Part shown: piece by piece, positions 1-64,000 of the stretch | Position numbering within the stretch: position 1 is the stretch's first letter | Layout: each line of letters opens with the position of its first letter | Source of the DNA: Escherichia coli | GTDB taxonomy: Bacteria; Pseudomonadota; Gammaproteobacteria; Enterobacterales; Enterobacteriaceae | Length of the DNA stretch: 64,000 nt | Assembly (NCBI RefSeq): GCF_003790525.1 | Contig: NZ_CP033636.1 | Direction: 5' to 3' (one strand) | Made by a program: the position numbers and the translations under genes | The notes under the pieces: generated by a model | Databases searched by the model: none | What the model saw: the letters and a program-made list of their open reading frames with translations, nothing else | What the model was told of the DNA's origin: nothing

Positions 1-464
1 GCCGTGTTCCAACCATGAAAGATCCCGTCTCCACAGCGAGTGTTAAAAGCAAGAATTTCATCCCTGACCTGGTAAGCGAGCACTTCTGGCATATCAATAA
101 ATTCAGGTAAGGAAAGAAGAATCCCATGGATAACTTCTCCGGTTAACTTACTCATAACCTCTTCCTCAGACAGGGCAGCGTCCGGGAACAAACACGACGG
201 AAGTGAAAAACAACATAGGTCAAGACCAAGAGCAGCCCTTCCTGCGTCGTAGCCTTCTTCATTAACGACAAAACGAAAGAATTTTTCAGCCTCACCCAGT
301 AATGTTGACGGTCCTTCAGACGGAACTTCAATACCACTGAAGACTTTATCGGTCCAGTTGGTAAATGGACTGGTGAAAACCCAACAAATTAAGGATAACG
401 CCAGCTCTTCCTTAAACATACGTTCAGTGCCGGTTGTTCTGGAAAGTTGCTTTTGAGTACTCAT
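1..464 (-). CDS. hypothetical protein (partial; C-terminus lies beyond window start)
   Basis: Manual minus-strand translation: ATG at 464-462 with in-frame stop immediately upstream (470-468); frame stays open down to position 3 (about 154 codons, MSTQKQLSRTTGTERMFKEELALSL...). Missing from ORF track because truncated by window edge. No recognisable motif. Confidence 0.4.
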   Translation of the reverse strand, partial: MSTQKQLSRTTGTERMFKEELALSLICWVFTSPFTNWTDKVFSGIEVPSEGPSTLLGEAEKFFRFVVNEEGYDAGRAALGLDLCCFSLPSCLFPDAALSEEEVMSKLTGEVIHGILLSLPEFIDMPEVLAYQVRDEILAFNTRCGDGIFHGWNT

Positions 465-537
465 GTTTTACCTGTTGCATGAAATTATTGATGTTATATA
501 AACACAACCGGCATTTTATCTAATAGGTTTGAAAACA

Positions 538-795
538 CTAAAAATCGCAAATGCTGGTACCTTTCTGTTTTAAGAGATTTTCAAGGTAAAGTGAGCCGAG
601 ATCAATTGGCTGGTTCTCTTCAAGACAGGCTCGCACAAGATCTTCAATAGAGACCGAATCAACCCCCCTTCCCTGTAAAATTTCTTTAGCAGATGCCAGC
701 GTTTTATGAACGCTTCGACTTAGTTGTAATCTGACTTGTGTGCGGGTATCAAAAAGACAATCTTCTGTGACACTTTGTGAAACGGTTCTACTCAT
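538..795 (-). CDS. hypothetical protein (85 aa)
   Basis: ORF track; same strand and tight spacing with neighbouring minus-strand ORFs; no motif recognised. Confidence 0.35.
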   Translation of the reverse strand: MSRTVSQSVTEDCLFDTRTQVRLQLSRSVHKTLASAKEILQGRGVDSVSIEDLVRACLEENQPIDLGSLYLENLLKQKGTSICDF

Positions 796-802
796 TGAAA
801 AA

Positions 803-1393
803 TCACTCCATTTCTGGGATCGAATGAAAATTAACAGCTATAGATGTATCAGGTTTCCCATTTTCTACGATACTCAACCACGTACGCGCTGAGATTTGTT
901 GTTCACAGACGAGTATGTAACCTGTTCCCTGTTGATGATGTAGCTCAAGAGCTTTTAGGATAGGCCCTGAATGAGGTCCGAGAGCATCACGCGTGTGAAT
1001 AAGCGTTTGCTCTGGCAATACGTTGCTAAGCATAGACAGCAGAACATTACGCTCATCCTCATTATCCGACAAAACAAGAATTATACGAAAACCCGTTTTT
1101 ATACGAAATCTGATCTCTGAAACTAACTTTCTTAATCTTAATTTATATATGACCAGGCGGAATCGAGTCATCAGTAAAGAAACCACTGTGAAGATAACGA
1201 TTACTGCGCCATATTTTGACCTGTAGAACCACCAGTTAAGGCCTCCAGCAACTATCAGGATTAACATTAAAATTAAACTCCCATAGAAAAAAAGTGCTGG
1301 GTAGCGAGTTGTCTTTCCTTCAATTAGTGCTGAGGCAAATATCAAAATGGATATTCCGTAAATTACCCAGTCAAAAATACTTTCTCCAATCAT
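803..1393 (-). CDS. hypothetical membrane protein (N-terminal hydrophobic helices plus soluble C-terminal domain)
   Basis: ORF track 196 aa; N-terminal ~90 aa strongly hydrophobic (ILIFASALI..., LILMLILIVAGGLNWWF, AVIVIFTVVSLLM) followed by charged linker and soluble domain. Confidence 0.5.
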   Translation of the reverse strand: MIGESIFDWVIYGISILIFASALIEGKTTRYPALFFYGSLILMLILIVAGGLNWWFYRSKYGAVIVIFTVVSLLMTRFRLVIYKLRLRKLVSEIRFRIKTGFRIILVLSDNEDERNVLLSMLSNVLPEQTLIHTRDALGPHSGPILKALELHHQQGTGYILVCEQQISARTWLSIVENGKPDTSIAVNFHSIPEME

Positions 1394-1437
1394 TCTTTAG
1401 TGAACATCCTTAAAAGTGGAAATGTAGGTTTATGGGT

Positions 1438-1743
1438 TTATGCATTTTCCTGATGGCCTTGACAACCAAGGATTTCACAGAAATTGTCACAGTGTGAAGC
1501 TGTAACAAAGCGCTCTCCACGTTCGAATCGCTCAACCAAATCCTTTCTTACTTCACTTCCAGGTTTCTGGAAGATGTACTCAAGCTGGAGATCCTCGGCC
1601 GTAGAAAGTAGTCGTTCTATGCTGAAATCAACATGGTAAAAGCAAAACTGATTATCAACCGGGGGAAAGTTGCTTTTGGTACTGTTCTCGTTTTTGGATT
1701 TTAGTTCATTCATGAGCTCTCCTTGGTTGAGAACAGTATACAA
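1438..1743 (-). CDS. hypothetical protein (101 aa) with Cys/His cluster near C-terminus
   Basis: ORF track; C-terminal HCDNFCEILGCQGH cluster; no further assignment possible. Confidence 0.4.
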   Translation of the reverse strand: MYTVLNQGELMNELKSKNENSTKSNFPPVDNQFCFYHVDFSIERLLSTAEDLQLEYIFQKPGSEVRKDLVERFERGERFVTASHCDNFCEILGCQGHQENA

Positions 1744-1912
1744 ATCTCTTTAGGGATTTTTTTTCGTTAATAGCACTTTTTTGAGTTTAAAGAGTATGTT
1801 CATACCAGAGCATTAGAGGCTACGAAAAGGATAATGGAATTAGAAAGATAGATTTTAAGTGGTGATGTAAGGTGGGATAGGTAGAAGAGGAGTAGACGCT
1901 TGTAAGCGAGGC

Positions 1913-1937
1913 AAAAAAAAGGCACGGAAACCGTGCC
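1913..1937 (-). terminator. putative intrinsic terminator closing the long minus-strand operon
   Basis: GGCACGG-AAA-CCGTGCC hairpin (1921-1937) adjacent to A8 run on plus strand, i.e. hairpin followed by U8 on the minus-strand transcript, 40 nt downstream of the stop of the 1977-2939 gene. Confidence 0.55.
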
Positions 1938-1976
1938 ATAAGAGTATGTGAGAAAAAATCAAAATCAGGGAAAGAA

Positions 1977-2939
1977 TCAAGCAGCTTGTGAAACTGAATC
2001 TCCAACTGCAAGATTTAAATTTCTTAGGTTATCGAAAACTTCAGATACTAAGTCATTACGGTCGTGGATTTTAATCCGCCCACCGGTTAACTCTGAAACA
2101 TAAACGGTATGGCAGAGGTCAGTAACCACTTCGCCGTATTCATCAACGACTTCCAAAGATGCAATCATCGGAATATAAGAAGCCGCAGCATAGCTCTCAT
2201 AAATACTTATTATGGAGTCATTGTTGCGTCGAGAAATTACCCTACCAGAAGGTAAAGCCTCATCTTCCATATAGCAATCAGATAGGTCCTCACAGAAGTC
2301 ATTTTCTTTAAGTGAAATATTAAGGGTCAATTCACTGTTGATAGAGCGTGAATAAGAATATTCACTCAGTTTATAGCAAGCCAAACTAATATCACTAAAA
2401 GTTTCATAAGCTTTATAGAGGCTCGATGTTATAGACTCAGATACAAATGTTATTAGTCCAATAAAATGAGTATCCCAGAACTGTTGCAAAGCAAAACGGG
2501 CAATCATAACCTGACCATCAACCTGCATCAGTCTGTTATATTCATCCCGGTCATAACCTTTCGACTGAGAAACATCATTAGACATGCTAAGAACTTCACT
2601 ACAAACATCATCATATTCAAAACGACTAGTTGCAAAGTGTTTTCCTGAAATTTCAAGGTACTGACCAGAGACTGCGTCAAACACCTCAAGAAAGTAACAG
2701 AGTCGCGATTTTAAAGATTCTCTGTTTAAAGCTTCTATTTCATTCTCAGAGATACTATCGACATATAAATCAACAACATTCTTGAGTTCAATAGCTTTGA
2801 TATTACAGGTAAAAGAAAGCTCGTCACTTTGACAATGGCAAACACTTAATACTATATCCGCCTCATCAAAATCTATGCCAAGATAACTCAGAACTGCTCG
2901 GACATAGTTTTTATCATCAGATGAATGTGTCATATACAC
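1977..2939 (-). CDS. hypothetical protein, member A of tandem ~300-aa paralog family
   Basis: ORF track 320 aa; shares clear sequence blocks with the next gene upstream (VDGQVMIARFALQQFWDTHF vs VDGKVLVAKFALKQFFHSDF; DRNDLVSEVFDNLRN vs DRTLLITEAFDDFRN). Confidence 0.6.
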   Translation of the reverse strand: MYMTHSSDDKNYVRAVLSYLGIDFDEADIVLSVCHCQSDELSFTCNIKAIELKNVVDLYVDSISENEIEALNRESLKSRLCYFLEVFDAVSGQYLEISGKHFATSRFEYDDVCSEVLSMSNDVSQSKGYDRDEYNRLMQVDGQVMIARFALQQFWDTHFIGLITFVSESITSSLYKAYETFSDISLACYKLSEYSYSRSINSELTLNISLKENDFCEDLSDCYMEDEALPSGRVISRRNNDSIISIYESYAAASYIPMIASLEVVDEYGEVVTDLCHTVYVSELTGGRIKIHDRNDLVSEVFDNLRNLNLAVGDSVSQAA

Positions 2940-3104
2940 TACCTCGAATTTGAGAGGAAGTGCCCCAGAAGGGAAGCGACTTCCCCACTGGGTTAGATAA
3001 AAATTTGGTTAAGCTAAAAGAAGATGCCAGCGACAGATTTTACATTGTCATAGACAAGTGTCTTCAGCCAACCAAAGTTACTTTTTTGGACTGAAGCAAA
3101 AGGA

Positions 3105-4043
3105 TCATTGAGACGCGTTACGAAAATCGTCAAAAGCTTCAGTTATTAGTAATGTGCGATCAGTTACTCTGTATCGGTCATTACTTTCGAGAGATACGTA
3201 AGTTGAATGCGAAGAATCACAGACAACACGCCCTCTTTTATTGATCAATCTTACTTCCATCATCACCGGCACATTGATAATTGAAGCAACATCGGTATAG
3301 AGGGATATGAGGGCATCATTGTCACAATATAACGCCCCGTTCCCATCAAATGTATCGTTAAACTTAATATATATATCTGGCATATTTGCCGGATAATCAT
3401 CAGTATTGAAATCAATGCATAACTTTAAGTCATCATTAATACGGCGATTAATCTTATGCTGCCCTACACGTACAAAGCCATGTTCAACAGCTTTGATAAT
3501 CCTTAAAGTTTCATTAAGACAATCTGTAATTCTTTTCTCGACAAATGAGATAAAGTCACCAAAGTCGGAATGAAAAAACTGTTTAAGTGCAAATTTCGCA
3601 ACTAACACTTTCCCATCCACCTTCATTTTATCGAGATAAAGATTTCTTATAGCATCAGTAGAAGAATTAGCTTTAGATAACTCTTCACAGTCATTAATAA
3701 TCATTGAAACAATATCAATAACTTTAACTGGGCTTAAAGTATTACTATATCCGCGAATATCAAACGTAAAAAATCCGAAATTCTTAAATACTCCAAGAAA
3801 ATAAATTATTTTTTGTTTCAAAAGAATAGAATCGGAGTAAGATGCGTTGTGCTTTATTAGCTCAGATATGTAGAGATCCAACATACAATTTAAATTATCG
3901 ATATCTACATCGTAATCAAAGGTTACTTTGTCGAACGAAGTATCAGATAATTGAACGGTTATATCGTCAGCGGAAACATTAAGGCCTAAATTTTGATAAA
4001 GAAAGGCACTAACAAATTCCACGTGGTCAGATTCTTTAAACAT
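3105..4043 (-). CDS. hypothetical protein, member B of tandem ~300-aa paralog family
   Basis: ORF track 312 aa; paralogous to 1977-2939 (see shared blocks). Confidence 0.6.
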   Translation of the reverse strand: MFKESDHVEFVSAFLYQNLGLNVSADDITVQLSDTSFDKVTFDYDVDIDNLNCMLDLYISELIKHNASYSDSILLKQKIIYFLGVFKNFGFFTFDIRGYSNTLSPVKVIDIVSMIINDCEELSKANSSTDAIRNLYLDKMKVDGKVLVAKFALKQFFHSDFGDFISFVEKRITDCLNETLRIIKAVEHGFVRVGQHKINRRINDDLKLCIDFNTDDYPANMPDIYIKFNDTFDGNGALYCDNDALISLYTDVASIINVPVMMEVRLINKRGRVVCDSSHSTYVSLESNDRYRVTDRTLLITEAFDDFRNASQ

Positions 4044-4061
4044 TTACACTACCTCATGACT

Positions 4062-4106
4062 AAAAAGGAAGTGCTTCCCACCGGGAAGCAGGTTCCCGGA
4101 TGGGTT
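4062..4106 (-). terminator. intergenic compound GC hairpin (putative terminator/attenuator)
   Basis: Nested inverted repeats CCCATCCGGGAA...TTCCCGGTGGG and GGAAG..CTTCC with A5 on plus strand = U5 after hairpin on minus transcript; lies between stop of 4110-5030 and start of 3105-4043. Confidence 0.4.
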
Positions 4107-4109
4107 AGA

Positions 4110-5030
4110 TTAATTATAAAAGAGTTCTTCAGAAGGTACATGCATTTCTGGTTTGAACTGTTTTAAGGAGTTGTTTATAGCTTTTCGATATAACCCTGAA
4201 GAGTGTGGCTTAAACATTTGATATTCCGTAACGAGCAGAGGAGACGTAAAGCATCCTAAGTTCACTAGTGAAATACTTGATGTTTCTTCACAAACATCTA
4301 ATTCAGCGTATATCCGCCTCTTCATTACCCTGCCTGCTAAATAGCGACGAACATGATTTATAAACTTGTCCGCATCTGATATAGAATTAACTATATAATC
4401 AGATGTGACTATCTGATTAGATACAGTTTCAGGTATAGCTTCGGCTATTATTTTTACGTTCATTTCATAATCAACACTATGGAAGCAAGCAAGAATTTGT
4501 GGCTTCGCGCTTTCTAAAATCTTTTCAAGAACAGAAAAAATCAGAGAGAACTCGTTTAAAATTCGCTTTTGTATAAGTCCATGTAGATGTTTTATGAAAG
4601 GAGAACCGTGTTCAACAAGGCCTAGTATAAGATCCTTAGAGGCCAAATCTGAGCGGTAATAAACGTATTCTAGATTATCCCGGTTAAATCCTTTGAAAAG
4701 CAAATCAGGCTGCTCTGAGACCAGTCGTAAATGAGTTGAAGCTATAGAAACTTCAAAACGAAAGTTCGCGAGATTTACAGGACCTGCTTTTAATGTAGCC
4801 GCTTCGGAAAAATAAATGAAAAGAGGATGCAAATCATCGTTACCACTGTAAAGATGGTCTGCACCCTTAAGATATTTCACCAAATGAGGTAGAAAAGATA
4901 TTACTGGAATATCAGCCACAAATCGAATATGCCGAAATGGTTTTGAATCCAAATATATATTTTCCACTACAGCGCCAACAAAACCCATTTTAACAAGAAT
5001 AGATTCAACTAACTTTTGTATAGCATTCAT
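4110..5030 (-). CDS. hypothetical protein (~300-aa family, divergent member)
   Basis: ORF track 306 aa; N-terminal motif KLVESILVKMG resembles N-termini of the 5099-6049 and 6105-6983 products. Confidence 0.55.
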   Translation of the reverse strand: MNAIQKLVESILVKMGFVGAVVENIYLDSKPFRHIRFVADIPVISFLPHLVKYLKGADHLYSGNDDLHPLFIYFSEAATLKAGPVNLANFRFEVSIASTHLRLVSEQPDLLFKGFNRDNLEYVYYRSDLASKDLILGLVEHGSPFIKHLHGLIQKRILNEFSLIFSVLEKILESAKPQILACFHSVDYEMNVKIIAEAIPETVSNQIVTSDYIVNSISDADKFINHVRRYLAGRVMKRRIYAELDVCEETSSISLVNLGCFTSPLLVTEYQMFKPHSSGLYRKAINNSLKQFKPEMHVPSEELFYN

Positions 5031-5098
5031 TTCAATACCCTCTTAATAGAGGGATTTCTCCCATAGGGAGAAATCCCTATGGGAGAAAATAATTTTAA

Positions 5099-6049
5099 TT
5101 AATAATTATAGCGAAGCGCATGTTCTTTTTCACTAAGATGGTTTTCATATTCCGACTTACCAGAACTTAAACACTCTTTGAAAAAGACCTTTGAAAAATT
5201 CTTCAAGTCACTTCGGTTATTAATTTCTTTGTCAGACATCAACTTAGCTGAGTGTGAGGTATCAACAGGCCCCAACCACCATTCATATTTAATATAAACA
5301 CAATTGGTTTGTGTATGTCCATTTAGAAATCGTTTTGCATTTCTAAGTATTTTTCTACAACCGTTAAGGTCTGAAAGTAAGATATCTGGAGCAATGAGCT
5401 CTTCCAGAATATGACCAGGTAAGCCTTTCCTAAAAAGCTCAACATCGTAACTACAATACCAGTCACGATAATTAAAAGCTTTAATAAGTCTTTCAGGTGT
5501 ATCCAAAGATATCTTATTCAGGATTTTTAATGCAAAGCATACAGCATCTTTTAACAACTCGTGCACCTCAACATTGATAAATGAGAAAAACGAGCTTAAT
5601 TCTTTCTCTAAGGAATTATACAACTTACCGTAAATATCCTGAGAAAAAAGATACTGCAATCTTTCTTTATTATAAGTGCAATTCGAAATTGAATAGACTT
5701 CTCCTCTTTCGATTTTGCACCCTTCCCTTAAAACTATAGGAAACCTCAAATGGTTAACAAAGAAAGAATGATTCTTTCTTTGCTTCAAAGCATCTAATTG
5801 AAATTTCGTAATTTCCTCCAGATTTGCATCTTCAAAACCTGGAAAGGGAATATCACAGAAACAAGAACTATATGCTTTTGCTGATTCATACATAAACTCC
5901 AGTGAAACATCAGCATCAAAAGACATACCAGAGAACATGCCCTGCCCATTGTCTAAAAATGTAATGTTTTTAACCTGTATTTTTTTATGTTGAACAACCA
6001 AAAAGGCATTAATGATTTTTTCGATAATTTTCATGTGATCCTCTCTCAA
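5099..6049 (-). CDS. hypothetical protein (~300-aa family, divergent member)
   Basis: ORF track 316 aa; N-terminal KIIEKIINAFLV motif; true start may be the internal Met at residue 6. Confidence 0.55.
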   Translation of the reverse strand: MREDHMKIIEKIINAFLVVQHKKIQVKNITFLDNGQGMFSGMSFDADVSLEFMYESAKAYSSCFCDIPFPGFEDANLEEITKFQLDALKQRKNHSFFVNHLRFPIVLREGCKIERGEVYSISNCTYNKERLQYLFSQDIYGKLYNSLEKELSSFFSFINVEVHELLKDAVCFALKILNKISLDTPERLIKAFNYRDWYCSYDVELFRKGLPGHILEELIAPDILLSDLNGCRKILRNAKRFLNGHTQTNCVYIKYEWWLGPVDTSHSAKLMSDKEINNRSDLKNFSKVFFKECLSSGKSEYENHLSEKEHALRYNY

Positions 6050-6050
6050 T

Positions 6051-6094
6051 AAAAAAAGGGATCACTCCCATATGGGGTGTGATCCCCACATGGG
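6051..6094 (-). terminator. intergenic compound GC hairpin (putative terminator/attenuator)
   Basis: GGGATCAC...GTGATCCC and CCCATATGGGG inverted repeats preceded by A7 on plus strand (U7 after hairpin on minus transcript). Confidence 0.4.
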
Positions 6095-6104
6095 TATAAT
6101 TTAA

Positions 6105-6983
6105 TTAAAAATCTGTAAGACCTAAATCTTTATTTCTACCACAAACTGTAGAAGATATAAGACGTTTTACTCGCTTTCGAGCACTTCGGCCTGACGTATC
6201 TTTCAAGTACATCGGTAATGACAATGATGAAATTTGATTACTTCGCTTATGATGGCAGACTATATAGCCCTGCCTCCACCCCGAACGCACAAACTCACGG
6301 ATGCGGTTAATATATGCCGAAGCTTGAGATTTTGTACTTATCGATTCAGAACACTTTAAGTTCTGTTCGATAGAGTAAAGCTCAGCCGCCATGAATTTCA
6401 CCTCATACAGCTCATCGCCATAACTTATAGTTTTCAACAGCTCTTCCTTTTCCCGAATGAAAAATACTTGCTGCATTCCAAGGATCAGGTCATAGGCCTC
6501 TCGAAAGAGGTCGATAAGCTTATTACGAACATAAATCATAAACTCCTCAAAGTGCTGAAGCCAGAAATAAGCCGCATTACTTATTTGTGAATTGTGAGAA
6601 CAAACAAGCCCTTTAGCAAGCTCGACCTCTTCCTCCCGAAAAGTAAAGTTACTTTTCTTAAACCGACTTTGTTCAAAAATGCTTTGATGCATTTCTATCC
6701 ATACAGAAACAAAACCGAGGGATTCAAATTCTTCGTTTAACAAATGTAAACTTTCGAAGATTTTCTGAATTTCGATCCCGATGTCATATGACAGTGGACA
6801 TTCTTTTATAGAATAAACATAACCGGGTAGGAAGTGAGATAAATGCTCAGTTCGCAAATATAAACTGAATTTAAGTTCTGTCAGTGGTTGTTTCAAAGAT
6901 AACTTAGATGATTCGCTTATATTTACTGGTTCAACGCCATTTCTAATCAAAATAGCTTTTACCAGGTCCGTAGCTAACTTCAT
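6105..6983 (-). CDS. hypothetical protein (~300-aa family, divergent member)
   Basis: ORF track 292 aa; N-terminal DLVKAILIRNGV motif shared with neighbours. Confidence 0.55.
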   Translation of the reverse strand: MKLATDLVKAILIRNGVEPVNISESSKLSLKQPLTELKFSLYLRTEHLSHFLPGYVYSIKECPLSYDIGIEIQKIFESLHLLNEEFESLGFVSVWIEMHQSIFEQSRFKKSNFTFREEEVELAKGLVCSHNSQISNAAYFWLQHFEEFMIYVRNKLIDLFREAYDLILGMQQVFFIREKEELLKTISYGDELYEVKFMAAELYSIEQNLKCSESISTKSQASAYINRIREFVRSGWRQGYIVCHHKRSNQISSLSLPMYLKDTSGRSARKRVKRLISSTVCGRNKDLGLTDF

Positions 6984-7061
6984 ACAGCCTCCATTCGTTA
7001 TTGAGGCCTCCCTGATGCAGGTTGGCCATCAGGGAAAATATGTAAATCAATTAGCAATCAA

Positions 7062-7583
7062 TCAGACCGTTGCCATGACATTGTCAATGTATCTGACAAG
7101 GGATGGGCGGTCGTCCTGTAAGGCAAAACGGCGAAGGTCATCAAGATTATACGCAGGAAGATAATCAGCGTAACCTCGAATACGAAGGTCCTCAACCACA
7201 ACTTTTATATACTCAAATCGTCCAAGATTCCCTTTTAATGGGGGTTTTCCTGGACTAGACAGCATATCGTCTGCTTGCTCCCATGTGATTTCTTTAGCTT
7301 CACCACTATGTAGATCAAGATGGACATATATGAATGACTTATAATCTCCACGGCAACGAAGATAATATTTCGGATAGAAATATTTGTCACAACGCAACAA
7401 ACACGTTCCTGAAGGACGAACTACGTACAACAGGTTTCTGTCATTTTCTAATATGCTATGTTTCAAAATCGTTATATCTATCTCATTATCATGCAGCAAA
7501 TAGCATGACGATGGTTCATTGACGATGCGCGATTTTATAACAGCAGCAAATTTATTAAAAACTTCGTTAATTTGAAAATTCAT
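7062..7583 (-). CDS. hypothetical protein (173 aa)
   Basis: ORF track; within the co-directional gene string; no motif recognised. Confidence 0.5.
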   Translation of the reverse strand: MNFQINEVFNKFAAVIKSRIVNEPSSCYLLHDNEIDITILKHSILENDRNLLYVVRPSGTCLLRCDKYFYPKYYLRCRGDYKSFIYVHLDLHSGEAKEITWEQADDMLSSPGKPPLKGNLGRFEYIKVVVEDLRIRGYADYLPAYNLDDLRRFALQDDRPSLVRYIDNVMATV

Positions 7584-7774
7584 TAAAATGCTCTCCGATG
7601 TAAAACGACGAGCATCACCATAACGGTAATACTCCCGTTATGGGTTTTAATAGTTTATGGAATAACCATGTCATACAACCGACCATAGCCAGTAGTACCG
7701 CACATTTATTTAACTGAGCAAGCATCTCAGCCGTGAAAAGACCTTAAAGGCAGGTAATTATCACGAAGGAAAGC

Positions 7775-7822
7775 GGTTATCTTATCAATACAATTTTAAA
7801 ATATAATATTGATAAGATAACC
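7775..7822. promoter_or_regulatory. perfect 16-bp inverted repeat (GGTTATCTTATCAATA / TATTGATAAGATAACC) with 16-nt AT-rich spacer; candidate operator or structured site
   Basis: Read directly from sequence at 7775-7790 and 7807-7822; sits between primase stop (7854) and the next gene start (7583). Confidence 0.35.
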
Positions 7823-7841
7823 CCCCCCGCAAAAAGCGGGG
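7823..7841 (-). terminator. putative intrinsic terminator after primase gene
   Basis: CCCCCGC-AAAAA-GCGGGGG hairpin directly downstream of the 7854-9158 stop codon on the minus strand. Confidence 0.45.
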
Positions 7842-7853
7842 GAGTTATCGTTG

Positions 7854-9158
7854 TTACAGCTGATTAAGACATTCAGGAGCCCAGTGAATCGGGAATCCAT
7901 CCTGCCCTGTTAACTGGAGAACATCGTTCCAGTCGATACCCTTTTTCCCATCAGGAATATCTTGTGCTGGTTCGAAGACTTCAATTGTCAGCTTTGATGC
8001 GGGATATCGTTTAGCCAAAAACTCAACCATGCGGCTTTGAAGTCGCTGAGCAGCTTCAATACCGGCACGAGTGCCTTGTGAGTTAGCAATATCCTTATCC
8101 GCCCAGATATAAAAGTTTATAGATTTTACATCCGGCGGAGGCAGTAAAAAATCAGGAACAGTAACGTTTTCAAGGCACCATGCGGAGCTGGCTGCCCAGC
8201 ATGGTGTTGAAGTCGCTTCTACAACAGAAAGCGCGTTCTCGATCCCTTCAGCCACTCCCAGTGTCCAGGTCGAACTACCTGAATCATAGTGAGGGTCAAA
8301 CAACTGAATTGAGCCACCTGTCATATCGGCAGGAGGCTTCATCATCAGCTTTGGATTTTCTACAGGTGCCTTATCACCATTTTTGTCTACGTATGTTCTA
8401 TGAATAGTCAGAGGCCGACCTCGGGTGTCACGATAGATCGCAATCATTCCCGGATAGATAATCGATTTCTGCTTATCTTTATCCCAATAGTAGATCCGGT
8501 TATTAAAGCCTAAATCCTTTGGTAAGTGACTCAGTAAGCGGGAGATCCCACGATTACGGAGGTACAAAGCAACAGGAGTATTAGGCTTGATTTCACCGGT
8601 ATAGTGATACATCACATCAAGTTTTCGCATTCGCTTTGCCACTTCCTCTCGGTCAAGAGTTTCTGTGGCACGAACTGCTGATTTATAGCGTCGTTCATTT
8701 TCAATGTCGGCGTCAGTTAACGGAGCATGCAGATCCATCCCGAAAAAATCTGAGAGAATCTTTTTGCAAGTCTGCGTTTTACTTAATTCATAATATTTCG
8801 CCAGAACATCAATTCCGTCGCAAAACTCATTTACCGGAAAGTCATTATGGATCGCACATCCGGTATAAAGGTCTTTTTGTCGGAAACGAAACTTCGATTT
8901 CCCTGCGCCAGTAAACGGGCAAGGAACCTGGCTCGGGGCTTTTGCACAAGCGTCTTTGAAAGCAGGTATTCTTTCGAATATATACTTCCAGCCAGACACT
9001 TCAGCAATTCGAGCATGAACGAGTTTAATAAAGTGTTCAGATACTTCCTGTGGATTACGACGAAGAGCCGGGGATGCATAAGTCATGATGATCTCTCTTA
9101 TCTGGCATTGTGAGTTTCTCAATGCCTTCTGCGGTGCAGAAGACAGGGAGAAACCCAC
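7854..9158 (-). CDS. DNA primase (zinc-ribbon CHC2-like motif plus Toprim domain)
   Basis: ORF track 434 aa; CPFTGAGKSKFRF...C...H motif typical of primase zinc-binding domains (P4 alpha / plasmid primase type) and Toprim-like GVAEGIENALSV...DKD segment. Confidence 0.65.
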   Translation of the reverse strand: MGFSLSSAPQKALRNSQCQIREIIMTYASPALRRNPQEVSEHFIKLVHARIAEVSGWKYIFERIPAFKDACAKAPSQVPCPFTGAGKSKFRFRQKDLYTGCAIHNDFPVNEFCDGIDVLAKYYELSKTQTCKKILSDFFGMDLHAPLTDADIENERRYKSAVRATETLDREEVAKRMRKLDVMYHYTGEIKPNTPVALYLRNRGISRLLSHLPKDLGFNNRIYYWDKDKQKSIIYPGMIAIYRDTRGRPLTIHRTYVDKNGDKAPVENPKLMMKPPADMTGGSIQLFDPHYDSGSSTWTLGVAEGIENALSVVEATSTPCWAASSAWCLENVTVPDFLLPPPDVKSINFYIWADKDIANSQGTRAGIEAAQRLQSRMVEFLAKRYPASKLTIEVFEPAQDIPDGKKGIDWNDVLQLTGQDGFPIHWAPECLNQL

Positions 9159-9199
9159 AACGCAGAATTTAAGAAAGAGGGCCCGGGGGCCCTCAACAT

Positions 9200-9421
9200 T
9201 TATGCTTCAGTCGTGAAGCCATTATTCTCAAGACACTGTATGTAGTTATCTACAAGTAACGCAGCCTGCTGGCTATTACCCTCCGCTATAGTGACTTCGC
9301 GGAAGATTCTTTCCTGAGGGCTATCATTGCTTATAACTTCACCAACACGTCCGAAAATACGGACTTTATGCATCGCACCGACTTTTTCATGTTCTACACG
9401 GTAAGTTTTTATCTGAGTCAT
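9200..9421 (-). CDS. hypothetical protein (73 aa)
   Basis: ORF track; flanked by intergenic hairpins in the operon; no motif. Confidence 0.4.
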   Translation of the reverse strand: MTQIKTYRVEHEKVGAMHKVRIFGRVGEVISNDSPQERIFREVTIAEGNSQQAALLVDNYIQCLENNGFTTEA

Positions 9422-9448
9422 ATTTTGCTCCTTATTCCTTCATGGAGC

Positions 9449-9485
9449 AAAAAGACCCACCGGGGCCTTTTGCCCCGATTGGGTA
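9449..9485 (-). terminator. intergenic GC hairpin (putative terminator/attenuator)
   Basis: CCCACCGGGGC...GCCCCGATTGGG imperfect inverted repeat with A5 on plus strand side. Confidence 0.35.
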
Positions 9486-9492
9486 GAGTTTA

Positions 9493-11505
9493 TTAAGAAA
9501 GTATTTGATGAACTAGCTTACTGACTTCAATAGACAATAAAGAAGTATCATCAACTGTTACGAAAGTGTCCGTTTCAAAACCAATTATTTCATCAGTCTT
9601 AATACCAACACCAACGATTTCTATTCCATTACATTTAGCCTTTTCCATAACTTCGCCGATAGTAAATTCCGATTTATTCGGATAACCATCAGTTATAAGA
9701 AAAATTATTTTCCTATCGAATTGGCTGTCAAGTAACAGATCAACAGCTGCCATTAAAGCCGATCCCGTAGGGGTATAATAACCCTTACATCCAAGAGTGA
9801 ATTTCGATAGAGATTCCTCAACGCTTTGATCAAACGTTTTGATAATCTCAAATTCACTTTCCTTGAAGGGAAAGACTATATTGGAGACATGCATTTTTGA
9901 CAAACTTTCAGCGGCCATCGATAAAGCAAGATCTGACTTAATGGCATGAATATATCTTTCATCATTAGCCATTGACGCTGAAATATCACGAACTAATACG
10001 AGGCCAACATGCCCTCTATTTTTAGATTCGCTTTGAGCTCTGAAGACATCACGAACTCCCATTGGTGACAGAATTAATCGATTTCCATCGAAGGTAATTC
10101 CACGCTCATGAGTTTTGTTTCGGCCACGCATTTTAACCTGCTGTAAAACAGACAAGTCGCTACCGATTGAATGACTCAGAGACAAAGCCTCATTGTAAAC
10201 ATTCAAATCGATAAGGAGATCAGGGATATCCCATTCAGAAGCACCGAATTCGGCTTTCACGTCATCGGATACTTTTGATGCAATACCTTCAATCTCTTCA
10301 GCCAAAGCATCGTGATAATCTTCGCTATCCTCATCACTGCCAAGAAAGGCATCCAACAAATCTGCCAGTATCTCCCATTGAGCCGATGAAAAGTTACTTT
10401 CATCTTCAACGTTAGTCGAACTGGCTTCATCTGATTCACTCTCGGAAGGGTTAATCGCATCAGTATCGTCTTCAATAATGTTATCACCTGTGGGATTGCC
10501 ACCGGTGGGTTCATTATTTCCCTCGTTATCTTCAGCAAGTTCTGAAGGCTCAGAACATCCCTCTTGAGCAAGATCAGAGTTATCGGAAGTATCTGCCTGA
10601 CCTTCACTATCGTCCTCAGAATCATCCTCACGACTATCAGTCGACTCAAGCGATTTATCTTCTGATTCGGTATCGGTATCGGTATCGGTCTCGGATTCAT
10701 CATATGCCTCCTGCTCCTCCTGCTCTGTCTGCTGCTGTTGTTCCCTTGCCTCATCCCGCAGTCTCTCTAAAAGAGCCAGGGTCTTACGAGCAAGGGATTC
10801 ACAGCCCTGAGTATTTTCACAACCAAGAGCATCATGAAAAATTTCCTCAACATCAGAAATTACTGGAGAAAGTATCTTTTGGGCATAGTCAAAAAACGGA
10901 TCGAGTGTTTCTTTGTGACCTGCCTGCTGAAGGACTTTTACTCGCAATGAGTTAAGCAGATACCACTCAATAAATAGGACAGGATTTTCCGGACGAGAAG
11001 ATATATCAGGAGTCATCCTTCCGGCTTTAACCATCAGTGCGTAAGTGGCTGCAAGCCGCCGCTTTGCATCCGGATAATCGTTACCAACCTTCTCTTCCAT
11101 CTGTACATCATCGAACAGATTTATAAGCCCGGTAAGACGTTTTGCCCTGCTATAAGCTTTACGTTTCTCAGCGAGGCTCTCAAACTCTGCATTCATTCCG
11201 TCATCGAAGCGTGTAAACCCTTCAGATGACTTGAGAACACTATTAAAGGCGTCACTGTAAACCTCGCTGTCGGTATAGCGACCATGACCAGCTTCATGAC
11301 AGGTAAAACCTTCAATCAGACTGACAAAGTCATCATCGCTATAATCGCCGTTTGGTAAAACACAAACTTTATTTACAGGATCAAAATACGGTCCTTTGGT
11401 ATTGTCGTCTATTACAACTCTTACATCGCCTAAGCCGCTAATGACTTTTGCTATATTCTGTAAACGCTTAATATGGCGCGGTGATGATTTAAGATCTAAT
11501 TTCAT
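9493..11505 (-). CDS. CobT-like protein: N-terminal domain, long acidic low-complexity linker, C-terminal von Willebrand factor A (VWA) domain
   Basis: ORF track 670 aa; C-terminal VGLVLVRDISASM (DxSxS MIDAS motif) followed by VWA-like pattern; central ~120 aa stretch extremely rich in D/E/S/T (ESETDTDTDTESEDKSLESTDSREDDSEDDSEG...), as in aerobic cobaltochelatase CobT-type proteins. Confidence 0.65.
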   Translation of the reverse strand: MKLDLKSSPRHIKRLQNIAKVISGLGDVRVVIDDNTKGPYFDPVNKVCVLPNGDYSDDDFVSLIEGFTCHEAGHGRYTDSEVYSDAFNSVLKSSEGFTRFDDGMNAEFESLAEKRKAYSRAKRLTGLINLFDDVQMEEKVGNDYPDAKRRLAATYALMVKAGRMTPDISSRPENPVLFIEWYLLNSLRVKVLQQAGHKETLDPFFDYAQKILSPVISDVEEIFHDALGCENTQGCESLARKTLALLERLRDEAREQQQQTEQEEQEAYDESETDTDTDTESEDKSLESTDSREDDSEDDSEGQADTSDNSDLAQEGCSEPSELAEDNEGNNEPTGGNPTGDNIIEDDTDAINPSESESDEASSTNVEDESNFSSAQWEILADLLDAFLGSDEDSEDYHDALAEEIEGIASKVSDDVKAEFGASEWDIPDLLIDLNVYNEALSLSHSIGSDLSVLQQVKMRGRNKTHERGITFDGNRLILSPMGVRDVFRAQSESKNRGHVGLVLVRDISASMANDERYIHAIKSDLALSMAAESLSKMHVSNIVFPFKESEFEIIKTFDQSVEESLSKFTLGCKGYYTPTGSALMAAVDLLLDSQFDRKIIFLITDGYPNKSEFTIGEVMEKAKCNGIEIVGVGIKTDEIIGFETDTFVTVDDTSLLSIEVSKLVHQILS

Positions 11506-11520
11506 AGAATACCTCTTTAT

Positions 11521-11567
11521 AAAAAAGGGGTACTCACCCAGATGGTGAAGTACCCATCTGGGGTTTT
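11521..11567 (-). terminator. intergenic compound GC hairpin (putative terminator/attenuator)
   Basis: GGGTACTCACC / GGTGAAGTACCC and CCCAGATGG / CCATCTGGG inverted repeats; A6 on plus strand = U6 after hairpin on minus transcript, just upstream of next RBS. Confidence 0.4.
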
Positions 11568-11582
11568 TAATAAAGCAAACAG

Positions 11583-12710
11583 TTACCAGCCTTTGAGCTC
11601 GATATCAAAACCATTTTCAACATTGTCTTCCTGTTGCGAAACTGATTTCTCAGGTTCAGCTACAGGATCAGTGTTTGAAAACGTGCTGTTATTTATATCG
11701 TTCTCTACGACAGGTTCAACCTGGAACACATTTGTTGAATCTAAAATAGCTTCAATACCTGTGTTCTGTAGCGCGTTCGGTTCTGTTTGTGAGCTTTGAT
11801 TAAATGATCTGGTAATAGATTCCAACCAGTCAGTAACCTTTTGCTCTCCTGAAATAATACGCTTTAACATTGAAGCATCACTCATGAAATAAAACCACTG
11901 CTGTAACACCGCAACGTCGCGAGGTTCAGAAATGGCACCTTTAGGTAAATTATTCATTATGTGTTTTATAGCTTCTGCAAGTACTGCCGCCTCTTTATGT
12001 ATAAACATGAAGCTAATGATCTTATTTTGCATTTGCTTCAGTCGGTCAATAGTACTTGAGCGCAAATTGTTATTTTTGCTAATTTTTTCATAAACCTTCA
12101 TTGCTTCTTCTGCCAGATCTGTTATCAATTGTTCCTGATAGTAGTCCTGGGTTTCATCACCTTCAACGCTAATAGGCGTAAAAGGAATAAAGTGAGCAAT
12201 ATTAAATCTAAAGGATTTTATGAAATCATCTTTAGTTAATTTCAACTGATCAATCAAAGAAGACATTCTTGGGCTTCTATTTTTTTCAGCCTCAATATGC
12301 ATCTCATAATTGTCTACAACGTTTTGAATACCTGCCTGAAACTCTCGTTCAATCTCTTGGGCCCCTTCCAGAAACTCTTCCATACTGGATACTGGTAAAA
12401 TCCACATATTGCTATAGCGGATGCACAAGCGTGAGCAAAGAGTTGATATTCTGCTGGTAATCGTACTTTTGAAGCTAAGGGCTTTTATGTCAATCCAGCG
12501 TACTTCGCTTTTAGATACGCTTTTTTGATCCGTAATATCATCTCCATCATAAGACAAATCGATTTTATCGGTTCGACGCGATCCTTGACAGCCACTTATT
12601 TCAATTTTTGTTATAACTGCACCTTCCAGTAAATCTGGATATGATTTTGCAAAATTCTCAGAGATTTGTTTTGCAGATACTTTGTTAAGCATTGAAGTAT
12701 TTAAAGTCAT
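11583..12710 (-). CDS. hypothetical protein (~375 aa)
   Basis: ORF track gives 11583-12722, but the codon at 12722-12720 is TTG; the ATG at 12710-12708 with GGAG 7 nt upstream is a more plausible start. No motif recognised. Confidence 0.5.
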   Translation of the reverse strand: MTLNTSMLNKVSAKQISENFAKSYPDLLEGAVITKIEISGCQGSRRTDKIDLSYDGDDITDQKSVSKSEVRWIDIKALSFKSTITSRISTLCSRLCIRYSNMWILPVSSMEEFLEGAQEIEREFQAGIQNVVDNYEMHIEAEKNRSPRMSSLIDQLKLTKDDFIKSFRFNIAHFIPFTPISVEGDETQDYYQEQLITDLAEEAMKVYEKISKNNNLRSSTIDRLKQMQNKIISFMFIHKEAAVLAEAIKHIMNNLPKGAISEPRDVAVLQQWFYFMSDASMLKRIISGEQKVTDWLESITRSFNQSSQTEPNALQNTGIEAILDSTNVFQVEPVVENDINNSTFSNTDPVAEPEKSVSQQEDNVENGFDIELKGW

Positions 12711-12720
12711 GGGTTTCTCC

Positions 12721-12770
12721 AAAAAAAAGGGGAAACCCTCCCCAACGGGAAAGATTTCCCGATAGGGTTG
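12721..12770 (-). terminator. intergenic compound GC hairpin (putative intrinsic terminator)
   Basis: GGGGAAACCCTCCCC and CGGGAAAGATTTCCCG hairpins; A8 on plus strand = U8 following hairpin on minus transcript. Confidence 0.45.
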
Positions 12771-13078
12771 ATATTAAAGCTTCTCTGGTGAAATTAAAAG
12801 AATACCGGGAAACTCAGCAACAACATCATCATTGCCCATTGCTCCCTGATACATATAACCTTTTAATTCCATTTGTTTAATCAGACCTTCCATATTTATT
12901 TTACCATCATGATAAAACAATAAAGAATAGTCGTTATTCAGTTGCATAAGTCCAGTAAAATTAGTTCCGTTTTTTGCTATAGCAATGGTAGCAGCACCAT
13001 CCGTACTTAAAAACGCACTAAATTCAAGATGGGATAACTCTGAGATACAAATATCAGAGGTTTCATAACAAATCCCAT

Positions 13079-14137
13079 CTAACTCGACTTTTTTGCTGTG
13101 AAATACTCCAGCGATTTATCCTTGTCTTCGCCAAGAGAAAGATCTATAGCTTGAAGAACAAGATCGACCACATGTAAAGGTAAAGCAGAAGCAAAAGCTA
13201 TTTTGAAAGTGTCAAGAAGACTAAAGGTTTTTAACGTCATCGACGTGCCAACCCAAGCTACTAATTGACGAATATCCATCACACTGTCTTCTGTACCAGA
13301 GTCATTTACTGCAATCGCTACTCTTACGAACTTCTCAATGACCTGAAAAGGCAAAGAGCTATATCGTTTAGTAAGCACATTGGTTAAAGCAACTTTGTCG
13401 GGCTTCTCCATTTCAACTATCAAGAACCGCTTTATAAAAGCTGCATCTTGACGTTGAGAAGAAACGAACCGGCGAGCGCCTCCACTCATGTTTGTGTTTG
13501 CAGTACCAATAAATCGCGTGTAGCCATTAGCAGTTATAACCTCACCACCATTAGCACTGAGTGACCAGGGCTTACGTTCAATGGGCATGTGAAGTTTTGC
13601 TGCCGTATCAGGATCGATTTTGTCCACTTCATCCAGAAGAATGAGGTGACCATTACGAAATCCCGTTACCAAATCGCTGTGTACAAAACCTGTATTACCA
13701 CCATTAAGACTGCGCTCACCTTCAAGCTCATCAACTCGAATATTGCTGTTGATCTGCTTAATTGTCAGCGGCCAATTCATCATGTGGCTAATGTACATTA
13801 CCATTTCAGTCTTGCCAGAACCGGACTCACCTTTAAGACACACACTTAAATCTATATCCGGACTGATAAGCAGTTTAACCACTTGTTCAAGTATTCGGGG
13901 ATTTGGTATGTAGTCTTTGTTCAGCGGAGCTCGATACGAGGTTTTAGTTTTGAAAACAGGCACAGCCATCTTTGGATCCATTTCTGGAATACCAAAAAGG
14001 TCCTTTGCTAGAACTAAAAGATACTCACCTTTATCCACATAATGTTTTAACTTTATAACATCCGGGGAAAGAAGAGCTTCTAATTTTTCATAAGCATCAG
14101 AAGATGTTTCATTTAACTTCATAGCGGCATTAGACAT
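13079..14137 (-). CDS. AAA+ ATPase, MoxR/CobS-like
   Basis: ORF track 352 aa; Walker A GESGSGKTE, Walker B hhhhDE (LILLDEVDK), size and motif spacing as in CobS/MoxR-class ATPases; encoded in the same operon as the CobT-like VWA protein. Confidence 0.7.
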   Translation of the reverse strand: MSNAAMKLNETSSDAYEKLEALLSPDVIKLKHYVDKGEYLLVLAKDLFGIPEMDPKMAVPVFKTKTSYRAPLNKDYIPNPRILEQVVKLLISPDIDLSVCLKGESGSGKTEMVMYISHMMNWPLTIKQINSNIRVDELEGERSLNGGNTGFVHSDLVTGFRNGHLILLDEVDKIDPDTAAKLHMPIERKPWSLSANGGEVITANGYTRFIGTANTNMSGGARRFVSSQRQDAAFIKRFLIVEMEKPDKVALTNVLTKRYSSLPFQVIEKFVRVAIAVNDSGTEDSVMDIRQLVAWVGTSMTLKTFSLLDTFKIAFASALPLHVVDLVLQAIDLSLGEDKDKSLEYFTAKKSS

Positions 14138-14194
14138 TTTTAACTCCGGTAAAATGCAAACACCGCCCTCTGGCAGATGTTTGCCAGTGGCATT

Positions 14195-15172
14195 TTATTT
14201 GAGATTCATTTGGCAAATAGTTGCCATCAGTTTCCTGATTTGAGGCACATTATAACCAAGATGATTTCCCACTATTTCAAAAGCTTCAGACATGATCCAT
14301 TCAAAATGATTTTCGAATATTGGATTGATTTCTAACTTGCCAAAAGCGTTTCGTTTAGTTAACAGATCACATGAAACAAGCTCGTCAAACAACTCTAATG
14401 TGGATTTAAAAGCTTTTATGTAAACATCCATAATTTCCCTGTCAGTCCATTTAACAGCCAGTTTTTTTTCTGACATTAAATAATCCTGATCAAAGAAGAT
14501 GTCCCAGCCCATATCGTCATTGCAATCATGCAAAATGATTTCATCATCATTCCTGCATTCAGCTAATTTCGTGTTTTCACTAATCGAACGATGCGAATGA
14601 TAATAGAGCCATGATTTTAATTCCGCTCTAAATTCACATGCATCAAGTCCATGACATAAACAAGTGTATTCAAATGATTTTGACATATACCACCGTGTTT
14701 CAGCTTCTAAAAGTGGATTCACTGTGATATTACCATTGTCATCTTTGAAGAATAACTTTCTCCTCAACACTAGTTCTTTAATGATTTCCAAAGACTCTTC
14801 CATAGCGGATAGAAAAACAACATACACATCCTCAGGGGTCCATTCTATTACCAGACCACCCAAATCTGGGTTATATTCTTCAACCGTATATAGATAATCT
14901 GTTTCTGCTGCAAAATTAATTGTATGCAAAATCTGATTTTTAAGTAATTTGGATTTTTCATAAAGGTGATTTTCACGCCTTTCAGAATCATAATTTATCT
15001 CAGAAATGTTACTTTCTTCTGATTTAAAGTTTAATCCGGACGTGTAAGCATCATTTAAATGCTCTTTGGGTGAATCAACTATTTGCGTTATTTCATCTTC
15101 ATCTATATCGAGTATAGAAAAAAAACTAAGTTGATTACTACTTATTGCAGTAGCCCTAAATTTTTGTTTCAT
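14195..15172 (-). CDS. hypothetical protein (325 aa)
   Basis: ORF track; no motif recognised. Confidence 0.5.
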   Translation of the reverse strand: MKQKFRATAISSNQLSFFSILDIDEDEITQIVDSPKEHLNDAYTSGLNFKSEESNISEINYDSERRENHLYEKSKLLKNQILHTINFAAETDYLYTVEEYNPDLGGLVIEWTPEDVYVVFLSAMEESLEIIKELVLRRKLFFKDDNGNITVNPLLEAETRWYMSKSFEYTCLCHGLDACEFRAELKSWLYYHSHRSISENTKLAECRNDDEIILHDCNDDMGWDIFFDQDYLMSEKKLAVKWTDREIMDVYIKAFKSTLELFDELVSCDLLTKRNAFGKLEINPIFENHFEWIMSEAFEIVGNHLGYNVPQIRKLMATICQMNLK

Positions 15173-15180
15173 GGGGACTC

Positions 15181-15225
15181 CAAAAGGAGAAATCCCATGA
15201 AGGGATTTCTCCCCTTTAGGGTGGG
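15181..15225 (-). terminator. intergenic compound GC hairpin (putative terminator/attenuator)
   Basis: GGAGAAATCCC-ATGAA-GGGATTTCTCC perfect inverted repeat between 14195-15172 and 15233-15610. Confidence 0.4.
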
Positions 15226-15232
15226 TTTAATG

Positions 15233-15610
15233 TCAGATCTGATTAAAGCTACTTTGTCCAAAACCTTTTAGAGGTTTAGGTATGTGAGCCAACTTACTTG
15301 TTGCTACCACTCTCATGTAGTCAAGAGGATGTTCTCTCCCTTCAATCATAATAGTATCGACAACAATATAACCGGAGACCATCAACTCATCACCCTGATT
15401 TATACCAGTGAAACAGGTTGAATACATTTCAGGCGACACCTTGATTTGAACTGAAAATTCTCTCTCAGTGATTTCACCATCAACTTCTGTCTTCATCCTA
15501 TTTTTGAGCTTTATTAACAAACCTATACTCTGGTCAGTCATTTTTTTCTCCACAGCACTGATAACTATCCCGGACACTTTTACTTCATTGATATATTCAA
15601 GATATGACAT
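15233..15610 (-). CDS. hypothetical protein (125 aa)
   Basis: ORF track; beta-rich pattern loosely reminiscent of OB-fold proteins but not assignable. Confidence 0.45.
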   Translation of the reverse strand: MSYLEYINEVKVSGIVISAVEKKMTDQSIGLLIKLKNRMKTEVDGEITEREFSVQIKVSPEMYSTCFTGINQGDELMVSGYIVVDTIMIEGREHPLDYMRVVATSKLAHIPKPLKGFGQSSFNQI

Positions 15611-15667
15611 TTTCCGCTCCTCGATTTGTTCAAAGAGAAGCCCCGTTAGGGTTCCCCCTTAACAGGA

Positions 15668-16540
15668 TTAAATAAATTTATTAGTTACATACATGAACGT
15701 GCAGACTACCAAACAGGCAATTCCGGCAATATGTAACCAATTTCTTGTTGGTTTAGTTGGTGCAATCGCTAAAGAGTTCTCCAACTTCTCTGTTACAAGA
15801 CGTCGATTCTCTGCTTTAGCCGCATCATCTAAATATTGAGTTTCACGCTTAGCGAGAGTCTCAATTTTCGATTTTATTGCATGGTCCCATCCTTTAGTTT
15901 CAAAAACGCTTAACTCACTAAAGGTGTGCGTCATGAGATCTTCTGGGAAACCCAGTTTTTTCATTAACGGACGAATGGTATCATACATTTTTTCTACATT
16001 TTCGTAGTGGGCCTTTACTGCGACATCAAAACGCTTACGTAAAGTTAATTTTTCACGTTTGCAAATGATGTCCGAAACCCAATTTATTAACTGCTCATTT
16101 TTGAGTTCACTGGCTTTTTCAAGTGAGTAATCCAGATTATCCACGTCAAGAAATGAATTTAATCCGTATTTTTCAAACTCCTCAACAAGATATTTATCCA
16201 GTTCAGTTAAGCTTTTAAAAAGTGGTACATCTGGGGAAGCTTTAAGAAGCTTATAAGCTCCTTCGAAATCAATTTTCTTGACCACGAGCTCCACAACATC
16301 CACATGATAATAGCTTGAATAAGCAGAAAGCTTTTCGGCCAACAAAGACACAGGCTTAAGAGACTTAAGTTCAATGATATTTGGGCCGTCCTCATTCAAA
16401 ATAACAATCAGTTCATTATCACGTTCTGTATATTTCATCAGAACTTCTAAGAGCTGTTTGTTTAGCGCCTTATCCATCTCTGGAATAATTTCACTAAAGG
16501 TTTGATGAAGGGCTTTACTGCGAGCTTTATTTTTAGACAT
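15668..16540 (-). CDS. hypothetical protein with C-terminal transmembrane anchor
   Basis: ORF track 290 aa; single hydrophobic helix at extreme C-terminus (WLHIAGIACLVVCTFMYV); first gene of the long minus-strand string. Confidence 0.5.
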   Translation of the reverse strand: MSKNKARSKALHQTFSEIIPEMDKALNKQLLEVLMKYTERDNELIVILNEDGPNIIELKSLKPVSLLAEKLSAYSSYYHVDVVELVVKKIDFEGAYKLLKASPDVPLFKSLTELDKYLVEEFEKYGLNSFLDVDNLDYSLEKASELKNEQLINWVSDIICKREKLTLRKRFDVAVKAHYENVEKMYDTIRPLMKKLGFPEDLMTHTFSELSVFETKGWDHAIKSKIETLAKRETQYLDDAAKAENRRLVTEKLENSLAIAPTKPTRNWLHIAGIACLVVCTFMYVTNKFI

Positions 16541-16934
16541 TTGGGGTCACCTATATATAGTAAGAAGGAAGAAACAATTTTTTGTTTCAACACGAAGGCA
16601 AAGCCTGTCATTCATCTCCCGTAAGCTATGAACCGCCTGATTTATACTATCTGGCATTAGAAGTACGCAACAAAAATAGCTCCAGGAGGAGCTAAATTAG
16701 TTACGGTTTGGTAAATTCAGATTGCCTTTTTCAGGCATGGGAAGTGCACCAGCGACAAAGGTGACATTTTGCCGGTGGTGTCTTACAGCTTGTTTAAGCT
16801 GGCCGCTTTTCACGGCTAAATCAACGCTTAACGCGAAAGTAACTTTAAGCAAAGTTACTCAAATTTGGGAGCTGATATTTAAGCTCATTGTTTTTATACT
16901 ATAGCTTTAAGCATAAGTAAATGCCCATATCGAA

Positions 16935-18719
16935 TTATTCTGTATAAACTGGAGAAATTCGAATATTAGCTGCTTCTTTTATCTTTTCTTCACTGCATTC
17001 TCTTAAAAAGAAAGAAGGGTCACCATACCACATTACAAAAAGTTGCTTTTCTGCACGCGTAAATCCAACATAAAGCAAACGTCTTTCTTCTTCTATTGCC
17101 TCCTCCCCAACTGATCTTTTACTTGGTATCTGATCCGCATTACAACTCATTATTATTACTTTATTCCACTCAAGACCCTTTGAACCATGCAAGGTTGATA
17201 GGACTACTTTCTCTGGGCTGTATTCCTCGTCCTTCTTCCTAGGGCCTAATGACATTGCAGCAGCACGATTGATCATATTCATCCAACCAGTCTTTTCTGC
17301 CCACTGTTTACAAGTGTCTAAAGCAATTTTTGTTAAGGTTGCTGTACCTTTATTACTCCTCATCTTGATTGACGACGATTCCATCCATTTCGTAAGGTTG
17401 GCGAAACGTTTTGCTATCTCAACTTTATCAGTACTTTCCTGGGTAAAGCGCACGAAGTTTGAATGTAATGTTTTTGTTTCGAGAGAACTGTCCTCCGGGA
17501 TGGCAAGGTCGCCAAAAGTAACTTTTCTTCCTCTCATACTCAATGCCACATCATCCAAAACTGATTCCTGTTCTCCAAACAATGCCAATACTCTCTTCAT
17601 TAAGCGAGGATCATTTGATTGTCGGAAAAAGGCCATAAGGCTTAACACATCGCTTGTTTCTTTTTCATCCCAGAATGATTTACCTCCGTAACGAATTACT
17701 GGCTGTTCGATCAAACTTTCTAGCTCATCCAAGTGAGCATTATTGCGGCTTAGAATTGCCCATCCATGTGGATCCTGATTTATAAGGCTTAAAATACCCT
17801 GTATCTGTTCCTCCATATCTACATATGAACGAAAAGTGACCTTTCCTCCTCCCTTTTTTGCCGAGCGTAACTCTTTGGCATAACGGTAAACATTCTTTCC
17901 TATCAGTGCTCCGGCCACCTCTAAAATTTCAGGTTCACACCTAAAGCATGTGTTTAAGTAAAATATGTTAGGTCTGAAGTGTTTTTCAAACTGTTGAAAT
18001 ATTTTGACTCCTCCTGAGGATCTGAAGGAGTAGATGGCCTGATCATCGTCTCCAACTATACTCGTATAGACTCCAGCTCTTGTATGCAATGCTATCCATG
18101 AGAATTGTATAGAGTCAGTATCCTGAACTTCGTCTACTATCAAATGTGTCAAATCTAACGTGCGCATTTTTCCCGAATGCATTTGACCGACAACAAATTT
18201 TGAAAGAGCATTGAGGTCCGCCACATGGTCTTTCTGGCATAACGCCTGATAGGTATTAAATAAATGGATCTGTTGTCTGTTATGCCGAACTGAAATCACA
18301 TCCGTATCCATTTCTCTGCCGATAGCATCAATAACGAATTCAGCTTCAGCAAACTTCATCGTTACACCGGATTCTTTCAAAGCCCGGTGAATGACAGATC
18401 TCTGTGCTGGCCCTATCAACATCTTTCCCGGCCAGCGAATCATGTCCAGTTGCTTCTTAACGAGTCCGTGAAAAGTATCCACCAGCACCCGGTCAAGATC
18501 CTTCTTGCTCAATCGCTTTTGTAACTTTGCTGCAAGTGCGTTTGTTGCAGCGCGAGTAAAGGTCACCATCCCGATTCTTGCATATGGATACTTTTTGAGA
18601 ATCGATATAACCGCTTCTATCATGGTGAATGATTTGCCTGATCCAGGCGCTGCTATCACCATATTGTTTGCGCTAGCATTCTCGATAACAGGTCTTTGCT
18701 CTTCTGTTGGCTTACCCAT
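16935..18719 (-). CDS. UvrD/Rep-family (SF1) DNA helicase
   Basis: ORF track 594 aa; N-terminal Walker A AAPGSGKSFT, VTFTRAA motif, C-terminal GSKGLEW and YVGFTRAEKQLFV motifs characteristic of UvrD-like helicases. Confidence 0.75.
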   Translation of the reverse strand: MGKPTEEQRPVIENASANNMVIAAPGSGKSFTMIEAVISILKKYPYARIGMVTFTRAATNALAAKLQKRLSKKDLDRVLVDTFHGLVKKQLDMIRWPGKMLIGPAQRSVIHRALKESGVTMKFAEAEFVIDAIGREMDTDVISVRHNRQQIHLFNTYQALCQKDHVADLNALSKFVVGQMHSGKMRTLDLTHLIVDEVQDTDSIQFSWIALHTRAGVYTSIVGDDDQAIYSFRSSGGVKIFQQFEKHFRPNIFYLNTCFRCEPEILEVAGALIGKNVYRYAKELRSAKKGGGKVTFRSYVDMEEQIQGILSLINQDPHGWAILSRNNAHLDELESLIEQPVIRYGGKSFWDEKETSDVLSLMAFFRQSNDPRLMKRVLALFGEQESVLDDVALSMRGRKVTFGDLAIPEDSSLETKTLHSNFVRFTQESTDKVEIAKRFANLTKWMESSSIKMRSNKGTATLTKIALDTCKQWAEKTGWMNMINRAAAMSLGPRKKDEEYSPEKVVLSTLHGSKGLEWNKVIIMSCNADQIPSKRSVGEEAIEEERRLLYVGFTRAEKQLFVMWYGDPSFFLRECSEEKIKEAANIRISPVYTE

Positions 18720-18898
18720 TTCAACCTCATTACTTCGTTTTAATAATTATACATTTTTATAAAAGCGCTTTTCTTGTGTACTGCTGGTTCTACTGGAAAT
18801 CACTTTTTTTCCTTTTTTATGCAATCAGGTTGTTTGTGAAACGCGTGACTATGGAATAATGGTTCCATCTCCAAAAGACATTACAAAAAGGGCTTTAA

Positions 18899-19771
18899 AT
18901 GAAACTTTTACGTTTAGTATCTCTGGTCTCTTCTGTCGTCATTGGTTTTTCCCTATCGGGTTGTGCCGGTGACACCGGCACTACGCCAGGCACCGCTCTG
19001 AATGCGTACAGTCACGGCCAGTACTGGCATGCTAAAGCAAATGATTCTGTCGCCAAGAATGCCTATTCGTTTGCTGGTTTCGACGTTAATTTTAAGGAGC
19101 AAGAGGTTACTCCTGGAGGGGATGCCGACAACTTTCTTTCTAAGTATCTCATCAATAGTTCGATGGGCTACGTAACAGGCGGTCTAAAAGGTTTTGGGAT
19201 CATGAGCCTCGGCTCTTTGTACAGTTCTTCTGACGCCGAATACATCCAGGTCAATCAATACCTAGTGTTCGTCCCCAATCCAAAAAAATTGCCTTACAAT
19301 GATGAAAGTTTGGTACGTGAAGGAGCTAAGTATGTTTTTGAGCATACAAAAGCAACTCAGGCCTCATTTGGATACAACCCTGAAAAACAGAAAGCAGCTC
19401 TGGCCACATGTAAAATTGATATGGCAGTCGTCAATAAATGGAGTACCTGTGATCTGCCCTCTAAGCCTGATGCTGATGTTTTCCCTACAGATTCAATGTA
19501 CAGCTTTCAGGCGATTCGCCCCGCAACAGGAACCGAAACTCCTCAGCTAAACCTTCCCGCTGGTGATTACGCTGTAATTCGTTATGTGTTCATCCCATTT
19601 AAAGGAAACGAAACAAGCGCTGATTTTTCGGGTATCATTTTCCGTTCTGATAGCCCAAATACAACAACTCCAGGGGGTGTTGCAGCCTCCATCAACGGAA
19701 AAGATTATTACCTCTTTACCGGTGAATACGGTAAAAAAGGCTTCCCAGAAAAAACATTGAAAGCCAAGTAA
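18899..19771 (+). CDS. putative lipoprotein
   Basis: ORF track 290 aa; signal peptide with lipobox (FSLSGCAG); followed by a bidirectional terminator hairpin. Confidence 0.55.
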   Translation: MKLLRLVSLVSSVVIGFSLSGCAGDTGTTPGTALNAYSHGQYWHAKANDSVAKNAYSFAGFDVNFKEQEVTPGGDADNFLSKYLINSSMGYVTGGLKGFGIMSLGSLYSSSDAEYIQVNQYLVFVPNPKKLPYNDESLVREGAKYVFEHTKATQASFGYNPEKQKAALATCKIDMAVVNKWSTCDLPSKPDADVFPTDSMYSFQAIRPATGTETPQLNLPAGDYAVIRYVFIPFKGNETSADFSGIIFRSDSPNTTTPGGVAASINGKDYYLFTGEYGKKGFPEKTLKAK

Positions 19772-19773
19772 TT

Positions 19774-19799
19774 AAAAAAGGGGCCTAACGGCCCCTTCT
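19774..19799. terminator. bidirectional intrinsic terminator between convergent genes
   Basis: AAAAAAGGGGCC-TAAC-GGCCCCTTCTT hairpin flanked by A-run and T-rich run, between the plus-strand lipoprotein gene and the minus-strand traN-like gene. Confidence 0.6.
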
Positions 19800-22700
19800 T
19801 CAATATTTCGGCAACTGCTTGCCCGTAACCGGATCCAGCGTAGTTGAACCTACCTCACATATGGCCGGTCGAGGTAAATAGCTACAATCTACATTTTCCT
19901 CTTTTATAGCCTGAGCATTTTCTTGTCTGGCCTTTATCATATTTTCTTCACCGCCCATTGCTTCCTTGGTACGTTCTGATGGAAGTTGATAGTTCTCATT
20001 CTGGAATGGTAAGTTTTCCACAATTGATTCTTCGGAGAATTTTGAATATTGATCAGGAACTTCTCCTACCTGAACTGCATCATTAATCCACTCCGTCAGA
20101 TCAATTTTATCGAAATCCAGTTGCTGTATTTGCTTTATTGATAGCCCCACGCAATTAGAGGCGACAGGGTCTATTCCTAATTGCGGATAAGCTTGTTGCA
20201 TAATAACGCGTGACAACATGGAATTATAACAGCACATGTCTGTTGCTTTTTTAACGCATTTCTTTGTGAAACCAACATTCAGATATTTGACGCATCGTTC
20301 CGTATCTAATGTAAAACAGGATTTTTGATTCTTATGAATAGAAGCTTCCATCTCTTTCTGGTCGCATGCTACCAACATTTCTAAAAGCATTTTAGTGACC
20401 TGATAGGCTGTATAAATCCAACCGATCACGTTTAATGCAAGCATAAAGTTTTGAACCGCAGCCGAGAAGACAACCTCTCCTCCGGTAGTAGCAACGTTCT
20501 TAAAGACAAAGTCTCGAACTGTATCTGGTAGCAATTCGTAGGCTTTCTTCATTGCCATCTGCTTAAGCTGACCTATACCGAAGCTGGACATTGTTTCCTG
20601 TGCCAACTGGCCAGCACCTCCTGCCCCTCCAGAAGTTGCGGAAGACCCAACTGCCCTGCTTAGATTACCAGCGACGTTTTCATATACGCTCGTTAAGGAG
20701 CTCGTGACATTGTTCCACATTTGCCCTACTGTTTTACCAGCTGATGCAGTCCACTCACCGACCGCATTGGACATAGAAGCCCATGTACCTGTATCACCGC
20801 CGGTCCATTTTATTAGCTGAGCATTAACTCTGGTCCAGTTAGTGTTTCTGATCATAGATCCGGCAAGCATGATACCTTCAAGTGCTCCTGCGGTTCCCTG
20901 CGGTGCTTCGCAGCAGTCCGTCTTTGCCAGGCCATTTACAAAGCCTACTGAACGACCACACCATTCAGGTTTTCCTTCAAAGACAGAACAGGAATTGGCA
21001 TCGTTAGGGTCTTCGCATTTGGCTTCGCCCTGCATGTACTGAACCATGTTTGAATAAGCCGCAACTTTTCCAAAATCGTTGTTCTCTTCCTTTGGCCCAG
21101 TTTCGCATGTTCCTCCAGAACATGGGATCATGCCAACACAGGCATTTGTAGAAGATTCAACCTCACGAACTACATCCTTACCTCTGTCACAGGTGTATTT
21201 CTGTTCATACATGTAGCAGCTGTTAGTGCCCTCATCGAACCAACCCTCTGCACATGTTTGTTTATCGAGTACACATGCTGCATCATTTTTATAAGAACTA
21301 CATGCATCAGGCATACTCTTAATTTCTTCGTAGTTGTAACAGAGGTCCTTTCCATTAGCGTCTTTCATAATTTTCCCACTGGCGTCATAAGAGCAAATCT
21401 TGTCTTTAGCCAATGGATCACAAAAATAGCCTTCAAGGTTAGTCTTCCAGGTAAGAAAGCCTTTATCGCCTTCATACAGCGGCTTTGCCATAGAAAGCAC
21501 GCTTTCCGGAAGCCGCTTCGTGCCAACATCCATATCTTTAAACCGATCGAAACGGCAGAATGTATTTGGTGTTTGTACAGCATCGTAACAACCAGCTGGT
21601 TCCTGGACGTGCTTATCTTCGAGCTTCATATTTTCAAACGTCAGCTCAACCTCAAAGTACCCTTCACCTCCCCCACCAACCCAGACTCTGGATGCCATTG
21701 TCACTTCACGATCAGGTTCTTCATAAACTGATTTTCTGACCTTTTCAGTTACATCGTATACTTTGTCGAGTTTCCACGATTTTTTTAACTCCCAAGATCC
21801 CTTTGGAGCCGGATAGTCACTTTCTCGATATGCACCATCTATGTGAGCAAAAATCTGCGTGCCATCAAGTGTTACCCGCATGTGGTCATCCCACTCCGCG
21901 TTAACAATCTTTGCTGAGGCCAATTTTGCATCCGGATGGAATTTTAATGTCAGTTCGTTATCAAATACCCCGTCACTCCAGTAGTTGTCATCACGGCGAC
22001 CAAACCATATACGCACACAATTATCGCCGCACATCGACATGTCTCCGTTTCCGCCTGAAATGTATACAGGAACAGAGAAGTCACGAGTTATCGTGCAGCT
22101 GCTGAAGTTATCTTGCTTAGGCGAGTTACAGTAGAACTCTTTGTAATCAGGATAGTGTGTGGTTACTGTTTTTTTGGAGGTCTCAACATTACAGTTCTGA
22201 AGCCAGTTTCCAGTACCAGCAACAGCATTGGTTATCTCATTTCTCCCCGCAGTAAACATGGGATCGTTAGGCTTTACAGACGATGCCGGGTTGTCCTTGT
22301 TAGCATTTACGAGGGTGCGGTAGGCAACGCCATCATAACTTTGAGCATCAAATAACTGGCTTTTCCGATTCTTTATATCGTTAACAAAGCCATCCTCATC
22401 CCCATAACGATCTGCGGCGTTGAACTTTATATCGCTGTGCTTTTGCTCTGAGCTGAAAATCTCTCCCGTATTTGTTTTGGTTCCAGGAGTAGTATTGGGA
22501 TTACTGCTTATACCAATGTTGCCATTAGCATCACGAGAGAGCAGCTTTGCCCCTTCCTTGGTGTAGTTTGAATTGATTGTCCCTCCAGACATACTCGGCA
22601 GTTGTACGGCGCTACCAATAGACTTTCCATCGGATGCGGCATTTTTCATGACACTTTCATTAGAGTTCCCTGCCCCATACTTCCCGAGATTAAGATTAGC

Positions 22701-22988
22701 GGATTCGGCTTTACCCACGTATTTCTCGGTGATCTTCCCACTGACATTCTCGCCTGAATCCGCGTTCTTGTATTTCTCCACAATGTCCTGAGCACTGGTG
22801 GTTGCATTGCGATTTGCGTTAGGATTTGCAAGGTTAAAATTATTTTCGAGCTGGTCAAATATAGCGTCAGCAGCGTAAACACGTGGTGTCATTACCATGT
22901 TTATGAGTGTGACATAAAAAGCCCAACTCATAGTATTGGCAACCATTGATGCAATAATCGCTGAGGTGATTGTTTTTCTAAGTTTCAC
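19800..22988 (-). CDS. traN: TraN-like mating-pair stabilisation protein (large, secreted, cysteine-rich)
   Basis: ORF track 1062 aa; signal peptide; dense conserved-looking cysteine pattern in the C-terminal half including CC pairs; position immediately downstream of traU as in F-type systems. Confidence 0.65.
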   Translation of the reverse strand: MKLRKTITSAIIASMVANTMSWAFYVTLINMVMTPRVYAADAIFDQLENNFNLANPNANRNATTSAQDIVEKYKNADSGENVSGKITEKYVGKAESANLNLGKYGAGNSNESVMKNAASDGKSIGSAVQLPSMSGGTINSNYTKEGAKLLSRDANGNIGISSNPNTTPGTKTNTGEIFSSEQKHSDIKFNAADRYGDEDGFVNDIKNRKSQLFDAQSYDGVAYRTLVNANKDNPASSVKPNDPMFTAGRNEITNAVAGTGNWLQNCNVETSKKTVTTHYPDYKEFYCNSPKQDNFSSCTITRDFSVPVYISGGNGDMSMCGDNCVRIWFGRRDDNYWSDGVFDNELTLKFHPDAKLASAKIVNAEWDDHMRVTLDGTQIFAHIDGAYRESDYPAPKGSWELKKSWKLDKVYDVTEKVRKSVYEEPDREVTMASRVWVGGGGEGYFEVELTFENMKLEDKHVQEPAGCYDAVQTPNTFCRFDRFKDMDVGTKRLPESVLSMAKPLYEGDKGFLTWKTNLEGYFCDPLAKDKICSYDASGKIMKDANGKDLCYNYEEIKSMPDACSSYKNDAACVLDKQTCAEGWFDEGTNSCYMYEQKYTCDRGKDVVREVESSTNACVGMIPCSGGTCETGPKEENNDFGKVAAYSNMVQYMQGEAKCEDPNDANSCSVFEGKPEWCGRSVGFVNGLAKTDCCEAPQGTAGALEGIMLAGSMIRNTNWTRVNAQLIKWTGGDTGTWASMSNAVGEWTASAGKTVGQMWNNVTSSLTSVYENVAGNLSRAVGSSATSGGAGGAGQLAQETMSSFGIGQLKQMAMKKAYELLPDTVRDFVFKNVATTGGEVVFSAAVQNFMLALNVIGWIYTAYQVTKMLLEMLVACDQKEMEASIHKNQKSCFTLDTERCVKYLNVGFTKKCVKKATDMCCYNSMLSRVIMQQAYPQLGIDPVASNCVGLSIKQIQQLDFDKIDLTEWINDAVQVGEVPDQYSKFSEESIVENLPFQNENYQLPSERTKEAMGGEENMIKARQENAQAIKEENVDCSYLPRPAICEVGSTTLDPVTGKQLPKY

Positions 22989-23006
22989 TTATTTTCTCCT
23001 TAGAAA

Positions 23007-24068
23007 TCAAACGCCTGGAACGTAGCGAACACAACAGTCATTGTAACGCCACAACATATAGACATAATTATCGTTGCCTATTTTTTTGCGCCCACCTTTA
23101 AGGGTTGACCAGTCGTGTACCGAATCACCAAGACGATGACAGCAATCCGGTCCCTTCGCCTCAGGAGTAGGGAAAAGCATTGAAAGCCGATACTGGGAAC
23201 GTGGTGTAAAGTATTCCCACGTTTTCTCACACATTGCGTCTGCTCCCATCGTTCGCATCAGCATGCCTTGGCGATGTAGTTTTGTCAGAAGACGCTGGGT
23301 AATCAGTGAACTCGTCCTTACAGCGTCATCATTTGCGTAAATGTGGCCGGTTAATGGGTAAAGGTTGCCATCGCATCCGGCACAAAAGTATGCAGCGAGA
23401 TTATCCTTTCCTGCTGTTACTGCTACACAGTCAGCAGCGCACACCATTGAGGCAATTGGGTTTGCAAAAACTACTGCCTCGGGATTCAGGACGAGTGTAA
23501 GCAGATCACTTTCCCACATAGGGTCCACTTCGCTTATATAGGTCAGGCTGGCATCTATATAGGGTTCAGCAGTGCACTCGCCAATAATCAGTAATTTGAG
23601 CATTGTCATGATTGGGAACTCCCAAAGATGAACATCGTAAAATCCGGCTTCAGTTGCTGTCATTGGCTGATTAGTGTTGCTTTTACCAATATCAAACTGC
23701 GATTTTTGAAGCATCGTGCCTTCAAGAAAGGGGCTGCACCAGGGGCTCTTTACAACTTCTACAATCTTCACCGGCTGAAAGAAGCTCAATTGCCAACCTA
23801 TTTCCGGTACGCCGTTCTGATCTGTGCAGTAGCAACCCGGACGTGAAGGTGCAGCGCCTTCTGGAGCAGCCCCTATGCCCATTATCCTCATGGGAAAAAT
23901 GCAGCTCCAACAGATATTCTTAATCAAGCCCTGCCACACTCCAGCTGACTGACACATAGCCCCAGGGACTCCAGCATCTGCTGCCATAGCCATACCAGGT
24001 ATAGAAAGCGAAAGCATAACTGCTACAATGAACTCTAAAAGTAACTTTTTGAATTTTTTCACCATCAT
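23007..24068 (-). CDS. traU: TraU conjugal transfer protein
   Basis: ORF track gives 23007-24167; product contains ICWSCIFP, LNPEAVVFANPIA and KLHRQGM blocks that I recall as conserved in F-plasmid TraU. A signal peptide begins at the internal Met-Met (MMVKKFKKLLLEF...), so the start is more likely 24068 than 24167. Confidence 0.8.
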   Translation of the reverse strand: MMVKKFKKLLLEFIVAVMLSLSIPGMAMAADAGVPGAMCQSAGVWQGLIKNICWSCIFPMRIMGIGAAPEGAAPSRPGCYCTDQNGVPEIGWQLSFFQPVKIVEVVKSPWCSPFLEGTMLQKSQFDIGKSNTNQPMTATEAGFYDVHLWEFPIMTMLKLLIIGECTAEPYIDASLTYISEVDPMWESDLLTLVLNPEAVVFANPIASMVCAADCVAVTAGKDNLAAYFCAGCDGNLYPLTGHIYANDDAVRTSSLITQRLLTKLHRQGMLMRTMGADAMCEKTWEYFTPRSQYRLSMLFPTPEAKGPDCCHRLGDSVHDWSTLKGGRKKIGNDNYVYMLWRYNDCCVRYVPGV

Positions 24069-24206
24069 GCTCACTTGGATGTAATAAATGTTGCAACACT
24101 TTCGATATAGTCGACGGCTTTGGTAAAATAACTTCTCATCTGGTCCGGATAATTTAGCGTCAGCCATGTTGCAAAGAGAGCGCCTATAATAAATCCGAGT
24201 TTCATA

Positions 24207-25730
24207 TTATTTTTCCTCTGAAAGATTTGGGGCTCCGATTCCACGGACTTCTGCCTCGCTAAACAGGGTGATCCGGAATTTATCTTGGTCAGTAGTTATA
24301 AGCGCAGGTGTATTTTTAATCTGAAAGCGTGAGATAATCTGTTCGTTTACTTTAAACACCTTACCGTTAAATTTTTCACGTAAATCATTTAGGTGATCCC
24401 ATCCATTATCTTTTTGGATACGGGTAAACATTGGCATTACTTTTCCACTACCCAGACGTTGTCGATACTGCTGCTCAGCCCATACCAGCTGGCCCGGATT
24501 GAGTGGATCGAAAATTATCATCGTCAGGTTTTGAGGAAATCTCGAAAGTGGATTAATCAACTCCCCGGCGGAAGCTATTACACGGCCCTGCTTATCTTTT
24601 ACGTCCTGAGTGACCCTCACTGTAGGGTCAATTAAAAATTCTTTGTGTTCCTGGGCAGGAGGGAGATCGACCATCCATTGATTTTTCCAGGTGTCCGCAA
24701 CGGCCCTTTTTTTTGCACCTTCCCAGTCATATTTTTGTGCGCGTTCTTCCAGTTCTTTAATGATGCTCTTTTCTTCAACGGGATAAATCGTACCAGCAAC
24801 AGGAAAAATGTCCTGATCGGGTTTTTTAGCAAGTTCTCGCTGAAAAAACTCAACGTTGAAGGACCCTACCATTTTTGCAAAACGAGCTTGCTCCCGAGAA
24901 ATAATTGTCGGTACTTGAGTTACTTGATACTGACTGAAGCTATCAGGATCAATTGTAATCAAAGGAGATTCAAATTTTCCTTTGACAATCATTTGGTTTA
25001 TTGCTGCCTGTGTCTCTGGTAGCCGAGTAGTTCCTTTCTTTAGACCATTGAAAACTACACGAGCTTTATGCTCTGAGGCCGTACGTAAAAGGTCTTCCAG
25101 TACATAATCCGGTAAGCTAAATGAAGCAAAGATCGTTATACCATTTTCAGTTGATAGTGCTTCTTCACGTGTGCTATCCATTTTTCTTTCGAAGTCAGCA
25201 GCTGTGATGCCCGAGGAACCAAACAATTTTTCGATATTTTTAGATTGTCCTCGCATGACTTCCGGCTTATTTTCCACAGCTTTCAGAGCCGCTTCATTAA
25301 GGCTGGCGTTTTCCTGAATTTCATCACGTCTTCTAATTATATCGTTGACAGCATCAGAGTTATTACTTTGGGCCCTTATAGCCTGGGTATGGTCTATAAC
25401 TGCTTGAACACTATCCGCATTCATACCGGGCACGTAACCACGGTTTGTTTGCCTGCTCAGGTCCTGGTTTTTTTTGAGTGCTTCAGATTGCGCAATGTAC
25501 TTCTGCACATCTGGTGAATTTAGCGTAGCATCAAGGCTAAGAGCCCCATCTGGCTGCTGTGCACCTTTAGCCTGAGCGCCAAGCCCTTTTGCTTGCTGAG
25601 CGATTAGGTCAGCATCATGTTGATACTCAGTGCTTGCATTTGTATTACTTAAAACTGCACATAACGCAAGTCCAGGAAGTATTGGTAAATATTTTTTATT
25701 TACATTAAAAGATCGCATATGTTTTCCCAA
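24207..25730 (-). CDS. traW: TrbC/TraW-like pilus assembly protein (fused two-domain form)
   Basis: ORF track 507 aa; signal peptide; size consistent with a TrbC-TraW fusion seen in non-F MPF-F systems; position between peptidase and traU. Confidence 0.55.
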   Translation of the reverse strand: MGKHMRSFNVNKKYLPILPGLALCAVLSNTNASTEYQHDADLIAQQAKGLGAQAKGAQQPDGALSLDATLNSPDVQKYIAQSEALKKNQDLSRQTNRGYVPGMNADSVQAVIDHTQAIRAQSNNSDAVNDIIRRRDEIQENASLNEAALKAVENKPEVMRGQSKNIEKLFGSSGITAADFERKMDSTREEALSTENGITIFASFSLPDYVLEDLLRTASEHKARVVFNGLKKGTTRLPETQAAINQMIVKGKFESPLITIDPDSFSQYQVTQVPTIISREQARFAKMVGSFNVEFFQRELAKKPDQDIFPVAGTIYPVEEKSIIKELEERAQKYDWEGAKKRAVADTWKNQWMVDLPPAQEHKEFLIDPTVRVTQDVKDKQGRVIASAGELINPLSRFPQNLTMIIFDPLNPGQLVWAEQQYRQRLGSGKVMPMFTRIQKDNGWDHLNDLREKFNGKVFKVNEQIISRFQIKNTPALITTDQDKFRITLFSEAEVRGIGAPNLSEEK

Positions 25731-26217
25731 TTACTGAATTCAGCTTTACTGTTCCCCAAAAACGGGAATCCCATGAGTGATCGGTTTGCCCAATTAGGAA
25801 AACTTCGCCTTCAGGAATTATCAATTCTTTTTCAATCAAAATGGACGGAATACTGTATTTCTTTGAAATACGACGTGCATTAGCTTCAAAAAATTTGTCC
25901 CCGTTATAAACCCCATCCATTGTTACTTTGAGTTTGTCACCGCCCACACCGGCAACAATTTTTATGACTCGTTCATTTTCTGGGATAAAACGAACCGATT
26001 TCGGCATGTTGAAAGCTATGAGTTCACCAGTTTTAATAGTTTTATCCGAATGATCAATCATATAAAAATCAGCAGGCAGGCACCCATTCAATAAACCGTA
26101 TCCAAATGTATAACGGGTGAAAAAGACACACATAACGAGAATCAGCAATAAAATATTAATGGGGACATACCAATCCAGTATAAGCAGCCCTCTCTTTTTA
26201 GGTATGTAGTCGCTCAT
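25705..26217 (-). CDS. TraF-type conjugative signal peptidase (S26 family-like)
   Basis: ORF track 170 aa; N-terminal TM helix; VIKIVAGVGGD and DHSWDSRFWG segments resemble conserved boxes D and E of signal peptidase I family. Confidence 0.6.
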   Translation of the reverse strand: MSDYIPKKRGLLILDWYVPINILLLILVMCVFFTRYTFGYGLLNGCLPADFYMIDHSDKTIKTGELIAFNMPKSVRFIPENERVIKIVAGVGGDKLKVTMDGVYNGDKFFEANARRISKKYSIPSILIEKELIIPEGEVFLIGQTDHSWDSRFWGTVKLNSVIGKTYAIF

Positions 26218-26449
26218 ATTTTTCTCACTAGCACTGAAGAATATTTTTACTAAGTAGATACACCTCTATCCAAGTAACTATTATCCATGTTTTTCAACGC
26301 TCGGAAGTCTGCAAACTAACCTAATATTAACCTATAAGGATGTTAATTTCTCAGCATGTAGACGCAGCCTTGTTAGCGGCCATGAAAGATACCTTTGTAG
26401 CAAAGTTACTTTCCGGTATTAATTTTTCAAAGGTCCAATTGTTGGGCAT

Positions 26450-26482
26450 AAAAAAGCCGGGACAAAATGTCCCGGCTTTATA
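26450..26482 (-). terminator. intrinsic terminator after giant exoprotein gene
   Basis: AGCCGGGACA-AAA-TGTCCCGGCT hairpin flanked by A5 and T-rich run, 15 nt downstream of the 26495 stop. Confidence 0.6.
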
Positions 26483-26494
26483 TTTAAAAATTTA

Positions 26495-29400
26495 TTACTC
26501 ACTGCTTGGTATTGATACAGTGTTTTCAGACTTACTTGCCTCTTCAGCCGGTCCGAAAACTGTCACGTGCTGCGTTGCAAAGTCTCCACTATCATCATAA
26601 GCAATTACTTTTATGTCCTGCTTACCACGGTTAAGGTTTTTAGAAAGTGTAGCCGTACTACCGAAAACGTTCCTTAATTCGCCGTTGATGAACCATTCAT
26701 ATCTAACCATTTTTCCATCAGTATCATCACATTTATTGGTAAAGCTCCAGCTTAGGTTGGTTTCCGTGTAGCTCAATGTACAATTAGGCACTGCGTTTTT
26801 AACGACATCAAACTCAACAGATGCTGAACCTCTCTGTCCAAGTTTACTAACAACATCAATTGTGATCTCGTATTTCTTTTCTTTTAAACCCGAAATCAGT
26901 TGAGCCCAATAATTTTTGCCGCTGGGTATTACCTCACCGTTCACCTTGTATGTGACCGTATCTATCGAGTCCGCCGAATGAGATAGCTTGATGTTTGACC
27001 TTAAGGTTACATCGAGTGGAGCTCTCATATATTTGTTAGAGAACTTGGGTGTCATCTCAACGTTCATTGGCGTTTGTTCATCGACAACAAAGGTATTTTC
27101 GATACGCTGTTCATTGTTGCGGTTATCTTTGAAAACAACCATCAATGTATATTTGCCAGGATTTTCAATTGTAAATTCTTTGGTGTCACCTTCATCTTTA
27201 GTGATTACCAGATTCTCTTTGTCGTAAATCCATTCTCGGGAATAAGTAACACCAGGATAGTCTCCATCCTTAATACCGCTCAACGCAACGCGTAGGGTGG
27301 TCGGTGCCATGTCGTATTTAAGTTTGGAGCTTATTTTCATTTCGGGGAATTTATAAACCCACGATTTGACAGAAACTCTACGGGTAGAAACCGTATTCAC
27401 CTTATTGTCCGCTAACCATGCACTGTATTCAAAAGCAGCATATCCCTGTTTATCCAACATTTGCTCAGTAAGGGTAACAGACAGTGTAGAGCCTTTAAAT
27501 GTCTGGCCATCCGGTGTTTTCCATTCTTCAACTACGTTATTACCATTCTGGTACTTACTGTTAGGGTTCGTGAACTTACCTTCCAAAGTAACTTTTTGAC
27601 CAACCTCTACCTTAGAAACCCCCGTTACCGAGACAGAAAGGCGCTTGGGTTTTGCGGCTGCCAACCGAGCAGACGTTTCCTTCCATGAAGACTCCTCTGC
27701 CAGTTCATCGGAATCAAGGTAACGCATCCGGGCATAAATCGTAGACGGTAGGGTATCAGCTGAAGCCACAGTGTAAGTTGTATCTCCCTGCACCCAGTTG
27801 ACTTTATCCTCTGACCAGAGAACCTCAGCGGTGCCTGCTGGTATAGGCTCATCGTTATCAAGCAGGGTTACAGGTACATCTGAGCCCTGAAGAATGTCTG
27901 TCACATCTATACTGAGCTTAGGCTGCTTGTAGGTAACTACCGTTAAGGCATCTGTGTAGGAAACCTTAGATGTGAATTTATTGGTCATTTTTGCCCTATA
28001 AAGCCACTTTCCTACTTCTGTCTTTTTGATACTTACACTTCTCTTTCCGGTCATGTCGGAAAGCATATTCCAGGTTTGACCATTATCAGAGGACTGCTGC
28101 CATTCGGTGGGGGCAAGTGCGTCAGAGTTAGCAGTACTGGCAGATTTGAAGCTTACCAGAGTACTAAGTGGGATCCTTCCGATAATAAGGCTTTTCGACA
28201 GGTTACCCTCCAGTTCCTCACCTTTATAGATTCGAATGCCTACAGCACTGGTCTCACGTTTCATTTCAAAATCAGAGAATGGCGATCTGACCTTAGCCAC
28301 ACCAACCAGACGCATATTACCCAGATCCATATTTTCAATTTTAATCTTGGTTTCGACAATGCCCGCATCATTGACCGGCAATGCTTCAGTCAGCGCAGTT
28401 CTTTCGTATGTAGTTTTATAACGGCCTGTTTCTGGATCTTTGCCGTATACACTTTTTTGCGAGTATATCGTGACGTCCCATTCTCCCATTGTTTTACGGT
28501 CAAATGCACTTTTACGTGTGGAGTTGTTATAACGCCCCACTGTTACCTTTAAGGGCACTTCAAGAGATGTGGCTGTTTTTCTGTCATCCACTTCCATCGA
28601 TGCTCGAATATTGAAATCAGGCACCGTATATACGTTGAGTGTGTCTGTAGTTCTTAATTCTGGATCCTTTGAGTATTCTACAGCTATGTCAAAGACGTTC
28701 TTTGTCCACAATGGTGCAGCAGCAACCTTAACCCTTTGTACAAAGGTCGTTGCATCGTTGTTTGAGGAACGATTTTTAAATGACGTTTTGACAGCCTCAG
28801 AGCCGTTTTGAGAGACGATCATCGTAACGTCAGCTGGTACCACCTTCGCTAATATTCGAGCGGCCTCCCCCCCGGTCGTATAAGCCAGAGCAGTGTTCGG
28901 ATTGATGCCAGCTATGACTTTATTCTTTTTGTAAGAGATGATCGGGTTGTATGGTAATTGTGTGGTCAGAGTACGGCGATTCCTTGCGGATACCGCTTTA
29001 GAGCCCTTCCCGTTAATCATATAGACTTGATAGTCGAGCAGATTCTCACCTGTTTTATTAAAGAATCCAGTTAGACCCGGGGTACGTCCTTTAAAATAGA
29101 ACTCCAACCCATCAGGGACATTGTTCCACTGAGGGTAGCATGCTGTAACATCTGATTTTTCCCCATACCAGGCGAGGTAAGCATTCGCATTTTCCTCTGT
29201 GGTAAACAGAGTGCATTTATCACCAGCTGTTTGACTAAGCAGGTCCGTATACTGACGTACACGCGAGTAAAGAGTTACGTTTTTTTCCAGATTCTTGAGA
29301 GTGAATCCAGTAGGTTGATAAGTGAAAACGGTACTGAAATTAACGTTTTTTCCATAAAGGTTTTCAGCCACCACAGTAATCTCGTGATCCGAATTAACTG

Positions 29401-38550: not shown

Positions 38551-39800
38551 GCGTTAACTCCTTGCTTAGCTGAAAAACTTTTTATTTCATTTATAAATTG
38601 TTGATATACCTGTAATACAGATTCTTCTGCGACATCAAGTTGCTTTGCGGAACAAAGTTCCTCTGATTTTTTGATATCAAGCACTGTACGCCCTTTGGAA
38701 GCAGCTGCCTTAAATGCTTCAGAATTTTTTATGTTAGCGGACATCAAAAGGTCCTGAACAGTTCTGATTAATTTATCCAAAACTATTCTTTCATATGGAC
38801 TTTTGTCATCAACATTGACAGCAAGAACTTTGAACCATTTTAAATTATCGCCCTTACTTGGTGATTGTTTAAACCTTTCACTTATTGTAAGCATGAAGTC
38901 TGTAGTAGAGGCGTAATCATATTCACGTGGTGACACTGCGACAAGAATCCCATCGGCCGCTTCGTCAGCAGCCCAGATCAAAGGTGAATCTTCAGGTGGA
39001 GTGTCTATAATAATCAAATCATAGTTCTGCTTCAGTACCGGTAAGATAACTTCCTTGAAACGTAGTAACAAAGACGTTCGTTCTTCTCTAGAACATTGCC
39101 AGTATTTATCTTTAAAACGAGCATCTGTCGGAAATGCCGTTATCACGTCCAAGTTTGGCAGATGCGTTGAAAAAGGCATATTAGTGATGATTTCTTCTTC
39201 AGAGAATCCTGAATCTAAATATTTTTTATACTCAGAATTTTCTTCATAAATTCCAAGGATTGCATCAATTGCTGTAAGGAAGACATCATCTTCTGAGACA
39301 CTTTGAATCATGCTGCTTCCAATCGAACCTTGTGGGTCCCATTCGATCATTAATACACGTGCATTCAGTTGTAGATCTAAAGCAGCTGCTACTGCTAAAG
39401 CTACAGATGTAGTGCTTTTCCCTGTACCGCCTTTATGATTCTGAGTAACAATAGCTCTGCTAAAGTAATGATCGCGGTACTTGGGATAACCCAGGGCATC
39501 CATTATTTTTTGAACATCCCAGCGGGTGTAAAGATGATTTTTGTTTTGATAAATAGGTGCACCAACAACTTCTTTTTCTTCTAAGTCCGAAAGTATTTTA
39601 TTGAACGTTACTCGTGACTTCCCAAAAAAATCAGAGAGATTTTTTTTATTTAAACAGTGGTTGTAGATCAGTCTATCAACACCATCAACACTATCATCAG
39701 AAACAGATACTCTTGATGAAGCCATCAGAGATTCCTTAAGAGAAATCTGCTCGCTTTTCATGCGCTGACCAACGAGGGCGATCTTTTCAAGTAAATTCAT
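38547..39800 (-). CDS. parA: ParA/SopA-family partition ATPase (type Ia, long N-terminal extension)
   Basis: ORF track 417 aa; deviant Walker A KGGTGKSTT, ~110-aa N-terminal extension typical of SopA/P1 ParA-type proteins. Confidence 0.85.
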   Translation of the reverse strand: MNLLEKIALVGQRMKSEQISLKESLMASSRVSVSDDSVDGVDRLIYNHCLNKKNLSDFFGKSRVTFNKILSDLEEKEVVGAPIYQNKNHLYTRWDVQKIMDALGYPKYRDHYFSRAIVTQNHKGGTGKSTTSVALAVAAALDLQLNARVLMIEWDPQGSIGSSMIQSVSEDDVFLTAIDAILGIYEENSEYKKYLDSGFSEEEIITNMPFSTHLPNLDVITAFPTDARFKDKYWQCSREERTSLLLRFKEVILPVLKQNYDLIIIDTPPEDSPLIWAADEAADGILVAVSPREYDYASTTDFMLTISERFKQSPSKGDNLKWFKVLAVNVDDKSPYERIVLDKLIRTVQDLLMSANIKNSEAFKAAASKGRTVLDIKKSEELCSAKQLDVAEESVLQVYQQFINEIKSFSAKQGVNA

Positions 39801-39830
39801 GGTTATGACCTTTTTGCACTGAAAACCGAC

Positions 39831-39868
39831 TTTTACGCATATATGTAAACTTTACGCATAATGCGTCC
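39831..39868. promoter_or_regulatory. candidate parA operator (TTTACGCATA direct repeats plus ACGCATAATGCGT palindrome)
   Basis: Read from sequence 30-70 nt upstream of parA start; type Ia ParA proteins autoregulate through operators at this position. Confidence 0.3.
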
Positions 39869-40199
39869 ATTTCATTGTTATACGTACAATTCTATCCTTT
39901 GTTTCAATCCTAAGCTAATGTTTGTTTACTTTTTTATGATTTTTTGTGAGCTTAACTTGCAGATGAGAGCTCAGACTCTCTAGTCCATACCTAATGCTCA
40001 TTCTTTTTAAACCACGATTCTTGTCGACTTCTCTACGCTTTGACGTTATGAGCTCCATTAATGAATCTTCACGCCTACCCTATTTCTTGCTTAGACCCTA
40101 AAATCTATCTCACCGGTGTGCTGATTTACGTTTCCTAACTGTGAATCGTTGTCGTCAGTCCAGTCTAAAGATATGAGGTGTTAATCTCTTGAGTAGGCC

Positions 40200-43100
40200 C
40201 ACTACGAATTATGGGAGCAGAGTTAGCAACCTAGCCCAGAACTGAAACCCAACTTCAGGAGGCAACCCCAGTGTGGCGATTAAGGGGGTTAAATCTGCCA
40301 GCGGCTGACAGTGTCCTAGCTGCTGCTCAGTCACACCACGCCCTGATTAAATCTCCTGCCCGGTATTGTAAGGACCGAAAAAAGCCCGTGCATTTGTGTC
40401 GGCAGACCGGCATGAAGGAATATGACGTTAATCTGTATCAGCAGGCACTTTTCGCATGATGGGAGCAAGTGATAGCAACCCCGCCCAGAACGGAAGGCCA
40501 GCATCAGGACAAAACCCAAGTTTGGCGATTAAGGGGGTTAAATTTGCAAGCGGATGACAGTGCCCCAGCTGCTGCTCAGTCACACCACGCCCTGAGTAAA
40601 TCTCTCGCCAGGTCTTGTTATGACCGAAAATAGCCCAAGCACTGGTGTCGGCAGACCGGCATACAGGAATATGACGTTAATCTGTATCAGCAGATACATT
40701 TCGCATTATGGGAGCAAGAGATAGCAACCCAGCCCAGAACTGAAGGCCAGCATGAGGACAGAACACCAGTTTGGCGATTAAGGGAGTTAAATATGCAAGC
40801 TGCTGATAGTGCCCCAGCTCCTGCTCAGTAACACCACGCCCTGATAAAATCTCCTGCCCGGTAATGTAATGACCGAAAAAAGGCCGTGCACTGGTGTCGG
40901 CAGACCGGCACGCAGGAAAATGACGTTAATCTGTATTAACAGACACATTTCGCATTAGGGGAGCAAGTGATAGCCACCCAGCCCAGAACTGAAGGCCAGC
41001 ATCAGGACAGTACCCCAGTTTGGCGATTAAGGGGGTTAAATCCGCCAGTGGCTGTAAGTGCCCGAGCGGTGTATAAGAAATATTTCCCGAAGGACAATCT
41101 TTCGCTCGTACGATGAATAAAGTGTTCAACCCGGGAGCGGGGATCACTTAACCTGCTTAGCCTAAATCTTACGTCATTCTCTAAACGGAGTTTAAGCTTA
41201 ATGGTCCTTAGAAAGTTAAAAGGACTACCCATAATGACGTCTTGAGATGGCGAATAAAGGGTTTTAATCTGCCAGCGGCTGACAGTGCCCCAGCTTCTGC
41301 TCAGTCACACCACGCCTGATTAAATCTCCCGCCAGGTCTTATTATGACCGAAAATAGTCCCCGTGCACTAGAGTCGTAAGACCGGCATACAGGAATGAAG
41401 CTTAAATCTTTATCAGGTTGCAAGGTTCGCATCATGGGAGCAAGGGCCTTGAACTGTAGGTTAACATCAGAAAATCCCAGATTGGCGATTAAGGGGGTTA
41501 AATCTGACAGCGACTGAAAGTGCCTTCAGATGCTGCTCAGGTATATTACAACCTGAAAAAATCAAGCGTCTGTTCATGCGAATATCGAAAAAAGCTATGC
41601 ACCAGTTTCGGCAGACCGGCATGGAGTAATGAGACGTTAATCTGTATCAGCTGGCGCATTTCGTATCATGGGAGCAAGTGTTAGCAACCCTGCCCAGGAC
41701 GGAAGGACACTATCAGGACTGATCCCAGTTTGGAGATTAAGGGGGTTAAATCTGCCAGTGGCTGACAGAGCCTTCTGATGCTGCTCAGACATACTATGCA
41801 ACGATAAAATCACCCGTCCGTCCTTGTGATTATCGGAAAAAGCCATGCACCGGAGTCGGCAGATCGGTATGCAGTAATGTGACTTTAATCTGTATCAGCA
41901 GGCGCAATGGGAGCAAGTGTTAGCAACCGAGCCCAGGACGGAAGGACACTATCAGGACTGAACCCCAGTGTGGCGATTAAGGGGGTTAAATCTGCAAGCG
42001 GATAACAGTGCCCCAGCTGCTGCTCAGTCACACCACGCCCTGATTAAATCTCTCGCCAGGTCTTGTTAGGACCGAAAATAGCCCGAGCACTGGTGTCGGC
42101 AGACCGGCATACAGGAATACGACGTTAATTTGTATCAGCAGGTACATTTCGCATTATGGGAGCAAGTGATAGCAACCCAGCTCAGAACTGAAGGCCTGCA
42201 TGAGGACAGAACACCAGTTTGGCGATTAAGGGGGTTAAATCTGACAGCGGCTGACAGTGCCTTCAGATGCTGCTCAGGCATACTACTCTCCCTGATATAA
42301 TCTCCCATATGTTCTTGAGATCGTCGGAAATCGCCCATGCACCGGTGTCGGCAGACCGGTATGCAGTAATGTGATTTTAATCTGTATCAGCAGGCACATT
42401 TCGTATCATGGGAGTAAGTGTTAGCAAACCGAACCCCGCCCAGCACGGAAGGTCAATATCAGACCAGAATCCCAGTTTGGCGATTAAGGGGGTTAAATCT
42501 GCAAGCTGCTGACAGTGCCCCAGCTTCTGCTCAGTCACACCACGCCCTGATAAAATCTCCTGCCCGGTAATGTGATGACCGAAAAAAGCCCGTGCACTGG
42601 TGTTGGCAGACCGGCACGCAGGAATATGACGTTAATCTGTATCAGCAGTTACATTTCGCATTATGGGAGGAAGTGATAGCCACCCAGCCCAGAACTGAAG
42701 GCCAGCATCAGGACAGTACCCCAGTTTGGCGATTAAGGGGGTTAAATCCGGCAGCGGCAGTAAGTGCCCGTGCTGTGTTAAAGGAATATTTCCCTAAGGA
42801 CAATCTTCCGATCGGCCTTTTGTATAAAGTGGTCACCCCGGGAGCGGGGATCACTTTACCTGCTTAGCCTAAATCTTACGTCAATCACTATCCGGAATTT
42901 TAGCTTAATGGTCCTGAGCAAGTTAAAAGGGGTACCCCTAATGACGTCCCCAGATGGCGATAAAGGAGTTAATTCCGCCTTCGGCTTACAGTGCCGCAGC
43001 TGCTGCTAAGGAACACCACGCCCTGATTAAATCTCCCGCCTGGCCTTGTGATGACCAAAAATTGTCCGTGCACTGGCGTCGTAAGACCGGCATACAGGAA

Positions 43101-43210
43101 TGAGGCGTTAATCTTTATTAGGTGGAAGGATTCGCATCATGGGAGCAAGGGCCCTAGAACTGTAGGCTAACATTAGAAAATCACAGATTGGCGATAAAGG
43201 GGGTTAAATA
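40200..43210. repeat. tandem array of about 13 direct repeats of ~245-260 bp with higher-order organisation (two blocks of A-type units each ending in a diverged B and C unit)
   Basis: Unit starts marked by TGGCGATTAAGGGGGTTAAATCTGC at 40264, 40523, 40772, 41021, then B-type 41021-41260 and C-type 41262-41480, A-type units resume 41483-42720, B-type again 42722-42950 and C-type 42953-43205; shared blocks GTGTCGGCAGACCGGCAT and ATGACGTTAATCTGTATCAGCAGG in A units. Confidence 0.85.
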
Positions 43211-43575
43211 AGTTAAAAGTCTTCGGTGAGCAAATTGGATAAATTTTCATAAACCAAAGCGTTAATATTAAACTTTTAGAAGAATGATTAAAGGATATTA
43301 AGTTTTGTATGCAATATGACACCAGTGATCTGTTTTCACTAATAATGCCGCGCTCCTTTGATTACCTTTGGTAAACAAAAATGTAATTTACGTGAATTTC
43401 ATCTTATAAAGTCAGTATTGATGTTATAAATTTTGTTTACTTAATGCGTACACAACCTAAATGCGATTTGTAATTATGTCACTGTTTTTAAGCCATATTA
43501 ATTATAAAACCAAAATTTGCAGCACAGTGATGAACTCATTAAGTCATAACCTCATTTGTTTACTTAAGGCATACA

Positions 43576-43608
43576 ATAAAAAACCAGATTCTTATGAGAC
43601 ATCTGGTT
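43576..43608 (-). terminator. intrinsic terminator after traC
   Basis: AACCAGAT...ATCTGGTT hairpin with A6 on plus strand (U-run after hairpin on minus transcript) 30 nt downstream of the traC stop (43637). Confidence 0.55.
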
Positions 43609-43636
43609 TAATTGTTTTTGCTTGAAGATATTTACT

Positions 43637-46318
43637 CTACGCGGCCAAACCCGCTGCTACTTCTTGAGCATAGAGAATTTCTATTGCCTCGCCATAGCTA
43701 CAATTCTCGCGGCTTTGAATTTCCCATAATTTACTCCTGTCAGCACTATCCGTAGTAAAACAAAGCTCCATTTTCCGGTCTACGTATAACCGACAGATCT
43801 CTTGGAAGTTTTCGAACCTGACTAACATCTCTGAAAACACCTTTTTGACTGTACGAATATTTTTCATTCGTTCATATTCTGCATCTGAAGTAGAAAAATA
43901 TTTATTAGCCTTCATTGCTTCAATGCTTTCTTTTTCTTGTTTCATGATTATCTTCCAAGGCGAGTTAGCAGTCAGGGCCCGGCCAACAGAAGAAGTAAAA
44001 TAATCTTCAAACGACTGTGTGATACAGATGCCAGCGCAGTTTGTTTTCCTGAACCTACGCCATGCCGCTTCGAGGAAGGAAGAGAAGAATTGGTTTGATT
44101 GATTTCCGGCACCTGATGAATTATCAGGACGAATGTACTCCCAAGCTTCATCTAGGATGAACAAGCGACGACGCCCATCTTTTTTGATGAACATTGCATG
44201 CTGAGCAGCCTGAATGATAGACATTAAAACAACTGTCTGAAGGTGGGGGGTGCCTTTTAGCTCCTCCAGTTCCAAAACAATAAATCTGCTGTCGAAGTTG
44301 ATTGGAGGCAACGTATCGGTAAACCGGTGCCCATAAATTCCACCTTCGCACCATGCTCCGAGTTGCTCCCCAATATCCTTTATACGTTTGTCTTCATGCT
44401 TCTTGCAACGCAGAGCAAAGCCGGTTATTGAACCGGTCCGACCTGATTTTCTGGATTCCTGGTACTCTTCTGCAATAAGCTGAAGCATCACTGATTGTTG
44501 ATAATCATCGATAAGGCCTTTCTCTGAAGCCATAATTTTTAGCTGATTCAGAACCATTATGGTCTGAGCAACTTTGTCTTTTTCTGCATCGTTTGAAGTT
44601 GATTCACCGGTAAATTCAGGTGCTTCGTTAAATACATCGTCGTTAACAGTGATGTCAGTTAGGAAGGCAAAGGGATTTAGGGTGAAGTCAGGGGTTTTAC
44701 CGAAATCAATAAATTGACTGTTTGTATATTGTTCCGCAATCCCCTGGTAAGAACGCCCCACGTCCACTACAAAAACTTGAGCACCATCAGGATCATCATC
44801 TGGGTATTCGTTTTCTAAAAAATGCTTAAATGTTGAGCGATAATGAACGAGGTTATTAGATCGCGGTCCAGCTCCAAGATAGTTATTGATTAGATATGCT
44901 GTCCAGAATGACTTGCCTGCACCTGACGTTGCACCAATAACCATGTTATAGCTTGCAGAAGTCTTGAAAATATCAAGTCCCATGAGTTGACCTTCACGAG
45001 AAACTAAACTCAGTACTGGTCTATCTGTATTACCTTTCCAGGGCCCAAAGATCGGCGTCATATGAGCCGCTCCGGTGTTGCTCACTACTTCGGATCGGTC
45101 AAGGTCGAAAATTGTCTTTGGGTCATTGCACATTGGCAGACATGACATAAATGACGGGAAAACGATAAAGGAATCATCTGCTACTTTGACCCGGCTTTCG
45201 AGGTAAAAGGATTTGAGATCGTTAGCTGCTGTCTGCACAGAATTGGCATTACTACCCATAACAGTGAAAGTAAGATACCCTCTTAAAAGCTTTGCGCCAT
45301 CCTCAAGCTCGCGAGTTACGGCCATGTAGTCATTATCCATATCCCGCAGGCGAGGGCAGAATGTGACAACTGAAGGTATACTTGCCTGTTTATTAGTGAT
45401 TGCTTTGTAGCGGACGTTTTCTTTTGACAACTTGAGCGGATCGGCAAACTGAACAGTCTGAGTGATCATAAATGGGCTGAAAATTGTCTTACGTCCATGC
45501 ATCCAGTTAACTACTAACTCATACATACAACCGAAATTGACGTATTCAGGAAACTTTACAACGGAAAGTTGTTTGAAGTAACGATGCTCAGATTCGTCGT
45601 CACTTTGTGTGACTGATGAGAAATGATTTTCTGTGACTGTATACTTACGGCCGGGAACGTTAACTTGTTCATTAAGCCTTTTCATAGTGTTAACGTCTAT
45701 AAAACCTTCAGCCCACCGAGAGTTCTTTCCGGGGTTTACGACCTTATCTATACAATAGAGCCAGTTTTCTGCATCGACCTTAAACGGATGCAGTCCAATC
45801 GTAATTAACTTACTTACAAGTTCAGAGTAAAGTGAATCGATACGCGAATGTTCCAGCTCGGTAGGAAGGGCAGACTGTAAAGGAATCGATAGCGAGATCC
45901 ATACCTGAAAATCCCTCAACATAAGGTTATCATGATCAGGTTTTAAAGGCTTATGCATACTTCTGTCGTAGTAGTCCAACTGATAACCATTAAGCAGATC
46001 TGCTTTAAGCTTATCGTTCCCAGTCATACGCCCACCTCGCACAGCTGACCAAGCACTAAGCTGTAAAGTCAAGTCTGGCAATGCAGTCAGAGATATTTGA
46101 CAGACAGTATCTGTAGGAAAATCCATTTTGAACATTTCAGCAAGAACATCTTGCTGATTATCAAAAACTCCAGGTGATGGATTACAGATAAACATAAACC
46201 CTAATCTGTTGCCATCAATCAAAAAATAGTGAGTCCCTGCTAATTGATCGTAAACAGGGATAAACCCACCTAATTGATGGCGATTTAAACCGCTATTGTA
46301 ATTATTGATAGCTTCCAT
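43637..46318 (-). CDS. traC: TraC (VirB4-like) conjugative transfer ATPase
   Basis: ORF track 893 aa; Walker A GATSGAGKS, Walker B-like FILDEAW; size and position after traV typical of F-type TraC. Confidence 0.8.
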   Translation of the reverse strand: MEAINNYNSGLNRHQLGGFIPVYDQLAGTHYFLIDGNRLGFMFICNPSPGVFDNQQDVLAEMFKMDFPTDTVCQISLTALPDLTLQLSAWSAVRGGRMTGNDKLKADLLNGYQLDYYDRSMHKPLKPDHDNLMLRDFQVWISLSIPLQSALPTELEHSRIDSLYSELVSKLITIGLHPFKVDAENWLYCIDKVVNPGKNSRWAEGFIDVNTMKRLNEQVNVPGRKYTVTENHFSSVTQSDDESEHRYFKQLSVVKFPEYVNFGCMYELVVNWMHGRKTIFSPFMITQTVQFADPLKLSKENVRYKAITNKQASIPSVVTFCPRLRDMDNDYMAVTRELEDGAKLLRGYLTFTVMGSNANSVQTAANDLKSFYLESRVKVADDSFIVFPSFMSCLPMCNDPKTIFDLDRSEVVSNTGAAHMTPIFGPWKGNTDRPVLSLVSREGQLMGLDIFKTSASYNMVIGATSGAGKSFWTAYLINNYLGAGPRSNNLVHYRSTFKHFLENEYPDDDPDGAQVFVVDVGRSYQGIAEQYTNSQFIDFGKTPDFTLNPFAFLTDITVNDDVFNEAPEFTGESTSNDAEKDKVAQTIMVLNQLKIMASEKGLIDDYQQSVMLQLIAEEYQESRKSGRTGSITGFALRCKKHEDKRIKDIGEQLGAWCEGGIYGHRFTDTLPPINFDSRFIVLELEELKGTPHLQTVVLMSIIQAAQHAMFIKKDGRRRLFILDEAWEYIRPDNSSGAGNQSNQFFSSFLEAAWRRFRKTNCAGICITQSFEDYFTSSVGRALTANSPWKIIMKQEKESIEAMKANKYFSTSDAEYERMKNIRTVKKVFSEMLVRFENFQEICRLYVDRKMELCFTTDSADRSKLWEIQSRENCSYGEAIEILYAQEVAAGLAA

Positions 46319-46326
46319 ATTTGACC

Positions 46327-47277
46327 TTACAGTTGTCTAACAATGCCGTTCGAAGAGACAGCTTTAGTTGCTTTTTGTTGCTGCTGCATATTTTCCCGGG
46401 CCGCATCCTGTACTTCTAAAGGAACTATGCGAGCTGGGTTTGAGGTCGAATTCTTGCCAGCAATCCATGTTTGCGGTTTTACGTTGACATAAACGTAGCC
46501 GGGAAGATTAAGCGCATCGTTATCATCGGTATAAGGTGCAAAAGTAATTCTCATTACTTTCCCCTGTTGCAGAACAGCAAGTGGTTCAGGAGCCACTACA
46601 GCTTGTTTATAACCTTGCGAACGGTATTGCTGGATCTGCCCAGTGTTGAGAGTAGGGTTAACGGGCTGGCCATTGTAAAGAGAGTACATATCCTTGCCAG
46701 GGCTGATATCAGAATTAGGTGCAACGTAGCGTGGTGCATTTCCAGCAGAAACCGGATAGCTTGTTTGTTTAACGACTTCCGCAGCCGGATGAACGAAAGG
46801 GTTACCAGCTGAAGAGGCAGTGCTATAACTGCTAGTCATCCTTACGTTTGAATTAACCGGTACACCAGAAATAGGCCGTGGTCCAATGGATGAAGTAGGG
46901 GCACCCATTTTTAAAGTTTTATCGTACATGACAGGTAACTGACCAACTGGCTTAATTTCGGTTTTTGAATAAGCCACAGGCTGATTTTTAAGGGTTGTAG
47001 ACTGTGGATATTTGACTTCCCCTGGAGGGCTAATTTCAGTTGGATAACGGCTGTCATTGACAGCCGATTTCTCCTTTCCCGATTCCGACTCTTCCCCCGC
47101 AAGTGCAGACAGATCATCTCGATTATTAGTTAACTCCATAACTTCGCGAGGACCTTTACAGATAACGCCCTTTTCAATGCCTGGACATTCGGATTCGGAA
47201 CTCCCGATGGAGCACCCCGTAAGATATGAGGATGTACCTACAACCAGAGCACTGAGTACCAATCTTTTGATGTTCAT
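46327..47277 (-). CDS. traV: TraV-like outer-membrane lipoprotein
   Basis: ORF track 316 aa; lipobox SYLTGCS; position between traB-region genes and traC. Confidence 0.5.
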   Translation of the reverse strand: MNIKRLVLSALVVGTSSYLTGCSIGSSESECPGIEKGVICKGPREVMELTNNRDDLSALAGEESESGKEKSAVNDSRYPTEISPPGEVKYPQSTTLKNQPVAYSKTEIKPVGQLPVMYDKTLKMGAPTSSIGPRPISGVPVNSNVRMTSSYSTASSAGNPFVHPAAEVVKQTSYPVSAGNAPRYVAPNSDISPGKDMYSLYNGQPVNPTLNTGQIQQYRSQGYKQAVVAPEPLAVLQQGKVMRITFAPYTDDNDALNLPGYVYVNVKPQTWIAGKNSTSNPARIVPLEVQDAARENMQQQQKATKAVSSNGIVRQL

Positions 47278-47286
47278 AAACTAGCC

Positions 47287-48171
47287 TTAATTTGTCTCAA
47301 ATGGATTTTTTAAGAGAGGTTCAACGCTTTGGTTCAACCAGTAGTCGAAATCTTTTGGAATGCCATTACCAGCCAAACCATCCTGTCTGACAACTGAAGG
47401 TACACCCTGCAATTTATAAATTCCTGCGAGCATCAATGACGCTACCAAAGGTTCCGCCGGACATTCTTCTGCTTCTTTTTGAGAGAGCAATCTTTTTTCA
47501 ATGTCGGATTTGCTTCCCATTAGCCAACGAAGAATATCGAGGTTGTTTATTTTTCCTTTTTCTTTACTACACCAGAGCCTTCTAAGCTCTTCTTTTGGCT
47601 CACCGGGTGAGGGAACTAAAACAATATCTATCCGATACTTGTCCCGATCTGCATAAAATTTCTTAACAAGTTCCATGCAACCGTCACAATCAAGTGTTAA
47701 GAAAATGGCTGCTTGTCTCTTAAGCTTTGAATTTCCCAGATGAATGGACGCTACAGTTTCCAGAGGGAAGGGGGCCTCATCAAGACTAATAAAATAGGAA
47801 TTTCTGATTTCTTCTACAGTCAGAACAGGTTTACGTTTAATTACATCAACAAGGCTTCCCCCAGTAAGGGAGTATCGGCCATCGGTCGTTACTGCCATTA
47901 GCTGCGAACGCTCGTCCTGAAAGAGGTATAGCCCACCAGAAGGAATGTATATGGCATCCTTAGGTTTATATCCTTTCATTTTTGATAACGCACCCGAGAT
48001 CTGACTGGGTGAAACGCCGCCTTCCTTTGCCTTTGCCATTAACGCAGCAGCATCACTATTAGTTAGGACCTGCTCTGAAGCATAAGTGACCGTATTCGCC
48101 ATAATGGCGAAAGCCGCCATTAAAGGGAAAAGTAACTTTTTCACTATTGGGTGCCCTCTACTTCTTTGCAT
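47287..48171 (-). CDS. periplasmic thioredoxin-like protein (DsbC/TrbB-like)
   Basis: ORF track gives 47287-48270; a signal peptide begins at the internal Met (MQRSRGHPIVKKLLFPLMAAFAIMA), so start set to 48171; CxxC motif DCDGCM. Confidence 0.5.
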   Translation of the reverse strand: MQRSRGHPIVKKLLFPLMAAFAIMANTVTYASEQVLTNSDAAALMAKAKEGGVSPSQISGALSKMKGYKPKDAIYIPSGGLYLFQDERSQLMAVTTDGRYSLTGGSLVDVIKRKPVLTVEEIRNSYFISLDEAPFPLETVASIHLGNSKLKRQAAIFLTLDCDGCMELVKKFYADRDKYRIDIVLVPSPGEPKEELRRLWCSKEKGKINNLDILRWLMGSKSDIEKRLLSQKEAEECPAEPLVASLMLAGIYKLQGVPSVVRQDGLAGNGIPKDFDYWLNQSVEPLLKNPFETN

Positions 48172-48640
48172 TATAAGAACTTGATTGTACCGCTTCAGAG
48201 CTATCTTCAAGTTCCATATAAGTGACGATTTCAACACTATCCGGTACAGTAACGGCAAGCGTTGCATCAATAATTAAATAGCCACGGTCACGGTAGATCT
48301 TCATTAATGTTCTGAAATATTCTTCGAATTGAGTTCTATCATTGTCAGCAGTACGGCCTCCGTGATGCTTGAAAAATTCCTTACGTAATTCAGGCATGTC
48401 AAGCACTGCAATCTTGTACGAAGGCTGTGATTGTTTATTGAAGTAATCGTAAACATTCATAAAGCCTTTATAACCATAAATAATGACCAAAACGGCAAAG
48501 GCGAAGAAAAATAAATACTTCAATATTTTTTCAATATCAATTTCGAAGGTAATTTTTTTTGTTGTCCTTTCTCGCACCATTTTTTTAGTGATTTCAGGTC
48601 CAGCTGATTCAGTCGATTCTTTTTTTTCTAAACTATCCAT
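48158..48640 (-). CDS. hypothetical membrane protein (single TM helix)
   Basis: ORF track 160 aa; one hydrophobic helix (YLFFFAFAVLVIIYGY). Confidence 0.45.
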   Translation of the reverse strand: MDSLEKKESTESAGPEITKKMVRERTTKKITFEIDIEKILKYLFFFAFAVLVIIYGYKGFMNVYDYFNKQSQPSYKIAVLDMPELRKEFFKHHGGRTADNDRTQFEEYFRTLMKIYRDRGYLIIDATLAVTVPDSVEIVTYMELEDSSEAVQSSSYNAKK

Positions 48641-48647
48641 TTAAACC

Positions 48648-50015
48648 TCAGCGACTGGTCAGATTCGTTGGAATTGTAGTTCCGGTCTGAACGACAAATG
48701 TAATAGCTCGGCCAGGGCTAATTTCTACGATTGGCCACTGTTGTTCTGCAATTGCGGTGTAGTAATCGACGAGTCGATTAAGGCCACCTTGAGCTGCACC
48801 AGCCCCGGCTAATGCCCCAAGTGCACCAAAATTAGGGGACTGATACTGAGCCTGTGAATTAGGGTCGATGTTAAGTGAAGATACCTTACTGGGGCTTAAG
48901 CTACCGGCAAGTGAAGAAAGTCCACCGGCAAATGCAGCTCCTGCAATTGCGTTACCATTTCGGCTGATAAGCGTGCCTCGGATCCCATTTTTTCCGTCAT
49001 TTTCACTTACAGCATATGCTTCCAGTTTTACGTCAAAAGCTTTCCCTTTTGAATTAACACAAGAGATAGAAGTGGCACGTATGTAAGCACGCTGTGACGC
49101 CAAATCACCAACAGCTGAACCCAGAAGGTTACAGTCACGCAAATCCATGGTGAAATTATTGGGCATGATGACATCTTTTTTAATACGCATTGTTACTGGC
49201 ATTGGTTCTGATTTGGAAGAAAGGCTTGTAGGCGCTTCAAGCCCGGTAATCAGAACACCAGTGATAATAGATGTTGCCGGAAGAAACATTTCATCTTTTC
49301 GGGCAGCATGCCGCGCTTTGCTATCAACTGGCGCAGTACCATCACCTCGTACAGTCCGAGTAGGCGCTTTATCTCCTGCAATGACCTCTCTGCCTTCCTT
49401 GATTCTGTTTTCAGACACGGGCATAACCTGAATGACACCATCGGTACCATTAGTCTTAATGGAACTTTGTGTGATTGTTCTCATCGGGCTATTACGCGTA
49501 GGTGTGATAGACGCGTAATTAGGGTTTACGCCATTAATCGGCGCATTAGCATTAAGCTGATAAGGAGCTGCCGGTGCCTGCTCATTAATCGTTTTACGCG
49601 AACTACCAGCATCCAAGTTACGATTGCCGTTTCGATTAGTCTGCATATCATTAATTTGCTGAGACAGTTGCTGAAGTTGAGAAGTTAAACTTGCAACTTG
49701 GGCTTTAGTTTCCTGTTGGGCTTTTTCTGCTTTTTCGCGGTCCTCTTTCGCCGCATTTTGATCAAGTCGGTTTTGCTTAACCATTTCCTTATATACTTTC
49801 TGGCTTTCTTCATTACTCAATTTGTTCATTTGCGAATCATCTAACAACAAATTGGTCTGCATGTCTTTTTTCTGTGTTTTCTTTTCTTTCTTAACTGGTG
49901 TGGAAAAAATAGACTGGCTAATAATATAAACAATCACTACCAGCAGAGCGCCAATAACAGAAAGTCTGACGGTCTTATTTTCCCAGGCCTTTTTAATGTC
50001 CATGATTAGCTCCAC
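48648..50015 (-). CDS. traB: TraB (VirB10-like) conjugal transfer protein
   Basis: ORF track 455 aa; N-terminal TM helix, coiled-coil/Q-rich linker, C-terminal beta-rich domain with Gly/Ala-rich tail as in F-type TraB. Confidence 0.65.
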   Translation of the reverse strand: MELIMDIKKAWENKTVRLSVIGALLVVIVYIISQSIFSTPVKKEKKTQKKDMQTNLLLDDSQMNKLSNEESQKVYKEMVKQNRLDQNAAKEDREKAEKAQQETKAQVASLTSQLQQLSQQINDMQTNRNGNRNLDAGSSRKTINEQAPAAPYQLNANAPINGVNPNYASITPTRNSPMRTITQSSIKTNGTDGVIQVMPVSENRIKEGREVIAGDKAPTRTVRGDGTAPVDSKARHAARKDEMFLPATSIITGVLITGLEAPTSLSSKSEPMPVTMRIKKDVIMPNNFTMDLRDCNLLGSAVGDLASQRAYIRATSISCVNSKGKAFDVKLEAYAVSENDGKNGIRGTLISRNGNAIAGAAFAGGLSSLAGSLSPSKVSSLNIDPNSQAQYQSPNFGALGALAGAGAAQGGLNRLVDYYTAIAEQQWPIVEISPGRAITFVVQTGTTIPTNLTSR

Positions 50016-50454
50016 TTGTAGGTTTCTGGAATCGTTTAATTTTTAGATTTCGTTCGCTGTCAGACATCTGAGGAACGATATAGGGATCACCTGCTCTGGC
50101 CCAGTTTTCACGAACAGATGGATGATTCATTTCAGCTTTATCTATCTGGCTCGTTCTAGATATTTCATGTTTGTAATTAGGTTCCAAAACGTTACTTTTG
50201 TGATAGTCAAAAGCATTCTCCTCATTAATATTGTCCTCTCCTACAAATTTATCAATAAGAGTTGGATCGTTCATTATTACTGTCTGAACGGGAAAAGCGT
50301 TACTGCCATCTTCGATACTAATGGGTGCGTCCGGAACGATTAATACACTCCTTTTTGGTATATATTCTGACCTGTAGTAAAAGCTGGTTAAAGCAAATAC
50401 GACAAAACCAATCACGGTGGCCCCAAGCAGAGCAGGCAAAGTAACTTTTCCCAT
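49993..50454 (-). CDS. hypothetical membrane protein
   Basis: ORF track 153 aa; N-terminal TM helix; located between traK and traB. Confidence 0.45.
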   Translation of the reverse strand: MGKVTLPALLGATVIGFVVFALTSFYYRSEYIPKRSVLIVPDAPISIEDGSNAFPVQTVIMNDPTLIDKFVGEDNINEENAFDYHKSNVLEPNYKHEISRTSQIDKAEMNHPSVRENWARAGDPYIVPQMSDSERNLKIKRFQKPTSGANHGH

Positions 50455-50455
50455 A

Positions 50456-51730
50456 TTATTTTCTGATTAGACTTGGTCTGGTTGTAACCCGGGCCTCGCG
50501 TTCCTTGAACAATTTATCCCGGACTATGTAAAGCTCTGTTTCTTCTCCCGGTTGCAGGTATGCTTTATCAAATAAAGCACTTGCAATAACGCCTTCTGCC
50601 ATACACTGCTGATCAGCAACGATTTGACCGTATGGTTTATCGTTTTTCACAAGAATTACATCAATAAGTTCACGTGAGCCAACCAGTCTCTGACCGAGCT
50701 TTGCATACATATTAAAGTTACATGGGGACTGCTCTGACGCAGGAATACGAGAAAGTCGGTCCTGTTGTAAACTGAATCCTGAAGGGACCTCACCAAGAGC
50801 CACAGGAGTCAATAAATCAATGATTCTTTGTTTATGATCGTCTTGTTTTGGATCCGATGGAGCCAGTTCTTCTGACTGGGAGCGGGCCAACATTTCCTCA
50901 TAGTTTTGCTTATCCAATGAGGTTTCACGTTTGGCTTGCATAGATGGGCTTAAAGATGTAGTAACTGAAATCATCGCACCGGGAACATCAAGCGGTACCA
51001 GGGTCAGGTTATAGGTCGATTCAGGTACCTGATCTTCCGACAACATAATCCCGATTGGTTTATCGGTATTAGTTGAAATAAAGACATCGCCACCATTAAC
51101 AAATATGCTTGCCTCTTCAGCAGGGGTAGAAGTGCTGACAGAAGCATTCTTGAAGCTGGTCGATATTCTGTTTTGAAGTCCTCGTGAAACTGGCAGTACC
51201 ACATTCCCACCAGGCGGCACATTTACACGCTGAACTTCTTTATATCGGTTACGAGCTTCGACATAAAGTTCATCGGCTTTTGACGTGGCGGTCGCATTGG
51301 TTGCATTCTGCTGGGAAGAGGTACCTGTTGGTCTCCCATAGCTATCAATTGCACCAGAGCGGGTCTGTGCGTCAAATCCGGGGAGACTAGGATTATTTGA
51401 TAATGCTCCAGTAATAGCGCTTACCGCAGGCGAAGCATTGCTGGCTGGGGAAAGTTGCACGGTAGGGAGATCAGTTGTAGGTTTTTGTCCCTGCGCATTA
51501 CCGGCTTCACTAAGGTTTGTTTGTGCACCTGACTGTTCAGAACCAGCTTGACCCGGAATAATGGCTTTTGCAGCTCCATTCTGAAATCCGTCAGCACCAA
51601 CTGGCATTACAACCGGGTTATTAATTGTTGCTGGCAATTGGTATTCTTCAGCGATTACGCAGTTCGAAGTCGTGAGCATGATCAATGCGGTAATTGCGTT
51701 GAACCCTAAGCCCTTTTTTTTAATCATCAC
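50456..51730 (-). CDS. traK: TraK-like (VirB9-like) secreted conjugal transfer protein
   Basis: ORF track 424 aa; signal peptide; assignment by synteny (between traE and traB). Confidence 0.55.
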   Translation of the reverse strand: MMIKKKGLGFNAITALIMLTTSNCVIAEEYQLPATINNPVVMPVGADGFQNGAAKAIIPGQAGSEQSGAQTNLSEAGNAQGQKPTTDLPTVQLSPASNASPAVSAITGALSNNPSLPGFDAQTRSGAIDSYGRPTGTSSQQNATNATATSKADELYVEARNRYKEVQRVNVPPGGNVVLPVSRGLQNRISTSFKNASVSTSTPAEEASIFVNGGDVFISTNTDKPIGIMLSEDQVPESTYNLTLVPLDVPGAMISVTTSLSPSMQAKRETSLDKQNYEEMLARSQSEELAPSDPKQDDHKQRIIDLLTPVALGEVPSGFSLQQDRLSRIPASEQSPCNFNMYAKLGQRLVGSRELIDVILVKNDKPYGQIVADQQCMAEGVIASALFDKAYLQPGEETELYIVRDKLFKEREARVTTRPSLIRK

Positions 51731-52515
51731 TTGTTACCTGTAGACGGTGGCGGATTATCCAGCGTTGCCAGTTGCTCTTTGCCGTTTATCGTAATTTTTT
51801 TAATATTCGGTGTTCCGGAATATTGATTTACATATGCAATTCTTGGGCGACCATTTTTCATCCCGAGAACCCATTCATAAGTCCATTTCGATGATTCAGT
51901 TTTGTCCGGAACATTTACAAGTCGAGTCGTTTTGGTACCCCAGACATAGACCATGTCATTTTTTGGATCAAAGTAAATATCATTAGGCTTAAAGGTCTGC
52001 TCAACACCACGAGCCTGCATGATATTTATCTGCTCCTGTAAAGACTCACTCGTTTTAGCCTGTAGTTCAGGTGAAAGGGCATCGAGGACATAGGCCGTCA
52101 CAAAGGAAATATTAGTTGGATTAATATTCCCTAAAAGGGTACTAAAAAAGAGAGCCCATTGTGTTTTATAAGATTCCGATGCTTTGTTACCAACAACCGT
52201 GATCTCTTCATTCATGTTTGGAGGGGTAACAATCGTCACTGGGTCAGTGAAAAAAAGAATCTTTGCAACCAATAACCCAATGACGGCTATTGAAACAGTA
52301 TTAATGCGGATAAGTTTTGTATCACGATTAATCAGGGCGCTGTATGTAATTCCAGCACCTGACGCTTCAGCTTGTGGGCTAAATCGTTTTTTAATGTCCA
52401 AAAAACGTCCCTTAGCACTTTCATCTTTCTTTACGTATGACTGTTCAAGATCACCGTTTTCATCCTTTTTAGATTTTTTGAAAAAAGGGATGTTAATGCC
52501 ACTTAGCATTTTCAT
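51727..52515 (-). CDS. traE: TraE-like inner-membrane conjugal transfer protein
   Basis: ORF track 262 aa; single N-proximal TM helix then periplasmic domain; synteny after traL. Confidence 0.55.
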   Translation of the reverse strand: MKMLSGINIPFFKKSKKDENGDLEQSYVKKDESAKGRFLDIKKRFSPQAEASGAGITYSALINRDTKLIRINTVSIAVIGLLVAKILFFTDPVTIVTPPNMNEEITVVGNKASESYKTQWALFFSTLLGNINPTNISFVTAYVLDALSPELQAKTSESLQEQINIMQARGVEQTFKPNDIYFDPKNDMVYVWGTKTTRLVNVPDKTESSKWTYEWVLGMKNGRPRIAYVNQYSGTPNIKKITINGKEQLATLDNPPPSTGNK

Positions 52516-52526
52516 TCATAGCTCCA

Positions 52527-52877
52527 TCAAGAATACAAATCTCTGATAAATGGATCGTTGAAATAACGGCTACTAAAAACTGCTTTACCTGGCAAAAAAC
52601 CGAGCCACCAGAGTCTGTGTTTTAGCAATCCTCTTATTCCTGACTCAGCTGCTTTGTTATACGCAATCCAATATACAACCGCTACTACAACAGAAAACCC
52701 GAAGCATTCGAAGATATTCCCAAATGCAACCAGAATGAATGCAAGCCCTATTTTTTTTGCATCCCAAAACAAAATCAGTAGAGGCATGTTGATCCTGAAA
52801 GGGAATCTATAGGTATGCTGAGGAACGTCGTTCTGCTTACTCATTAAAAATCCAGAGAGGGGGATGAACCCCCTCAT
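52527..52877 (-). CDS. traL: TraL-like (VirB3-like) conjugal transfer protein
   Basis: ORF track 116 aa; YRFP motif near N-terminus as recalled for F TraL (KYRFPK), followed by hydrophobic helix. Confidence 0.6.
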   Translation of the reverse strand: MRGFIPLSGFLMSKQNDVPQHTYRFPFRINMPLLILFWDAKKIGLAFILVAFGNIFECFGFSVVVAVVYWIAYNKAAESGIRGLLKHRLWWLGFLPGKAVFSSRYFNDPFIRDLYS

Positions 52878-52894
52878 GCATGATTAACAATAAA

Positions 52895-53275
52895 TTACAG
52901 CGGTACGCCAGCATCCATAAAGGTGCTGATAATTTTCTCGCCGTTGGCCATTACCAGCATCATGAATAATGAAACCAGTGCCAGGCCCGGGTTAGGCTTA
53001 AGGACAGAGAAATATACGCTTGAGATCAACATCGCGGCTGCCAGAATTTTGCCCGGAGCTCCAGTCATACTTTCACTCATGTATGACCAAATATCTCCCA
53101 GTGCCCCATCATCTGAACCCGCATATGCCAGACCGCAAAAAAGCACGGTCAGCAGAACAAACAAAATCACTTTTGCGCTTTTTGTTTTAAAAAGTGCAGC
53201 CGTGTTAGATTTCTTTTCACTAAGGCCAATATTTAAAGAAAGTTCCATAATTACTCCGTGTAGATTTGAGTTCAC
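52895..53275 (-). CDS. putative conjugative pilin precursor
   Basis: ORF track 126 aa; leader followed by two hydrophobic helices, probable cleavage after AYA; first gene of the traL-E-K-B-V-C string. Confidence 0.5.
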   Translation of the reverse strand: MNSNLHGVIMELSLNIGLSEKKSNTAALFKTKSAKVILFVLLTVLFCGLAYAGSDDGALGDIWSYMSESMTGAPGKILAAAMLISSVYFSVLKPNPGLALVSLFMMLVMANGEKIISTFMDAGVPL

Positions 53276-53740
53276 GTAAACGCGAATGAATAATACTTTT
53301 TTATTCCGATCCTTCCGTTCGCATAAACCCCCTTTTTTTAACGTTTAGCGATTGGTGAATTTTTAAGCAAAGGGGCCTAAAGCATAATCTTTGAAAAGTA
53401 CCAGTGAACGCTTAGTAAAAGTTTGAAAGAGGGGAGGGGGTAAGATTACGTTAAGCTCAATCCTGAAGCTGATGAGACTCCTCAAGCATAAAAGTCACTT
53501 TTGATGGTTTGAAAAGCTCTAACTAGATATCGGGCAGGTAACTAAGCTTCATATCTAATCTTTTTTGTTCCCTTAATATCTATCTCTTGATTCTGAGAAG
53601 GCCGCATATCACTGTGCTCCCTGGTTCGGCAACTATCAGTTGGAGAAACTACATACAATCCTCGGCCGGTGCGTCATTCATCTAAATGCCTTTTACACCT
53701 CTGGGCGTGAGTGGGACTTTGTCTTGTCCATATGAACATC

Positions 53741-54258
53741 ATTCATTCGAATGCTTTTGGCCAATGCTATTTAAGCAAATGCTTTCTGGCTGAGTCCTTT
53801 TGCGAATGAGTCTTTGATATAACTGCATGAATTTTGGGTTGTTTGGTGTACTAACAAAACAAAGGCATTTCTTTGAATGCCATTGGAGTTGTGATGCTTC
53901 TGATATTTTTTTGATCTCATATCAAACACATAGTCCTTCTGATGCCCAATGTCATAGATGTCTTGGACCATTCTCGCTCTTAACAAAGCTGTACTGTGTG
54001 TCATTCGACCTAATGCCATTCACCAAAATGCCTTTTTATACCACTGCATAGCTATGCTCGGGATACAGTGGCAAACAAAAGCATTTCAATGAATGATTTT
54101 TTGGGATACCGACATCAAAAGCATTTGTATGAATGTAAGAGGCGTAATCCACAAAAGGCATTCACGTGAATAGAGTGCGCACGAAACCATCTTGCTCCAC
54201 GGCATTTAATGAATGGGCTAGCATGTACGCTTGAGCCAGAAAGGCATACAGATGAATA
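53741..54258. repeat. iteron-like direct repeats (about 10 copies of a ~19-bp AAAGGCATT-N3-5-TGAATG-like motif), candidate oriV
   Basis: Copies read at about 53741, 53776, 53861, 54011, 54028, 54078, 54118, 54155, 54199, 54240; several are internally palindromic (GGCATTC...GAATGCC, ATTCACGTGAAT). Confidence 0.5.
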
Positions 54259-54396
54259 GTCAGGAGTTCGTTTGAAAAGTTACTTTTTTGCACATTAAGC
54301 CGAGATGTAAGACCAGTAGTAAAAGAAGCACTAAGCATAGCACTGATAAATAACTTATTTTTCAGCATGTTATAACCAGTGCATACCTGGTAGCTT

Positions 54397-55272
54397 TCAA
54401 CCTTGTTTGGCGAGGGCCAGCTTAGGGCTTCTTTTGAAGATCTGAAATTGTATGTCGCGACCTTTCTTAACTTCTTGATAATCGAGATATCCGATAGATT
54501 CAAGTTCCCGCATTGCTTTACGAATTATCTGGTTTTGCGTACGAATAGGGGTTGTAAGAAGCAACCTTTCCCTCAACCGTTTCATATTAACGAACAACGT
54601 ACCAGCTGGCATTGCTTCAAAATAAATATAGAGAGATTGCGCAGCTTCTTTTTTAGCCAAAATGTATAGAACCTGAAGGCTTAACAATGTCTTATGGTCG
54701 TAACGATACAGTTCCCACATAGAAGGATCCCCAACCAACTCAACAGTATCGCTTTTTGGATCAATCATAGCCTTCTGCACCAGATGCGTTACTGTGAACC
54801 GACCACTCCGAGAGTCTGAGAAGGCAAGCACTACCGATGCAAGGTTCATTAATGACTCTTTAAAGCGCGCACGAGTTCGTTTGTTGATGTTTGTTGAACT
54901 GATACCACACATCTTCGCAAACTCGTTAAAAGTCAGGGTAATCTTCTCGGAAGTAAAACCATATTTACTGAAAGCCATGATGATCCCGAGCCAGCACTTA
55001 AAGTCGGTAGACATAGATAGTTTGACACCAGTTATCTTGATGTCGTCATAACCCTCCGATCTTGCAATTTCCATACACGAAAGCTCATCAGAGGCATCAA
55101 CTTCAAAGTTTCGGTCGCGGTTTTCTTTTGTGCCGACAGGGGTAAATACACTCAATCTCAACAGGGCCACGGGCTGAACCGACTTGGACGAGTTAGGCGT
55201 CAGTTGATAAGTCTTACCTGATTCATTACTGGTTACGTCAAAAGGATGGATTAACTCGTTGTTTTTAATCAT
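54397..55272 (-). CDS. putative replication initiator (Rep) protein
   Basis: ORF track 291 aa; flanked on both sides by iteron-like repeats; C-terminal region resembles winged-helix of iteron-binding Rep proteins. Confidence 0.5.
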   Translation of the reverse strand: MIKNNELIHPFDVTSNESGKTYQLTPNSSKSVQPVALLRLSVFTPVGTKENRDRNFEVDASDELSCMEIARSEGYDDIKITGVKLSMSTDFKCWLGIIMAFSKYGFTSEKITLTFNEFAKMCGISSTNINKRTRARFKESLMNLASVVLAFSDSRSGRFTVTHLVQKAMIDPKSDTVELVGDPSMWELYRYDHKTLLSLQVLYILAKKEAAQSLYIYFEAMPAGTLFVNMKRLRERLLLTTPIRTQNQIIRKAMRELESIGYLDYQEVKKGRDIQFQIFKRSPKLALAKQG

Positions 55273-55330
55273 TAACTTAACTCGTCGGTGATAAGATTTT
55301 CATTTGGCAAACTGTTTATAACATATTCTT

Positions 55331-55430
55331 GCAAATGCTTTTTACGCATTAACCTAAATGCCATAAGCATTCCAGTAAATGCCTTCCTTATTCATTCAAA
55401 TGCTTTTCGCATGCATCCGAATGCCGGATC
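55331..55430. repeat. second set of iteron-like repeats (AAATGCYTT...CATTC, 4-5 copies) upstream of the Rep gene
   Basis: Read from sequence: CAAATGCTTTTTACGCATT, TAAATGCCATAAGCATTC, TAAATGCCTTCCTTATTCATTC, CAAATGCTTTTCGCATGC, GAATGCC. Confidence 0.45.
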
Positions 55431-55748
55431 CTTTCATAAAGTCACTATAATCAATGAGTTAAAGATGCCGTGATCTTTACTTGAACTCTATTGATCTTTA
55501 GTGATCTAAAGAATTGATCTATCCTGTTGAAAACAATGATAAGTCCATATAAAACAAGGAATAGCGCTCCTTTAACAATATCTACAGATCGCAAACGGAA
55601 ATGAACGAGGGTCTACTATCATTGTTTTATTCAAGACAGTTTTTATTTTAATTTTATTAAGCAAATTTTTTGAGTTTACCTTTTAGATGTATCAGCCCTA
55701 TTTGGCAAATTTGAGGTTCATGTATCATGTAGTAAACAGGAGGAAGAT

Positions 55749-56804
55749 ATGAACAACAGCAAACATACAGTCATTGAAGTGGATACTAATCTAGTTGAAA
55801 TTGAAAAGGGATTTAATCCCCGAGAGGCGGTAATCGGAGATTTGTGTTACGAACAAGAACCTGTCAAGTCGATGATTGTGTCAATCAAACAAGCCTTTAA
55901 GGAAGGAAGGCAGGTTGATATGATCAAGGTCGTAAAAAGAAAAGGTAAATATTTAGTTCGTCAAGGTCATACTCGTTTTCATGGCTTAAAATTAGCAATT
56001 TCTGAAGGTGCTAATATTCCAAAATTATCTGTTATCCTAATCGATTATAAAAACGAAATTGAAGAATACCTTGAGAACCTCGATGGTAACAGAAGCAATG
56101 GGCTAAATCCGGTTGGGCAAGCTCATGCATTAGCTCATGCTGTTAGTCTCGGGTATTCGGTTGAAGAACTAGCAATGCGATATCAACGATCAACTACCGC
56201 AATTCGTAATATGCTAAAAATCCTTGATATGCCATTAGAGCTTCAACGTTTGATTAGCCTAAATCTAATCAAAAAAACGCTCGCCATTGAAATAATGTTA
56301 AAATATTCCAACGATCACAAAATGGTTTTAAAACATATAGAAGGTTTCTTACCTGGCGTTAAGAATATTGAGACTACAACGAGCAAAATTGTAGGCATAC
56401 CTGAACACAATGCAGCTGGAGCAGGACCAGACACCTTAAATAAAGGCGGACCAGAAAAGAAAAATTCGGCAGTCACTCGTAAGACTTTGGGTATTAAGCG
56501 CCTCTCGCATAAGAAAACAGAACGGCTAAAATCTGAATTTCTTGAGCTTGTGGAAAGTACACATACGGAATCTATAACGAATACTCAAACAGAACTAAAA
56601 TTTGGTAGAGATAGTGCACACTTGTTCAAAAATGTTAATAGTAATAATGTAATATTTTCCAATGATGGTGTTCAAATAATCTTGAATGATGAAAAGCTAA
56701 ATATTTTATTGTCTTTACTTAACGACGAAAATACAGCAATCATTGTTTCTAAACCAAAATTAGAAGAGCTTCTGGAAATTCGAGATCTCCTTAAGGAATA
56801 TTAA
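55749..56804 (+). CDS. ParB/Srx-fold N-terminal domain protein (ParB-like nuclease domain), paralog 1
   Basis: ORF track 351 aa; GFNPRE and VRQGHTRF motifs of the ParB N-terminal domain. Confidence 0.6.
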   Translation: MNNSKHTVIEVDTNLVEIEKGFNPREAVIGDLCYEQEPVKSMIVSIKQAFKEGRQVDMIKVVKRKGKYLVRQGHTRFHGLKLAISEGANIPKLSVILIDYKNEIEEYLENLDGNRSNGLNPVGQAHALAHAVSLGYSVEELAMRYQRSTTAIRNMLKILDMPLELQRLISLNLIKKTLAIEIMLKYSNDHKMVLKHIEGFLPGVKNIETTTSKIVGIPEHNAAGAGPDTLNKGGPEKKNSAVTRKTLGIKRLSHKKTERLKSEFLELVESTHTESITNTQTELKFGRDSAHLFKNVNSNNVIFSNDGVQIILNDEKLNILLSLLNDENTAIIVSKPKLEELLEIRDLLKEY

Positions 56805-56821
56805 AAACGAGGATTAGTTGA

Positions 56822-57022
56822 GTGATTAAACCTATAAAGCTGACTCTTATCGATAATTATAGTGATTTGCTTCTAACTCATGAAGTCCTTAAACGCAACA
56901 TGGAAGAGTTAGAACACGGTAAACGTTTTGATCAATTTCCTGAAGGGCATGACCACTATGAAAAAACTGTGAAAGAAGCTGTAGCAATCGTAGAGGCACG
57001 TTTGGAGGTGTTTCGAAAATGA
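56822..57022 (+). CDS. hypothetical small protein (66 aa)
   Basis: ORF track (GTG start); GAGGA upstream; stop overlaps start of next gene (ATGA). Confidence 0.4.
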   Translation: MIKPIKLTLIDNYSDLLLTHEVLKRNMEELEHGKRFDQFPEGHDHYEKTVKEAVAIVEARLEVFRK

Positions 57023-57735
57023 AATCTCTTTTCTTTACTCTTGATGGTCATATGGTACCAGCCTCAGTGAATGTATCACTTAACGGAGATGGAAATTATT
57101 ATGCACCTATCGAAAGAGAATGTAACGAATGTGCGGGCACAGGCCACAAAGGGGCTGATTTATGTGAAAAGTGTCATGGGGTACAAACAGTTGGACCCAT
57201 TATTGAAAAATTAGTGGCACTAGAGCCAATTACCTTTCTCGATAACATTCCGGAACTGCGTGTTAACCCAACACTCGAAGCATGGAAATCCAGAAACCAC
57301 GTCCTTATTGAGAAAGCAAAAAAGGCTAACACTAAGTTTTCTAATAGTATATTGGCGCAATTAGACAATAACCGTTTCTTGACAGAACGCCAGCTGGATT
57401 GTTTCTTTACAACTTTTGATGTGATGTTGTCTGAAACTCCGGAAAATGAACAAGAAATTTTAAAACATAGCTACAATATCGGCCAGGTCATAAGCATTGA
57501 ACTAACATTTACTGAAGTCAGGGCCGCGTACGCAAAAAGTAAAGGGAGTTATTTTTTTACATTTACTGGTAAAGTTAGAAATGACGGGATCGCTTTAACG
57601 GCCGATAAACAGGATCACATTTTATTGGGTGAACGTTATCATTTGACTGGAAAAGTCAGAAAATTCTATGAATTTGATTCGAAAAATTATGCTGCAATAA
57701 CAGTTTTTAAGTTAAATAAACTCCAAGACAGTTAA
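57019..57735 (+). CDS. hypothetical protein with DnaJ-type CxxCxGxG zinc-finger motif
   Basis: ORF track 238 aa; CNECAGTGHKGADLCEKCHG. Confidence 0.5.
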   Translation: MKSLFFTLDGHMVPASVNVSLNGDGNYYAPIERECNECAGTGHKGADLCEKCHGVQTVGPIIEKLVALEPITFLDNIPELRVNPTLEAWKSRNHVLIEKAKKANTKFSNSILAQLDNNRFLTERQLDCFFTTFDVMLSETPENEQEILKHSYNIGQVISIELTFTEVRAAYAKSKGSYFFTFTGKVRNDGIALTADKQDHILLGERYHLTGKVRKFYEFDSKNYAAITVFKLNKLQDS

Positions 57736-57966
57736 ATGTTTTTGCTGCTTAAATATAGAGCCAAGACTTTAACTGTCGTTAGGACTCACTCACGTAATAT
57801 TGTTGCTTACGCAATGGGTTTTATCCCTCATAAAGATCTGCGAGTATAAATCTTTTACATTTAAATTCCCCTCTATCAGAACCTTTTCTATTGTAAAAAA
57901 ATGATAATCTTATTAATTATAATTTTAATTTTTTGTATACCAATACCATACAGTTAAGGCTAAAAG

Positions 57967-58824
57967 GTGATGATGGAGATGGACTTTAAAATGCACAATG
58001 ATCTGGGTCTCGGTTTCATTTGTAAAAATGCAAGAACATCGTCAAAGCCAACGTTAAGAAAAGTTACTTTTCCGGTAAGCGCATATGAAACGTCTAAGCT
58101 TTCTTTAACCGGTTTTCAATGCCCCACAGCCTGCCGTTTTCCTTTTTTTGTGCTATGCATGATAATCCATAACCATCTTTCGTCTGCATGCCCTATCACC
58201 CAAAATGAATGTTCAAATCATATCTCGCAATTTTCTATCGACATTAAAGTACAAGATTGGCTTAGCCGTTCAAGAGTAGCGTTTATTGATTTCCATAATC
58301 TTAGAAATACAGATAAAACCACTTTAATAACAGTGAACCATCTTGAAGCTTTACTTACTGTTATGTCGACTACTCTTGTCGCTTATGTTCCATATTCAAA
58401 AAAGAGACTAAACTTTAGCTTTCTAAACTCATTCACTTTGTCTAAAACTTCTCAAAGTTACACATTAACTTTCCCGGTAGTTCTCAGTCCGCTTTTAGAT
58501 GCTCTTGGCGACTTCATTCAGGAATGCATAACCGAAAAATTGTTAAAACGACGAAATTCGAATTTCATGGTTTACGAGTATCTTAAACGTTCAGGCCAGA
58601 GCTCTCATAAAGTGGAGGACATTAATAACGACTTACAGCTTAAAAGTCTAAATATAAGACTTATGAGCGTCCTTACTGGCCTTTCTCAGCAAGGACTCAT
58701 TTCATTTATTTGCGAAGGAAAGAGGGGCGACCGGAGAATAGAAGAGCTTCAGTTTATACCTTATGTTCAACGAACTTACCCTGAGGTATTAACTTTTGAG
58801 GAATGGATTAGCCTAGTTGATTAG
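57967..58824 (+). CDS. hypothetical protein
   Basis: ORF track 285 aa; no motif. Confidence 0.35.
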   Translation: MMMEMDFKMHNDLGLGFICKNARTSSKPTLRKVTFPVSAYETSKLSLTGFQCPTACRFPFFVLCMIIHNHLSSACPITQNECSNHISQFSIDIKVQDWLSRSRVAFIDFHNLRNTDKTTLITVNHLEALLTVMSTTLVAYVPYSKKRLNFSFLNSFTLSKTSQSYTLTFPVVLSPLLDALGDFIQECITEKLLKRRNSNFMVYEYLKRSGQSSHKVEDINNDLQLKSLNIRLMSVLTGLSQQGLISFICEGKRGDRRIEELQFIPYVQRTYPEVLTFEEWISLVD

Positions 58825-58832
58825 AATTTACT

Positions 58833-64000: not shown

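What the first reader, a model, noticed from the sequence alone, without database searches (positions are those of the whole stretch)
10440..10760. Hyper-acidic linker with a hexanucleotide microsatellite inside the CobT-like gene
The D/E/S/T-rich linker is partly encoded by a (GGTATC)n tract at about 10667-10693, giving TDTDTDTE. In-frame slippage could vary linker length between variants.
Basis: seen in the sequence. Interest (0 to 1): 0.3.

Follow-up and report, generated by a model that had tools for sequence, protein, structure and literature searches.

The report
Variable six-base repeat in plasmid gene
A short six-base repeat inside the floppy, acid-rich middle of an IncHI2 resistance-plasmid backbone protein really does gain and lose copies between closely related plasmids, but the change is small, keeps the reading frame and looks like an ordinary, probably harmless length polymorphism that could serve as a lineage marker.

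Summary
The window is IncHI2 plasmid backbone. The gene at 9493..11505 (-) encodes a 670-aa protein with three parts: a zincin-like N-domain, a disordered acidic linker and a VWA/MIDAS domain. It lies in a module with a CobS-like AAA_5 ATPase, a DUF3150 protein and a Toprim primase-like gene.

The tract at 10669-10692 reads GAGACC(GATACC)3 on the coding strand, giving ETDTDTDT. It sits where a long helix ends and the disordered linker begins.

Among about 1115 PLSDB IncHI2 plasmids I found eight in-frame alleles with 2 to 6 units:
- EDDD, about 474 records.
- EDD, about 440 records, including R478.
- EEED, about 112 records.
- EEDDD, about 70 records.
- Rare EEDD, ED, EEEED and EEEDDD.

In 12 gene copies every indel falls inside the tract. 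Four different alleles sit on genes that are otherwise identical at every base. The tract is therefore a true slippage hot spot, roughly 100 times the backbone per-base change rate, yet each allele is stable within a lineage.

Distant homologues, including solved CobT, keep an acidic linker at the same position, with very variable length and often their own tandem repeats. Length change is therefore tolerated. It is an ordinary coding VNTR, not a phase-variation switch.

The parts
9493..11505 (-). Gene for the 670-aa VWA-domain protein (RefSeq WP_072692376.1, CobT superfamily) of the IncHI2 backbone
   Evidence: ORF list. 100% identical to annotated CDS on many IncHI2A/MOBH/MPF_F plasmids. Pfam VWA E=2e-7. 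Homologue profile matches solved CobT 9uka_G at E=6.6e-39.
10696..11505 (-). N-terminal domain (aa 1-270), zincin-like fold, ending in a long helix (aa 232-270) whose last turns are E/Q-rich
11284..11298 (-). HEAGH (aa 70-74), an HExxH motif
   Evidence: H70, E71 and H74 are invariant in 73 of 73 aligned homologues, with D133 also invariant; E137 is nearly invariant there and invariant in the 30-sequence N-domain alignment. Coordinates checked by translation. Absent at the aligned site of solved CobT.
10390..10695 (-). Disordered hyper-acidic linker (aa 271-372): D+E 38 of 102, S+T 27, K+R 2
   Evidence: AF2 pLDDT 41-58 with no secondary structure. Composition. Not alignable among homologues, yet an acidic segment is present at the same place in most of them.
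10669..10692 (-). Hexanucleotide VNTR: coding strand GAGACC x1 + GATACC x3 = ETDTDTDT (TRF call: 10667-10694)
   Evidence: Polymorphic, with 2-6 units in 8 alleles. Census.
9496..10389 (-). Helical middle region plus C-terminal VWA/MIDAS domain (aa 373-670)
   Evidence: Pfam VWA. Foldseek best hits are the NorD VWA and the Rea1/MDN1 MIDAS domains.
9973..9987 (-). MIDAS motif DISAS (DxSxS, aa 507-511)
   Evidence: D507, S509 and S511 are invariant. A DxSxS motif is present in 131 of 131 family representatives. Translation check.
13079..14137 (-). Partner AAA+ ATPase (AAA_5, CobS/MoxR-like), 352 aa
   Evidence: Pfam AAA_5 E=5e-28. TIGR01650 CobS 1.3e-8, far below its cut-off. PHROG 249. Synteny is conserved in relatives L009 and L010.
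11583..12722 (-). DUF3150 protein between the ATPase and the VWA gene
   Evidence: Pfam DUF3150 E=2e-23. Conserved synteny.
7854..9158 (-). Toprim_3/DUF7146 primase-like gene downstream
   Evidence: Pfam. PHROG 510, DNA primase. Conserved synteny.

Best explanation
The tract is a genuine in-frame coding microsatellite (VNTR). It consists of two adjacent sub-arrays, GAGACC (Glu-Thr) and GATACC (Asp-Thr). It lies at the N-terminal edge of an intrinsically disordered acidic linker in a CobT-superfamily VWA protein of the IncHI2 plasmid backbone.

Shown:
- The copy number of each sub-array changes between otherwise identical genes.
- The changes are always whole 6-base units.
- The tract is the only site of length change in the gene and the only multi-base indel site in 17 kb of surrounding backbone.

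Inferred:
- The mechanism is slipped-strand mispairing during replication.
- The changes add or remove 2-8 residues, one acidic charge per unit, in a roughly 100-residue flexible tether. This tether joins the N-domain to the MIDAS domain of an adaptor that works with the neighbouring CobS-like AAA+ ATPase.
- Such changes are tolerated, effectively neutral, because the linker needs acidic, disordered character rather than a fixed length or sequence.

The alleles change slowly enough to mark plasmid lineages. This is not a phase-variation switch.
For: Eight alleles were read from DNA:
- ED (L004, L009)
- EDD (L003, and R478 through its identical protein WP_000762700.1)
- EDDD (window, L005)
- EEDD (L013)
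- EEED (L011, L012)
- EEDDD (L002, L006)
- EEEED (L007, L008)
- EEEDDD (L015)
Sources.

In the 12-gene alignment all 24 gap columns are columns 811-839, the tract. L002, L011, L012, L013 and L015 have 0 SNPs among them but carry four alleles. L003 and L005 have 0 SNPs but carry EDD and EDDD.

Over 17,141 aligned backbone bases, five plasmids differing by only 6-16 SNPs carry five different alleles. L020 and L021 differ by 4 SNPs and one unit. The other indels are single bases.

Census: EDDD at most 474, EDD at most 440, EEED at most 112 and EEDDD at most 70 of 1115 records. The cross-checks between queries agree.

All alleles keep the order E...E D...D, as expected for slippage within two homogeneous sub-arrays.

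Linker tolerance:
- In 131 family representatives the acidic segment ranges from 3 to 177 aa, median 60, with D+E about 0.41.
- Of these, 14 carry strong tandem peptide repeats, all in the linker, against 0 in shuffled controls.
- The Yersinia relative has a 15-nt x 10.5 array at the same place.
- Solved CobT has an acidic stretch at the aligned position, residues 219-295.
- AF2 predicts disorder for aa 271-372.

ChlD is described as having an extended linker rich in acidic residues before its integrin I domain (PMC6604950).
Against: - No experiment or read-level data show slippage occurring.
- The equal-length alleles (EDDD, EEDD, EEED) could also arise by single T/G substitutions at the sub-array boundary, or by recombination between plasmids.
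- Neutrality is inferred, not measured.
- The common alleles segregate with lineages that have different host ranges (EDD in Enterobacter-rich records, EDDD in Escherichia and Salmonella). This is equally compatible with hitch-hiking or with selection.
- My sequenced examples were chosen by allele, so the rate ratio of about 100-fold is only rough.
Confidence: 0.85

Rival explanations
1. The tract is an adaptive tuning element. Unit number sets the tether length and charge at the hinge between the N-domain helix and the disordered linker. It thereby changes the activity of the AAA+/VWA machine, and different alleles are selected in different hosts.
For: The tract mutates far faster than the backbone. 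It sits exactly at the helix-to-disorder junction. The two main alleles have different host spectra. In ChlD and BchD the linker region has been reported to matter for activity (PMC6604950).
Against: The range is only 4-12 residues in a linker of about 100 residues. Homologues tolerate acidic linker segments of 3-177 aa with unrelated sequences. The 63%-identical relatives lack the repeat altogether. Alleles are fixed within lineages together with linked SNPs, as expected for hitch-hiking. There is no on/off capacity.
Confidence: 0.08
2. The differences arise mainly by point substitution (GAT to GAG and back) and by recombination between co-resident IncHI2 plasmids, not by slippage.
For: EDDD, EEDD and EEED have equal length and differ by one or two T/G changes. 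L005 carries the window's unit number on the R478-type SNP background, which could be a recombinant patch.
Against: Five alleles differ in length by exact multiples of 6 within the tract, with identical flanks. L020 and L021 differ by one unit and show no imported flanking SNPs within 17 kb. No interleaved pattern such as EDED was seen among the 8 alleles.
Confidence: 0.05
3. The length differences are sequencing or assembly artefacts.
For: One record (pFORC82_1, L014) has a substitution in the tract and a 1-base deletion nearby that splits the CDS. That looks like an assembly error.
Against: Each common allele recurs in 70-474 independent complete plasmids from many laboratories. The differences are whole 6-base units, not homopolymer errors. 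Alleles co-vary with lineage SNPs.
Confidence: 0.02

Closest known systems
Aerobic cobaltochelatase subunit CobT (solved as PDB 9uka chain G; Pfam PF06213 + PF11775)
   Same: Same three-part layout: a helical N-domain, an acidic low-complexity linker at the same aligned position (CobT residues about 219-295), and a C-terminal VWA/MIDAS domain. A profile of the window protein's homologues matches CobT at E=6.6e-39 in three stretches. It is encoded near a CobS-like AAA_5 ATPase. CobS and CobT are reported to form a two-tiered ring complex (PMC7689651).
   Different: The window protein itself does not reach the Pfam CobT or CobT_C models. It keeps an invariant HExxH that CobT lacks at the aligned site. 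There is no CobN or cobalamin pathway context. Instead it lies among IncHI transfer genes with DUF3150 and a Toprim primase-like gene. It is therefore almost certainly not a cobalt chelatase subunit.
Mg-chelatase ChlD/BchD acidic (polyproline) linker plus integrin I domain
   Same: An extended acidic linker precedes a MIDAS-containing integrin I/VWA domain in the adaptor subunit of an AAA+ motor (PMC6604950; PMC7689651).
   Different: ChlD has an AAA+-like N-domain and a proline-rich linker. Here the N-domain is zincin-like, the linker has only about 5 prolines, and the ATPase is a separate AAA_5 protein.
Midasin (Rea1/MDN1) D/E-rich region plus MIDAS domain, and NorD of the NorQ-NorD pair
   Same: The VWA domain's best structural matches are the NorD VWA (E=4e-9) and the Rea1/MDN1 MIDAS domains. 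Midasin matches the homologue profile from the acidic region through the MIDAS domain. In all of these a dynein-type or MoxR-type AAA ATPase works with a MIDAS domain.
   Different: Midasin is one giant eukaryotic polypeptide acting on pre-ribosomes. NorD activates nitric oxide reductase. No substrate is known for the plasmid protein.
In-frame coding microsatellites (VNTRs) in bacterial genes, as used in MLVA typing
   Same: Head-to-tail short units, copy-number polymorphism among near-identical genomes, changes in whole units that keep the frame, and location in a low-complexity region.
   Different: The array is very short (2-6 units), compound (two unit types), and on a plasmid backbone gene. 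It is much more stable than classical contingency loci. It does not switch expression.

Membership tests
CobT (aerobic cobaltochelatase subunit; Pfam PF06213 CobT, PF11775 CobT_C) | The protein itself matches the Pfam/NCBIfam CobT models at their curated thresholds | tested here: not met
   Only VWA-type models hit. The N-terminal 253 aa gives no Pfam hit even at E<=10. TIGR02442 scores 33.5 bits against a cut-off of 779. Distant relatives P0082, P0085 and P0088 do pass PF06213.
CobT (aerobic cobaltochelatase subunit; Pfam PF06213 CobT, PF11775 CobT_C) | Profile-level homology to an experimentally solved CobT over the N-domain, middle region and VWA domain | tested here: met
   The A2 profile (73 sequences) against 9uka_G gives E=6.6e-39, in three stretches covering chain residues 23-295, 347-461 and 521-616.
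CobT (aerobic cobaltochelatase subunit; Pfam PF06213 CobT, PF11775 CobT_C) | Works with CobN in a cobalamin-synthesis context | tested here: not met
   No CobN-like ORF in the window. The only ORF longer than 1100 aa, at 1434 aa, has only a weak Ig-like hit. The neighbours are trh transfer genes, DUF3150 and Toprim. Only the window and the annotated flanks were examined.
CobT (aerobic cobaltochelatase subunit; Pfam PF06213 CobT, PF11775 CobT_C) | Adjacent CobS-type AAA+ partner | tested here: inconclusive
   An AAA_5 ATPase lies two genes upstream (E=5e-28). Its match to the CobS equivalog TIGR01650 is 34 bits against a cut-off of 558. The type is right, but it is not an equivalog.
Coding microsatellite / VNTR | Head-to-tail copies of a short unit, beyond chance | tested here: met
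   TRF period 6, 4.7 copies, 95% matches. Exceeds all 200 window shuffles and all 5000 codon shuffles.
Coding microsatellite / VNTR | Copy number differs among otherwise near-identical sequences, and the indels are confined to the array | tested here: met
   Eight alleles of 2-6 units. All gap columns lie in the tract. Four alleles sit on genes with 0 other differences. Census.
Coding microsatellite / VNTR | Unit length is a multiple of three, so the frame is kept | tested here: met
   The unit is 6 nt. All eight alleles give full-length proteins of 666-674 aa.
Phase-variable contingency locus | Repeat change switches the gene on or off, by frameshift or promoter spacing | tested here: not met
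   The 6-nt unit lies inside the ORF and every allele is in frame. The one split CDS (L014) is caused by a 1-base deletion outside the unit pattern.
Phase-variable contingency locus | High-frequency heterogeneity within one culture | not testable with these tools
   No read-level data are available. Many records from single studies share one allele, which argues for stability.
Intrinsically disordered acidic linker (as in ChlD/BchD, CobT, midasin) | Predicted disorder and strongly acidic low-complexity composition between two folded domains | tested here: met
   pLDDT 41-58 with no secondary structure for aa 271-372, flanked by domains with pLDDT above 90. D+E 38 of 102 and K+R 2.
Intrinsically disordered acidic linker (as in ChlD/BchD, CobT, midasin) | Composition conserved while length and sequence are not | tested here: met
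   In 131 representatives the acidic segment is 3-177 aa, with median D+E 0.41. The region is unalignable. 14 of 131 have their own linker tandem repeats.
Zincin-like metallopeptidase (N-domain only) | HExxH motif conserved, plus a downstream acidic ligand | tested here: met
   H70, E71, H74 and D133 are invariant in 73 of 73. These plus E137 are invariant in the 30-sequence N-domain alignment.
Zincin-like metallopeptidase (N-domain only) | Zincin fold | tested here: inconclusive
   [not shown]
Zincin-like metallopeptidase (N-domain only) | Metal binding and proteolysis | not testable with these tools
   Needs biochemistry.

The most novel reading that the evidence does not exclude
The hexanucleotide array could be a selected tuning knob rather than neutral slippage noise. 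It sits at the hinge where the zincin-like, HExxH-bearing N-domain helix passes into the acidic tether. In this reading, unit number adjusts how a plasmid-borne CobS-like AAA+ / DUF3150 / VWA machine, which is not a cobalt chelatase, engages its unknown target. Different unit numbers would be favoured in different hosts: EDD in the Enterobacter-rich R478-type lineage, EDDD in Escherichia and Salmonella lineages.
Probability: 0.06. Interest if true: 0.45.

Novelty: new member of a known kind. Interest (0 to 1): 0.2.

Why it matters
**Practical use.** A 12-36-bp compound repeat in a core backbone gene separates the main IncHI2 sublineages. The allele frequencies are 42.5, 39.5, 10 and 6.3%. These closely parallel the published pMLST frequencies of ST3, ST1, ST2 and ST4, which are 217, 210, 59 and 33 plasmids (PMC11058233). 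R478 carries EDD. The tract could therefore be a cheap PCR-size or k-mer marker for these multidrug-resistance plasmids. The one-to-one allele-to-ST mapping is my inference and was not tested.

**Biological reading.**
- The acidic tether of this CobT-superfamily adaptor tolerates length change.
- Across the family the tether is repeatedly rebuilt by tandem duplication.
- This is a textbook behaviour of disordered linkers and does not open a new question.

**Side observation.** The plasmid and phage 'CobT-like' proteins keep an intact HExxH zincin motif that true CobT lacks. This is the more interesting lead for working out what this conserved, uncharacterised IncHI module does.

Tried and rejected
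- **Pfam at E<=10** on the N-domain and on the linker alone gave no hits.
- **PADLOC** gave nothing for the VWA or DUF3150 proteins and only marginal AAA hits, so there is no support for a known defence system.
- **PHROGs** gave only an unknown-function family and a weak CobT family.
- **Literature searches** found no study of this gene or tract:
  - 'DUF3150' returned one irrelevant preprint.
  - 'IncHI2' plus 'von Willebrand' returned only EFSA reports.
  - 'CobS/CobT/conjugative/plasmid' returned nothing relevant.
  - 'CobNST' and 'CobT acidic' returned no paper on the solved CobT structures.
- **Typing loci.** I considered whether the gene is one of the IncHI2 typing loci smr0018 or smr0199. 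I rejected this. The typing paper places smr0199 next to the traF-traJ and trhF-trhH genes, whereas this gene lies at about 44 kb in R478 beside trhI.
- **Contingency locus.** The phase-variation reading was rejected because the unit is 6 nt and every allele is in frame.
Full report
**What the window is**

The 2013-base gene at 9493..11505 (-) is 100% identical to a CDS annotated 'VWA domain-containing protein' on hundreds of large conjugative plasmids. These are typed IncHI2A / MOBH / MPF_F and come from Escherichia, Salmonella, Enterobacter and Klebsiella. 1120 PLSDB records match, as do 275 records in complete E. coli genomes, nearly all plasmids.

In pHNGD64-NDM the gene lies in a fixed backbone order: trhN, trhI, three hypothetical genes, an AAA ATPase, a small ORF, DUF3150, the VWA protein, a 73-aa ORF, a toprim protein, then a run of hypothetical genes. 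Two relatives keep the same order: one 91% identical and one from Yersinia that BLASTP aligns at 43% identity over only 39% of the query, outside the linker. Domain hits:
- VWA at the C-terminus of the target.
- AAA_5 for the ATPase at 13079..14137.
- DUF3150 for 11583..12722.
- Toprim_3/DUF7146 for 7854..9158.

**Check of the observation**

The + strand reads GATTC GGTATC GGTATC GGTATC GGTCTC GGATTC at 10664-10698. TRF reports period 6, 4.7 copies and 95% matches at 10667-10694. On the coding strand this is GAG ACC (GAT ACC)3, giving ETDTDTDT between ES and ES.

It is the longest period-6 run in the window. No Markov shuffle of the window (0 of 200, maximum 14 against 22) and no codon shuffle of the linker (0 of 5000, maximum 19) reaches it.

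An AlphaFold2 model built on 73 homologues is confident (pLDDT above 90) for aa 10-270 and about 373-670. For aa 271-372 it gives pLDDT 41-58 with no secondary structure. The disordered linker is therefore window 10390-10695. The repeat-encoded residues 272-279 lie exactly where the long helix 232-270 ends.

**Is the tract variable?**

A spread sample of the 1120 matching plasmids showed gene lengths of 2013, 2019, 2007 and 2001 bases. I fetched representatives and aligned them. Every indel in the gene lies in the tract. Further examples came from a protein-cluster look-up, from contig look-ups and from allele-specific searches.

With E = GAGACC and D = GATACC, in coding order, eight in-frame alleles exist:

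| Allele | Example(s) |
|---|---|
| ED | L004, and the 91%-identity relative L009 |
| EDD | L003; R478 carries the identical protein |
| EDDD | window, L005 |
| EEDD | L013 |
| EEED | L011, L012 |
| EEDDD | L002, L006 |
| EEEED | L007, L008 |
| EEEDDD | L015, Serratia pQC11_1 (2025-nt CDS, 674 aa) |

Searches with 19-base flanks around each common allele gave counts in the >=99% identity band:

| Allele | Records (of 1115) |
|---|---|
| EDDD | 474 |
| EDD | 440 |
| EEED | 112 |
| EEDDD | 70 |
| Rare alleles and damaged copies | about 19 |

These counts are upper bounds, but the other identity bands of each search agree with them. For example, the 506 records in the 90-95% band plus 4 in the 80-90% band sum to 510, which is close to 440 + 70.

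**Hot spot or old polymorphism?**

In a 12-gene alignment there are 27 SNP columns and 24 gap columns, and all the gaps fall in columns 811-839, the tract. L002, L011, L012, L013 and L015 are identical at every other position yet carry EEDDD, EEED, EEED, EEDD and EEEDDD. L003 and L005 are identical but carry EDD and EDDD.

Over 17,141 aligned backbone positions (window 2000-19150), five plasmids that differ pairwise by only 6-16 SNPs carry five different alleles. L020 and L021 differ by 4 SNPs and one unit. The only other indels in this stretch are single bases.

At least four unit changes in about 30 bases, against 24 SNP sites outside the tract (25 variable sites in all, one inside the tract at 10678) in 17 kb, gives a per-base rate roughly 100-fold higher. 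This estimate is rough because I chose the plasmids by allele.

Each common allele is nevertheless shared by 70-474 plasmids and is linked to lineage SNPs. The tract is therefore stable on epidemiological time scales. The allele frequencies (42.5, 39.5, 10 and 6.3%) parallel the published pMLST frequencies of ST3, ST1, ST2 and ST4, which are 217, 210, 59 and 33 plasmids (PMC11058233). A one-to-one mapping is my inference and was not tested.

**What the protein is**

The window protein hits only VWA-type Pfam models, and its N-terminal 253 residues hit nothing.

An exhaustive HMMER search found 1176 representatives at E<=1e-3. Among 131 full-length representatives:
- 128 have HExxH at about residue 60-80.
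- All 131 have a DxSxS motif.
- Most have an acidic segment at about residues 210-320.

Some distant members pass Pfam CobT, PF06213.

A 73-sequence profile matches solved CobT (9uka_G) at E=6.6e-39 over the N-domain, the middle region and the VWA domain. It also matches NorD (7e-18) and, from the D/E-rich region through the MIDAS domain, midasin. In that alignment CobT has no HExxH at the site where this family has invariant H70-E71-x-x-H74. CobT does have its own acidic stretch (residues 219-295) at the linker position.

- Then BlaR1, Ste24, Spartan, BepA and ArdC.

The label 'CobT-like' is therefore right at superfamily level. However, the protein is not a cobaltochelatase subunit: there is no CobN, the context is conjugative transfer genes, and an HExxH motif is retained. 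No PADLOC defence model matches it.

**How the linker and the tract most likely work**

*From established knowledge.* In chelatases the VWA/integrin I subunit links an AAA+ motor to its client, and ChlD carries an extended acidic linker before that domain (PMC6604950; PMC7689651).

*Inferred for this protein.* The acidic, disordered segment is a flexible tether between the N-domain and the MIDAS domain of an adaptor for the neighbouring AAA_5 ATPase.

*Shown here.* The family conserves the tether's acidic character but not its length (3-177 aa) or sequence. 14 of 131 representatives carry strong tandem peptide repeats of period 3-20 aa, all inside the linker, against 0 in shuffled controls. 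The Yersinia relative has a 15-nt x 10.5 array coding QQQD[GSD] at the same place. The 63%-identical relatives have no TD repeat at all.

*Conclusion (inference).* Adding or removing 2-8 residues in a linker of about 100 residues is very likely tolerated. The IncHI2 tract is then a small, young example of a general tendency, probably expanded from an ancestral ET-DT pair like the one still seen in the 91% relative.

The ordered E...E D...D pattern of all alleles, and the whole-unit changes with identical flanks, fit slipped-strand mispairing. Point substitution at the boundary could contribute to the equal-length alleles.

**Verdict**

It is an ordinary in-frame coding VNTR in a disordered linker, not a phase-variation device. 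Its value is mainly as a possible sublineage marker for IncHI2 resistance plasmids. I found no paper that describes it, so it is a new member of a known kind. Interest is low. The conserved HExxH motif in this uncharacterised plasmid module is the more promising side lead.

Noticed in passing
window 40180-42769: A 2.6-kb array of 10.6 tandem copies of a 249-bp unit (TRF score 2037, about 70% matches). No ORF of 150 aa or more crosses it. It lies between the TraC-family gene (43637..46318) and the ParA/ParB genes (38547..39800, 37546..38550). It is probably the centromere or incompatibility repeats of the IncHI partition module; that reading is from memory and was not tested.
   Followed up: partly
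[not shown]
   Followed up: partly
window 1977-6983 (-): Five consecutive ORFs of similar size (320, 312, 306, 316 and 292 aa). All are annotated hypothetical and none has a Pfam hit. They may be a tandem paralogous family; their mutual similarity was not tested.
   Followed up: no
window 7854-14137 (-); loci L009 and L010: The gene order AAA_5 ATPase, small ORF, DUF3150, VWA protein, 73-aa ORF, Toprim/DUF7146 primase-like gene is conserved directly downstream of trhI. It holds in a 91%-identity relative and in a more distant Yersinia relative, which suggests one functional module of unknown role in IncHI-type plasmids.
   Followed up: partly
L014 (NZ_CP026642.1, pFORC82_1), region matching window about 10660-10720: In this record the VWA gene is split into two short CDSs by a G-to-T change in the tract and a 1-base deletion nearby. 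This is probably an assembly error rather than a true pseudogene.
   Followed up: partly
window 26495-30799 (-): A 1434-aa ORF with only a weak bacterial Ig-like (Big_3_3) hit. It is possibly the large Ig-domain surface protein reported for IncHI plasmids; that is from memory and was not checked.
   Followed up: no
L010 gene positions 770-926; proteins P0057-P0063, P0044/P0045: Other lineages of the same protein have their own, much larger linker repeats. One is a 15-nt x 10.5 array coding QQQD[GSD], with relatives of 601-722 aa. Another is a 43-aa linker insertion that distinguishes P0045 from P0044.
   Followed up: partly
window 10707-10738: Two further short repeats (CCTCCTGCT x2.1 and CTGCTGCTGT x2) encode the E/Q-rich end of the helix just upstream of the tract. 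No length variation was seen there in the 12 aligned genes.
   Followed up: yes

What the first reader, a model, noticed from the sequence alone, without database searches (positions are those of the whole stretch)
12776..13078. About 300-bp gap in a dense operon containing an open frame without a canonical start
Between the AAA+ gene stop (13079) and the next annotated gene lies a minus-strand frame open for roughly 100 codons (…ELDGICYETSDICISELSHLEFSAFLSTDGAATIAIAKNG…LISPEKL) ending at 12776. Its only ATG gives 57 aa, below the ORF-track cut-off. It may be a small gene with a non-canonical start, a gene that begins by frameshifting from the AAA+ frame, or a decayed gene.
Basis: seen in the sequence. 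Interest (0 to 1): 0.3.

Follow-up and report, generated by a model that had tools for sequence, protein, structure and literature searches.

The report
Hidden frameshift extends plasmid AAA+ ATPase
The "gap" after the AAA+ ATPase gene of this IncHI2 resistance plasmid is most likely the second half of that gene, reached when some ribosomes slip back one base at a conserved A-AAA-AAG site, so one gene would make a 352-aa and a 454-aa protein; current annotation misses this.

Summary
On the minus strand a 113-codon frame is open from 13115 to 12777, with its stop at 12776-12774. Its only canonical start is an ATG that gives 57 aa.

The last sense codons of the CobS-like AAA_5 ATPase gene read GC A_AAA_AAG TCG AGT TAG. 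That is the dnaX-type -1 slippery heptamer (13094-13088), in the correct phase, and it opens exactly into this frame.

- A GGAG lies 11 nt upstream and a hairpin starts 7 nt downstream, as in dnaX.
- Nine diverged lineages of the same gene block keep A_AAA_AAG; a tenth has A_AAA_AAT.
- CAAAAAAG is the longest invariant nucleotide run in the AAA+ gene.
- The first usable start codon in the extension frame wanders between codon 5 and codon 100.
- A Buttiauxella lineage encodes ATPase and extension as one 456-aa ORF, colinear with the predicted shifted product.
- Three lineages lack both the extension and the heptamer.
- The extension is under purifying selection (dN/dS 0.2-0.3) and models as a compact domain that starts at the junction.

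Best reading: programmed -1 ribosomal frameshifting that makes short and long ATPase isoforms. It is a new member of a known mechanism, is unannotated, and has not been tested experimentally.

The parts
13079..14137 (-). Zero-frame ORF of the CobS-like AAA_5 ATPase (352 aa; short isoform). It ends ...LEYFTAKKSS* with TAG at 13081-13079.
   Evidence: ORF list. Pfam AAA_5 E=5e-28. Nearest solved relatives are cobaltochelatase CobS chains, E=1e-14. Annotated 'AAA family ATPase' WP_000063335.
13106..13109 (-). Shine-Dalgarno-like GGAG, 11 nt upstream of the heptamer (candidate 5' frameshift stimulator).
   Evidence: Read in the sequence. Predicted anti-SD duplex is -5.9 kcal/mol, as strong as the SDs of the operon's real genes (-5.9 to -7.1). 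A GGAG/AGGAG/GAGGA is present 10-11 nt upstream in 9 of 10 lineages.
13088..13094 (-). Slippery heptamer A_AAA_AAG in X_XXY_YYZ phase of the ATPase frame: the proposed -1 shift site.
   Evidence: Invariant in 9 lineages (A_AAA_AAT in a tenth). CAAAAAAG is the longest invariant nucleotide run in the 1068-nt gene alignment, while only 5% of third codon positions are invariant.
13027..13080 (-). Hairpin beginning 7 nt after the heptamer (base stem AGAUGGGAU/AUCCCAUCU plus an upper stem): candidate 3' stimulator.
   Evidence: Single-sequence folds. The alifold consensus over 7 lineages has 13 pairs, 5 of them with compensatory changes. 89% of cells are paired against 38-55% when the partner is slid, and 1/500 shuffles reach the number of covarying pairs. 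A different hairpin sits at the same spacing in L027; none is convincing in L022/L030.
12774..13094 (-). -1-frame extension: 106 codons from the heptamer (KKVELDG...SPEKL) plus stop TAA at 12776-12774. It adds 104 residues after K350 to give a 454-aa long isoform.
   Evidence: Translation. Homologous and open from the heptamer in all extension-bearing lineages. dN/dS is 0.2-0.3. AlphaFold model pLDDT is 85.6, with beta-strands beginning at the junction.
12774..12947 (-). The 57-aa ATG ORF currently annotated in IncHI2 plasmids. It is probably an annotation artefact covering only the C-terminal half of the domain.
   Evidence: Weak SD (-2.4 kcal/mol). The ATG is lost (M50I) in pR18.1477_259k with the frame intact. 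The model shows it would omit the first six of the domain's eight strands.
12721..12760 (-). Terminator-like double hairpin plus T8 between the extension stop and the DUF3150 start (context, not part of the shift cassette).
   Evidence: A related hairpin occurs upstream of DUF3150 in all lineages, including those without the extension.
9493..12722 (-). Downstream partner genes of the module: DUF3150 protein (11583-12722) and a VWA/CobT-like protein (9493-11505).
   Evidence: Pfam DUF3150 E=2e-23 and VWA E=2e-7. PHROG CobT-like hit. Synteny is conserved in every lineage.

Best explanation
The ATPase gene and the 'gap' are one recoded gene.

Inferred mechanism. Most ribosomes translating the CobS-like AAA+ gene terminate at TAG 13081-13079 and make the 352-aa protein. 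A fraction slip back one nucleotide while the single tRNA-Lys decodes A_AAA_AAG (13094-13088). An SD-like GGAG 11 nt upstream and a hairpin 7 nt downstream would promote the slip, as in E. coli dnaX. These ribosomes continue in the -1 frame for 104 more codons. The result is a 454-aa isoform carrying a C-terminal beta-rich domain of unknown fold.

Shown by sequence analysis: the anatomy of the cassette, its conservation, the fused ortholog and the selection on the frame.

Inferred, not shown: that shifting occurs and how efficient it is. The consequence is also inferred by analogy with dnaX tau/gamma and with Mg-chelatase chlD frameshifting: that the AAA+ ring working with the neighbouring DUF3150 and VWA (CobT-like) proteins contains a set ratio of short and long subunits.
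For: - The heptamer is in X_XXY_YYZ phase and the -1 frame opens exactly there.
- Only 6 in-phase A_AAA_AAG occur in about 17,200 codons of long ORFs in the window. This is the only one near a stop, and the only one followed by a long -1 frame: 106 codons against 3-39 for the others.
- Nine lineages with 51-100% ATPase identity keep A_AAA_AAG. Other invariant Lys columns mix AAA and AAG about 50:50. Only 2 of 96 invariant amino-acid columns keep one codon, and CAAAAAAG is the longest invariant run in the gene.
- The first canonical start in the extension frame falls at codon 50, 17, 17, 8, 20, 40, 100, 12, 29 or 5, with weak SDs. The SD-like element before the heptamer is as strong as real SDs in 9/10 lineages.
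- Extension codons 3-19, upstream of most candidate starts, are as conserved as the rest: BLOSUM 2.0-2.1 per site, against 0.3 or less with 12-16 stops in the other frames.
- Buttiauxella plasmids encode a single 456-aa ORF, found in at least 24 contigs. It is colinear with the predicted product across the junction (TAAR-VTIEN vs TAKK-VTIDG) and has no heptamer.
- Three lineages lacking the extension also lack the heptamer and the KK tail.
- The hairpin is conserved with compensatory changes in 7 lineages.
- The extension has dN/dS 0.2-0.3. It models as one domain whose first strands are the residues right after the slip site, with no low-confidence linker.
- The frame is intact in 1395 of 1398 plasmid records.
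- A_AAA_AAG is the most shift-prone heptamer in E. coli and is the dnaX site, which has the same two stimulators (PMC5009743, PMC3711429).
Against: - There is no direct evidence of translation or of a 454-aa product. The one IncHI1 proteomics study searched a database that (by my gene-number mapping) lacked the small ORF.
- The lineages are related, so conservation counts are not independent events.
- Two lineages (L022, L030) show no convincing 3' hairpin, and L030 lacks the SD-like element.
- The Photorhabdus lineage has A_AAA_AAT, which is much less slippery in E. coli.
- L027 has an ATG overlapping the stop (TAATG) in the extension frame, so coupling could also work there.
- IncHI1 has a GTG at codon 17 with a weak AAGG upstream.
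- An IncHI2 variant in 13 contigs carries a 2-nt deletion that breaks the shifted frame after codon 16, so the long isoform is not indispensable.
- dN/dS over the first 17 codons alone is about 0.8 in several pairs; the stretch is short and overlaps the RNA structure.
Confidence: 0.8

Rival explanations
1. The extension is an independent small gene, translated from its own start (GTG/TTG/ATG, or a non-canonical codon) or by termination-reinitiation coupled to the ATPase stop. Under this reading the conserved heptamer is a coincidence of a conserved Lys-Lys tail.
For: - PGAP calls an 89-aa GTG ORF in IncHI1 and a 57-aa ATG ORF in IncHI2.
- L027 has ATG overlapping the stop as TAATG.
- In the 2-nt-deletion clone the rest of the domain is joined to an ATG directly after the ATPase stop, so the domain might work in trans.
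- Domains that occur both fused and split are common.
Against: - Start positions are not conserved (codons 5 to 100). L026 has none before codon 100 and L010 has no ATG at all.
- Anti-SD complementarity before candidate starts is +0.6 to -3.5 kcal/mol for first starts, against -5.9 to -7.1 for real genes of the operon.
- Residues upstream of those starts are conserved and form the first two strands of the domain.
- Synonymous-site invariance of A_AAA_AAG is unexplained by a Lys-Lys tail.
- No conserved near-cognate start lies after the stop.
Confidence: 0.1
2. The frame change happens at the RNA level. RNA polymerase slips on the A6 run and makes mRNAs with one extra A (or two fewer), and standard translation of those mRNAs yields the same long isoform.
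For: A/T runs can support transcriptional realignment. Mg-chelatase cassettes shift on A7-A11 runs, with efficiency rising with run length (PMC3711429). Database fragments P0008 (A4) and P0014 (A7) encode in-frame fusions.
Against: - The run is only 6 A, whereas documented bacterial slippage needs about 9 (PMC5009743).
- The final G of the heptamer is conserved in 9/10 lineages, which matters for tRNA-Lys re-pairing but not for polymerase slippage.
- The SD-like element and the spaced hairpin are ribosomal stimulators.
- P0014 carries a second homopolymer error, so these fragments look like sequencing errors.
Confidence: 0.06
3. The frame is a decaying remnant or a sequencing or assembly frameshift of a once-fused gene, with no current function.
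For: A fused version exists in Buttiauxella. The break lies in a homopolymer, a typical site for indels.
Against: - The identical arrangement occurs in 1115 plasmids at 99% identity or more, and in nine deeply diverged lineages.
- dN/dS is 0.2-0.3 and there are no stops in 102-117 codons.
- A decayed gene would not keep an in-phase slippery heptamer as the most conserved string of the gene.
Confidence: 0.02

Closest known systems
E. coli dnaX (tau/gamma) programmed -1 frameshift cassette
   Same: It uses the same heptamer A_AAA_AAG, decoded by the single tRNA-Lys of Enterobacterales, with an SD-like element about 10-11 nt upstream and a stem-loop 6-7 nt downstream. The gene is also an AAA+ ATPase, and the outcome is two isoforms sharing the ATPase core (PMC3711429, PMC5009743, PMC4344849).
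   Different: In E. coli dnaX the shift truncates the protein: gamma is the shifted product and stops one codon later. Here the shift bypasses a nearby stop and lengthens the protein by a whole domain. The review mentions this 'reversed' architecture for dnaX of a few bacteria. The gene family, the hairpin sequence and the location on a plasmid all differ.
Programmed -1 frameshifting in magnesium/cobalt chelatase chlD (ChlI/ChlD, CobS/CobT relatives)
   Same: The shifted gene belongs to the same AAA+ clade: the nearest solved relatives here are CobS. In both cases one gene yields a short AAA+ subunit and a longer one, annotation shows two adjacent genes, and naturally fused homologs exist (PMC3711429, PMC9227772).
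   Different: In chlD the added part is the linker plus the VWA domain, and the shift sites are long A runs (A7-A11). Here the VWA protein is a separate gene two ORFs downstream, the added part is a 104-aa domain with no detectable relatives, and the site is a classical heptamer with stimulators. No cobN/chlH partner was annotated in the roughly 10-kb blocks examined, so a chelatase role is unlikely.
Phage tail assembly chaperones G/GT and IS3-family OrfAB transposases
   Same: Both are mobile-element genes in which a -1 shift near the end of ORF1 fuses it to an overlapping ORF2 that lacks its own efficient start. Both are routinely mis-annotated as two genes (my own knowledge; the review PMC5009743 names the IS911 frameshift stimulatory structure).
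   Different: The proteins and roles are unrelated. Those families are recognised by annotation pipelines; this one is not.

Membership tests
dnaX-type programmed -1 ribosomal frameshift cassette | X_XXY_YYZ slippery heptamer in the zero-frame phase | tested here: met
   GC A_AAA_AAG at 13094-13088. The phase was checked in all lineages by script assertion.
dnaX-type programmed -1 ribosomal frameshift cassette | The -1 frame is open from the heptamer and encodes a conserved polypeptide under purifying selection | tested here: met
   102-117 open codons in 10 lineages. dN/dS is 0.2-0.3, and only the extension frame is conserved.
dnaX-type programmed -1 ribosomal frameshift cassette | The heptamer is conserved beyond what the encoded amino acids require | tested here: met
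   It is the longest invariant run in the gene. Third positions are 5% invariant elsewhere, and other invariant Lys codons mix AAA and AAG. One lineage has AAT.
dnaX-type programmed -1 ribosomal frameshift cassette | 5' Shine-Dalgarno-like stimulator about 10-14 nt upstream | tested here: met
   GGAG/AGGAG/GAGGA lies 10-11 nt upstream in 9/10 lineages, with a duplex of -5.9 to -7.3 kcal/mol. Its function was not tested.
dnaX-type programmed -1 ribosomal frameshift cassette | 3' stem-loop or pseudoknot 5-9 nt downstream | tested here: inconclusive
   It is present with a 6-8-nt spacer in 8/10 lineages, and covariation support is moderate. It is absent or weak in L022/L030. The window's own fold has z = -1.9 to -2.0.
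dnaX-type programmed -1 ribosomal frameshift cassette | A trans-frame protein is actually produced | not testable with these tools
   This needs a western blot, mass spectrometry or ribosome profiling. Indirect support comes from the natural in-frame fusion P0029, which is colinear across the junction.
AAA_5 / CobS-like (MoxR-clade) AAA+ ATPase | AAA_5 domain with a Walker A motif and similarity to CobS | tested here: met
   Pfam PF07728 E=5e-28. GESGSGKT is invariant. PDB CobS E=1e-14 over 273 profile positions (48-320). PHROG 'porphyrin biosynthesis' E=2.5e-30.
Aerobic cobaltochelatase CobNST (functional membership) | Operates with a CobN catalytic subunit in a cobalamin pathway | not tested
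   No cobN-like gene appears among the genes annotated in the roughly 10-kb blocks viewed. The neighbours are TrhI helicase, DUF3150, VWA and a toprim primase-like protein. I did not search the whole plasmid.
Independent small protein-coding gene | A conserved start codon with a ribosome-binding site | tested here: not met
   Start positions are scattered from codon 5 to codon 100, and SD duplexes before first starts are +0.6 to -3.5 kcal/mol.
Transcriptional slippage (programmed transcriptional realignment) | A homopolymer of about 9 or more A/T | tested here: not met
   The run is A6 in all lineages. The length requirement is taken from PMC5009743.
chlD-type chelatase frameshift | The frameshift adds the VWA-containing half of the medium subunit | tested here: not met
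   The extension has no Pfam or PHROG hit. VWA is a separate gene at 9493-11505.

The most novel reading that the evidence does not exclude
IncHI-family plasmids use a dnaX-like frameshift to fix the ratio of short and long subunits in a CobS-like AAA+ ring. With the DUF3150 and VWA/CobT-like partners (and the adjacent TrhI helicase and primase-like genes), this ring would form a previously unrecognised remodelling machine for plasmid transfer or establishment. The 104-aa domain, which has no detectable fold relative, would be the adaptor that recruits a partner or substrate. The function of this MOBH-element 'cobS/cobT' module is, to my knowledge, uncharacterised, so the shift ratio would be a handle for studying it.
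Probability: 0.3. Interest if true: 0.7.

Novelty: new member of a known kind. Interest (0 to 1): 0.62.

Why it matters
IncHI1 and IncHI2 plasmids are major vehicles of multidrug resistance, including typhoid MDR and mcr-1. This block sits in the conserved backbone next to Tra2, in about 1,400 sequenced plasmids.

If the frameshift is real, every one of those records mis-annotates the locus: a truncated 57- or 89-aa 'hypothetical protein', and no long ATPase isoform. Proteomic and functional screens built on that annotation cannot see the product.

It would also add a clean, naturally varied example to the short list of bacterial non-transposon, non-phage -1 frameshifts. The natural variants are the shifted, fused and absent forms, plus an AAT variant. 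Like dnaX and chlD, it falls in an AAA+ oligomer, which supports the idea that recoding is a recurrent way to set subunit stoichiometry in such rings. The variants give ready-made controls for experiments.

Tried and rejected
- **Extension homologs.** Word-indexed and exhaustive protein searches with the extension found only 8 and 13 hits and no annotated family. Pfam and PHROGs gave nothing for it.
- **Genome-wide locus scan.** A genome-contig scan with the ATPase alignment returned a single locus identical in type to IncHI1B.
- **Rfam.** Nothing was found above noise for 12600-13200.
- **Literature.** Searches for IncHI plus frameshifting, DUF3150, and cobS in SXT/R391 found no description of this recoding or of the module's function.
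- **Proteomics.** I hoped the IncHI1 proteomics paper (PMC5390554) would show peptides from the extension. By gene numbering the small ORF was not in their search database, so the study is uninformative on this point; it does list the ATPase and its neighbours as detected.
- **Fused fragments.** P0008 and P0014 were rejected as evidence for RNA slippage, because P0014 has other homopolymer errors.
- **pYSP8-1.** The distant tblastn hit H120 was rejected because the assembly is riddled with fragmentary genes.
- **Zero-frame mini-ORF.** The ORF after the stop (MGFVMKPLIFV...) was rejected as a gene. Its ATG is a by-product of the conserved GAUGGG, and it is interrupted after 2 codons in L016.

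Full report
**What the window is.** The region is backbone of an IncHI2 conjugative plasmid. 1115 PLSDB plasmids match 12500-14200 at 99% identity or more, for example pSTM6-275. On the minus strand the conserved block runs in this order:
- trhI helicase (16935-18719);
- three hypothetical genes;
- an AAA_5 ATPase (13079-14137);
- the 'gap';
- a DUF3150 protein (11583-12722);
- a VWA protein (9493-11505);
- a 73-aa ORF;
- a toprim/primase-like protein.

The ATPase is CobS-like. Its nearest solved relatives are cobaltochelatase CobS chains (E=1e-14).

**Checking the observation.** Relative to the ATPase frame, the -1 frame is open for 113 codons (13115-12777) and stops at 12776-12774. The other two frames are full of stops. 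The only canonical start gives the 57-aa ORF at 12774-12947, which is what NCBI's PGAP annotation pipeline annotates in IncHI2 plasmids.

The ATPase ends ...GAG TAT TTC ACA GCA AAA AAG TCG AGT TAG.
- The string A_AAA_AAG (13094-13088) is in X_XXY_YYZ phase. It is the heptamer used by E. coli dnaX, and the most shift-prone one in E. coli (PMC5009743, PMC3711429).
- A -1 slip there reads AAA AAA GTC GAG TTA GAT GGG..., which is KKVELDG..., exactly the open frame.
- GGAG (13109-13106) lies 11 nt upstream.
- A hairpin (13080-13027) begins 7 nt downstream.
- This is the dnaX layout: an SD-like element upstream, the heptamer, and a stem-loop downstream.
- Among about 17,200 codons of long ORFs in the window there are six in-phase A_AAA_AAG. 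Only this one is next to a stop, and only this one is followed by a long -1 frame: 106 codons, against 3-39 for the others.

**Comparative evidence.** I assembled 14 lineages of the syntenic block from four routes:
- PLSDB;
- an exhaustive protein search with the extension;
- a protein search with the ATPase alignment;
- contig look-ups.

ATPase identity to the window ranges from 49% to 100%. The lineages fall into four groups.

| Group | Lineages | Junction |
|---|---|---|
| Extension in -1 frame, A_AAA_AAG | IncHI2, IncHI1 pHCM1, IncHI1B-type, L008, L010, L016, L022, L030, L027 | [GT]C A_AAA_AAG; stop follows immediately (six lineages) or 1-2 codons later |
| Extension in -1 frame, variant heptamer | Photorhabdus tasmaniensis (L026) | A_AAA_AAT |
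| Extension fused in frame | Buttiauxella (P0029, 456 aa, at least 24 contigs) | ACA GCA GCT AGG GTG ACG ATT; no heptamer |
| No extension | L024, L028, L029 | Ends SISQL(K)*; 92-nt spacer to DUF3150; no heptamer, no Lys-Lys tail |

Further points on these groups:
- The -1 frame is open from the heptamer for 102-117 codons in all ten extension-bearing unfused lineages.
- The Buttiauxella protein aligns with the predicted shifted product straight through the junction (TAAR-VTIENQVY vs TAKK-VTIDGVSY). BLASTP covers residues 1-450, and the extension alone matches the extension profile colinearly (hhalign E=7e-5).
- No trace of the extension was found within 3.5 kb in the three lineages that lack it.
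- Heptamer and out-of-frame extension therefore co-occur without exception.

**Selection on the nucleotide string.** In the codon alignment of ten ATPase genes, only 2 of 96 invariant, degenerate amino-acid columns keep the same codon in every lineage.
- The five other invariant Lys columns mix AAA and AAG roughly equally.
- Only 4-5% of third positions are invariant.
- Yet the third base of the Ala/Ser codon, the AAA, and (in 9/10) the AAG of the heptamer never change.
- CAAAAAAG is the longest invariant run in the whole 1068-nt alignment, although it lies in the poorly conserved C-terminal tail.

**The extension is translated from the slip site, not from an internal start.** The first ATG/GTG/TTG in the extension frame falls at codon 50, 17, 17, 8, 20, 40, 100, 12, 29 or 5 in the ten lineages.
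- Anti-SD complementarity before these first starts is +0.6 to -3.5 kcal/mol. Real genes of the operon score -5.9 to -7.1.
- The element before the heptamer scores -5.9 to -7.3 in 9/10 lineages.
- Extension codons 3-19 score BLOSUM62 2.0-2.1 per site with no stops, as good as the rest of the domain (1.66). The other two frames score 0.3 or less, with 12-16 stops.
- Whole-extension dN/dS is 0.19-0.32.
- An AlphaFold model of the extension (11 sequences) has pLDDT 85.6 and pTM 0.77. Its first two strands are the residues directly after Lys-Lys.
- The full 454-aa product models at pLDDT 80 with no disordered linker at the junction.
- The annotated 57-aa ORF would contain only the last part of this domain.
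- One IncHI2 plasmid has lost even that ATG (M50I) while keeping the frame.

**RNA structure.**
- In the seven closest lineages a hairpin with base stem (A/U)GAUGGG...C(C/U)CAUC(U/A) starts 8 nt after the heptamer.
- RNAalifold gives 13 pairs, 5 of them with compensatory changes.
- 89% of cells pair, against 38-55% when the partner is slid. One of 500 shuffles reaches the observed number of covarying pairs.
- L027 has a different hairpin at a 6-nt spacing.
- L022 and L030 have none that is convincing.
- The 3' stimulator is therefore supported but not universal. The arms also encode conserved residues (DG, SHL), which confounds the test.

**Mechanism proposed.** This is tandem (or P-site) -1 slippage of tRNA-Lys on A_AAA_AAG, stimulated by the anti-SD interaction and the hairpin. 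In six lineages the stop codon directly following the heptamer is probably a further stimulus, as a slow-to-decode A-site codon. Either slippage route gives the same ...TAKK-V... product. The result is a short (352 aa) and a long (454 aa) isoform of one AAA+ subunit. That shifting occurs, and its efficiency, are inferred.

**Function.** The function of the extension is unknown.
- No family or fold match was found.
- By analogy with dnaX tau/gamma and with chlD frameshifting in the related chelatase AAA+ family, the most economical idea is that the shift ratio sets how many subunits of the ring carry the extra domain. That domain could contact the DUF3150 or VWA partner, or a substrate.
- The module is expressed. 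A proteomic study of IncHI1 plasmids lists the ATPase and neighbouring gene products as detected at 24 °C (PMC5390554, Table S3).
- By my mapping of their gene numbers to the RefSeq annotation of pB71, the small ORF was not in their search database, so that study cannot speak to the long isoform.

**Caveats.**
- There is no experimental evidence.
- The lineages are phylogenetically related.
- A_AAA_AAT in Photorhabdus would be a poor site in E. coli.
- L027 could also use TAATG coupling, and IncHI1 has a GTG at codon 17.
- An IncHI2 variant found in 13 contigs carries a 2-nt deletion that breaks the shifted frame after codon 16. By chance the deletion joins the rest of the domain to an ATG right after the ATPase stop. 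The long isoform is therefore not essential for plasmid survival, and the domain may work in trans.
- Transcriptional slippage on A6 cannot be excluded, but it is unlikely given the short run, the conserved G and the ribosomal stimulators.

**Novelty.** The mechanism is textbook; the case appears to be new.
- RefSeq annotation as of 2026 still shows an ATP-binding protein plus a hypothetical protein.
- The recoding review and the GeneTack survey do not mention it.
- Full-text searches combining IncHI terms with frameshifting found nothing.
- I rate it a new member of a known kind. Interest is moderate to high because of the clinical importance and number of the plasmids affected, the quality of the natural controls, and the parallel with two other recoded AAA+ oligomers.

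Noticed in passing
window 12721-12770 (-); also upstream of the DUF3150 gene in L002, L003, L022, L024, L027, L028, L029: A conserved structured intergenic element lies between the extension stop and the DUF3150 start. It consists of two hairpins, CGGGAAAnnTTTCCCG and GGGGAnnnTTTCCCC, the second followed by T8 in IncHI2 (terminator-like). A hairpin of the same GGGAAA...TTTCCC kind is present in every lineage, including those without the extension, with sequence changes that keep the pairing. It could be an attenuator, a processing site or a protein-binding site that sets DUF3150/VWA expression.
   Followed up: partly
L031/L032 (Logan ERR1715026, ERR1714980; 13 contigs), equivalent to window ~13040: An IncHI2 variant with a 2-nt deletion (GTATCTCAG to GTCTCAG). 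It interrupts the shifted frame after extension codon 16 and fuses the remaining 88 codons to an ATG of the zero-frame mini-ORF directly after the ATPase stop (protein P0001, 96 aa). This is a natural 'split' allele that keeps the heptamer.
   Followed up: yes
L006 (pR18.1477_259k, NZ_CP100737.1), equivalent to window 12945-12947: The only ATG of the extension frame is mutated to ATA (M50I) with the frame otherwise intact. PGAP then annotates no gene at all in the 370-nt interval.
   Followed up: yes
window 9493-11505 (-) and homologs in L008, L010, L018-L021, L027: The VWA/CobT-like protein carries a long acidic, Ser/Thr/Asp/Glu-rich low-complexity linker. Its length varies widely between lineages, and even between near-identical Buttiauxella contigs (593 to 727 aa).
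   Followed up: no
window 16935-18719 (-), trhI: A second in-phase A_AAA_AAG lies at codon 286 of trhI and is followed by a 39-codon open -1 frame. It is probably chance (one of six such heptamers in the window), and I did not check whether it is conserved.
   Followed up: no
L005 (pYSP8-1, NZ_CP037911.1): This plasmid record has the whole block broken into short fragmentary ORFs (an 85-aa 'AAA family ATPase' and many 60-90-aa hypotheticals). That is typical of an uncorrected long-read assembly, so it should not be used for frame analysis.
   Followed up: partly
P0008 and P0014 (Logan/ENA fragments): These database protein fragments encode the ATPase tail fused in frame to the extension through A4 or A7 versions of the A6 run. 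P0014 has a second homopolymer indel, so they look like read errors, but transcript-derived slippage was not excluded.
   Followed up: partly

What the first reader, a model, noticed from the sequence alone, without database searches (positions are those of the whole stretch)
25705..26217. TraF-type signal peptidase in an F-type transfer system suggests peptidase-dependent pilin maturation
F-plasmid-type systems process pilin with host LepB. A dedicated S26-like peptidase, together with a TrbC-like pilin-sized gene at 52895-53275, is the arrangement known from RP4, where TraF matures the pilin.
Basis: partly seen in the sequence, partly recalled or inferred. Interest (0 to 1): 0.35.

Follow-up and report, generated by a model that had tools for sequence, protein, structure and literature searches.

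The report
IncHI2 pilin-cyclising peptidase TrhF (TrhP)
The gene is the known IncH-plasmid peptidase TrhF/TrhP, which most likely trims and joins the ends of the TrhA pilin into a ring as already described for sister plasmid R27, so the finding is correct but not new; the one unexpected point is that its catalytic serine is replaced by a conserved cysteine.

Summary
Window 25705-26217 (-) is a 170-aa Peptidase_S26 ORF, and 52895-53275 (-) is the pilin gene. The window is the Tra2 region of an IncHI2 (R478-type) plasmid, 100% identical to many E. coli and Salmonella plasmids. NCBI calls the peptidase TrhF; the R27 literature calls it TrhP.

The R27 H-pilus structure (PNAS 2025, PDB 9hvc) shows TrhA loses its last five residues and is cyclised Gly1-Asp69, and names TrhF, an RP4-TraF homologue, as the likely enzyme. 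The window's TrhA keeps Gly1, Asp69 and the tail (AGVPL). A related peptidase is essential for conjugation in Rts1, and another circularises the pilin in the gonococcal island.

Lys86 and Asp150 match RP4 TraF Lys89 and Asp155, but the position of the nucleophile Ser37 holds Cys46. That column is Cys in 144, Ser in 21 and Leu in 1 of 166 homologues. It is the only cysteine in 95 of the 144 Cys-type proteins.

I infer a thiol variant of the S26 dyad acting as a transpeptidase. No paper found mentions this. Overall: already known, low interest, with a moderately interesting mechanistic lead.

The parts
25705..26217 (-). trhF (called trhP in the R27 literature): 170-aa membrane-anchored S26-family peptidase, the proposed TrhA pilin C-terminal protease/cyclase
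   Evidence: ORF; Pfam PF10502 E=9e-21; RefSeq WP_001286759.1 'IncHI-type conjugal transfer protein TrhF' at the identical position in NZ_CP076648; signal-peptidase fold
26113..26169 (-). Codons 17-35: single N-terminal transmembrane helix anchoring the catalytic domain at the periplasmic face
   Evidence: Hydrophobic stretch modelled as helix H17-35 at high pLDDT; coordinates. The topology is inferred by analogy with LepB and RP4 TraF
26080..26082 (-). Codon TGC = Cys46, at the position of the nucleophile Ser37 of RP4 TraF (motif C-L-P-A-D-F-Y against S-I-P-V-G-L-Y)
   Evidence: hhalign of the TrhF family against the TraF family, probability 97%; MAFFT columns Cys 144 / Ser 21 / Leu 1 of 166; 12-sequence alignment; codon checked
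25960..25962 (-). Codon AAA = Lys86, the general-base lysine (equivalent to LepB Lys145 and RP4 TraF Lys89)
   Evidence: Invariant in 166/166 and 126/126 homologues; aligned to LepB IKRAVG and TraF MMKRVLA
25762..25776 (-). Codons 148-152, S-W-D-S-R (box E): Ser148, Asp150 and Arg152, equivalent to LepB Ser278/Asp280/Arg282 and RP4 TraF Asp155
   Evidence: Asp150 in 164/166, Ser148 in 156/166, Arg152 in 162/166; hhalign to LepB, probability 99.5%
52895..53275 (-). trhA: H-type pilin precursor (126 aa from GTG 53275; RefSeq start ATG 53248, 117 aa)
   Evidence: ORF; residues 53-126 match PDB 9hvc R27 TrhA at E=1.9e-32; weak NCBIfam TraA_gammapb hit; lies upstream of trhL and trhE
53120..53275 (-). 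TrhA signal peptide (residues 1-52, ending ...LAYA), probably removed by host LepB
   Evidence: The 74-residue chain deposited for R27 (9hvc) aligns from Gly53; A-x-A site seen in the sequence; LepB as the enzyme is inferred from F, RP4 and the gonococcal island
52913..53119 (-). TrhA core Gly53-Asp121 (Gly1-Asp69 of the mature pilin): the predicted 69-residue head-to-tail cyclic pilin
   Evidence: Gly1 and Asp69 conserved against R27, where the Gly1-Asp69 peptide bond was shown by cryo-EM and mass spectrometry. [quoted passage not shown]
52898..52912 (-). TrhA C-terminal propeptide A-G-V-P-L (residues 122-126), predicted to be the leaving group of the cyclisation
   Evidence: Aligns to AGIPL of R27 TrhA, whose removal was measured as a 451 Da loss; coordinates
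24207..25718 (-). trhW (TrbC-TraW fusion), overlapping the 3' end of trhF by 14 nt: same operon, probably translationally coupled
   Evidence: Pfam TrbC_Ftype and TIGR02743 TraW; RefSeq coordinates; start checked. The peptidase-TraW adjacency is conserved across plasmid families
26495..30799 (-). rsp (R0009 homologue), a 1434-aa Ig-like surface protein gene upstream of trhF in the same transfer operon; context only
   Evidence: ORF; RefSeq 'IncHI-type conjugal transfer protein RSP'. In R27, R0009-trhP-trhW are co-transcribed and an additional promoter lies upstream of trhP

Best explanation
The window is the Tra2 region of an IncHI2 plasmid, and the ORF is trhF (called trhP in the R27 literature), a small membrane-anchored S26-family peptidase dedicated to pilin maturation. 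The proposed pathway has three steps. (1) Pre-TrhA inserts in the inner membrane and host LepB removes the signal peptide after ...AYA52, exposing Gly53; this step is inferred. (2) TrhF, with its active site at the periplasmic membrane surface, attacks the Asp121-Ala122 bond near the TrhA C-terminus, releases AGVPL and forms an acyl-enzyme. (3) The free amine of Gly53 resolves the acyl-enzyme, giving a 69-residue head-to-tail cyclic pilin (predicted monoisotopic mass 7240.6 Da) that is competent for H-pilus assembly. The cleavage and the Gly1-Asp69 bond are shown experimentally for the 76%-identical R27 pilin. That TrhF is the enzyme is inferred from homology to RP4 TraF and gonococcal TrbI, from conserved synteny, and from the essentiality of the Rts1 homologue. 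The likely chemistry is a Cys46/Lys86 dyad, supported by Ser148, Asp150 and Arg152. This would be a natural thiol version of the Ser/Lys signal-peptidase dyad, giving a thioester intermediate well suited to aminolysis.
For: Identity and context: 100% DNA identity to IncHI2A plasmids typed MOBH and MPF_F, with the gene annotated trhF between rsp and trhW. Enzyme family: Pfam S26 E=9e-21 and a signal-peptidase fold. Relation to the RP4/Ti TraF family: hhalign probability 97%, pairing C46 with the TraF serine, K86 with the TraF lysine and D150 with the TraF aspartate. Conservation: K86 in 166/166, D150 in 164/166; the nucleophile column is Cys 144, Ser 21, Leu 1. That Cys is the only cysteine in 95 of 144 Cys-type proteins. 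Ser- and Cys-type sequences interleave, with about 10 switches on a crude NJ tree. Substrate: TrhA residues 53-126 are 56/74 identical to R27 TrhA (9hvc), with Gly1, Asp69 and the A-G-[IV]-P-L tail conserved. Experiments on homologues: R27 TrhA is cyclic Gly1-Asp69 after loss of five residues, cyclisation is needed for pilus formation, and TrhF is proposed as the enzyme. Deleting Rts1 trhF (orf215) drops conjugation below 0.0001 and is complemented. Gonococcal TrbI is 'the enzyme that circularizes' TraA in an F-like system. RP4 TraF cleaves four residues and cyclises TrbC. Distribution: 3484 plasmids carry a homologue; in the rows examined it sits next to TraW/TrbC in nearly every case.
Against: No experiment retrieved here shows that TrhF/TrhP itself performs the cleavage or ligation in any IncH plasmid; the PNAS paper only suggests it. 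The canonical nucleophile Ser is absent. The C46-Ser equivalence rests on alignment to the TraF family at the start of the aligned block. Local profile alignment to LepB begins only at residue 60, and the global version has no confidence in the N-terminal part. The AlphaFold2 model has pLDDT below 50 at residues 42-48 and 145-150, which are the active-site loops, and I could not read its coordinates. From memory, not retrievable here: Jain et al. 2011 reported that mutating the putative catalytic Ser52 of gonococcal TrbI did not stop circularisation, while Lys93 and Asp155 were essential. So the residue in this column may not be the sole nucleophile in this subfamily. The Rts1 authors likewise list only Lys67 and Asp130 as active residues.
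Confidence: 0.78

Rival explanations
1. TrhF is simply a plasmid-borne type-I signal peptidase, a LepB paralogue. On this view it removes N-terminal signal peptides from TrhA or other Tra proteins, and something else processes the C-terminus.
For: It scores above the curated cut-off of TIGR02227 'signal peptidase I' (52.7 against 47). PGAP labels relatives 'lepB: signal peptidase I'. Rts1 does need a second, LepB-like peptidase, Orf185.
Against: It lacks the box-B S-M-x-P-T motif and the nucleophile Ser, and at 170 aa it is half the size of LepB. Its box-B region aligns with RP4/Ti TraF, whereas the local profile alignment to LepB covers only residues 60-170. TrhA has an ordinary A-x-A site that host LepB can cut. 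The R27 pilin demonstrably needs a C-terminal cleavage and ligation activity. The homologous TraF and TrbI are C-terminal circularases.
Confidence: 0.07
2. TrhF is a catalytically dead signal-peptidase homologue that acts as a pilin chaperone or assembly factor, like Streptococcus pyogenes SipA. Another enzyme would do the cleavage and cyclisation.
For: The canonical Ser nucleophile is missing. SipA, a non-catalytic signal-peptidase homologue needed for pilus polymerisation, is among the best structural matches, with the lowest rmsd (4.2-4.9 A, TM 0.5-0.6).
Against: Lys86, Ser148, Asp150 and Arg152 are invariant or nearly so across hundreds of diverged sequences. The Ser position is restricted to Ser or Cys in 165/166 and 125/126 sequences. 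This is the pattern of a working active site, not a decayed one. From memory, gonococcal TrbI forms a covalent intermediate with TraA.
Confidence: 0.06
3. TrhF only hydrolyses the Asp121-Ala122 bond, and ring closure is done separately by another Tra protein or during pilus assembly.
For: No in vitro reconstitution exists for any IncH system. The R27 paper describes 'cleavage ... followed by cyclization' without naming one enzyme for both steps.
Against: Re-forming a peptide bond after hydrolysis needs energy, which is not available in the periplasm. The RP4 and gonococcal precedents couple cleavage to ligation through an acyl-enzyme (Jain 2011 from memory). No ATP-dependent ligase candidate is evident among the conserved neighbours.
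Confidence: 0.07

Closest known systems
TrhP/TrhF and TrhA of IncHI1 plasmid R27 (H-pilus; PDB 9hvc; Ishimoto et al. PNAS 2025; He et al. bioRxiv 2025)
   Same: Orthologous system. The peptidase is about 78% identical, with the same rsp-peptidase-trhW order. The pilin core is 76% identical, with Gly1, Asp69 and the five-residue tail conserved. IncHI2/IncHI2A TrhA variants are already catalogued as a TrhA group.
   Different: IncHI2 rather than IncHI1. There are 18 substitutions in the 74-residue pilin, and the tail is AGVPL rather than AGIPL. Cyclisation has not been measured for the IncHI2 protein.
TraF peptidase and TrbC pilin of IncP plasmid RP4 (Haase & Lanka 1997; Eisenbrandt et al. 1999, 2000)
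   Same: A small membrane-anchored S26 homologue encoded by the transfer region. Lys and Asp are conserved. It removes a short C-terminal peptide (4 aa against 5 aa), in both cases before an Ala, and cyclises the pilin head-to-tail.
   Different: RP4 is a P-type (MPF_T) system, whereas this one is F-type. TraF uses Ser37 where TrhF has Cys46. TrhF lacks the roughly 14-residue Cys-containing insertion before the Lys and scores far below the TraF family cut-offs. RP4 TrbC first loses 27 residues to a host protease, and TrhA has no such extension. The two pilins share no detectable Pfam family.
TrbI circularase and TraA pilin of the gonococcal genetic island F-like T4SS (Jain et al. 2011; Pachulec et al. 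2014)
   Same: An F-type gene set with an S26 peptidase between traC and traW that circularises the pilin. KEGG/JGI label close relatives of the window's protein (60-72% identical) 'conjugal transfer pilin signal peptidase TrbI'.
   Different: The sequences labelled TrbI that I could examine outside the IncH clade are Ser-type (N-x-T-x-S-L-P-G). The gonococcal sequence itself could not be retrieved. From memory, its putative Ser52 was dispensable, and three rather than five residues are removed.
Rts1 (IncT) Orf215 TrhF
   Same: A Peptidase_S26/TraF-domain protein next to traW that is essential for mating-pair formation. It is reported as 33% identical to R27 TrhP, and its authors name only Lys and Asp as active residues.
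   Different: It is shorter (150 aa). Rts1 also needs a second, LepB-like peptidase, and I did not look for one in the window.
E. coli LepB (type-I signal peptidase, Ser90/Lys145 dyad)
   Same: Same fold. Boxes D and E are conserved: K86 with K145, S148 with S278, D150 with D280, R152 with R282. From memory, the engineered LepB S90C is active and thiol-reagent sensitive (Tschantz et al. 1993), which shows a Cys can work at this position.
   Different: LepB is 324 aa with an extra beta-domain, cleaves N-terminal signal peptides hydrolytically and uses Ser. TrhF is 170 aa, has Cys, and is proposed to act on a C-terminus as a transpeptidase.

Membership tests
Peptidase family S26 (Pfam PF10502) | Significant match to the family profile above the gathering threshold | tested here: met
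   75 bits against a cut-off of 22.9, E=9e-21, residues 16-169 covering profile positions 7-166 of 168
Peptidase family S26 | Signal-peptidase fold | tested here: met
   The AF2 model (pLDDT 79) hits only SpsB, LepB, EF3073 and SipA at E<=1e-3, TM about 0.5
Peptidase family S26 | General-base Lys (LepB K145, TraF K89) and box E Ser/Asp/Arg | tested here: met
   K86 in 166/166, S148 in 156/166, D150 in 164/166, R152 in 162/166; aligned to LepB and TraF
Peptidase family S26 | Nucleophile Ser (LepB S90, TraF S37) | tested here: not met
   The equivalent position is Cys46 (TGC). The column is Cys in 144, Ser in 21 and Leu in 1 of 166 homologues
Conjugative TraF peptidase, RP4/Ti type (NCBIfam TIGR02771, PRK13838, PRK13884) | Score above the curated equivalog or subfamily cut-off | tested here: not met
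   36 against 100.25, 25.6 against 186 and 23 against 156 bits. It is related (hhalign 97%) but not a member by threshold
Bacterial signal peptidase I (NCBIfam TIGR02227) | Score above cut-off together with the box-B Ser motif | tested here: inconclusive
   52.7 bits against a cut-off of 47, but the match covers only residues 48-169 and so excludes box B, and the Ser is absent
IncH TrhF/TrhP pilin peptidase | High identity to the R27-type protein and the gene order rsp - peptidase - trhW | tested here: met
   77.6% identity to IncHI1 TrhF; synteny
IncH TrhF/TrhP pilin peptidase | Required for pilin C-terminal cleavage and cyclisation | not testable with these tools
   Needs genetics and mass spectrometry. 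It is only proposed for R27, though the Rts1 homologue is essential for mating-pair formation
Cyclic H-type pilin TrhA | Sequence match to the structurally solved R27 TrhA, with Gly1, Asp69 and a five-residue C-terminal tail | tested here: met
   E=1.9e-32 to 9hvc, 56/74 identical, G53, D121 and AGVPL present
Cyclic H-type pilin TrhA | Head-to-tail peptide bond in the assembled pilin | not testable with these tools
   Shown for R27 only. Predicted mass for IncHI2 is 7240.6 Da
   No Pfam family at E<=0.01. NCBIfam TraA_gammapb scores 33.7 bits, below its cut-off of 50
F-type (MPF_F) conjugative T4SS | [quoted passage not shown] | tested here: met
   Pfam and NCBIfam hits; RefSeq annotation and MOB-suite typing MPF_F/MOBH of the identical plasmid

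The most novel reading that the evidence does not exclude
The pilin peptidases of IncH plasmids, and of IncC and many other MOBH/F-type plasmids examined here, would be a natural, widespread Cys/Lys variant of the S26 Ser/Lys signal-peptidase dyad. Cys46 would form a thioester acyl-enzyme with Asp121 of TrhA, which the pilin's own N-terminal amine resolves, making the enzyme chemically convergent with sortases and asparaginyl-endopeptidase cyclases. This would explain why a catalytic serine could not be found in this branch of the family. It would also offer a thiol-directed handle to block pilus biogenesis in thousands of resistance plasmids. No paper found here states it.
Probability: 0.4. 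Interest if true: 0.55.

Novelty: already known. Interest (0 to 1): 0.25.

Why it matters
IncHI2 plasmids are major carriers of mcr-1, NDM and other resistance genes, and their transfer depends on the H-pilus. The useful addition here is that the presumed cyclase is conserved next to traW in about 3500 sequenced plasmids and has an invariant lone cysteine where RP4 TraF has its catalytic serine. If that cysteine is the nucleophile, it defines a thiol subclass of S26 peptidases acting as protein cyclases. It might also account for the old failure to find a catalytic serine in gonococcal TrbI, though the TrbI-labelled sequences I could examine are Ser-type and the gonococcal sequence itself was not retrieved. 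And it would suggest cysteine-reactive inhibitors of conjugation.

Tried and rejected
- **MAFFT with canonical long signal peptidases:** it placed their S-G-S-M serine opposite Leu42, not Cys46. I rejected this as unreliable because canonical enzymes have a roughly 20-residue hairpin insertion after box B. Local hhalign to LepB starts only at residue 60, and the global alignment has zero confidence upstream.
- **Basis for the Cys46 equivalence:** it therefore rests on the TraF-family profile alignment and on Ser-type close relatives that share the [SC]-L-P-x-x-x-[YF] motif.
- **AlphaFold2 model from a 15-sequence alignment:** the active-site loops (42-48, 145-150) have pLDDT below 50 and coordinates are not exposed, so the Cys46-Lys86 geometry could not be checked.
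- **Gonococcal TrbI sequence:** I tried to retrieve it to see what occupies the column (cluster look-up, profile search). No Neisseria entry surfaced.
- **Papers not held:** Eisenbrandt 2000, Jain 2011 and Dalbey 1997. Statements from them are from memory and marked as such.
- **Literature searches for a catalytic cysteine in TraF/TrhF/TrhP/TrbI:** these found nothing. This is weak evidence of absence, because subscription papers are not indexed.
- **Promoter scan of the 277-bp rsp-trhF gap:** no minus-strand sigma-70 consensus was found, although R27 has an active promoter upstream of trhP.
- **RK2 record BN000925:** not in the collection. I used an IncP plasmid TraF that is 99.4% identical to my recalled RP4 sequence instead.
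Full report
**What is there**

The ORF reported at 25705-26217 exists exactly as described on the minus strand (ATG start, 170 aa). It is a clear Peptidase_S26 member: Pfam PF10502, E=9e-21, 75 bits against a gathering score of 22.9, nearly full-length. An AlphaFold2 model (mean pLDDT 79) matches only type-I signal peptidases and the signal-peptidase homologue SipA in the PDB.

Its residues 53-126 match the 74-residue TrhA chain of the solved R27 H-pilus (PDB 9hvc) at E=1.9e-32, 56/74 identical.

**Where the window comes from**

The region 24000-31000 is 100% identical to hundreds of IncHI2/IncHI2A plasmids of E. coli, Salmonella, Enterobacter and Klebsiella. These are typed MOBH and MPF_F.

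In RefSeq the gene is 'trhF, IncHI-type conjugal transfer protein TrhF'. It lies between rsp (1434-aa Ig-like protein) and a TrbC-TraW fusion (trhW), whose start overlaps the trhF stop by 14 nt.

The rest of the window is colinear with the IncHI2 Tra2 region: trhA, trhL, trhE, trhK, htdO, trhB, htdT, trhV, trhC, the par genes, htdA, rsp, trhF, trhW, trhU, trhN.

There is a naming trap. R27 papers call this peptidase TrhP (R0008) and use TrhF (R0126) for the F-TraF-like pilus assembly protein. NCBI and the 2025 PNAS paper call the peptidase TrhF.

**What it does: evidence from relatives**

- **R27.** TrhA has 74 residues after signal-peptide removal. Cryo-EM at 2.2 A and mass spectrometry showed loss of the last five residues and a Gly1-Asp69 peptide bond (7124.5 Da measured). 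Deleting residues 67-74 abolished pili and efficient transfer. [quoted passage not shown] - **RP4.** TraF removes four C-terminal residues of TrbC and cyclises it.
- **Rts1.** Deleting the homologous trhF (orf215) lowers conjugation below 0.0001 and is complemented.

The window's TrhA keeps everything needed: an A-Y-A|G signal-peptidase site, Gly53 (Gly1), Asp121 (Asp69) and the tail AGVPL (AGIPL in R27).

My mass calculation reproduces the published R27 values (7593.9 and 7124.6 against 7593.8 and 7124.5). It predicts 7695.9 Da for the linear 74-mer and 7240.6 Da for the cyclic 69-mer of IncHI2.

I fetched real TraF sequences: an IncP plasmid 99.4% identical to my recalled RP4 TraF, a second IncP, Neisseria pConj, Agrobacterium and Vibrio. 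I then compared profiles.

The TrhF family aligns to the TraF family with 97% probability. Lys86 pairs with the TraF lysine (Lys89 in the literature numbering) and Asp150 with the TraF aspartate (Asp155). The residue opposite the TraF nucleophile Ser37 is Cys46: C-L-P-A-D-F-Y against S-I-P-V-G-L-Y.

Profile alignment to LepB independently confirms K86/K145, S148/S278, D150/D280 and R152/R282, but it does not reach box B.

I then ran an exhaustive search of 1.8 billion representative proteins (1148 hits at E<=1e-3) and aligned 166 full-length homologues. The results were:

- Lys86 is invariant and Asp150 is present in 164/166.
- The nucleophile column is Cys in 144, Ser in 21 and Leu in 1.
- In 95 of the 144 Cys-type proteins this is the only cysteine, so it cannot be a structural disulfide.
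- Ser-type and Cys-type sequences share the motif [SC]-L-P-x-x-x-[YF] and interleave on a crude tree, with about 10 switches.
- A second profile search, seeded mainly with Ser-type relatives, found a large Ser-type group in which 125/126 sequences again have Ser or Cys in that column.

The Cys type includes IncHI1 (R27-like), Klebsiella IncHI1B/FIB, IncC, a Providencia MOBH plasmid and Burkholderia pTGL1. An Acinetobacter MPF_F plasmid has Ser.

Across PLSDB, 3484 plasmids carry a homologue. In the rows examined it is next to TraW/TrbC in nearly every case.

**How it most likely works**

- **Shown for R27:** C-terminal cleavage and head-to-tail ligation of the pilin.
- **Inferred for this plasmid:**
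  - Host LepB removes the signal peptide.
  - TrhF is anchored by helix 17-35, with its active site at the periplasmic membrane face.
  - It attacks the Asp121-Ala122 bond, releases AGVPL and transfers the acyl group to the Gly53 amine.
- **Further inferred:** Cys46, activated by Lys86, is the acyl-accepting nucleophile, giving a thioester intermediate.

Three things support a nucleophile role: the Ser/Cys-only pattern, the lone-cysteine statistic, and (from memory) the activity of engineered LepB S90C.

Three things count against certainty. The alignment evidence sits at the edge of the aligned block. The model's active-site loops are low-confidence. And from memory, mutating the putative Ser52 of gonococcal TrbI did not stop circularisation. 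The Rts1 authors name only Lys and Asp as active residues.

**Rivals**

- **Generic LepB paralogue.** This is suggested by the TIGR02227 score of 52.7 against 47 and by PGAP 'lepB' labels on relatives. The missing box B, the small size and the need for a C-terminal activity argue against it.
- **Dead SipA-like chaperone.** This is suggested by the missing Ser and the SipA structural hit. Near-invariance of the other catalytic residues argues against it.
- **Hydrolase only, with separate ligation.** This is energetically implausible in the periplasm and runs against the RP4 and gonococcal precedents.

**Comparison and membership**

It is an S26-family member by profile and fold, but it fails the defining Ser. 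It is not a TraF equivalog by NCBIfam thresholds (36 against 100 bits). It is an orthologue of R27 TrhP/TrhF by identity and synteny.

The pilin is a TrhA orthologue. It does not reach Pfam TrbC/VirB2, nor the NCBIfam TraA_gammapb cut-off, so 'TrbC-like' holds only in the functional sense.

**Novelty and verdict**

I remember it being raised for R27 in the early-2000s Tra2 analyses. The gonococcal island work is Jain et al. 2011, cited; the IncH papers are from 2025. I therefore rate the finding 'already known' and of low interest.

The Cys-for-Ser replacement, its breadth and the lone-cysteine pattern are, as far as my searches could see, unreported. They form a testable mechanistic lead. That is the most novel reading the evidence leaves open, and I give it a probability of about 0.4.

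Noticed in passing
window 40180-42769: A 2.6-kb tandem array (period about 249 bp, 10.6 copies, 70% matches) fills most of a 3.8-kb gene-free gap between parA (38547-39800) and trhC (43637-46318). Nothing is listed there in the gene table of the identical RefSeq plasmid. It may be centromere or incompatibility repeats of the IncHI ParA/ParB module.
   Followed up: partly
window 24207-25730 (-): trhW encodes a single roughly 503-507-aa protein that fuses an F-type TrbC domain (residues about 200-282) to a TraW domain (about 311-488). Its start overlaps the trhF stop.
   Followed up: partly
window 26495-30799 (-); L015 16308-21839: A giant Ig-like surface protein gene (rsp, 1434 aa) lies directly upstream of the peptidase. 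IncC plasmids carry an analogous 5.5-kb Ig-like gene right after traA and before dsbC-traC-peptidase.
   Followed up: no
window 47287-48039 (-); L015 21988-22695: A DsbC-like disulfide isomerase (htdT) sits in the same Tra2 block. IncC plasmids and the gonococcal island also place a DsbC gene close to traC and the peptidase gene. I speculate it could keep the peptidase's lone periplasmic cysteine reduced.
   Followed up: no
L010, L012, L013, L014 (relatives on other plasmids): PGAP annotates four of these pilin-peptidase relatives as 'lepB: signal peptidase I', with GO terms for protein secretion. Three are Cys-type; the Acinetobacter one (L013) is Ser-type. This is probably an over-call, driven by the generic TIGR02227 model just passing its cut-off.
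   Followed up: partly
window 25705-26217; literature: Gene-name collision. The peptidase is TrhP (R0008) in R27 papers but TrhF in NCBI annotation and in the 2025 H-pilus paper. R27 'TrhF' (R0126) is a different pilus-assembly protein.
   Followed up: yes
L015 15715-16107 (IncC traA): The IncC TraA pilin also exposes an N-terminal Gly after an A-H-A signal-peptidase site and ends ...SNGLGV. It sits in a system with a Cys-type peptidase, so IncC pilin may be cyclic too.
   Followed up: no
window 53248-53275: The trhA start is ambiguous. The longest ORF begins at GTG 53275 (126 aa), whereas RefSeq uses ATG 53248 (117 aa). The mature pilin is unaffected.
   Followed up: partly

What the first reader, a model, noticed from the sequence alone, without database searches (positions are those of the whole stretch)
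40200..43210. Three-kilobase higher-order tandem array of ~250-bp repeats upstream of parA
About 13 units follow one another. Four to five A-type units are followed by a diverged B and then a C unit, and the whole A-B-C block occurs twice, indicating duplication of a higher-order unit. Units keep long identical blocks (TGGCGATTAAGGGGGTTAAATCTGC, GTGTCGGCAGACCGGCAT, ATGACGTTAATCTGTATCAGCAGG) but differ at scattered positions. Stop codons move between units, so protein coding is unlikely. Candidate roles are a large centromere for the adjacent ParAB, an incompatibility determinant, or an array of small RNA genes. The unit is far longer than a typical centromere repeat.
Basis: seen in the sequence. 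Interest (0 to 1): 0.8.

Follow-up and report, generated by a model that had tools for sequence, protein, structure and literature searches.

The report
IncHI2 plasmid centromere repeat array
The 3-kb repeat array is most likely the segregation site (centromere) of a common IncHI2 resistance plasmid: thirteen copies of a 21-bp ParB-binding box, unusual only in being spaced about 249 bp apart instead of about 54 bp as in the sister IncHI1 plasmids.

Summary
The array is real: 12 full units of about 249 bp plus a partial unit at the parA end and a lone box at the trhC end, at 40180-43213, with a duplicated higher-order block. The window is IncHI2 plasmid backbone, and the array fills the unannotated gap between trhC and parA-parB. 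It is present in about 1,127 sequenced plasmids.

One 21-bp block, ATTTAACCCCCTTAATCGCCA (parA sense), is by far the least variable part of the unit. It is the only sequence shared with IncHI1 plasmids, which carry 28 copies 52-54 bp apart in the same gap. More distant ParAB relatives carry a co-varying box beside parAB in unrelated backbones.

The ParB belongs to the phage P1 ParB family. The box has the layout of P1's minimal parS: an inverted box-A pair abutting box B (TCGCCA).

RNA and coding readings fail: no Rfam hit, no fold excess, no covariation, no unit promoters or terminators, and stops in all frames.

Verdict: a tandem-repeat parS centromere for ParAB, and probably an incompatibility determinant. 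This is an ordinary function with an unusually long, diverged unit. ParB binding is inferred, not shown. The role of the 228-bp spacers is unexplained. Moderate-low interest.

The parts
40180..43213 (-). Whole tandem array: 12 full units of 220-258 bp (mostly 249), a partial unit at the parA-proximal end and a lone box at the trhC-proximal end. The boxes read in the parA sense on the minus strand.
40275..40294 (-). Box copy (unit U1), ATTTAACCCCCTTAATCGCC, 0 mismatches. Proposed ParB site: inverted arms ATTTAA/TTAAT around C5, abutting TCGCCA.
40524..40543 (-). Box copy (U2), 0 mismatches
40773..40792 (-). Box copy (U3), 1 mismatch
41022..41041 (-). Box copy (U4, B-type unit, whose spacer is replaced by unrelated sequence at 41045-41245), 0 mismatches
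41249..41269 (-). Degenerate box (U5, C-type unit), GGCGAATAAAGGGTTTTAATC on the + strand
41484..41503 (-). Box copy (U6), 0 mismatches
41732..41751 (-). Box copy (U7), 1 mismatch, in box B
41972..41991 (-). Box copy (U8), 0 mismatches
42221..42240 (-). Box copy (U9), 0 mismatches
42479..42498 (-). Box copy (U10), 0 mismatches
42728..42747 (-). Box copy (U11, B'-type unit), 0 mismatches
42956..42975 (-). Degenerate box (U12, C'-type unit), GGCGATAAAGGAGTTAATTC on the + strand
43190..43209 (-). Terminal box (1 mismatch) at the trhC-proximal end of the array
39832..39866 (-). parA promoter/operator-like repeats: TTTACGCATA twice, 19 bp apart, including the palindrome ACGCATAATGCGT. Conserved upstream of parA in IncHI1 and in a Citrobacter plasmid. 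Proposed ParA autoregulation site, separate from the centromere.
38547..39800 (-). parA, 417 aa Walker-type partition ATPase, long type Ia form
37546..38550 (-). parB, 334 aa, P1 ParB family (helix-turn-helix domain plus C-terminal dimer/DNA-binding domain)
43574..43610 (-). Hairpin followed by a T run, downstream of trhC (43637-46318). A likely terminator that keeps transfer-operon transcription out of the array.
   Evidence: (inverted repeat I1) and reading; not flagged by the scan because the loop is 11 nt

Best explanation
The array is the cis-acting centromere (parS array) of the type Ia ParA-ParB partition system of IncHI2 plasmids.

Each unit carries one 21-bp ParB site, ATTTAA-CCCCC-TTAAT/TCGCCA. 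This is an imperfect inverted pair of 'box A'-like arms directly abutting a 'box B' hexamer, as in the minimal parS of phage P1.

ParB dimers (P1 family) bind the 11-13 sites and nucleate a large partition complex over about 3 kb. ParA ATPase then positions that complex on the nucleoid so that each daughter cell receives a plasmid. ParA represses its own promoter at separate ~20-bp operator repeats next to parA.

Because the array titrates ParB, it should also act as a partition-incompatibility determinant, including towards IncHI1 plasmids, which carry the identical box.

The ~228-bp remainder of each unit is best read as spacer DNA that was amplified together with the box by unequal recombination, and duplicated again as a higher-order block.

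Shown here: the anatomy, the conservation pattern, co-occurrence with parAB, and ParB family membership. Inferred: ParB binding, centromere activity and incompatibility.
For: 1. The window is IncHI2 backbone. The array fills the unannotated trhC-parA gap in about 1,127 plasmid records.

2. Within the units, the 21 columns ATTTAACCCCCTTAATCGCCA have pairwise diversity 0.017-0.024. The mean is 0.19 and the next-best block is 0.08-0.10.

3. Plasmids whose ParA is 89% identical carry the same box in tandem upstream of parA with quite different units. The intact IncHI1 plasmid pKP14812-MCR-1 has 28 copies 52-54 bp apart in the same trhC-parA gap. A Citrobacter plasmid has 7 copies 56 bp apart in a different gene context. 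Nothing but the box and the parA promoter region is alignable between the IncHI1 and IncHI2 gaps.

4. The box co-varies with ParB:
- ParB 72% identical (IncHI1): same box.
- ParB 48% identical (Klebsiella IncHI1B/FIB plasmid): about 27 boxes AAAACAACCCCGTTGTTCGCAG, 61-66 bp apart, upstream of parA and downstream of parB.
- Proteus and Vibrio plasmids with more distant ParA relatives (64% and 46% identical): 2-3 single boxes AAAACAACCCCCTTGTT flanking parAB in unrelated backbones.

5. The ParB matches the solved P1 ParB DNA-binding fragment (1ZX4, 2NTZ) at E 4e-16 over residues 150-330. It also matches Pfam PF08775 and is 28% identical to P1 ParB over 84% of its length.

6. The annotated P1 parS reads ATTTCAA-G-GTGAAAT/TCGCCA, that is A2, A3, B2. 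This is the same layout as the IncHI box, with an identical box B.

7. The box occurs nowhere else in the 64-kb window; chance expectation is 0.

8. A separate conserved operator-like repeat lies next to parA, as expected for a type Ia system.
Against: There are no binding, stability or incompatibility data for this array in anything I could read. Lawley and Taylor 2003, Sherburne 2000 and Gilmour 2004 are not held.

In P1 and F the centromere lies downstream of parB or sopB, not upstream of parA.

No IHF consensus lies in the array, whereas P1 parS depends on IHF.

The explanation does not account for the 249-bp unit or for the secondary conserved blocks in the spacers (diversity about 0.08-0.10).

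One IncHI2 record, pSH111_227, has only 3 boxes. Either 13 copies are dispensable or that assembly collapsed.
Confidence: 0.85

Rival explanations
1. Composite element. The array is the centromere, but the 228-bp spacers carry a second function. Candidates are auxiliary ParB half-sites (GATTAAC and GATTTWATC recur once each per unit in the same orientation as the box), sites for a second protein, or a spacing that tunes ParB loading or limits recombination.
For: Secondary blocks in the spacer are about twice as conserved as the unit average: CTGCTGATACAGATTAACGTC, CCGGTCTGCCGAC and CTGAGCAGCAGC. GATT(T)AA-like motifs persist even in the diverged C units. The total array length of about 3 kb and 13 boxes is kept in two IncHI2 lineages despite a different unit order. 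P1 parS also uses extra box A and box B copies.
Against: Orthologous units of the two IncHI2 lineages differ by 5-6%. That is no less than third codon positions (1.8-3.9%) or unique intergenic DNA (3.5-4.2%) nearby, so spacers show no visible purifying selection. IncHI1 and the Citrobacter plasmid use the same box with wholly different 31-36-bp spacers. B units replace the spacer entirely and keep a perfect box.
Confidence: 0.15
2. Array of small RNA genes, or one long structured non-coding RNA, with each unit giving a ~250-nt transcript.
For: The array is G+C-rich (about 50%) between A+T-rich flanks. It is non-coding, with conserved blocks.
Against: No Rfam match, even at E up to 1. Promoter-like sites are rarer than in shuffles, and no unit carries a promoter or terminator. 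Single-unit fold z-scores are -0.44 and +0.62. The RNAalifold consensus of 16 units has a covariation term of 0 with only 1 compensatory pair, and z is -0.85 and +0.7 against column shuffles on the two strands. B inserts have z from -1.2 to +0.3. IncHI1 keeps only the 21-bp box.
Confidence: 0.03
3. Decayed protein-coding repeat: a remnant of a gene for a repeat protein with 83-residue modules, since 249 is 3 x 83.
For: 249 is divisible by 3, and one frame of the consensus unit is open. IncHI-type plasmids encode large Ig-like repeat proteins, some next to parAB in relatives.
Against: Every real unit has stops in every frame: means of 2-5 per unit, and 37-69 stops per ~1,010 codons in all six frames, about the random expectation. 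Variability shows no third-position periodicity (0.108, 0.106, 0.125). Unit lengths include 248, 242 and 220. An open frame in the consensus has roughly a 1-in-10 chance over six frames.
Confidence: 0.02
4. Replication-control iterons, that is, Rep-binding incompatibility repeats like P1 incA, rather than a partition site.
For: The repeats are tandem and directly oriented, and such arrays cause incompatibility (the P1 incA annotation shows the type).
Against: The box travels with parAB, not with a replicon, across unrelated backbones: IncHI1, a Citrobacter MOBH plasmid, IncHI1B/FIB, Proteus and a 92-kb Vibrio plasmid. It co-varies with ParB. Its layout matches a ParB site. No rep gene adjoins it.
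Confidence: 0.03

Closest known systems
Par1 (type I ParA-ParB) locus of the IncHI1 plasmid R27/pHCM1 family
   Same: Orthologous genes: ParA 89% and ParB 72% identical. Same position between trhC and parA in transfer region Tra2. Identical 21-bp box in direct tandem orientation, and the same operator-like repeats at the parA promoter. Papers I could read state that the R27 type I locus is the major stability determinant (PMC4489591).
   Different: IncHI1 has 28 boxes at 52-54 bp in two blocks over 2.3 kb. IncHI2 has 13 boxes at about 249 bp over 3.0 kb, with diverged units (73-96% alike) and a duplicated higher-order block. The spacers are unrelated. From memory only, and not checked here: the 2003 R27 paper noted direct repeats near the par genes as candidate cis sites.
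parS of phage/plasmid P1 (type Ia ParABS)
   Same: ParB of the same family, with both DNA-binding domains. The site layout is an inverted box-A pair abutting box B, and box B is identical (TCGCCA). ParA is a long type Ia ATPase with a separate operator at its promoter.
   Different: P1 has a single 83-bp parS downstream of parB, built around an IHF bend with extra A and B boxes. Here there are 13 tandem copies upstream of parA, with no IHF consensus. The box-A arms differ (ATTTAA versus ATTTCAA) and are separated by C5 instead of one base.
sopC of the F plasmid (12 tandem 43-bp repeats, each with a SopB-binding inverted repeat). Recalled from established knowledge, not fetched here.
   Same: A tandem direct-repeat centromere with about a dozen copies, each holding one inverted-repeat protein site. 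It acts as an incompatibility determinant (incD).
   Different: The unit is 43 bp versus 249 bp. The repeats are nearly identical versus 73-96% alike. It lies downstream of sopB. SopB is a different ParB lineage.

Membership tests
Type Ia ParABS partition locus (P1/F class) | Long Walker-type ParA (about 400 aa) encoded immediately upstream of parB in one operon | tested here: met
   417-aa ParA with ParA/RepA/SopA family hits; its end overlaps the start of the 334-aa parB
Type Ia ParABS partition locus (P1/F class) | ParB with a helix-turn-helix domain and a C-terminal dimerisation/DNA-binding domain of the P1 ParB type | tested here: met
   PDB 1ZX4/2NTZ at E 4e-16 over residues 150-330; Pfam PF08775 at E 9e-11; 28% identity to P1 ParB over 84% of the length
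Type Ia ParABS partition locus (P1/F class) | Cis-acting centromere bound specifically by ParB | not testable with these tools
   Only indirect evidence: box conservation, co-occurrence and co-variation with parAB
Type Ia ParABS partition locus (P1/F class) | ParA operator at the par promoter, separate from the centromere | tested here: inconclusive
   Conserved ~20-bp repeats and a palindrome lie 30-70 bp upstream of parA in IncHI2, IncHI1 and the Citrobacter plasmid. Binding was not tested.
P1-type parS | Box A heptamers in inverted orientation adjoining the box B hexamer TCGCCA | tested here: met
   ATTTAA-CCCCC-TTAAT/TCGCCA compared with the annotated P1 site ATTTCAA-G-GTGAAAT/TCGCCA. The arms are imperfect and the central spacing differs.
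P1-type parS | IHF site bending the DNA between two arms of boxes | tested here: not met
   No WATCAANNNNTTR match anywhere in 40180-43213
P1-type parS | Single site downstream of parB | tested here: not met
   13 tandem copies upstream of parA and none downstream of parB in the window
Tandem-repeat centromere (F sopC type) | Direct tandem repeats, each with one inverted-repeat binding site, next to the partition operon | tested here: met
   The unit length of 249 bp lies outside the 43-66 bp seen in F (from memory) and in the relatives examined here.
Small RNA gene array / structured RNA | Own promoter and terminator per unit, fold more stable than shuffles, compensatory base changes | tested here: not met

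The most novel reading that the evidence does not exclude
The 249-bp unit is not box plus junk. It may be a composite centromere module in which the full ParB site works together with two box-A-like half-sites (GATTAAC, GATTTWATC) and other conserved blocks, possibly bound by a second plasmid or host protein. That would give a 3-kb higher-order partition complex with an architecture unlike any described plasmid centromere. The five-fold change in box spacing between IncHI1 and IncHI2 would then be adaptive, for example by tuning ParB loading or spreading, or by limiting recombination through unit divergence.
Probability: 0.15. Interest if true: 0.55.

Novelty: new member of a known kind. Interest (0 to 1): 0.33.

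Why it matters
IncHI2 plasmids are major carriers of mcr, ESBL and carbapenemase genes in Salmonella, E. coli and Enterobacter. Their main stability locus has a 3-kb cis site that genome annotation leaves blank in every record examined here, apart from a few spurious 'hypothetical protein' calls.

Pinning the site to a 21-bp P1-like box gives four things:
- a simple annotation rule;
- the prediction that IncHI1 and IncHI2 should show partition incompatibility, because the boxes are identical;
- a target for plasmid-curing approaches;
- a natural series (single boxes; arrays at 52-66 bp; arrays at 249 bp) for asking how the number and spacing of ParB loading sites affect partition-complex assembly.

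The function itself is ordinary.

Tried and rejected
RNA readings:
- Rfam at gathering and at E up to 1: nothing.
- Promoter and terminator scan: fewer promoter-like sites than in shuffles, and none per unit.
- RNA folding of units and of the B inserts on both strands: no excess stability.
- Consensus folding of 16 units: no covariation.

Coding reading:
- Six-frame stops and codon-position variability: not coding.

Origin of the unit:
- Phage database search with the array: no match.
- Search for the origin of the A-type spacer and the B insert in all plasmids: found only in the same IncHI2 records.
- Alignment of the IncHI1 and IncHI2 gaps beyond the box: only the parA promoter region aligns.
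- Scan of 100,044 species genomes for the box: only IncHI2-type arrays in four Enterobacteriaceae, plus single hits in four unrelated assemblies (three MAGs and a 381-bp Streptomyces contig) at about the number chance predicts. No new spacing class.

P1-type feature:
- IHF consensus in the array: none.

Literature:
- The primary R27 and R478 papers are not held.
- Seven full-text searches found no accessible description of the IncHI2 array.

Full report
**What is there**

Tandem Repeats Finder reports a single array at 40180-42769: period 249, 10.6 copies, 70% matches.

Reading the sequence and anchoring on the most conserved block extends the array to 43213. It has 12 full units of 220-258 bp, a partial unit at the parA end, and a lone box at the trhC end.

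Eleven boxes match ATTTAACCCCCTTAATCGCC (minus strand) with 0-1 mismatch. Shuffles of the window give none, and the rest of the 64-kb window has none. Two further boxes, in the C-type units, are degenerate.

The unit order is U1 U2 U3 B C U6 U7 U8 U9 U10 B' C'.
- B units keep the box but have an unrelated ~200-bp spacer.
- U2-U3-B-C and U8+U10-B'-C' are 90% identical, so a higher-order block was duplicated.
- Units are otherwise 73-96% alike.

The array is G+C-rich, about 50% against 32-42% in the flanks.

**Context**

The 3,031 bp recur in 1,127 plasmid records: 346 at 99% identity or more, and 971 typed as conjugative. The hosts are mainly Escherichia, Salmonella and Enterobacter. The records I opened are typed IncHI2A.

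On the minus strand the order is:
- trhC, a TraC/VirB4-type ATPase, at 43637-46318;
- a hairpin followed by a T run;
- about 360 bp of A+T-rich DNA;
- the array;
- about 280 bp of spacer;
- operator-like repeats;
- parA (38547-39800) and parB (37546-38550);
- further on, parM.

The gap carries no feature in most records. A few have an IS insertion or a short 'hypothetical protein' call.

**The key comparison**

I collected plasmids with ParA relatives at several distances and looked upstream of parA in each.
- pHCM1 and an intact IncHI1 plasmid, pKP14812-MCR-1 (ParA 89% identical, same trhC-parA gap of 3.2 kb), carry 28 copies of the very same box at 52-54-bp spacing.
- A Citrobacter plasmid with an equally close ParA, in a different gene neighbourhood, has 7 copies at 56 bp.
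- Between the IncHI1 and IncHI2 gaps, only the 21-25-bp box and the parA promoter region align.
- A Klebsiella IncHI1B/FIB plasmid (ParA 64%, ParB 48% identical) has about 27 copies of a related but distinct box, AAAACAACCCCGTTGTTCGCAG, at 61-66 bp on both sides of parAB.
- Proteus and Vibrio plasmids have 2-3 single boxes, AAAACAACCCCCTTGTT(CGCCA), flanking parAB.

So the box follows parAB across unrelated backbones and changes as ParB changes.

Inside the IncHI2 units, the lowest-diversity 21-column window is exactly the shared box. Its pairwise diversity is 0.017-0.024, against a mean of 0.19 and 0.08-0.10 for the next-best block.

**What the box looks like**

The ParB is a P1-family protein:
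- It matches the solved P1 ParB DNA-binding fragment (1ZX4, 2NTZ) at E 4e-16 across both the helix-turn-helix and C-terminal domains.
- It matches Pfam PF08775.
- It is 28% identical to P1 ParB.

I read P1 parS from the annotated P1 genome. Its core is ATTTCAA-G-GTGAAAT overlapping TCGCCA, that is box A2, inverted box A3, and box B2.

The IncHI box, ATTTAA-CCCCC-TTAAT overlapping TCGCCA, has the same layout and an identical box B. The more distant relatives have perfect 6-7-bp inverted arms around a C run, followed by TCGCCA or TCGCAG.

This resemblance is at the level of sequence only. Binding is inferred.

**Rivals tested**

*RNA.*
- No Rfam match, even at E up to 1.
- No per-unit promoter or terminator.
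- Fold z-scores of -0.44 and +0.62 for single units.
- A covariation term of 0 and only one compensatory pair in a 16-unit alignment, with z of -0.85 and +0.7 against column shuffles.
- B inserts are equally unremarkable.

*Coding.*
- Although 249 = 3 x 83 and one consensus frame is open, every real unit has stops in every frame.
- Variability has no codon periodicity.

*Replication iterons.*
- The box tracks parAB, not a replicon.

**What remains unexplained**

I cannot explain why IncHI2 spaces the same box about five times further apart than IncHI1.
- The spacers and the B insert occur only in IncHI2-type plasmids.
- Between two IncHI2 lineages, orthologous units differ by 5-6%. That is at least as much as third codon positions (1.8-3.9%) or unique intergenic DNA (3.5-4.2%), so I see no purifying selection on the spacers as a whole.
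- Some blocks are about twice as conserved as average. Two GATT(T)AA-like motifs recur per unit in the box's orientation. Auxiliary sites cannot be excluded.
- Both lineages keep 13 boxes in 3.84 kb despite a different unit order.
- Variants with 16 boxes (pET1.1-IncH) and 3 boxes (pSH111_227, possibly an assembly collapse) exist.

**Comparison with what is known**

This is the IncHI2 counterpart of the R27 (IncHI1) type I partition locus. Accessible papers describe that locus as the major stability determinant.

The element combines a P1-type ParB and box with an F sopC-like tandem arrangement, placed upstream of parA. It lacks an IHF site.

I could not read the primary R27 and R478 papers, so I cannot say whether the repeats were already assigned. 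My recollection that direct repeats were noted for R27 is unverified.

**Verdict**

This is a real, ancient and well-conserved tandem array whose function is most likely the plasmid centromere (confidence about 0.85). I class it as a new member, or a long-unit variant, of a known kind. Interest is moderate-low.

Noticed in passing
window 39832-39866: Operator-like repeats just upstream of parA: TTTACGCATA twice, 19 bp apart, including the palindrome ACGCATAATGCGT. They are conserved in IncHI1 and in a Citrobacter plasmid, and are the likely ParA autoregulation site.
   Followed up: partly
window array units; alignment A2 columns ~121-131 and ~203-213: Each 249-bp unit holds two further GATT(T)AA..TC motifs (GATTAACGTC and GATTTWATC) in the same orientation as the main box. 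They are among the better conserved columns and persist in the C-type units. They could be auxiliary ParB half-sites.
   Followed up: partly
window 43574-43610 (minus strand): A 7-bp stem with an 11-nt loop and a T run, 27 nt after the trhC stop. It is a probable terminator that the consensus scan missed because of its long loop.
   Followed up: no
L012 (pSH111_227) 4272-5656; L014 (pET1.1-IncH) 4501-9094: Array copy number varies between IncHI2 plasmids: 3 boxes in a 1.4-kb gap versus 16 boxes in a 4.6-kb gap (13 in the window). The extra three units in L014 look like a duplication of U8-U9-U10. The short form may be an assembly collapse.
   Followed up: partly
L009 (IncHI1 pKP14812-MCR-1) 3940-6238: The IncHI1 array is split into a 4-box block and a 23-box block by about 800 bp of non-repeat DNA. 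Its units alternate between 52 and 54 bp, so Tandem Repeats Finder reports a best period of 106. In pHCM1 (L002) the array is cut down and interrupted by IS1 and IS421.
   Followed up: no
L010 (Klebsiella IncHI1B/FIB plasmid) 6150-6204: A run of AGGGC pentamers (AGGGCAGGGCAGGGC...) lies between the box array and parA. Large Ig-like repeat protein genes flank parAB in this plasmid and in the Raoultella plasmid L004.
   Followed up: no
window 43443-43450: The 8-mer TAATGCGT of the parA operator palindrome recurs at the trhC-proximal edge of the gap, within a repeated TTTGTTTACTTAA(T/G)GC motif (43432 and 43555). This may be chance.
   Followed up: no
window 41136-41160 and 42838-42866 (B-type units): The B inserts contain CACTTAACCTGCTTAGCC on the + strand, a weak resemblance to the box in the opposite orientation. 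It is not significant on its own.
   Followed up: no

What the first reader, a model, noticed from the sequence alone, without database searches (positions are those of the whole stretch)
43431..43578. Paired 22-bp direct repeats between the repeat array and the traC terminator
TTTGTTTACTTAATGCGTACA (43431-43455) recurs as TTTGTTTACTTAAGGCATACA (43553-43578) in an otherwise unique AT-rich spacer. A related TGTTTGTTTACTT motif lies upstream of parA near 39917. These could be binding sites for a regulator shared between partition and transfer genes.
Basis: seen in the sequence. Interest (0 to 1): 0.3.

Follow-up and report, generated by a model that had tools for sequence, protein, structure and literature searches.

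The report
Paired 21-bp repeats beside plasmid centromere
Two nearly identical 21-base sequences sit in a short non-coding gap between a conjugation gene and the partition-site array of an IncHI2 resistance plasmid; they are real and non-random, probably local protein-binding sites, but no evidence shows a regulator shared by partition and transfer genes.

Summary
The window is the Tra2 region of an R478-type IncHI2 plasmid. The repeats are real. TTTGTTTACTTAATGCGTACA lies at 43432-43452 and TTTGTTTACTTAAGGCATACA at 43555-43575. They match at 19 of 21 positions, are 123 bp apart, and sit in a 28-30% GC spacer between the trhC terminator and a 3-kb array of P1-type parS-like boxes. Chance is unlikely: 0.01 matches are expected per window, and the repeat scores above all 100 spacer shuffles. 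A third, palindromic relative (43357-43379) shares the half-site TTTGWTTACY. The element occurs only in IncHI2 (1,123 plasmids). The full 21-mer has no other copy in the 275-kb R478 replicon and is not upstream of any tra operon. The parA-upstream match is only an 11-mer (p about 0.05) and is not conserved in IncHI1. I found no support for iterons, an sRNA, a promoter, an ORF, a PhoP box, a canonical Ter site or a transposon end. Support for function is weak. None of 9 nearby lineage SNPs hits the three sites (p about 0.04). IncHI1 plasmids carry a different, phylogenetically conserved cluster of GGTT-N9-AACC palindromes in the same spacer. My best guess is local protein-recognition sites at the centromere boundary. 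A neutral duplication is nearly as likely. Interest is low.

The parts
43432..43452 (+). Repeat copy 1: TTTGTTTACTTAATGCGTACA
   Evidence: (family D15). Identical in both IncHI2 lineages.
43555..43575 (+). Repeat copy 2: TTTGTTTACTTAAGGCATACA. Its right end abuts the U-tract of the trhC terminator.
   Evidence: Invariant in 1,122 of about 1,131 plasmid hits.
43357..43379 (.). Third, palindromic relative: TTTGATTACC-TTT-GGTAAACAAA (10-3-10, 9 of 10 complementary). Its right arm forms a perfect 10-bp inverted repeat with the left end of copy 1, 50 nt away.
   Evidence: I3; I6; 5 mismatches to the 21-mer. Not individually significant against AT-rich shuffles.
43576..43612 (-). Intrinsic terminator of trhC (end of the trhA-trhC operon): AAACCAGAU...AUCUGGUUUUUUAUU
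   Evidence: -14.5 kcal/mol, z = -3.3.
43211..43575 (.). IncHI2-specific AT-rich non-coding spacer that holds the three sites
   Evidence: 1,123 plasmids, all IncHI2; GC 0.28-0.30; unrelated to the array unit and to the parA promoter.
39919..39931 (+). Partial motif TGTTTGTTTACTT about 120 nt upstream of parA. It shares only the left half, TTTGTTTACTT.
   Evidence: (D16). Conserved in R478 but not in IncHI1.
40190..43210 (.). Context: array of units of about 249 bp, each carrying the parS-like box TGGCGATTAAGGGGGTTAAAT (probable Par1 centromere)
   Evidence: The same box occurs in the IncHI1 and pCFA1707-type arrays.
38547..39800 (-). Context: parA, a large ParA with an N-terminal extension of about 110 aa. 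parB lies at 37546-38550.
43637..46318 (-). Context: trhC (TraC-family conjugation ATPase, 893 aa)
34592..34609 (-). Possible related site B, TGTTTACTTCATGAATAC, about 150-170 nt upstream of parM (4 mismatches to the degenerate 21-mer)
   Evidence: Not conserved in R478, which has TGGTTAATACATGAATAC.
34771..34788 (-). Possible related site A, TGTTTACATCGATGATAC, 14 nt from the start codon of the first Z-operon gene
   Evidence: conserved in R478. It matches only the pattern I defined after the fact.

Best explanation
The two 21-mers, probably together with the palindromic relative 52 bp to their left, are recognition sites for a sequence-specific DNA-binding protein. They act only locally, in the IncHI2-specific spacer that separates the trhC terminator from the outer edge of the Par1 centromere array. 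Each site has a strictly conserved left block (TTTGTTTAC, extended to TTTGTTTACTTAA in the two 21-mers) and a looser right block (GCRTACA). In the palindrome, two left blocks face each other. This pattern fits a protein that reads TTTGWTTACY as a half-site and binds as a dimer or in tandem. The most likely role is architectural, or as a boundary between the transfer operon and the ParB-parS nucleoprotein complex. It is not transcriptional control of a regulon. What is shown: the repeats are real, non-random, confined to IncHI2 and to this one locus, non-coding, and not a known element. What is inferred: that a protein binds them, which protein it is, and the boundary role.
For: The pair is non-random. 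The edges are sharp, with no flank similarity and no 123-bp tandem structure, so a simple tandem duplication does not explain it. The half-site TTTGWTTACY occurs 4 times in 220 bp, against 6 in the whole window (1.1 expected) and 8 in R478 (3.0 expected). The two IncHI2 lineages differ at 15 of 441 spacer positions, and none falls in the three sites. In 43357-43575 there are 9 SNPs, all in the 154 bp outside the 65 bp of sites; my hypergeometric arithmetic gives p about 0.04. The weaker look-alike motifs I noticed (TTAAGCCATA, TTAAGTCATA) are hit by SNPs, but the 21-mers are not. At the homologous position, IncHI1 plasmids carry 4 orthologous GGTT-N9-AACC palindromes. Their arms are 91% identical between two IncHI1 lineages, against 53% for the rest of the spacer. 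Three of the five such sites in all of R27 lie there. This spacer is therefore a site-rich platform in the sister group. A related plasmid type carrying the same par module elsewhere (pCFA1707-1) has no such spacer, so the sites are not part of the minimal par module.
Against: There are only two good copies. The third site and the inverted repeat are within the range of AT-rich shuffles. No candidate binding protein is identified, and no known motif library was available to test. SNP avoidance is only p about 0.04, or 0.13 for the two 21-mers alone. IncHI2 diversity is too low for a real footprint: there are two haplotype groups and no diverged relatives in PLSDB, GTDB genomes or metagenomes. 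The IncHI1 motif is different, and an attempt to unify the two as GNTT-N9-AANC is at background frequency. No experiment or paper on this spacer was found.
Confidence: 0.4

Rival explanations
1. Neutral relic: a short non-tandem duplication, templated insertion or plain coincidence in a fast-evolving AT-rich intergenic buffer, with no function.
For: There are only two copies, at one locus, in one plasmid lineage. No promoter, gene, RNA structure or known motif is associated. The related plasmid pCFA1707-1 carries the same par module without any such spacer. The spacer is the fastest-diverging segment here: it differs by 3.4% between lineages whose TrhC is identical. My rough estimate of a 19/21 match within 200 bp somewhere in the window is 0.005-0.15, depending on AT content.
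Against: The score exceeds all 100 shuffles of the spacer. No mechanism readily copies 21 bp to a point 123 bp away without the flanks. The copies differ by 2 of 21 positions, yet neither changed in either lineage while the 102 bp between them took 6 substitutions. The IncHI1 spacer is demonstrably under site-specific constraint.
Confidence: 0.33
2. Secondary operator-like sites for the partition proteins. Candidates are the large HTH-bearing ParA (or ParB A-box contacts), linking the far edge of the centromere array to the parA promoter.
For: The right half of copy 1, TAATGCGTACA, fits the motif repeated in the parA operator region (TTATGCGTAAA, ATATGCGTAAA, TTATACGTACA). GTTTACATATATGCGTA in the operator aligns with GTTTACTTA-ATGCGTA in copy 1. 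The left half recurs 120 nt upstream of parA. Two separate matches in one 160-bp region score 11 and 10.5, and only 2 other loci in the window reach 11. ParA matches P1/P7 ParA and V. cholerae ParA2, and ParB matches the P1 ParB DNA-binding domain. From established knowledge, P1-type ParA is an operator-binding autorepressor.
Against: Copy 2 is degenerate exactly in the ATGCGTA core (AGGCATA). ATGCGTA is at background frequency in the window (6 against 5.7 expected). Operator sites are palindromic pairs, whereas the 21-mers are not. ParA is 89% identical and its operator is conserved in IncHI1, yet the IncHI1 spacers have no such sites. Whole-spacer against parA-upstream alignment is not significant (13.5 against 14.2 for shuffles).
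Confidence: 0.1
3. Ter-like polar replication-fork barriers for the plasmid's own divergent Tus-like protein. The two direct sites plus one inverted site would form a small fork trap about 11 kb from the RepHIA origin.
For: The sites are 21 bp, non-palindromic, and arranged as two direct copies plus one inverted copy, with centres 74 bp apart. From memory, this recalls the inverted Ter pair of R6K. IncHI2 encodes a Tus-family protein (Pfam Ter, E = 2e-19) so diverged that it finds no PDB Tus by phmmer. It is only 58% identical to the R27 homologue, far below the roughly 90% of backbone proteins, so lineage-specific recognition is conceivable.
Against: There is no GTTGTAAC core. R478 has a better canonical Ter-like site elsewhere (GTTGTAACTAATAT at 188,990). 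The sequence upstream of the tus-like gene does not resemble the 21-mer. The third site is itself a palindrome, which is unlike a polar Ter.
Confidence: 0.04
4. Sites for a host response regulator of the OmpR/PhoB type that binds 11-bp-periodic tandem hexamers, such as a PhoP box (T/G)GTTTA-N5-(T/G)GTTTA.
For: Both copies read TGTTTA-CTTAA-KGCRTA, which is 10 of 12 with the correct 11-bp period. The single match to the search pattern (TTTGTTTACTTAAnnnnTACA) in an unrelated Enterobacterales MAG is an 11 of 12 box (TGTTTA-CTTAA-GTTTTA) about 100 bp upstream of a gene.
Against: Matches of 10 of 12 occur at background frequency (33 in the window against 30.6 expected). There is no suitably placed -10 element or downstream gene on either strand.
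Confidence: 0.04
5. Transcribed element: a small RNA, a small ORF or a promoter pair.
For: One sigma-70-like site lies on the minus strand (43501-43473), and a 54-codon ORF lies on the plus strand (43461-43625).
Against: Promoter-like sites are fewer than expected (1 against 2.8). The -35 and -10 hexamers are both hit by lineage SNPs, and the ORF's ATG is CTG in lineage 2. There is no Rfam match. Folding between the repeats is unremarkable once the terminator is removed (z = -0.49).
Confidence: 0.03

Closest known systems
[quoted passage not shown]
   Same: Same genomic position (between the trhC terminator and the Par1 parS-like array). AT-rich non-coding spacer. Three to five short sites 55-125 bp apart. 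The motif is confined to that spacer within the replicon.
   Different: Different sequence and symmetry: 17-bp interrupted palindromes against 21-bp direct repeats. The spacers are not alignable. The IncHI1 sites have a real phylogenetic footprint, while the IncHI2 sites could not be tested that way.
P1-type (type Ia) partition locus: parOP operator, parS with A-boxes, B-boxes and an IHF site
   Same: The neighbouring genes are P1-like (ParB C-terminal domain PF08775 / PDB 1zx4; ParA matches P1 and P7 ParA). The array boxes contain TCGCCA, the P1 B-box hexamer as I recall it. Copy 1 carries one operator-like half-site, ATGCGTA.
   Different: The 21-mers lie outside the array units and outside the promoter. 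They have no B-box, no IHF consensus and no dyad like the operator, and they are absent from other plasmids with the same par module.
Tus-Ter fork barriers of plasmids (R6K, R1/R100)
   Same: Similar length, asymmetry of the site, and a direct-plus-inverted arrangement. A Tus-family gene is on the plasmid.
   Different: The conserved GTTGTAAC core is absent, and there is no evidence of fork arrest.
PhoP box and other tandem winged-helix response-regulator sites
   Same: 11-bp periodic hexamers with a 10 of 12 match.
   Different: Statistically indistinguishable from background in this AT-rich DNA, and there is no promoter context.

Membership tests
Iterons of the plasmid replication initiator (RepHIA) | Match to the iteron consensus CATTCAnnnAAATGCYTTT found around the rep gene | tested here: not met
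   A position weight matrix built from 11 iterons (53675-55408) gives a best spacer score of 9.2 bits, at background level, against 16-27 bits for true iterons.
Type Ia ParA operator (parOP-like) | Dyad-symmetric ACGCAT/ATGCGT repeats like those conserved upstream of parA in IncHI1, IncHI2 and pCFA1707-1 | tested here: inconclusive
   Copy 1 has one perfect half-site (AATGCGTAC), copy 2 has AAGGCATAC, and no dyad partner is present. ATGCGTA is at background frequency in the window.
Type Ia ParA operator (parOP-like) | Bound by ParA-ADP | not testable with these tools
   Needs EMSA or footprinting.
parS centromere unit (P1 type) | A-box plus B-box (ATTTAAC...CTTAATCGCCA in these arrays) | tested here: not met
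   No TCGCCA in the spacer sites. The spacer shows no significant similarity to the array (26 against 22.7 +/- 2.2 for shuffles, maximum 32).
Tus-Ter replication terminus site | Conserved core GTTGTAAC with G at position 6 | tested here: not met
   No GTTGTAAC lies in or near the spacer. The Ter consensus with up to 3 mismatches is at background frequency.
Tus-Ter replication terminus site | A cognate Tus protein is encoded or available | tested here: met
   R478 55875-56855 matches Pfam Ter at E = 2e-19. It is highly diverged, far below the equivalog cut-offs, with no PDB hit.
Tus-Ter replication terminus site | Polar arrest of replication forks | not testable with these tools
   Needs 2-D gels or a helicase-blocking assay.
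PhoP box | (T/G)GTTTA-N5-(T/G)GTTTA above background and positioned at a promoter | tested here: not met
   Both copies match 10 of 12, but 33 such sites occur in the window against 30.6 expected, and no promoter or gene context exists.
Small RNA / structured RNA | Rfam match or folding energy beyond shuffles | tested here: not met
   No Rfam hit at E up to 1. z = -0.49 for 43425-43578 and z = -1.1 for 43300-43470 on the minus strand. The z = -3.3 signal comes from the trhC terminator alone.
Transposon, IS or MITE ends | Terminal inverted repeats with flanking target-site duplication, and copies elsewhere | tested here: not met
   No target-site duplication at candidate ends (read). No further copies in R478, including the Tn7-like element ends. 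No hits outside IncHI2.
   The whole-R478 scan finds only the two copies. Hits with up to 5 mismatches number 5 against 2.2 expected, and none is at a tra promoter. Only half-site or after-the-fact matches occur at parA and at parM/Z.

The most novel reading that the evidence does not exclude
The sites, and the unrelated but co-located GGTT-N9-AACC sites of IncHI1, form a dedicated boundary element. A bound factor would form a roadblock that keeps the multi-kilobase ParB-parS complex (spreading or sliding ParB) from invading the adjacent conjugation operon, or would stall replication and transcription before they enter the centromere. This would be an insulator evolved because IncHI plasmids, unusually, embed their partition locus inside a transfer region.
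Probability: 0.1. Interest if true: 0.55.

Novelty: new member of a known kind. Interest (0 to 1): 0.17.

Why it matters
IncHI2 plasmids are major carriers of mcr, ESBL, carbapenemase and heavy-metal resistance genes. Their stability depends on the Par1 locus next to this spacer. If the repeats are boundary or accessory sites of the centromere, they would add a small piece to how a 3-kb parS array coexists with a transfer operon 400 bp away. They would also mark a cis element that differs between IncHI1 and IncHI2. If they are a neutral relic, nothing follows.

Tried and rejected
1. RepHIA iterons: the position weight matrix scores only background in the spacer.
2. Spacer as a degenerate array unit: no similarity.
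3. Spacer as a decayed copy of the parA promoter region: not significant.
4. sRNA or structured RNA: no Rfam hit, and z-scores are unremarkable once the terminator is excluded.
5. Promoter or ORF: the sites are fewer than expected and are hit by lineage SNPs, and the ORF start is lost in lineage 2.
6. PhoP, CpxR, OmpR, TyrR, IHF, DnaA, XerCD/cer and LexA consensus sequences were compared by eye from memory. Only the PhoP box fitted (10 of 12), and it is at background frequency. cer-like arms reached 8 of 11 on one arm only.
7. Canonical Ter: absent.
8. Tn7-like or IS ends, or a MITE: no target-site duplication and no other copies.
9. Unifying IncHI1 and IncHI2 sites as GNTT-N9-AANC: background frequency.
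10. Searching for diverged relatives to obtain a footprint. PLSDB in distant mode, GTDB genomes and metagenomes returned only the two known haplotypes. The other six metagenome hits are unrelated tandem satellite-like repeats.
11. Four extra BLAST calls tried to isolate the single PLSDB record with 90-95% spacer identity and failed.
12. Literature: no paper in the held library describes this spacer, and Lawley & Taylor 2003 on R27 Par1/Par2 is not held. The pSTM6-275 paper mentions only 'a potential ter site' and tus, without coordinates.
13. Looking for an autoregulated gene carrying the IncHI1 motif in whole R27: none found.

Full report
WHAT THE WINDOW IS. The 551 bp around the finding are 100% identical to hundreds of IncHI2 plasmids of Escherichia, Salmonella, Enterobacter and Klebsiella. 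The annotation of pSTM6-275 and R478 shows that the window is the Tra2 region in reverse orientation.
- trhC, a TraC-family ATPase, lies at 43637-46318 on the minus strand.
- A 3-kb array of units of about 249 bp lies at about 40190-43210.
- parA (38547-39800) and parB (37546-38550) follow on the minus strand.
- ParA is a large ParA that matches P1 and P7 ParA and V. cholerae ParA2. ParB carries the P1-type ParB DNA-binding domain (PF08775; PDB 1zx4).
- Every array unit carries TGGCGATTAAGGGGGTTAAAT. The same box is repeated in the IncHI1 arrays and in an unrelated plasmid type with the same par genes. The array is therefore very probably the Par1 centromere.

THE OBSERVATION. Both copies exist: 43432-43452 TTTGTTTACTTAATGCGTACA and 43555-43575 TTTGTTTACTTAAGGCATACA. 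They are 21 nt long, match at 19 of 21 positions, are direct, and lie 123 bp apart.
- The degenerate 21-mer is expected 0.01 times per window and occurs twice.
- In the 370-bp spacer its ungapped score (15) exceeds all 100 composition-preserving shuffles (mean 9.4, maximum 14).
- The spacer has 28-30% GC.
- Copy 2 ends 3 nt from the U-tract of a good intrinsic terminator of trhC (-14.5 kcal/mol, z = -3.3).
- The parA-upstream relative is real (39919-39931) but shares only TTTGTTTACTT.

EXTRA ANATOMY. A third relative lies at 43357-43379. It is a 10-3-10 palindrome, TTTGATTACC-TTT-GGTAAACAAA. Its right arm is a perfect 10-bp inverted repeat of the start of copy 1.
- The half-site TTTGWTTACY occurs four times in 220 bp. 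It occurs 6 times in the window (1.1 expected) and 8 times in all of R478 (3.0 expected).
- Taken alone, the palindrome and the inverted repeats are within the range of AT-rich shuffles. I therefore treat the third site as probable, not proven.

DISTRIBUTION.
- The spacer is found only in IncHI2: 1,123 PLSDB records in two haplotype groups (100% and 96.6%), even with sensitive blastn.
- A pattern scan of 100,044 species genomes found the pair in two species representatives, both lineage 2.
- A paired-pattern scan of metagenomes found one IncHI2 contig, also lineage 2. The other hits are unrelated satellite-like tandem repeats.
- IncHI3 and IncHI5 plasmids have no par module after trhC. There, trhC converges directly on trhZ.
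- IncHI1 plasmids have the par module but a different, unalignable spacer.
- A different plasmid type with the same par module has its array directly after a terminator, with no such spacer.

I assembled the whole R478 sequence (274,762 bp) and scanned it.
- No other copy of the 21-mer exists. Hits with up to 5 mismatches number 5 against 2.2 expected: the two copies, the third site and two coding-region hits.
- Nothing lies upstream of the trhA, htdA or Tra1 operons.
- The parA-upstream 11-mer is a p about 0.05 match (28 of 500 shuffles).
- In IncHI1 it is replaced by unrelated bases, although the adjacent parA operator ACGCATTATGCGTAAAGTTTAC is conserved.
- A second local resemblance exists between GTTTACATATATGCGTA in the parA operator and GTTTACTTA-ATGCGTA in copy 1. 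This keeps a ParA connection alive. Against it, copy 2 is degenerate exactly there, ATGCGTA is at background frequency, and the spacer as a whole is not related to the parA upstream region.
- The bipartite core TGTTTAC-N7-RTAC occurs four times in the window against 0.06 expected. The other two copies both lie in the 365-bp Z-operon/parM intergenic region. I defined that pattern after seeing them. N6 spacing also gives two hits, and one of the two sites is changed at four positions in R478. I record this as unresolved.

WHAT IT IS NOT.
- RepHIA iterons.
- A degenerate array unit.
- An RNA family or stable structure.
- A conserved promoter or ORF. The only promoter-like site and the ORF start are both hit by lineage SNPs.
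- A PhoP box above background.
- A canonical Ter site.
- A transposon end.

EVIDENCE FOR CONSTRAINT.
- The two IncHI2 lineages differ at 15 of 441 spacer positions, although TrhC is identical in both.
- In 43357-43575 there are nine differences. All lie in the 154 bp outside the three sites and none in the 65 bp inside. My hypergeometric arithmetic gives p about 0.04, or 0.13 for the two 21-mers alone.
- The look-alike fragments I had noticed between the copies are hit by SNPs, and the 21-mers are not.
- This is suggestive only. No more diverged relative could be found.

THE IncHI1 PARALLEL.
- In both IncHI1 lineages, GGTT-N9-AACC occurs three times in about 14 kb, always in the trhC-to-array spacer (0.2-0.4 expected).
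- The two spacers align at only 53% identity. Four sites fall in the same columns, and their arms are 91% identical while the N9 interior varies.
- Three of the five occurrences in all of R27 are there.
- This is a classical footprint of a dimeric binding protein. It shows that this spacer is a site platform in the sister group.
- The IncHI2 motif is different. Forcing both into one pattern gives background frequency.

CONCLUSION. The most likely reading (about 0.4) is that the 21-mers, with the palindrome, are local recognition sites for an unidentified DNA-binding protein at the outer boundary of the Par1 centromere, with an architectural or insulating role. A neutral duplication or coincidence is almost as likely (about 0.33). 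The remaining probability is split between ParA or ParB secondary sites, Ter-like sites for the plasmid's divergent Tus-like protein, a host response-regulator box and a transcribed element. On the Tus-like protein: it matches Pfam Ter at E = 2e-19, has no PDB hit, and is only 58% identical between R478 and R27. The idea of a regulator shared between partition and transfer promoters is not supported. The feature is real and apparently undescribed, but small, lineage-specific and of low general interest.

Noticed in passing
L003 8190-8495 (pEC2-4, R27-like) and L015 4392-4702 (pECO-109b); NC_002305.1 27,871-28,121: IncHI1 plasmids carry four orthologous GGTT-N9-AACC (TGGTT...AACCA) palindromes in the spacer between the trhC terminator and their parS-like array. 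The arms are 91% identical between two lineages, against 53% for the surrounding spacer. Three of the five occurrences in all of R27 lie there. The binding protein is unknown.
   Followed up: partly
window 40190-43210: The array of units of about 249 bp varies in copy number between IncHI2 plasmids. The trhC-to-parA distance is 3,837 bp here and 3,839 in R478 but 3,339 in pSTM6-275 (two units fewer). parA starts at 14726, 14975, 15224, 15473 or 15741 in other records that start at the same origin.
   Followed up: partly
window 40274-43209; L003 8560-10930; L014 5950-6310; L080 1960-4080: The box ATTTAACCCCCTTAATCGCCA is conserved across IncHI2, IncHI1 and pCFA1707-type arrays although the units differ (about 249 bp against about 60 bp). 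IncHI3 has a variant, AAAACAACCCCGTTGTTCGCA, in 66-bp units. The box contains TCGCCA, which I recall as the P1 parS B-box hexamer, and ParB has the P1-type DNA-binding domain. All four plasmid types place a multi-kb array upstream of parA rather than a single parS downstream of parB.
   Followed up: partly
window 39826-39886 (minus strand): The parA promoter region carries repeated ACGCAT/ATGCGT elements, including the palindrome ACGCATTATGCGT. These are conserved in IncHI1 and pCFA1707-1 and are the probable ParA operator.
   Followed up: partly
window 34592-34609 and 34771-34788: TGTTTAC-N7-ATAC occurs twice in the divergent Z-operon/parM promoter region, matching the core of the 21-mers. 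One site lies 14 nt from the start codon of the first Z-operon gene. The other carries a cluster of four substitutions within 7 bp between IncHI2 lineages (TGTTTACTT against TGGTTAATA), an unusually dense change.
   Followed up: partly
L015 4742-4755; R478 (L011) record position 188,990: The pNDM-CIT-like IncHI1 spacer contains ATGTTGTAACT, an 11-nt exact match to the E. coli Ter core, inside a segment absent from R27-like plasmids. R478 has GTTGTAACTAATAT in an intergenic region of Tra1. These are possible real Ter sites.
   Followed up: no
R478 55875-56855 (L009 5875-6855); R27 162022-162981: The IncHI 'DNA replication terminus site-binding protein' is a very distant Tus relative (Pfam Ter 70 bits, no PDB match by phmmer). 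It is only 58% identical between R478 and R27, whereas TrhC and ParA are about 90% identical. It is a fast-evolving DNA-binding protein with an unknown target.
   Followed up: partly
window 53675-55408: At least 11 RepHIA iterons (CATTCAnnnAAATGCYTTT) flank the RepB-family initiator gene on both sides and in both orientations.
   Followed up: partly
L023 9060-9105 (Enterobacterales MAG Faavne_M6_B3): A perfect 14-bp inverted repeat, ACTTAAGTAAACAA-N8-TTGTTTACTTAAGT, lies about 100 bp upstream of a secreted-protein gene. One arm continues as TGTTTA-CTTAA-GTTTTA, an 11 of 12 PhoP-box-like tandem. It is unrelated to IncHI2 and is probably an operator.
   Followed up: no
L004-L006 (IncHI3/IncHI5), about 7900-7930: In IncHI3 and IncHI5 plasmids trhC is followed within about 27 bp by the convergent trhZ operon. 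The whole segment of spacer, array, parA and parB seen in IncHI1 and IncHI2 therefore looks like an insertion between two transfer operons. IncHI3 keeps its homologous par locus elsewhere (L080).
   Followed up: partly
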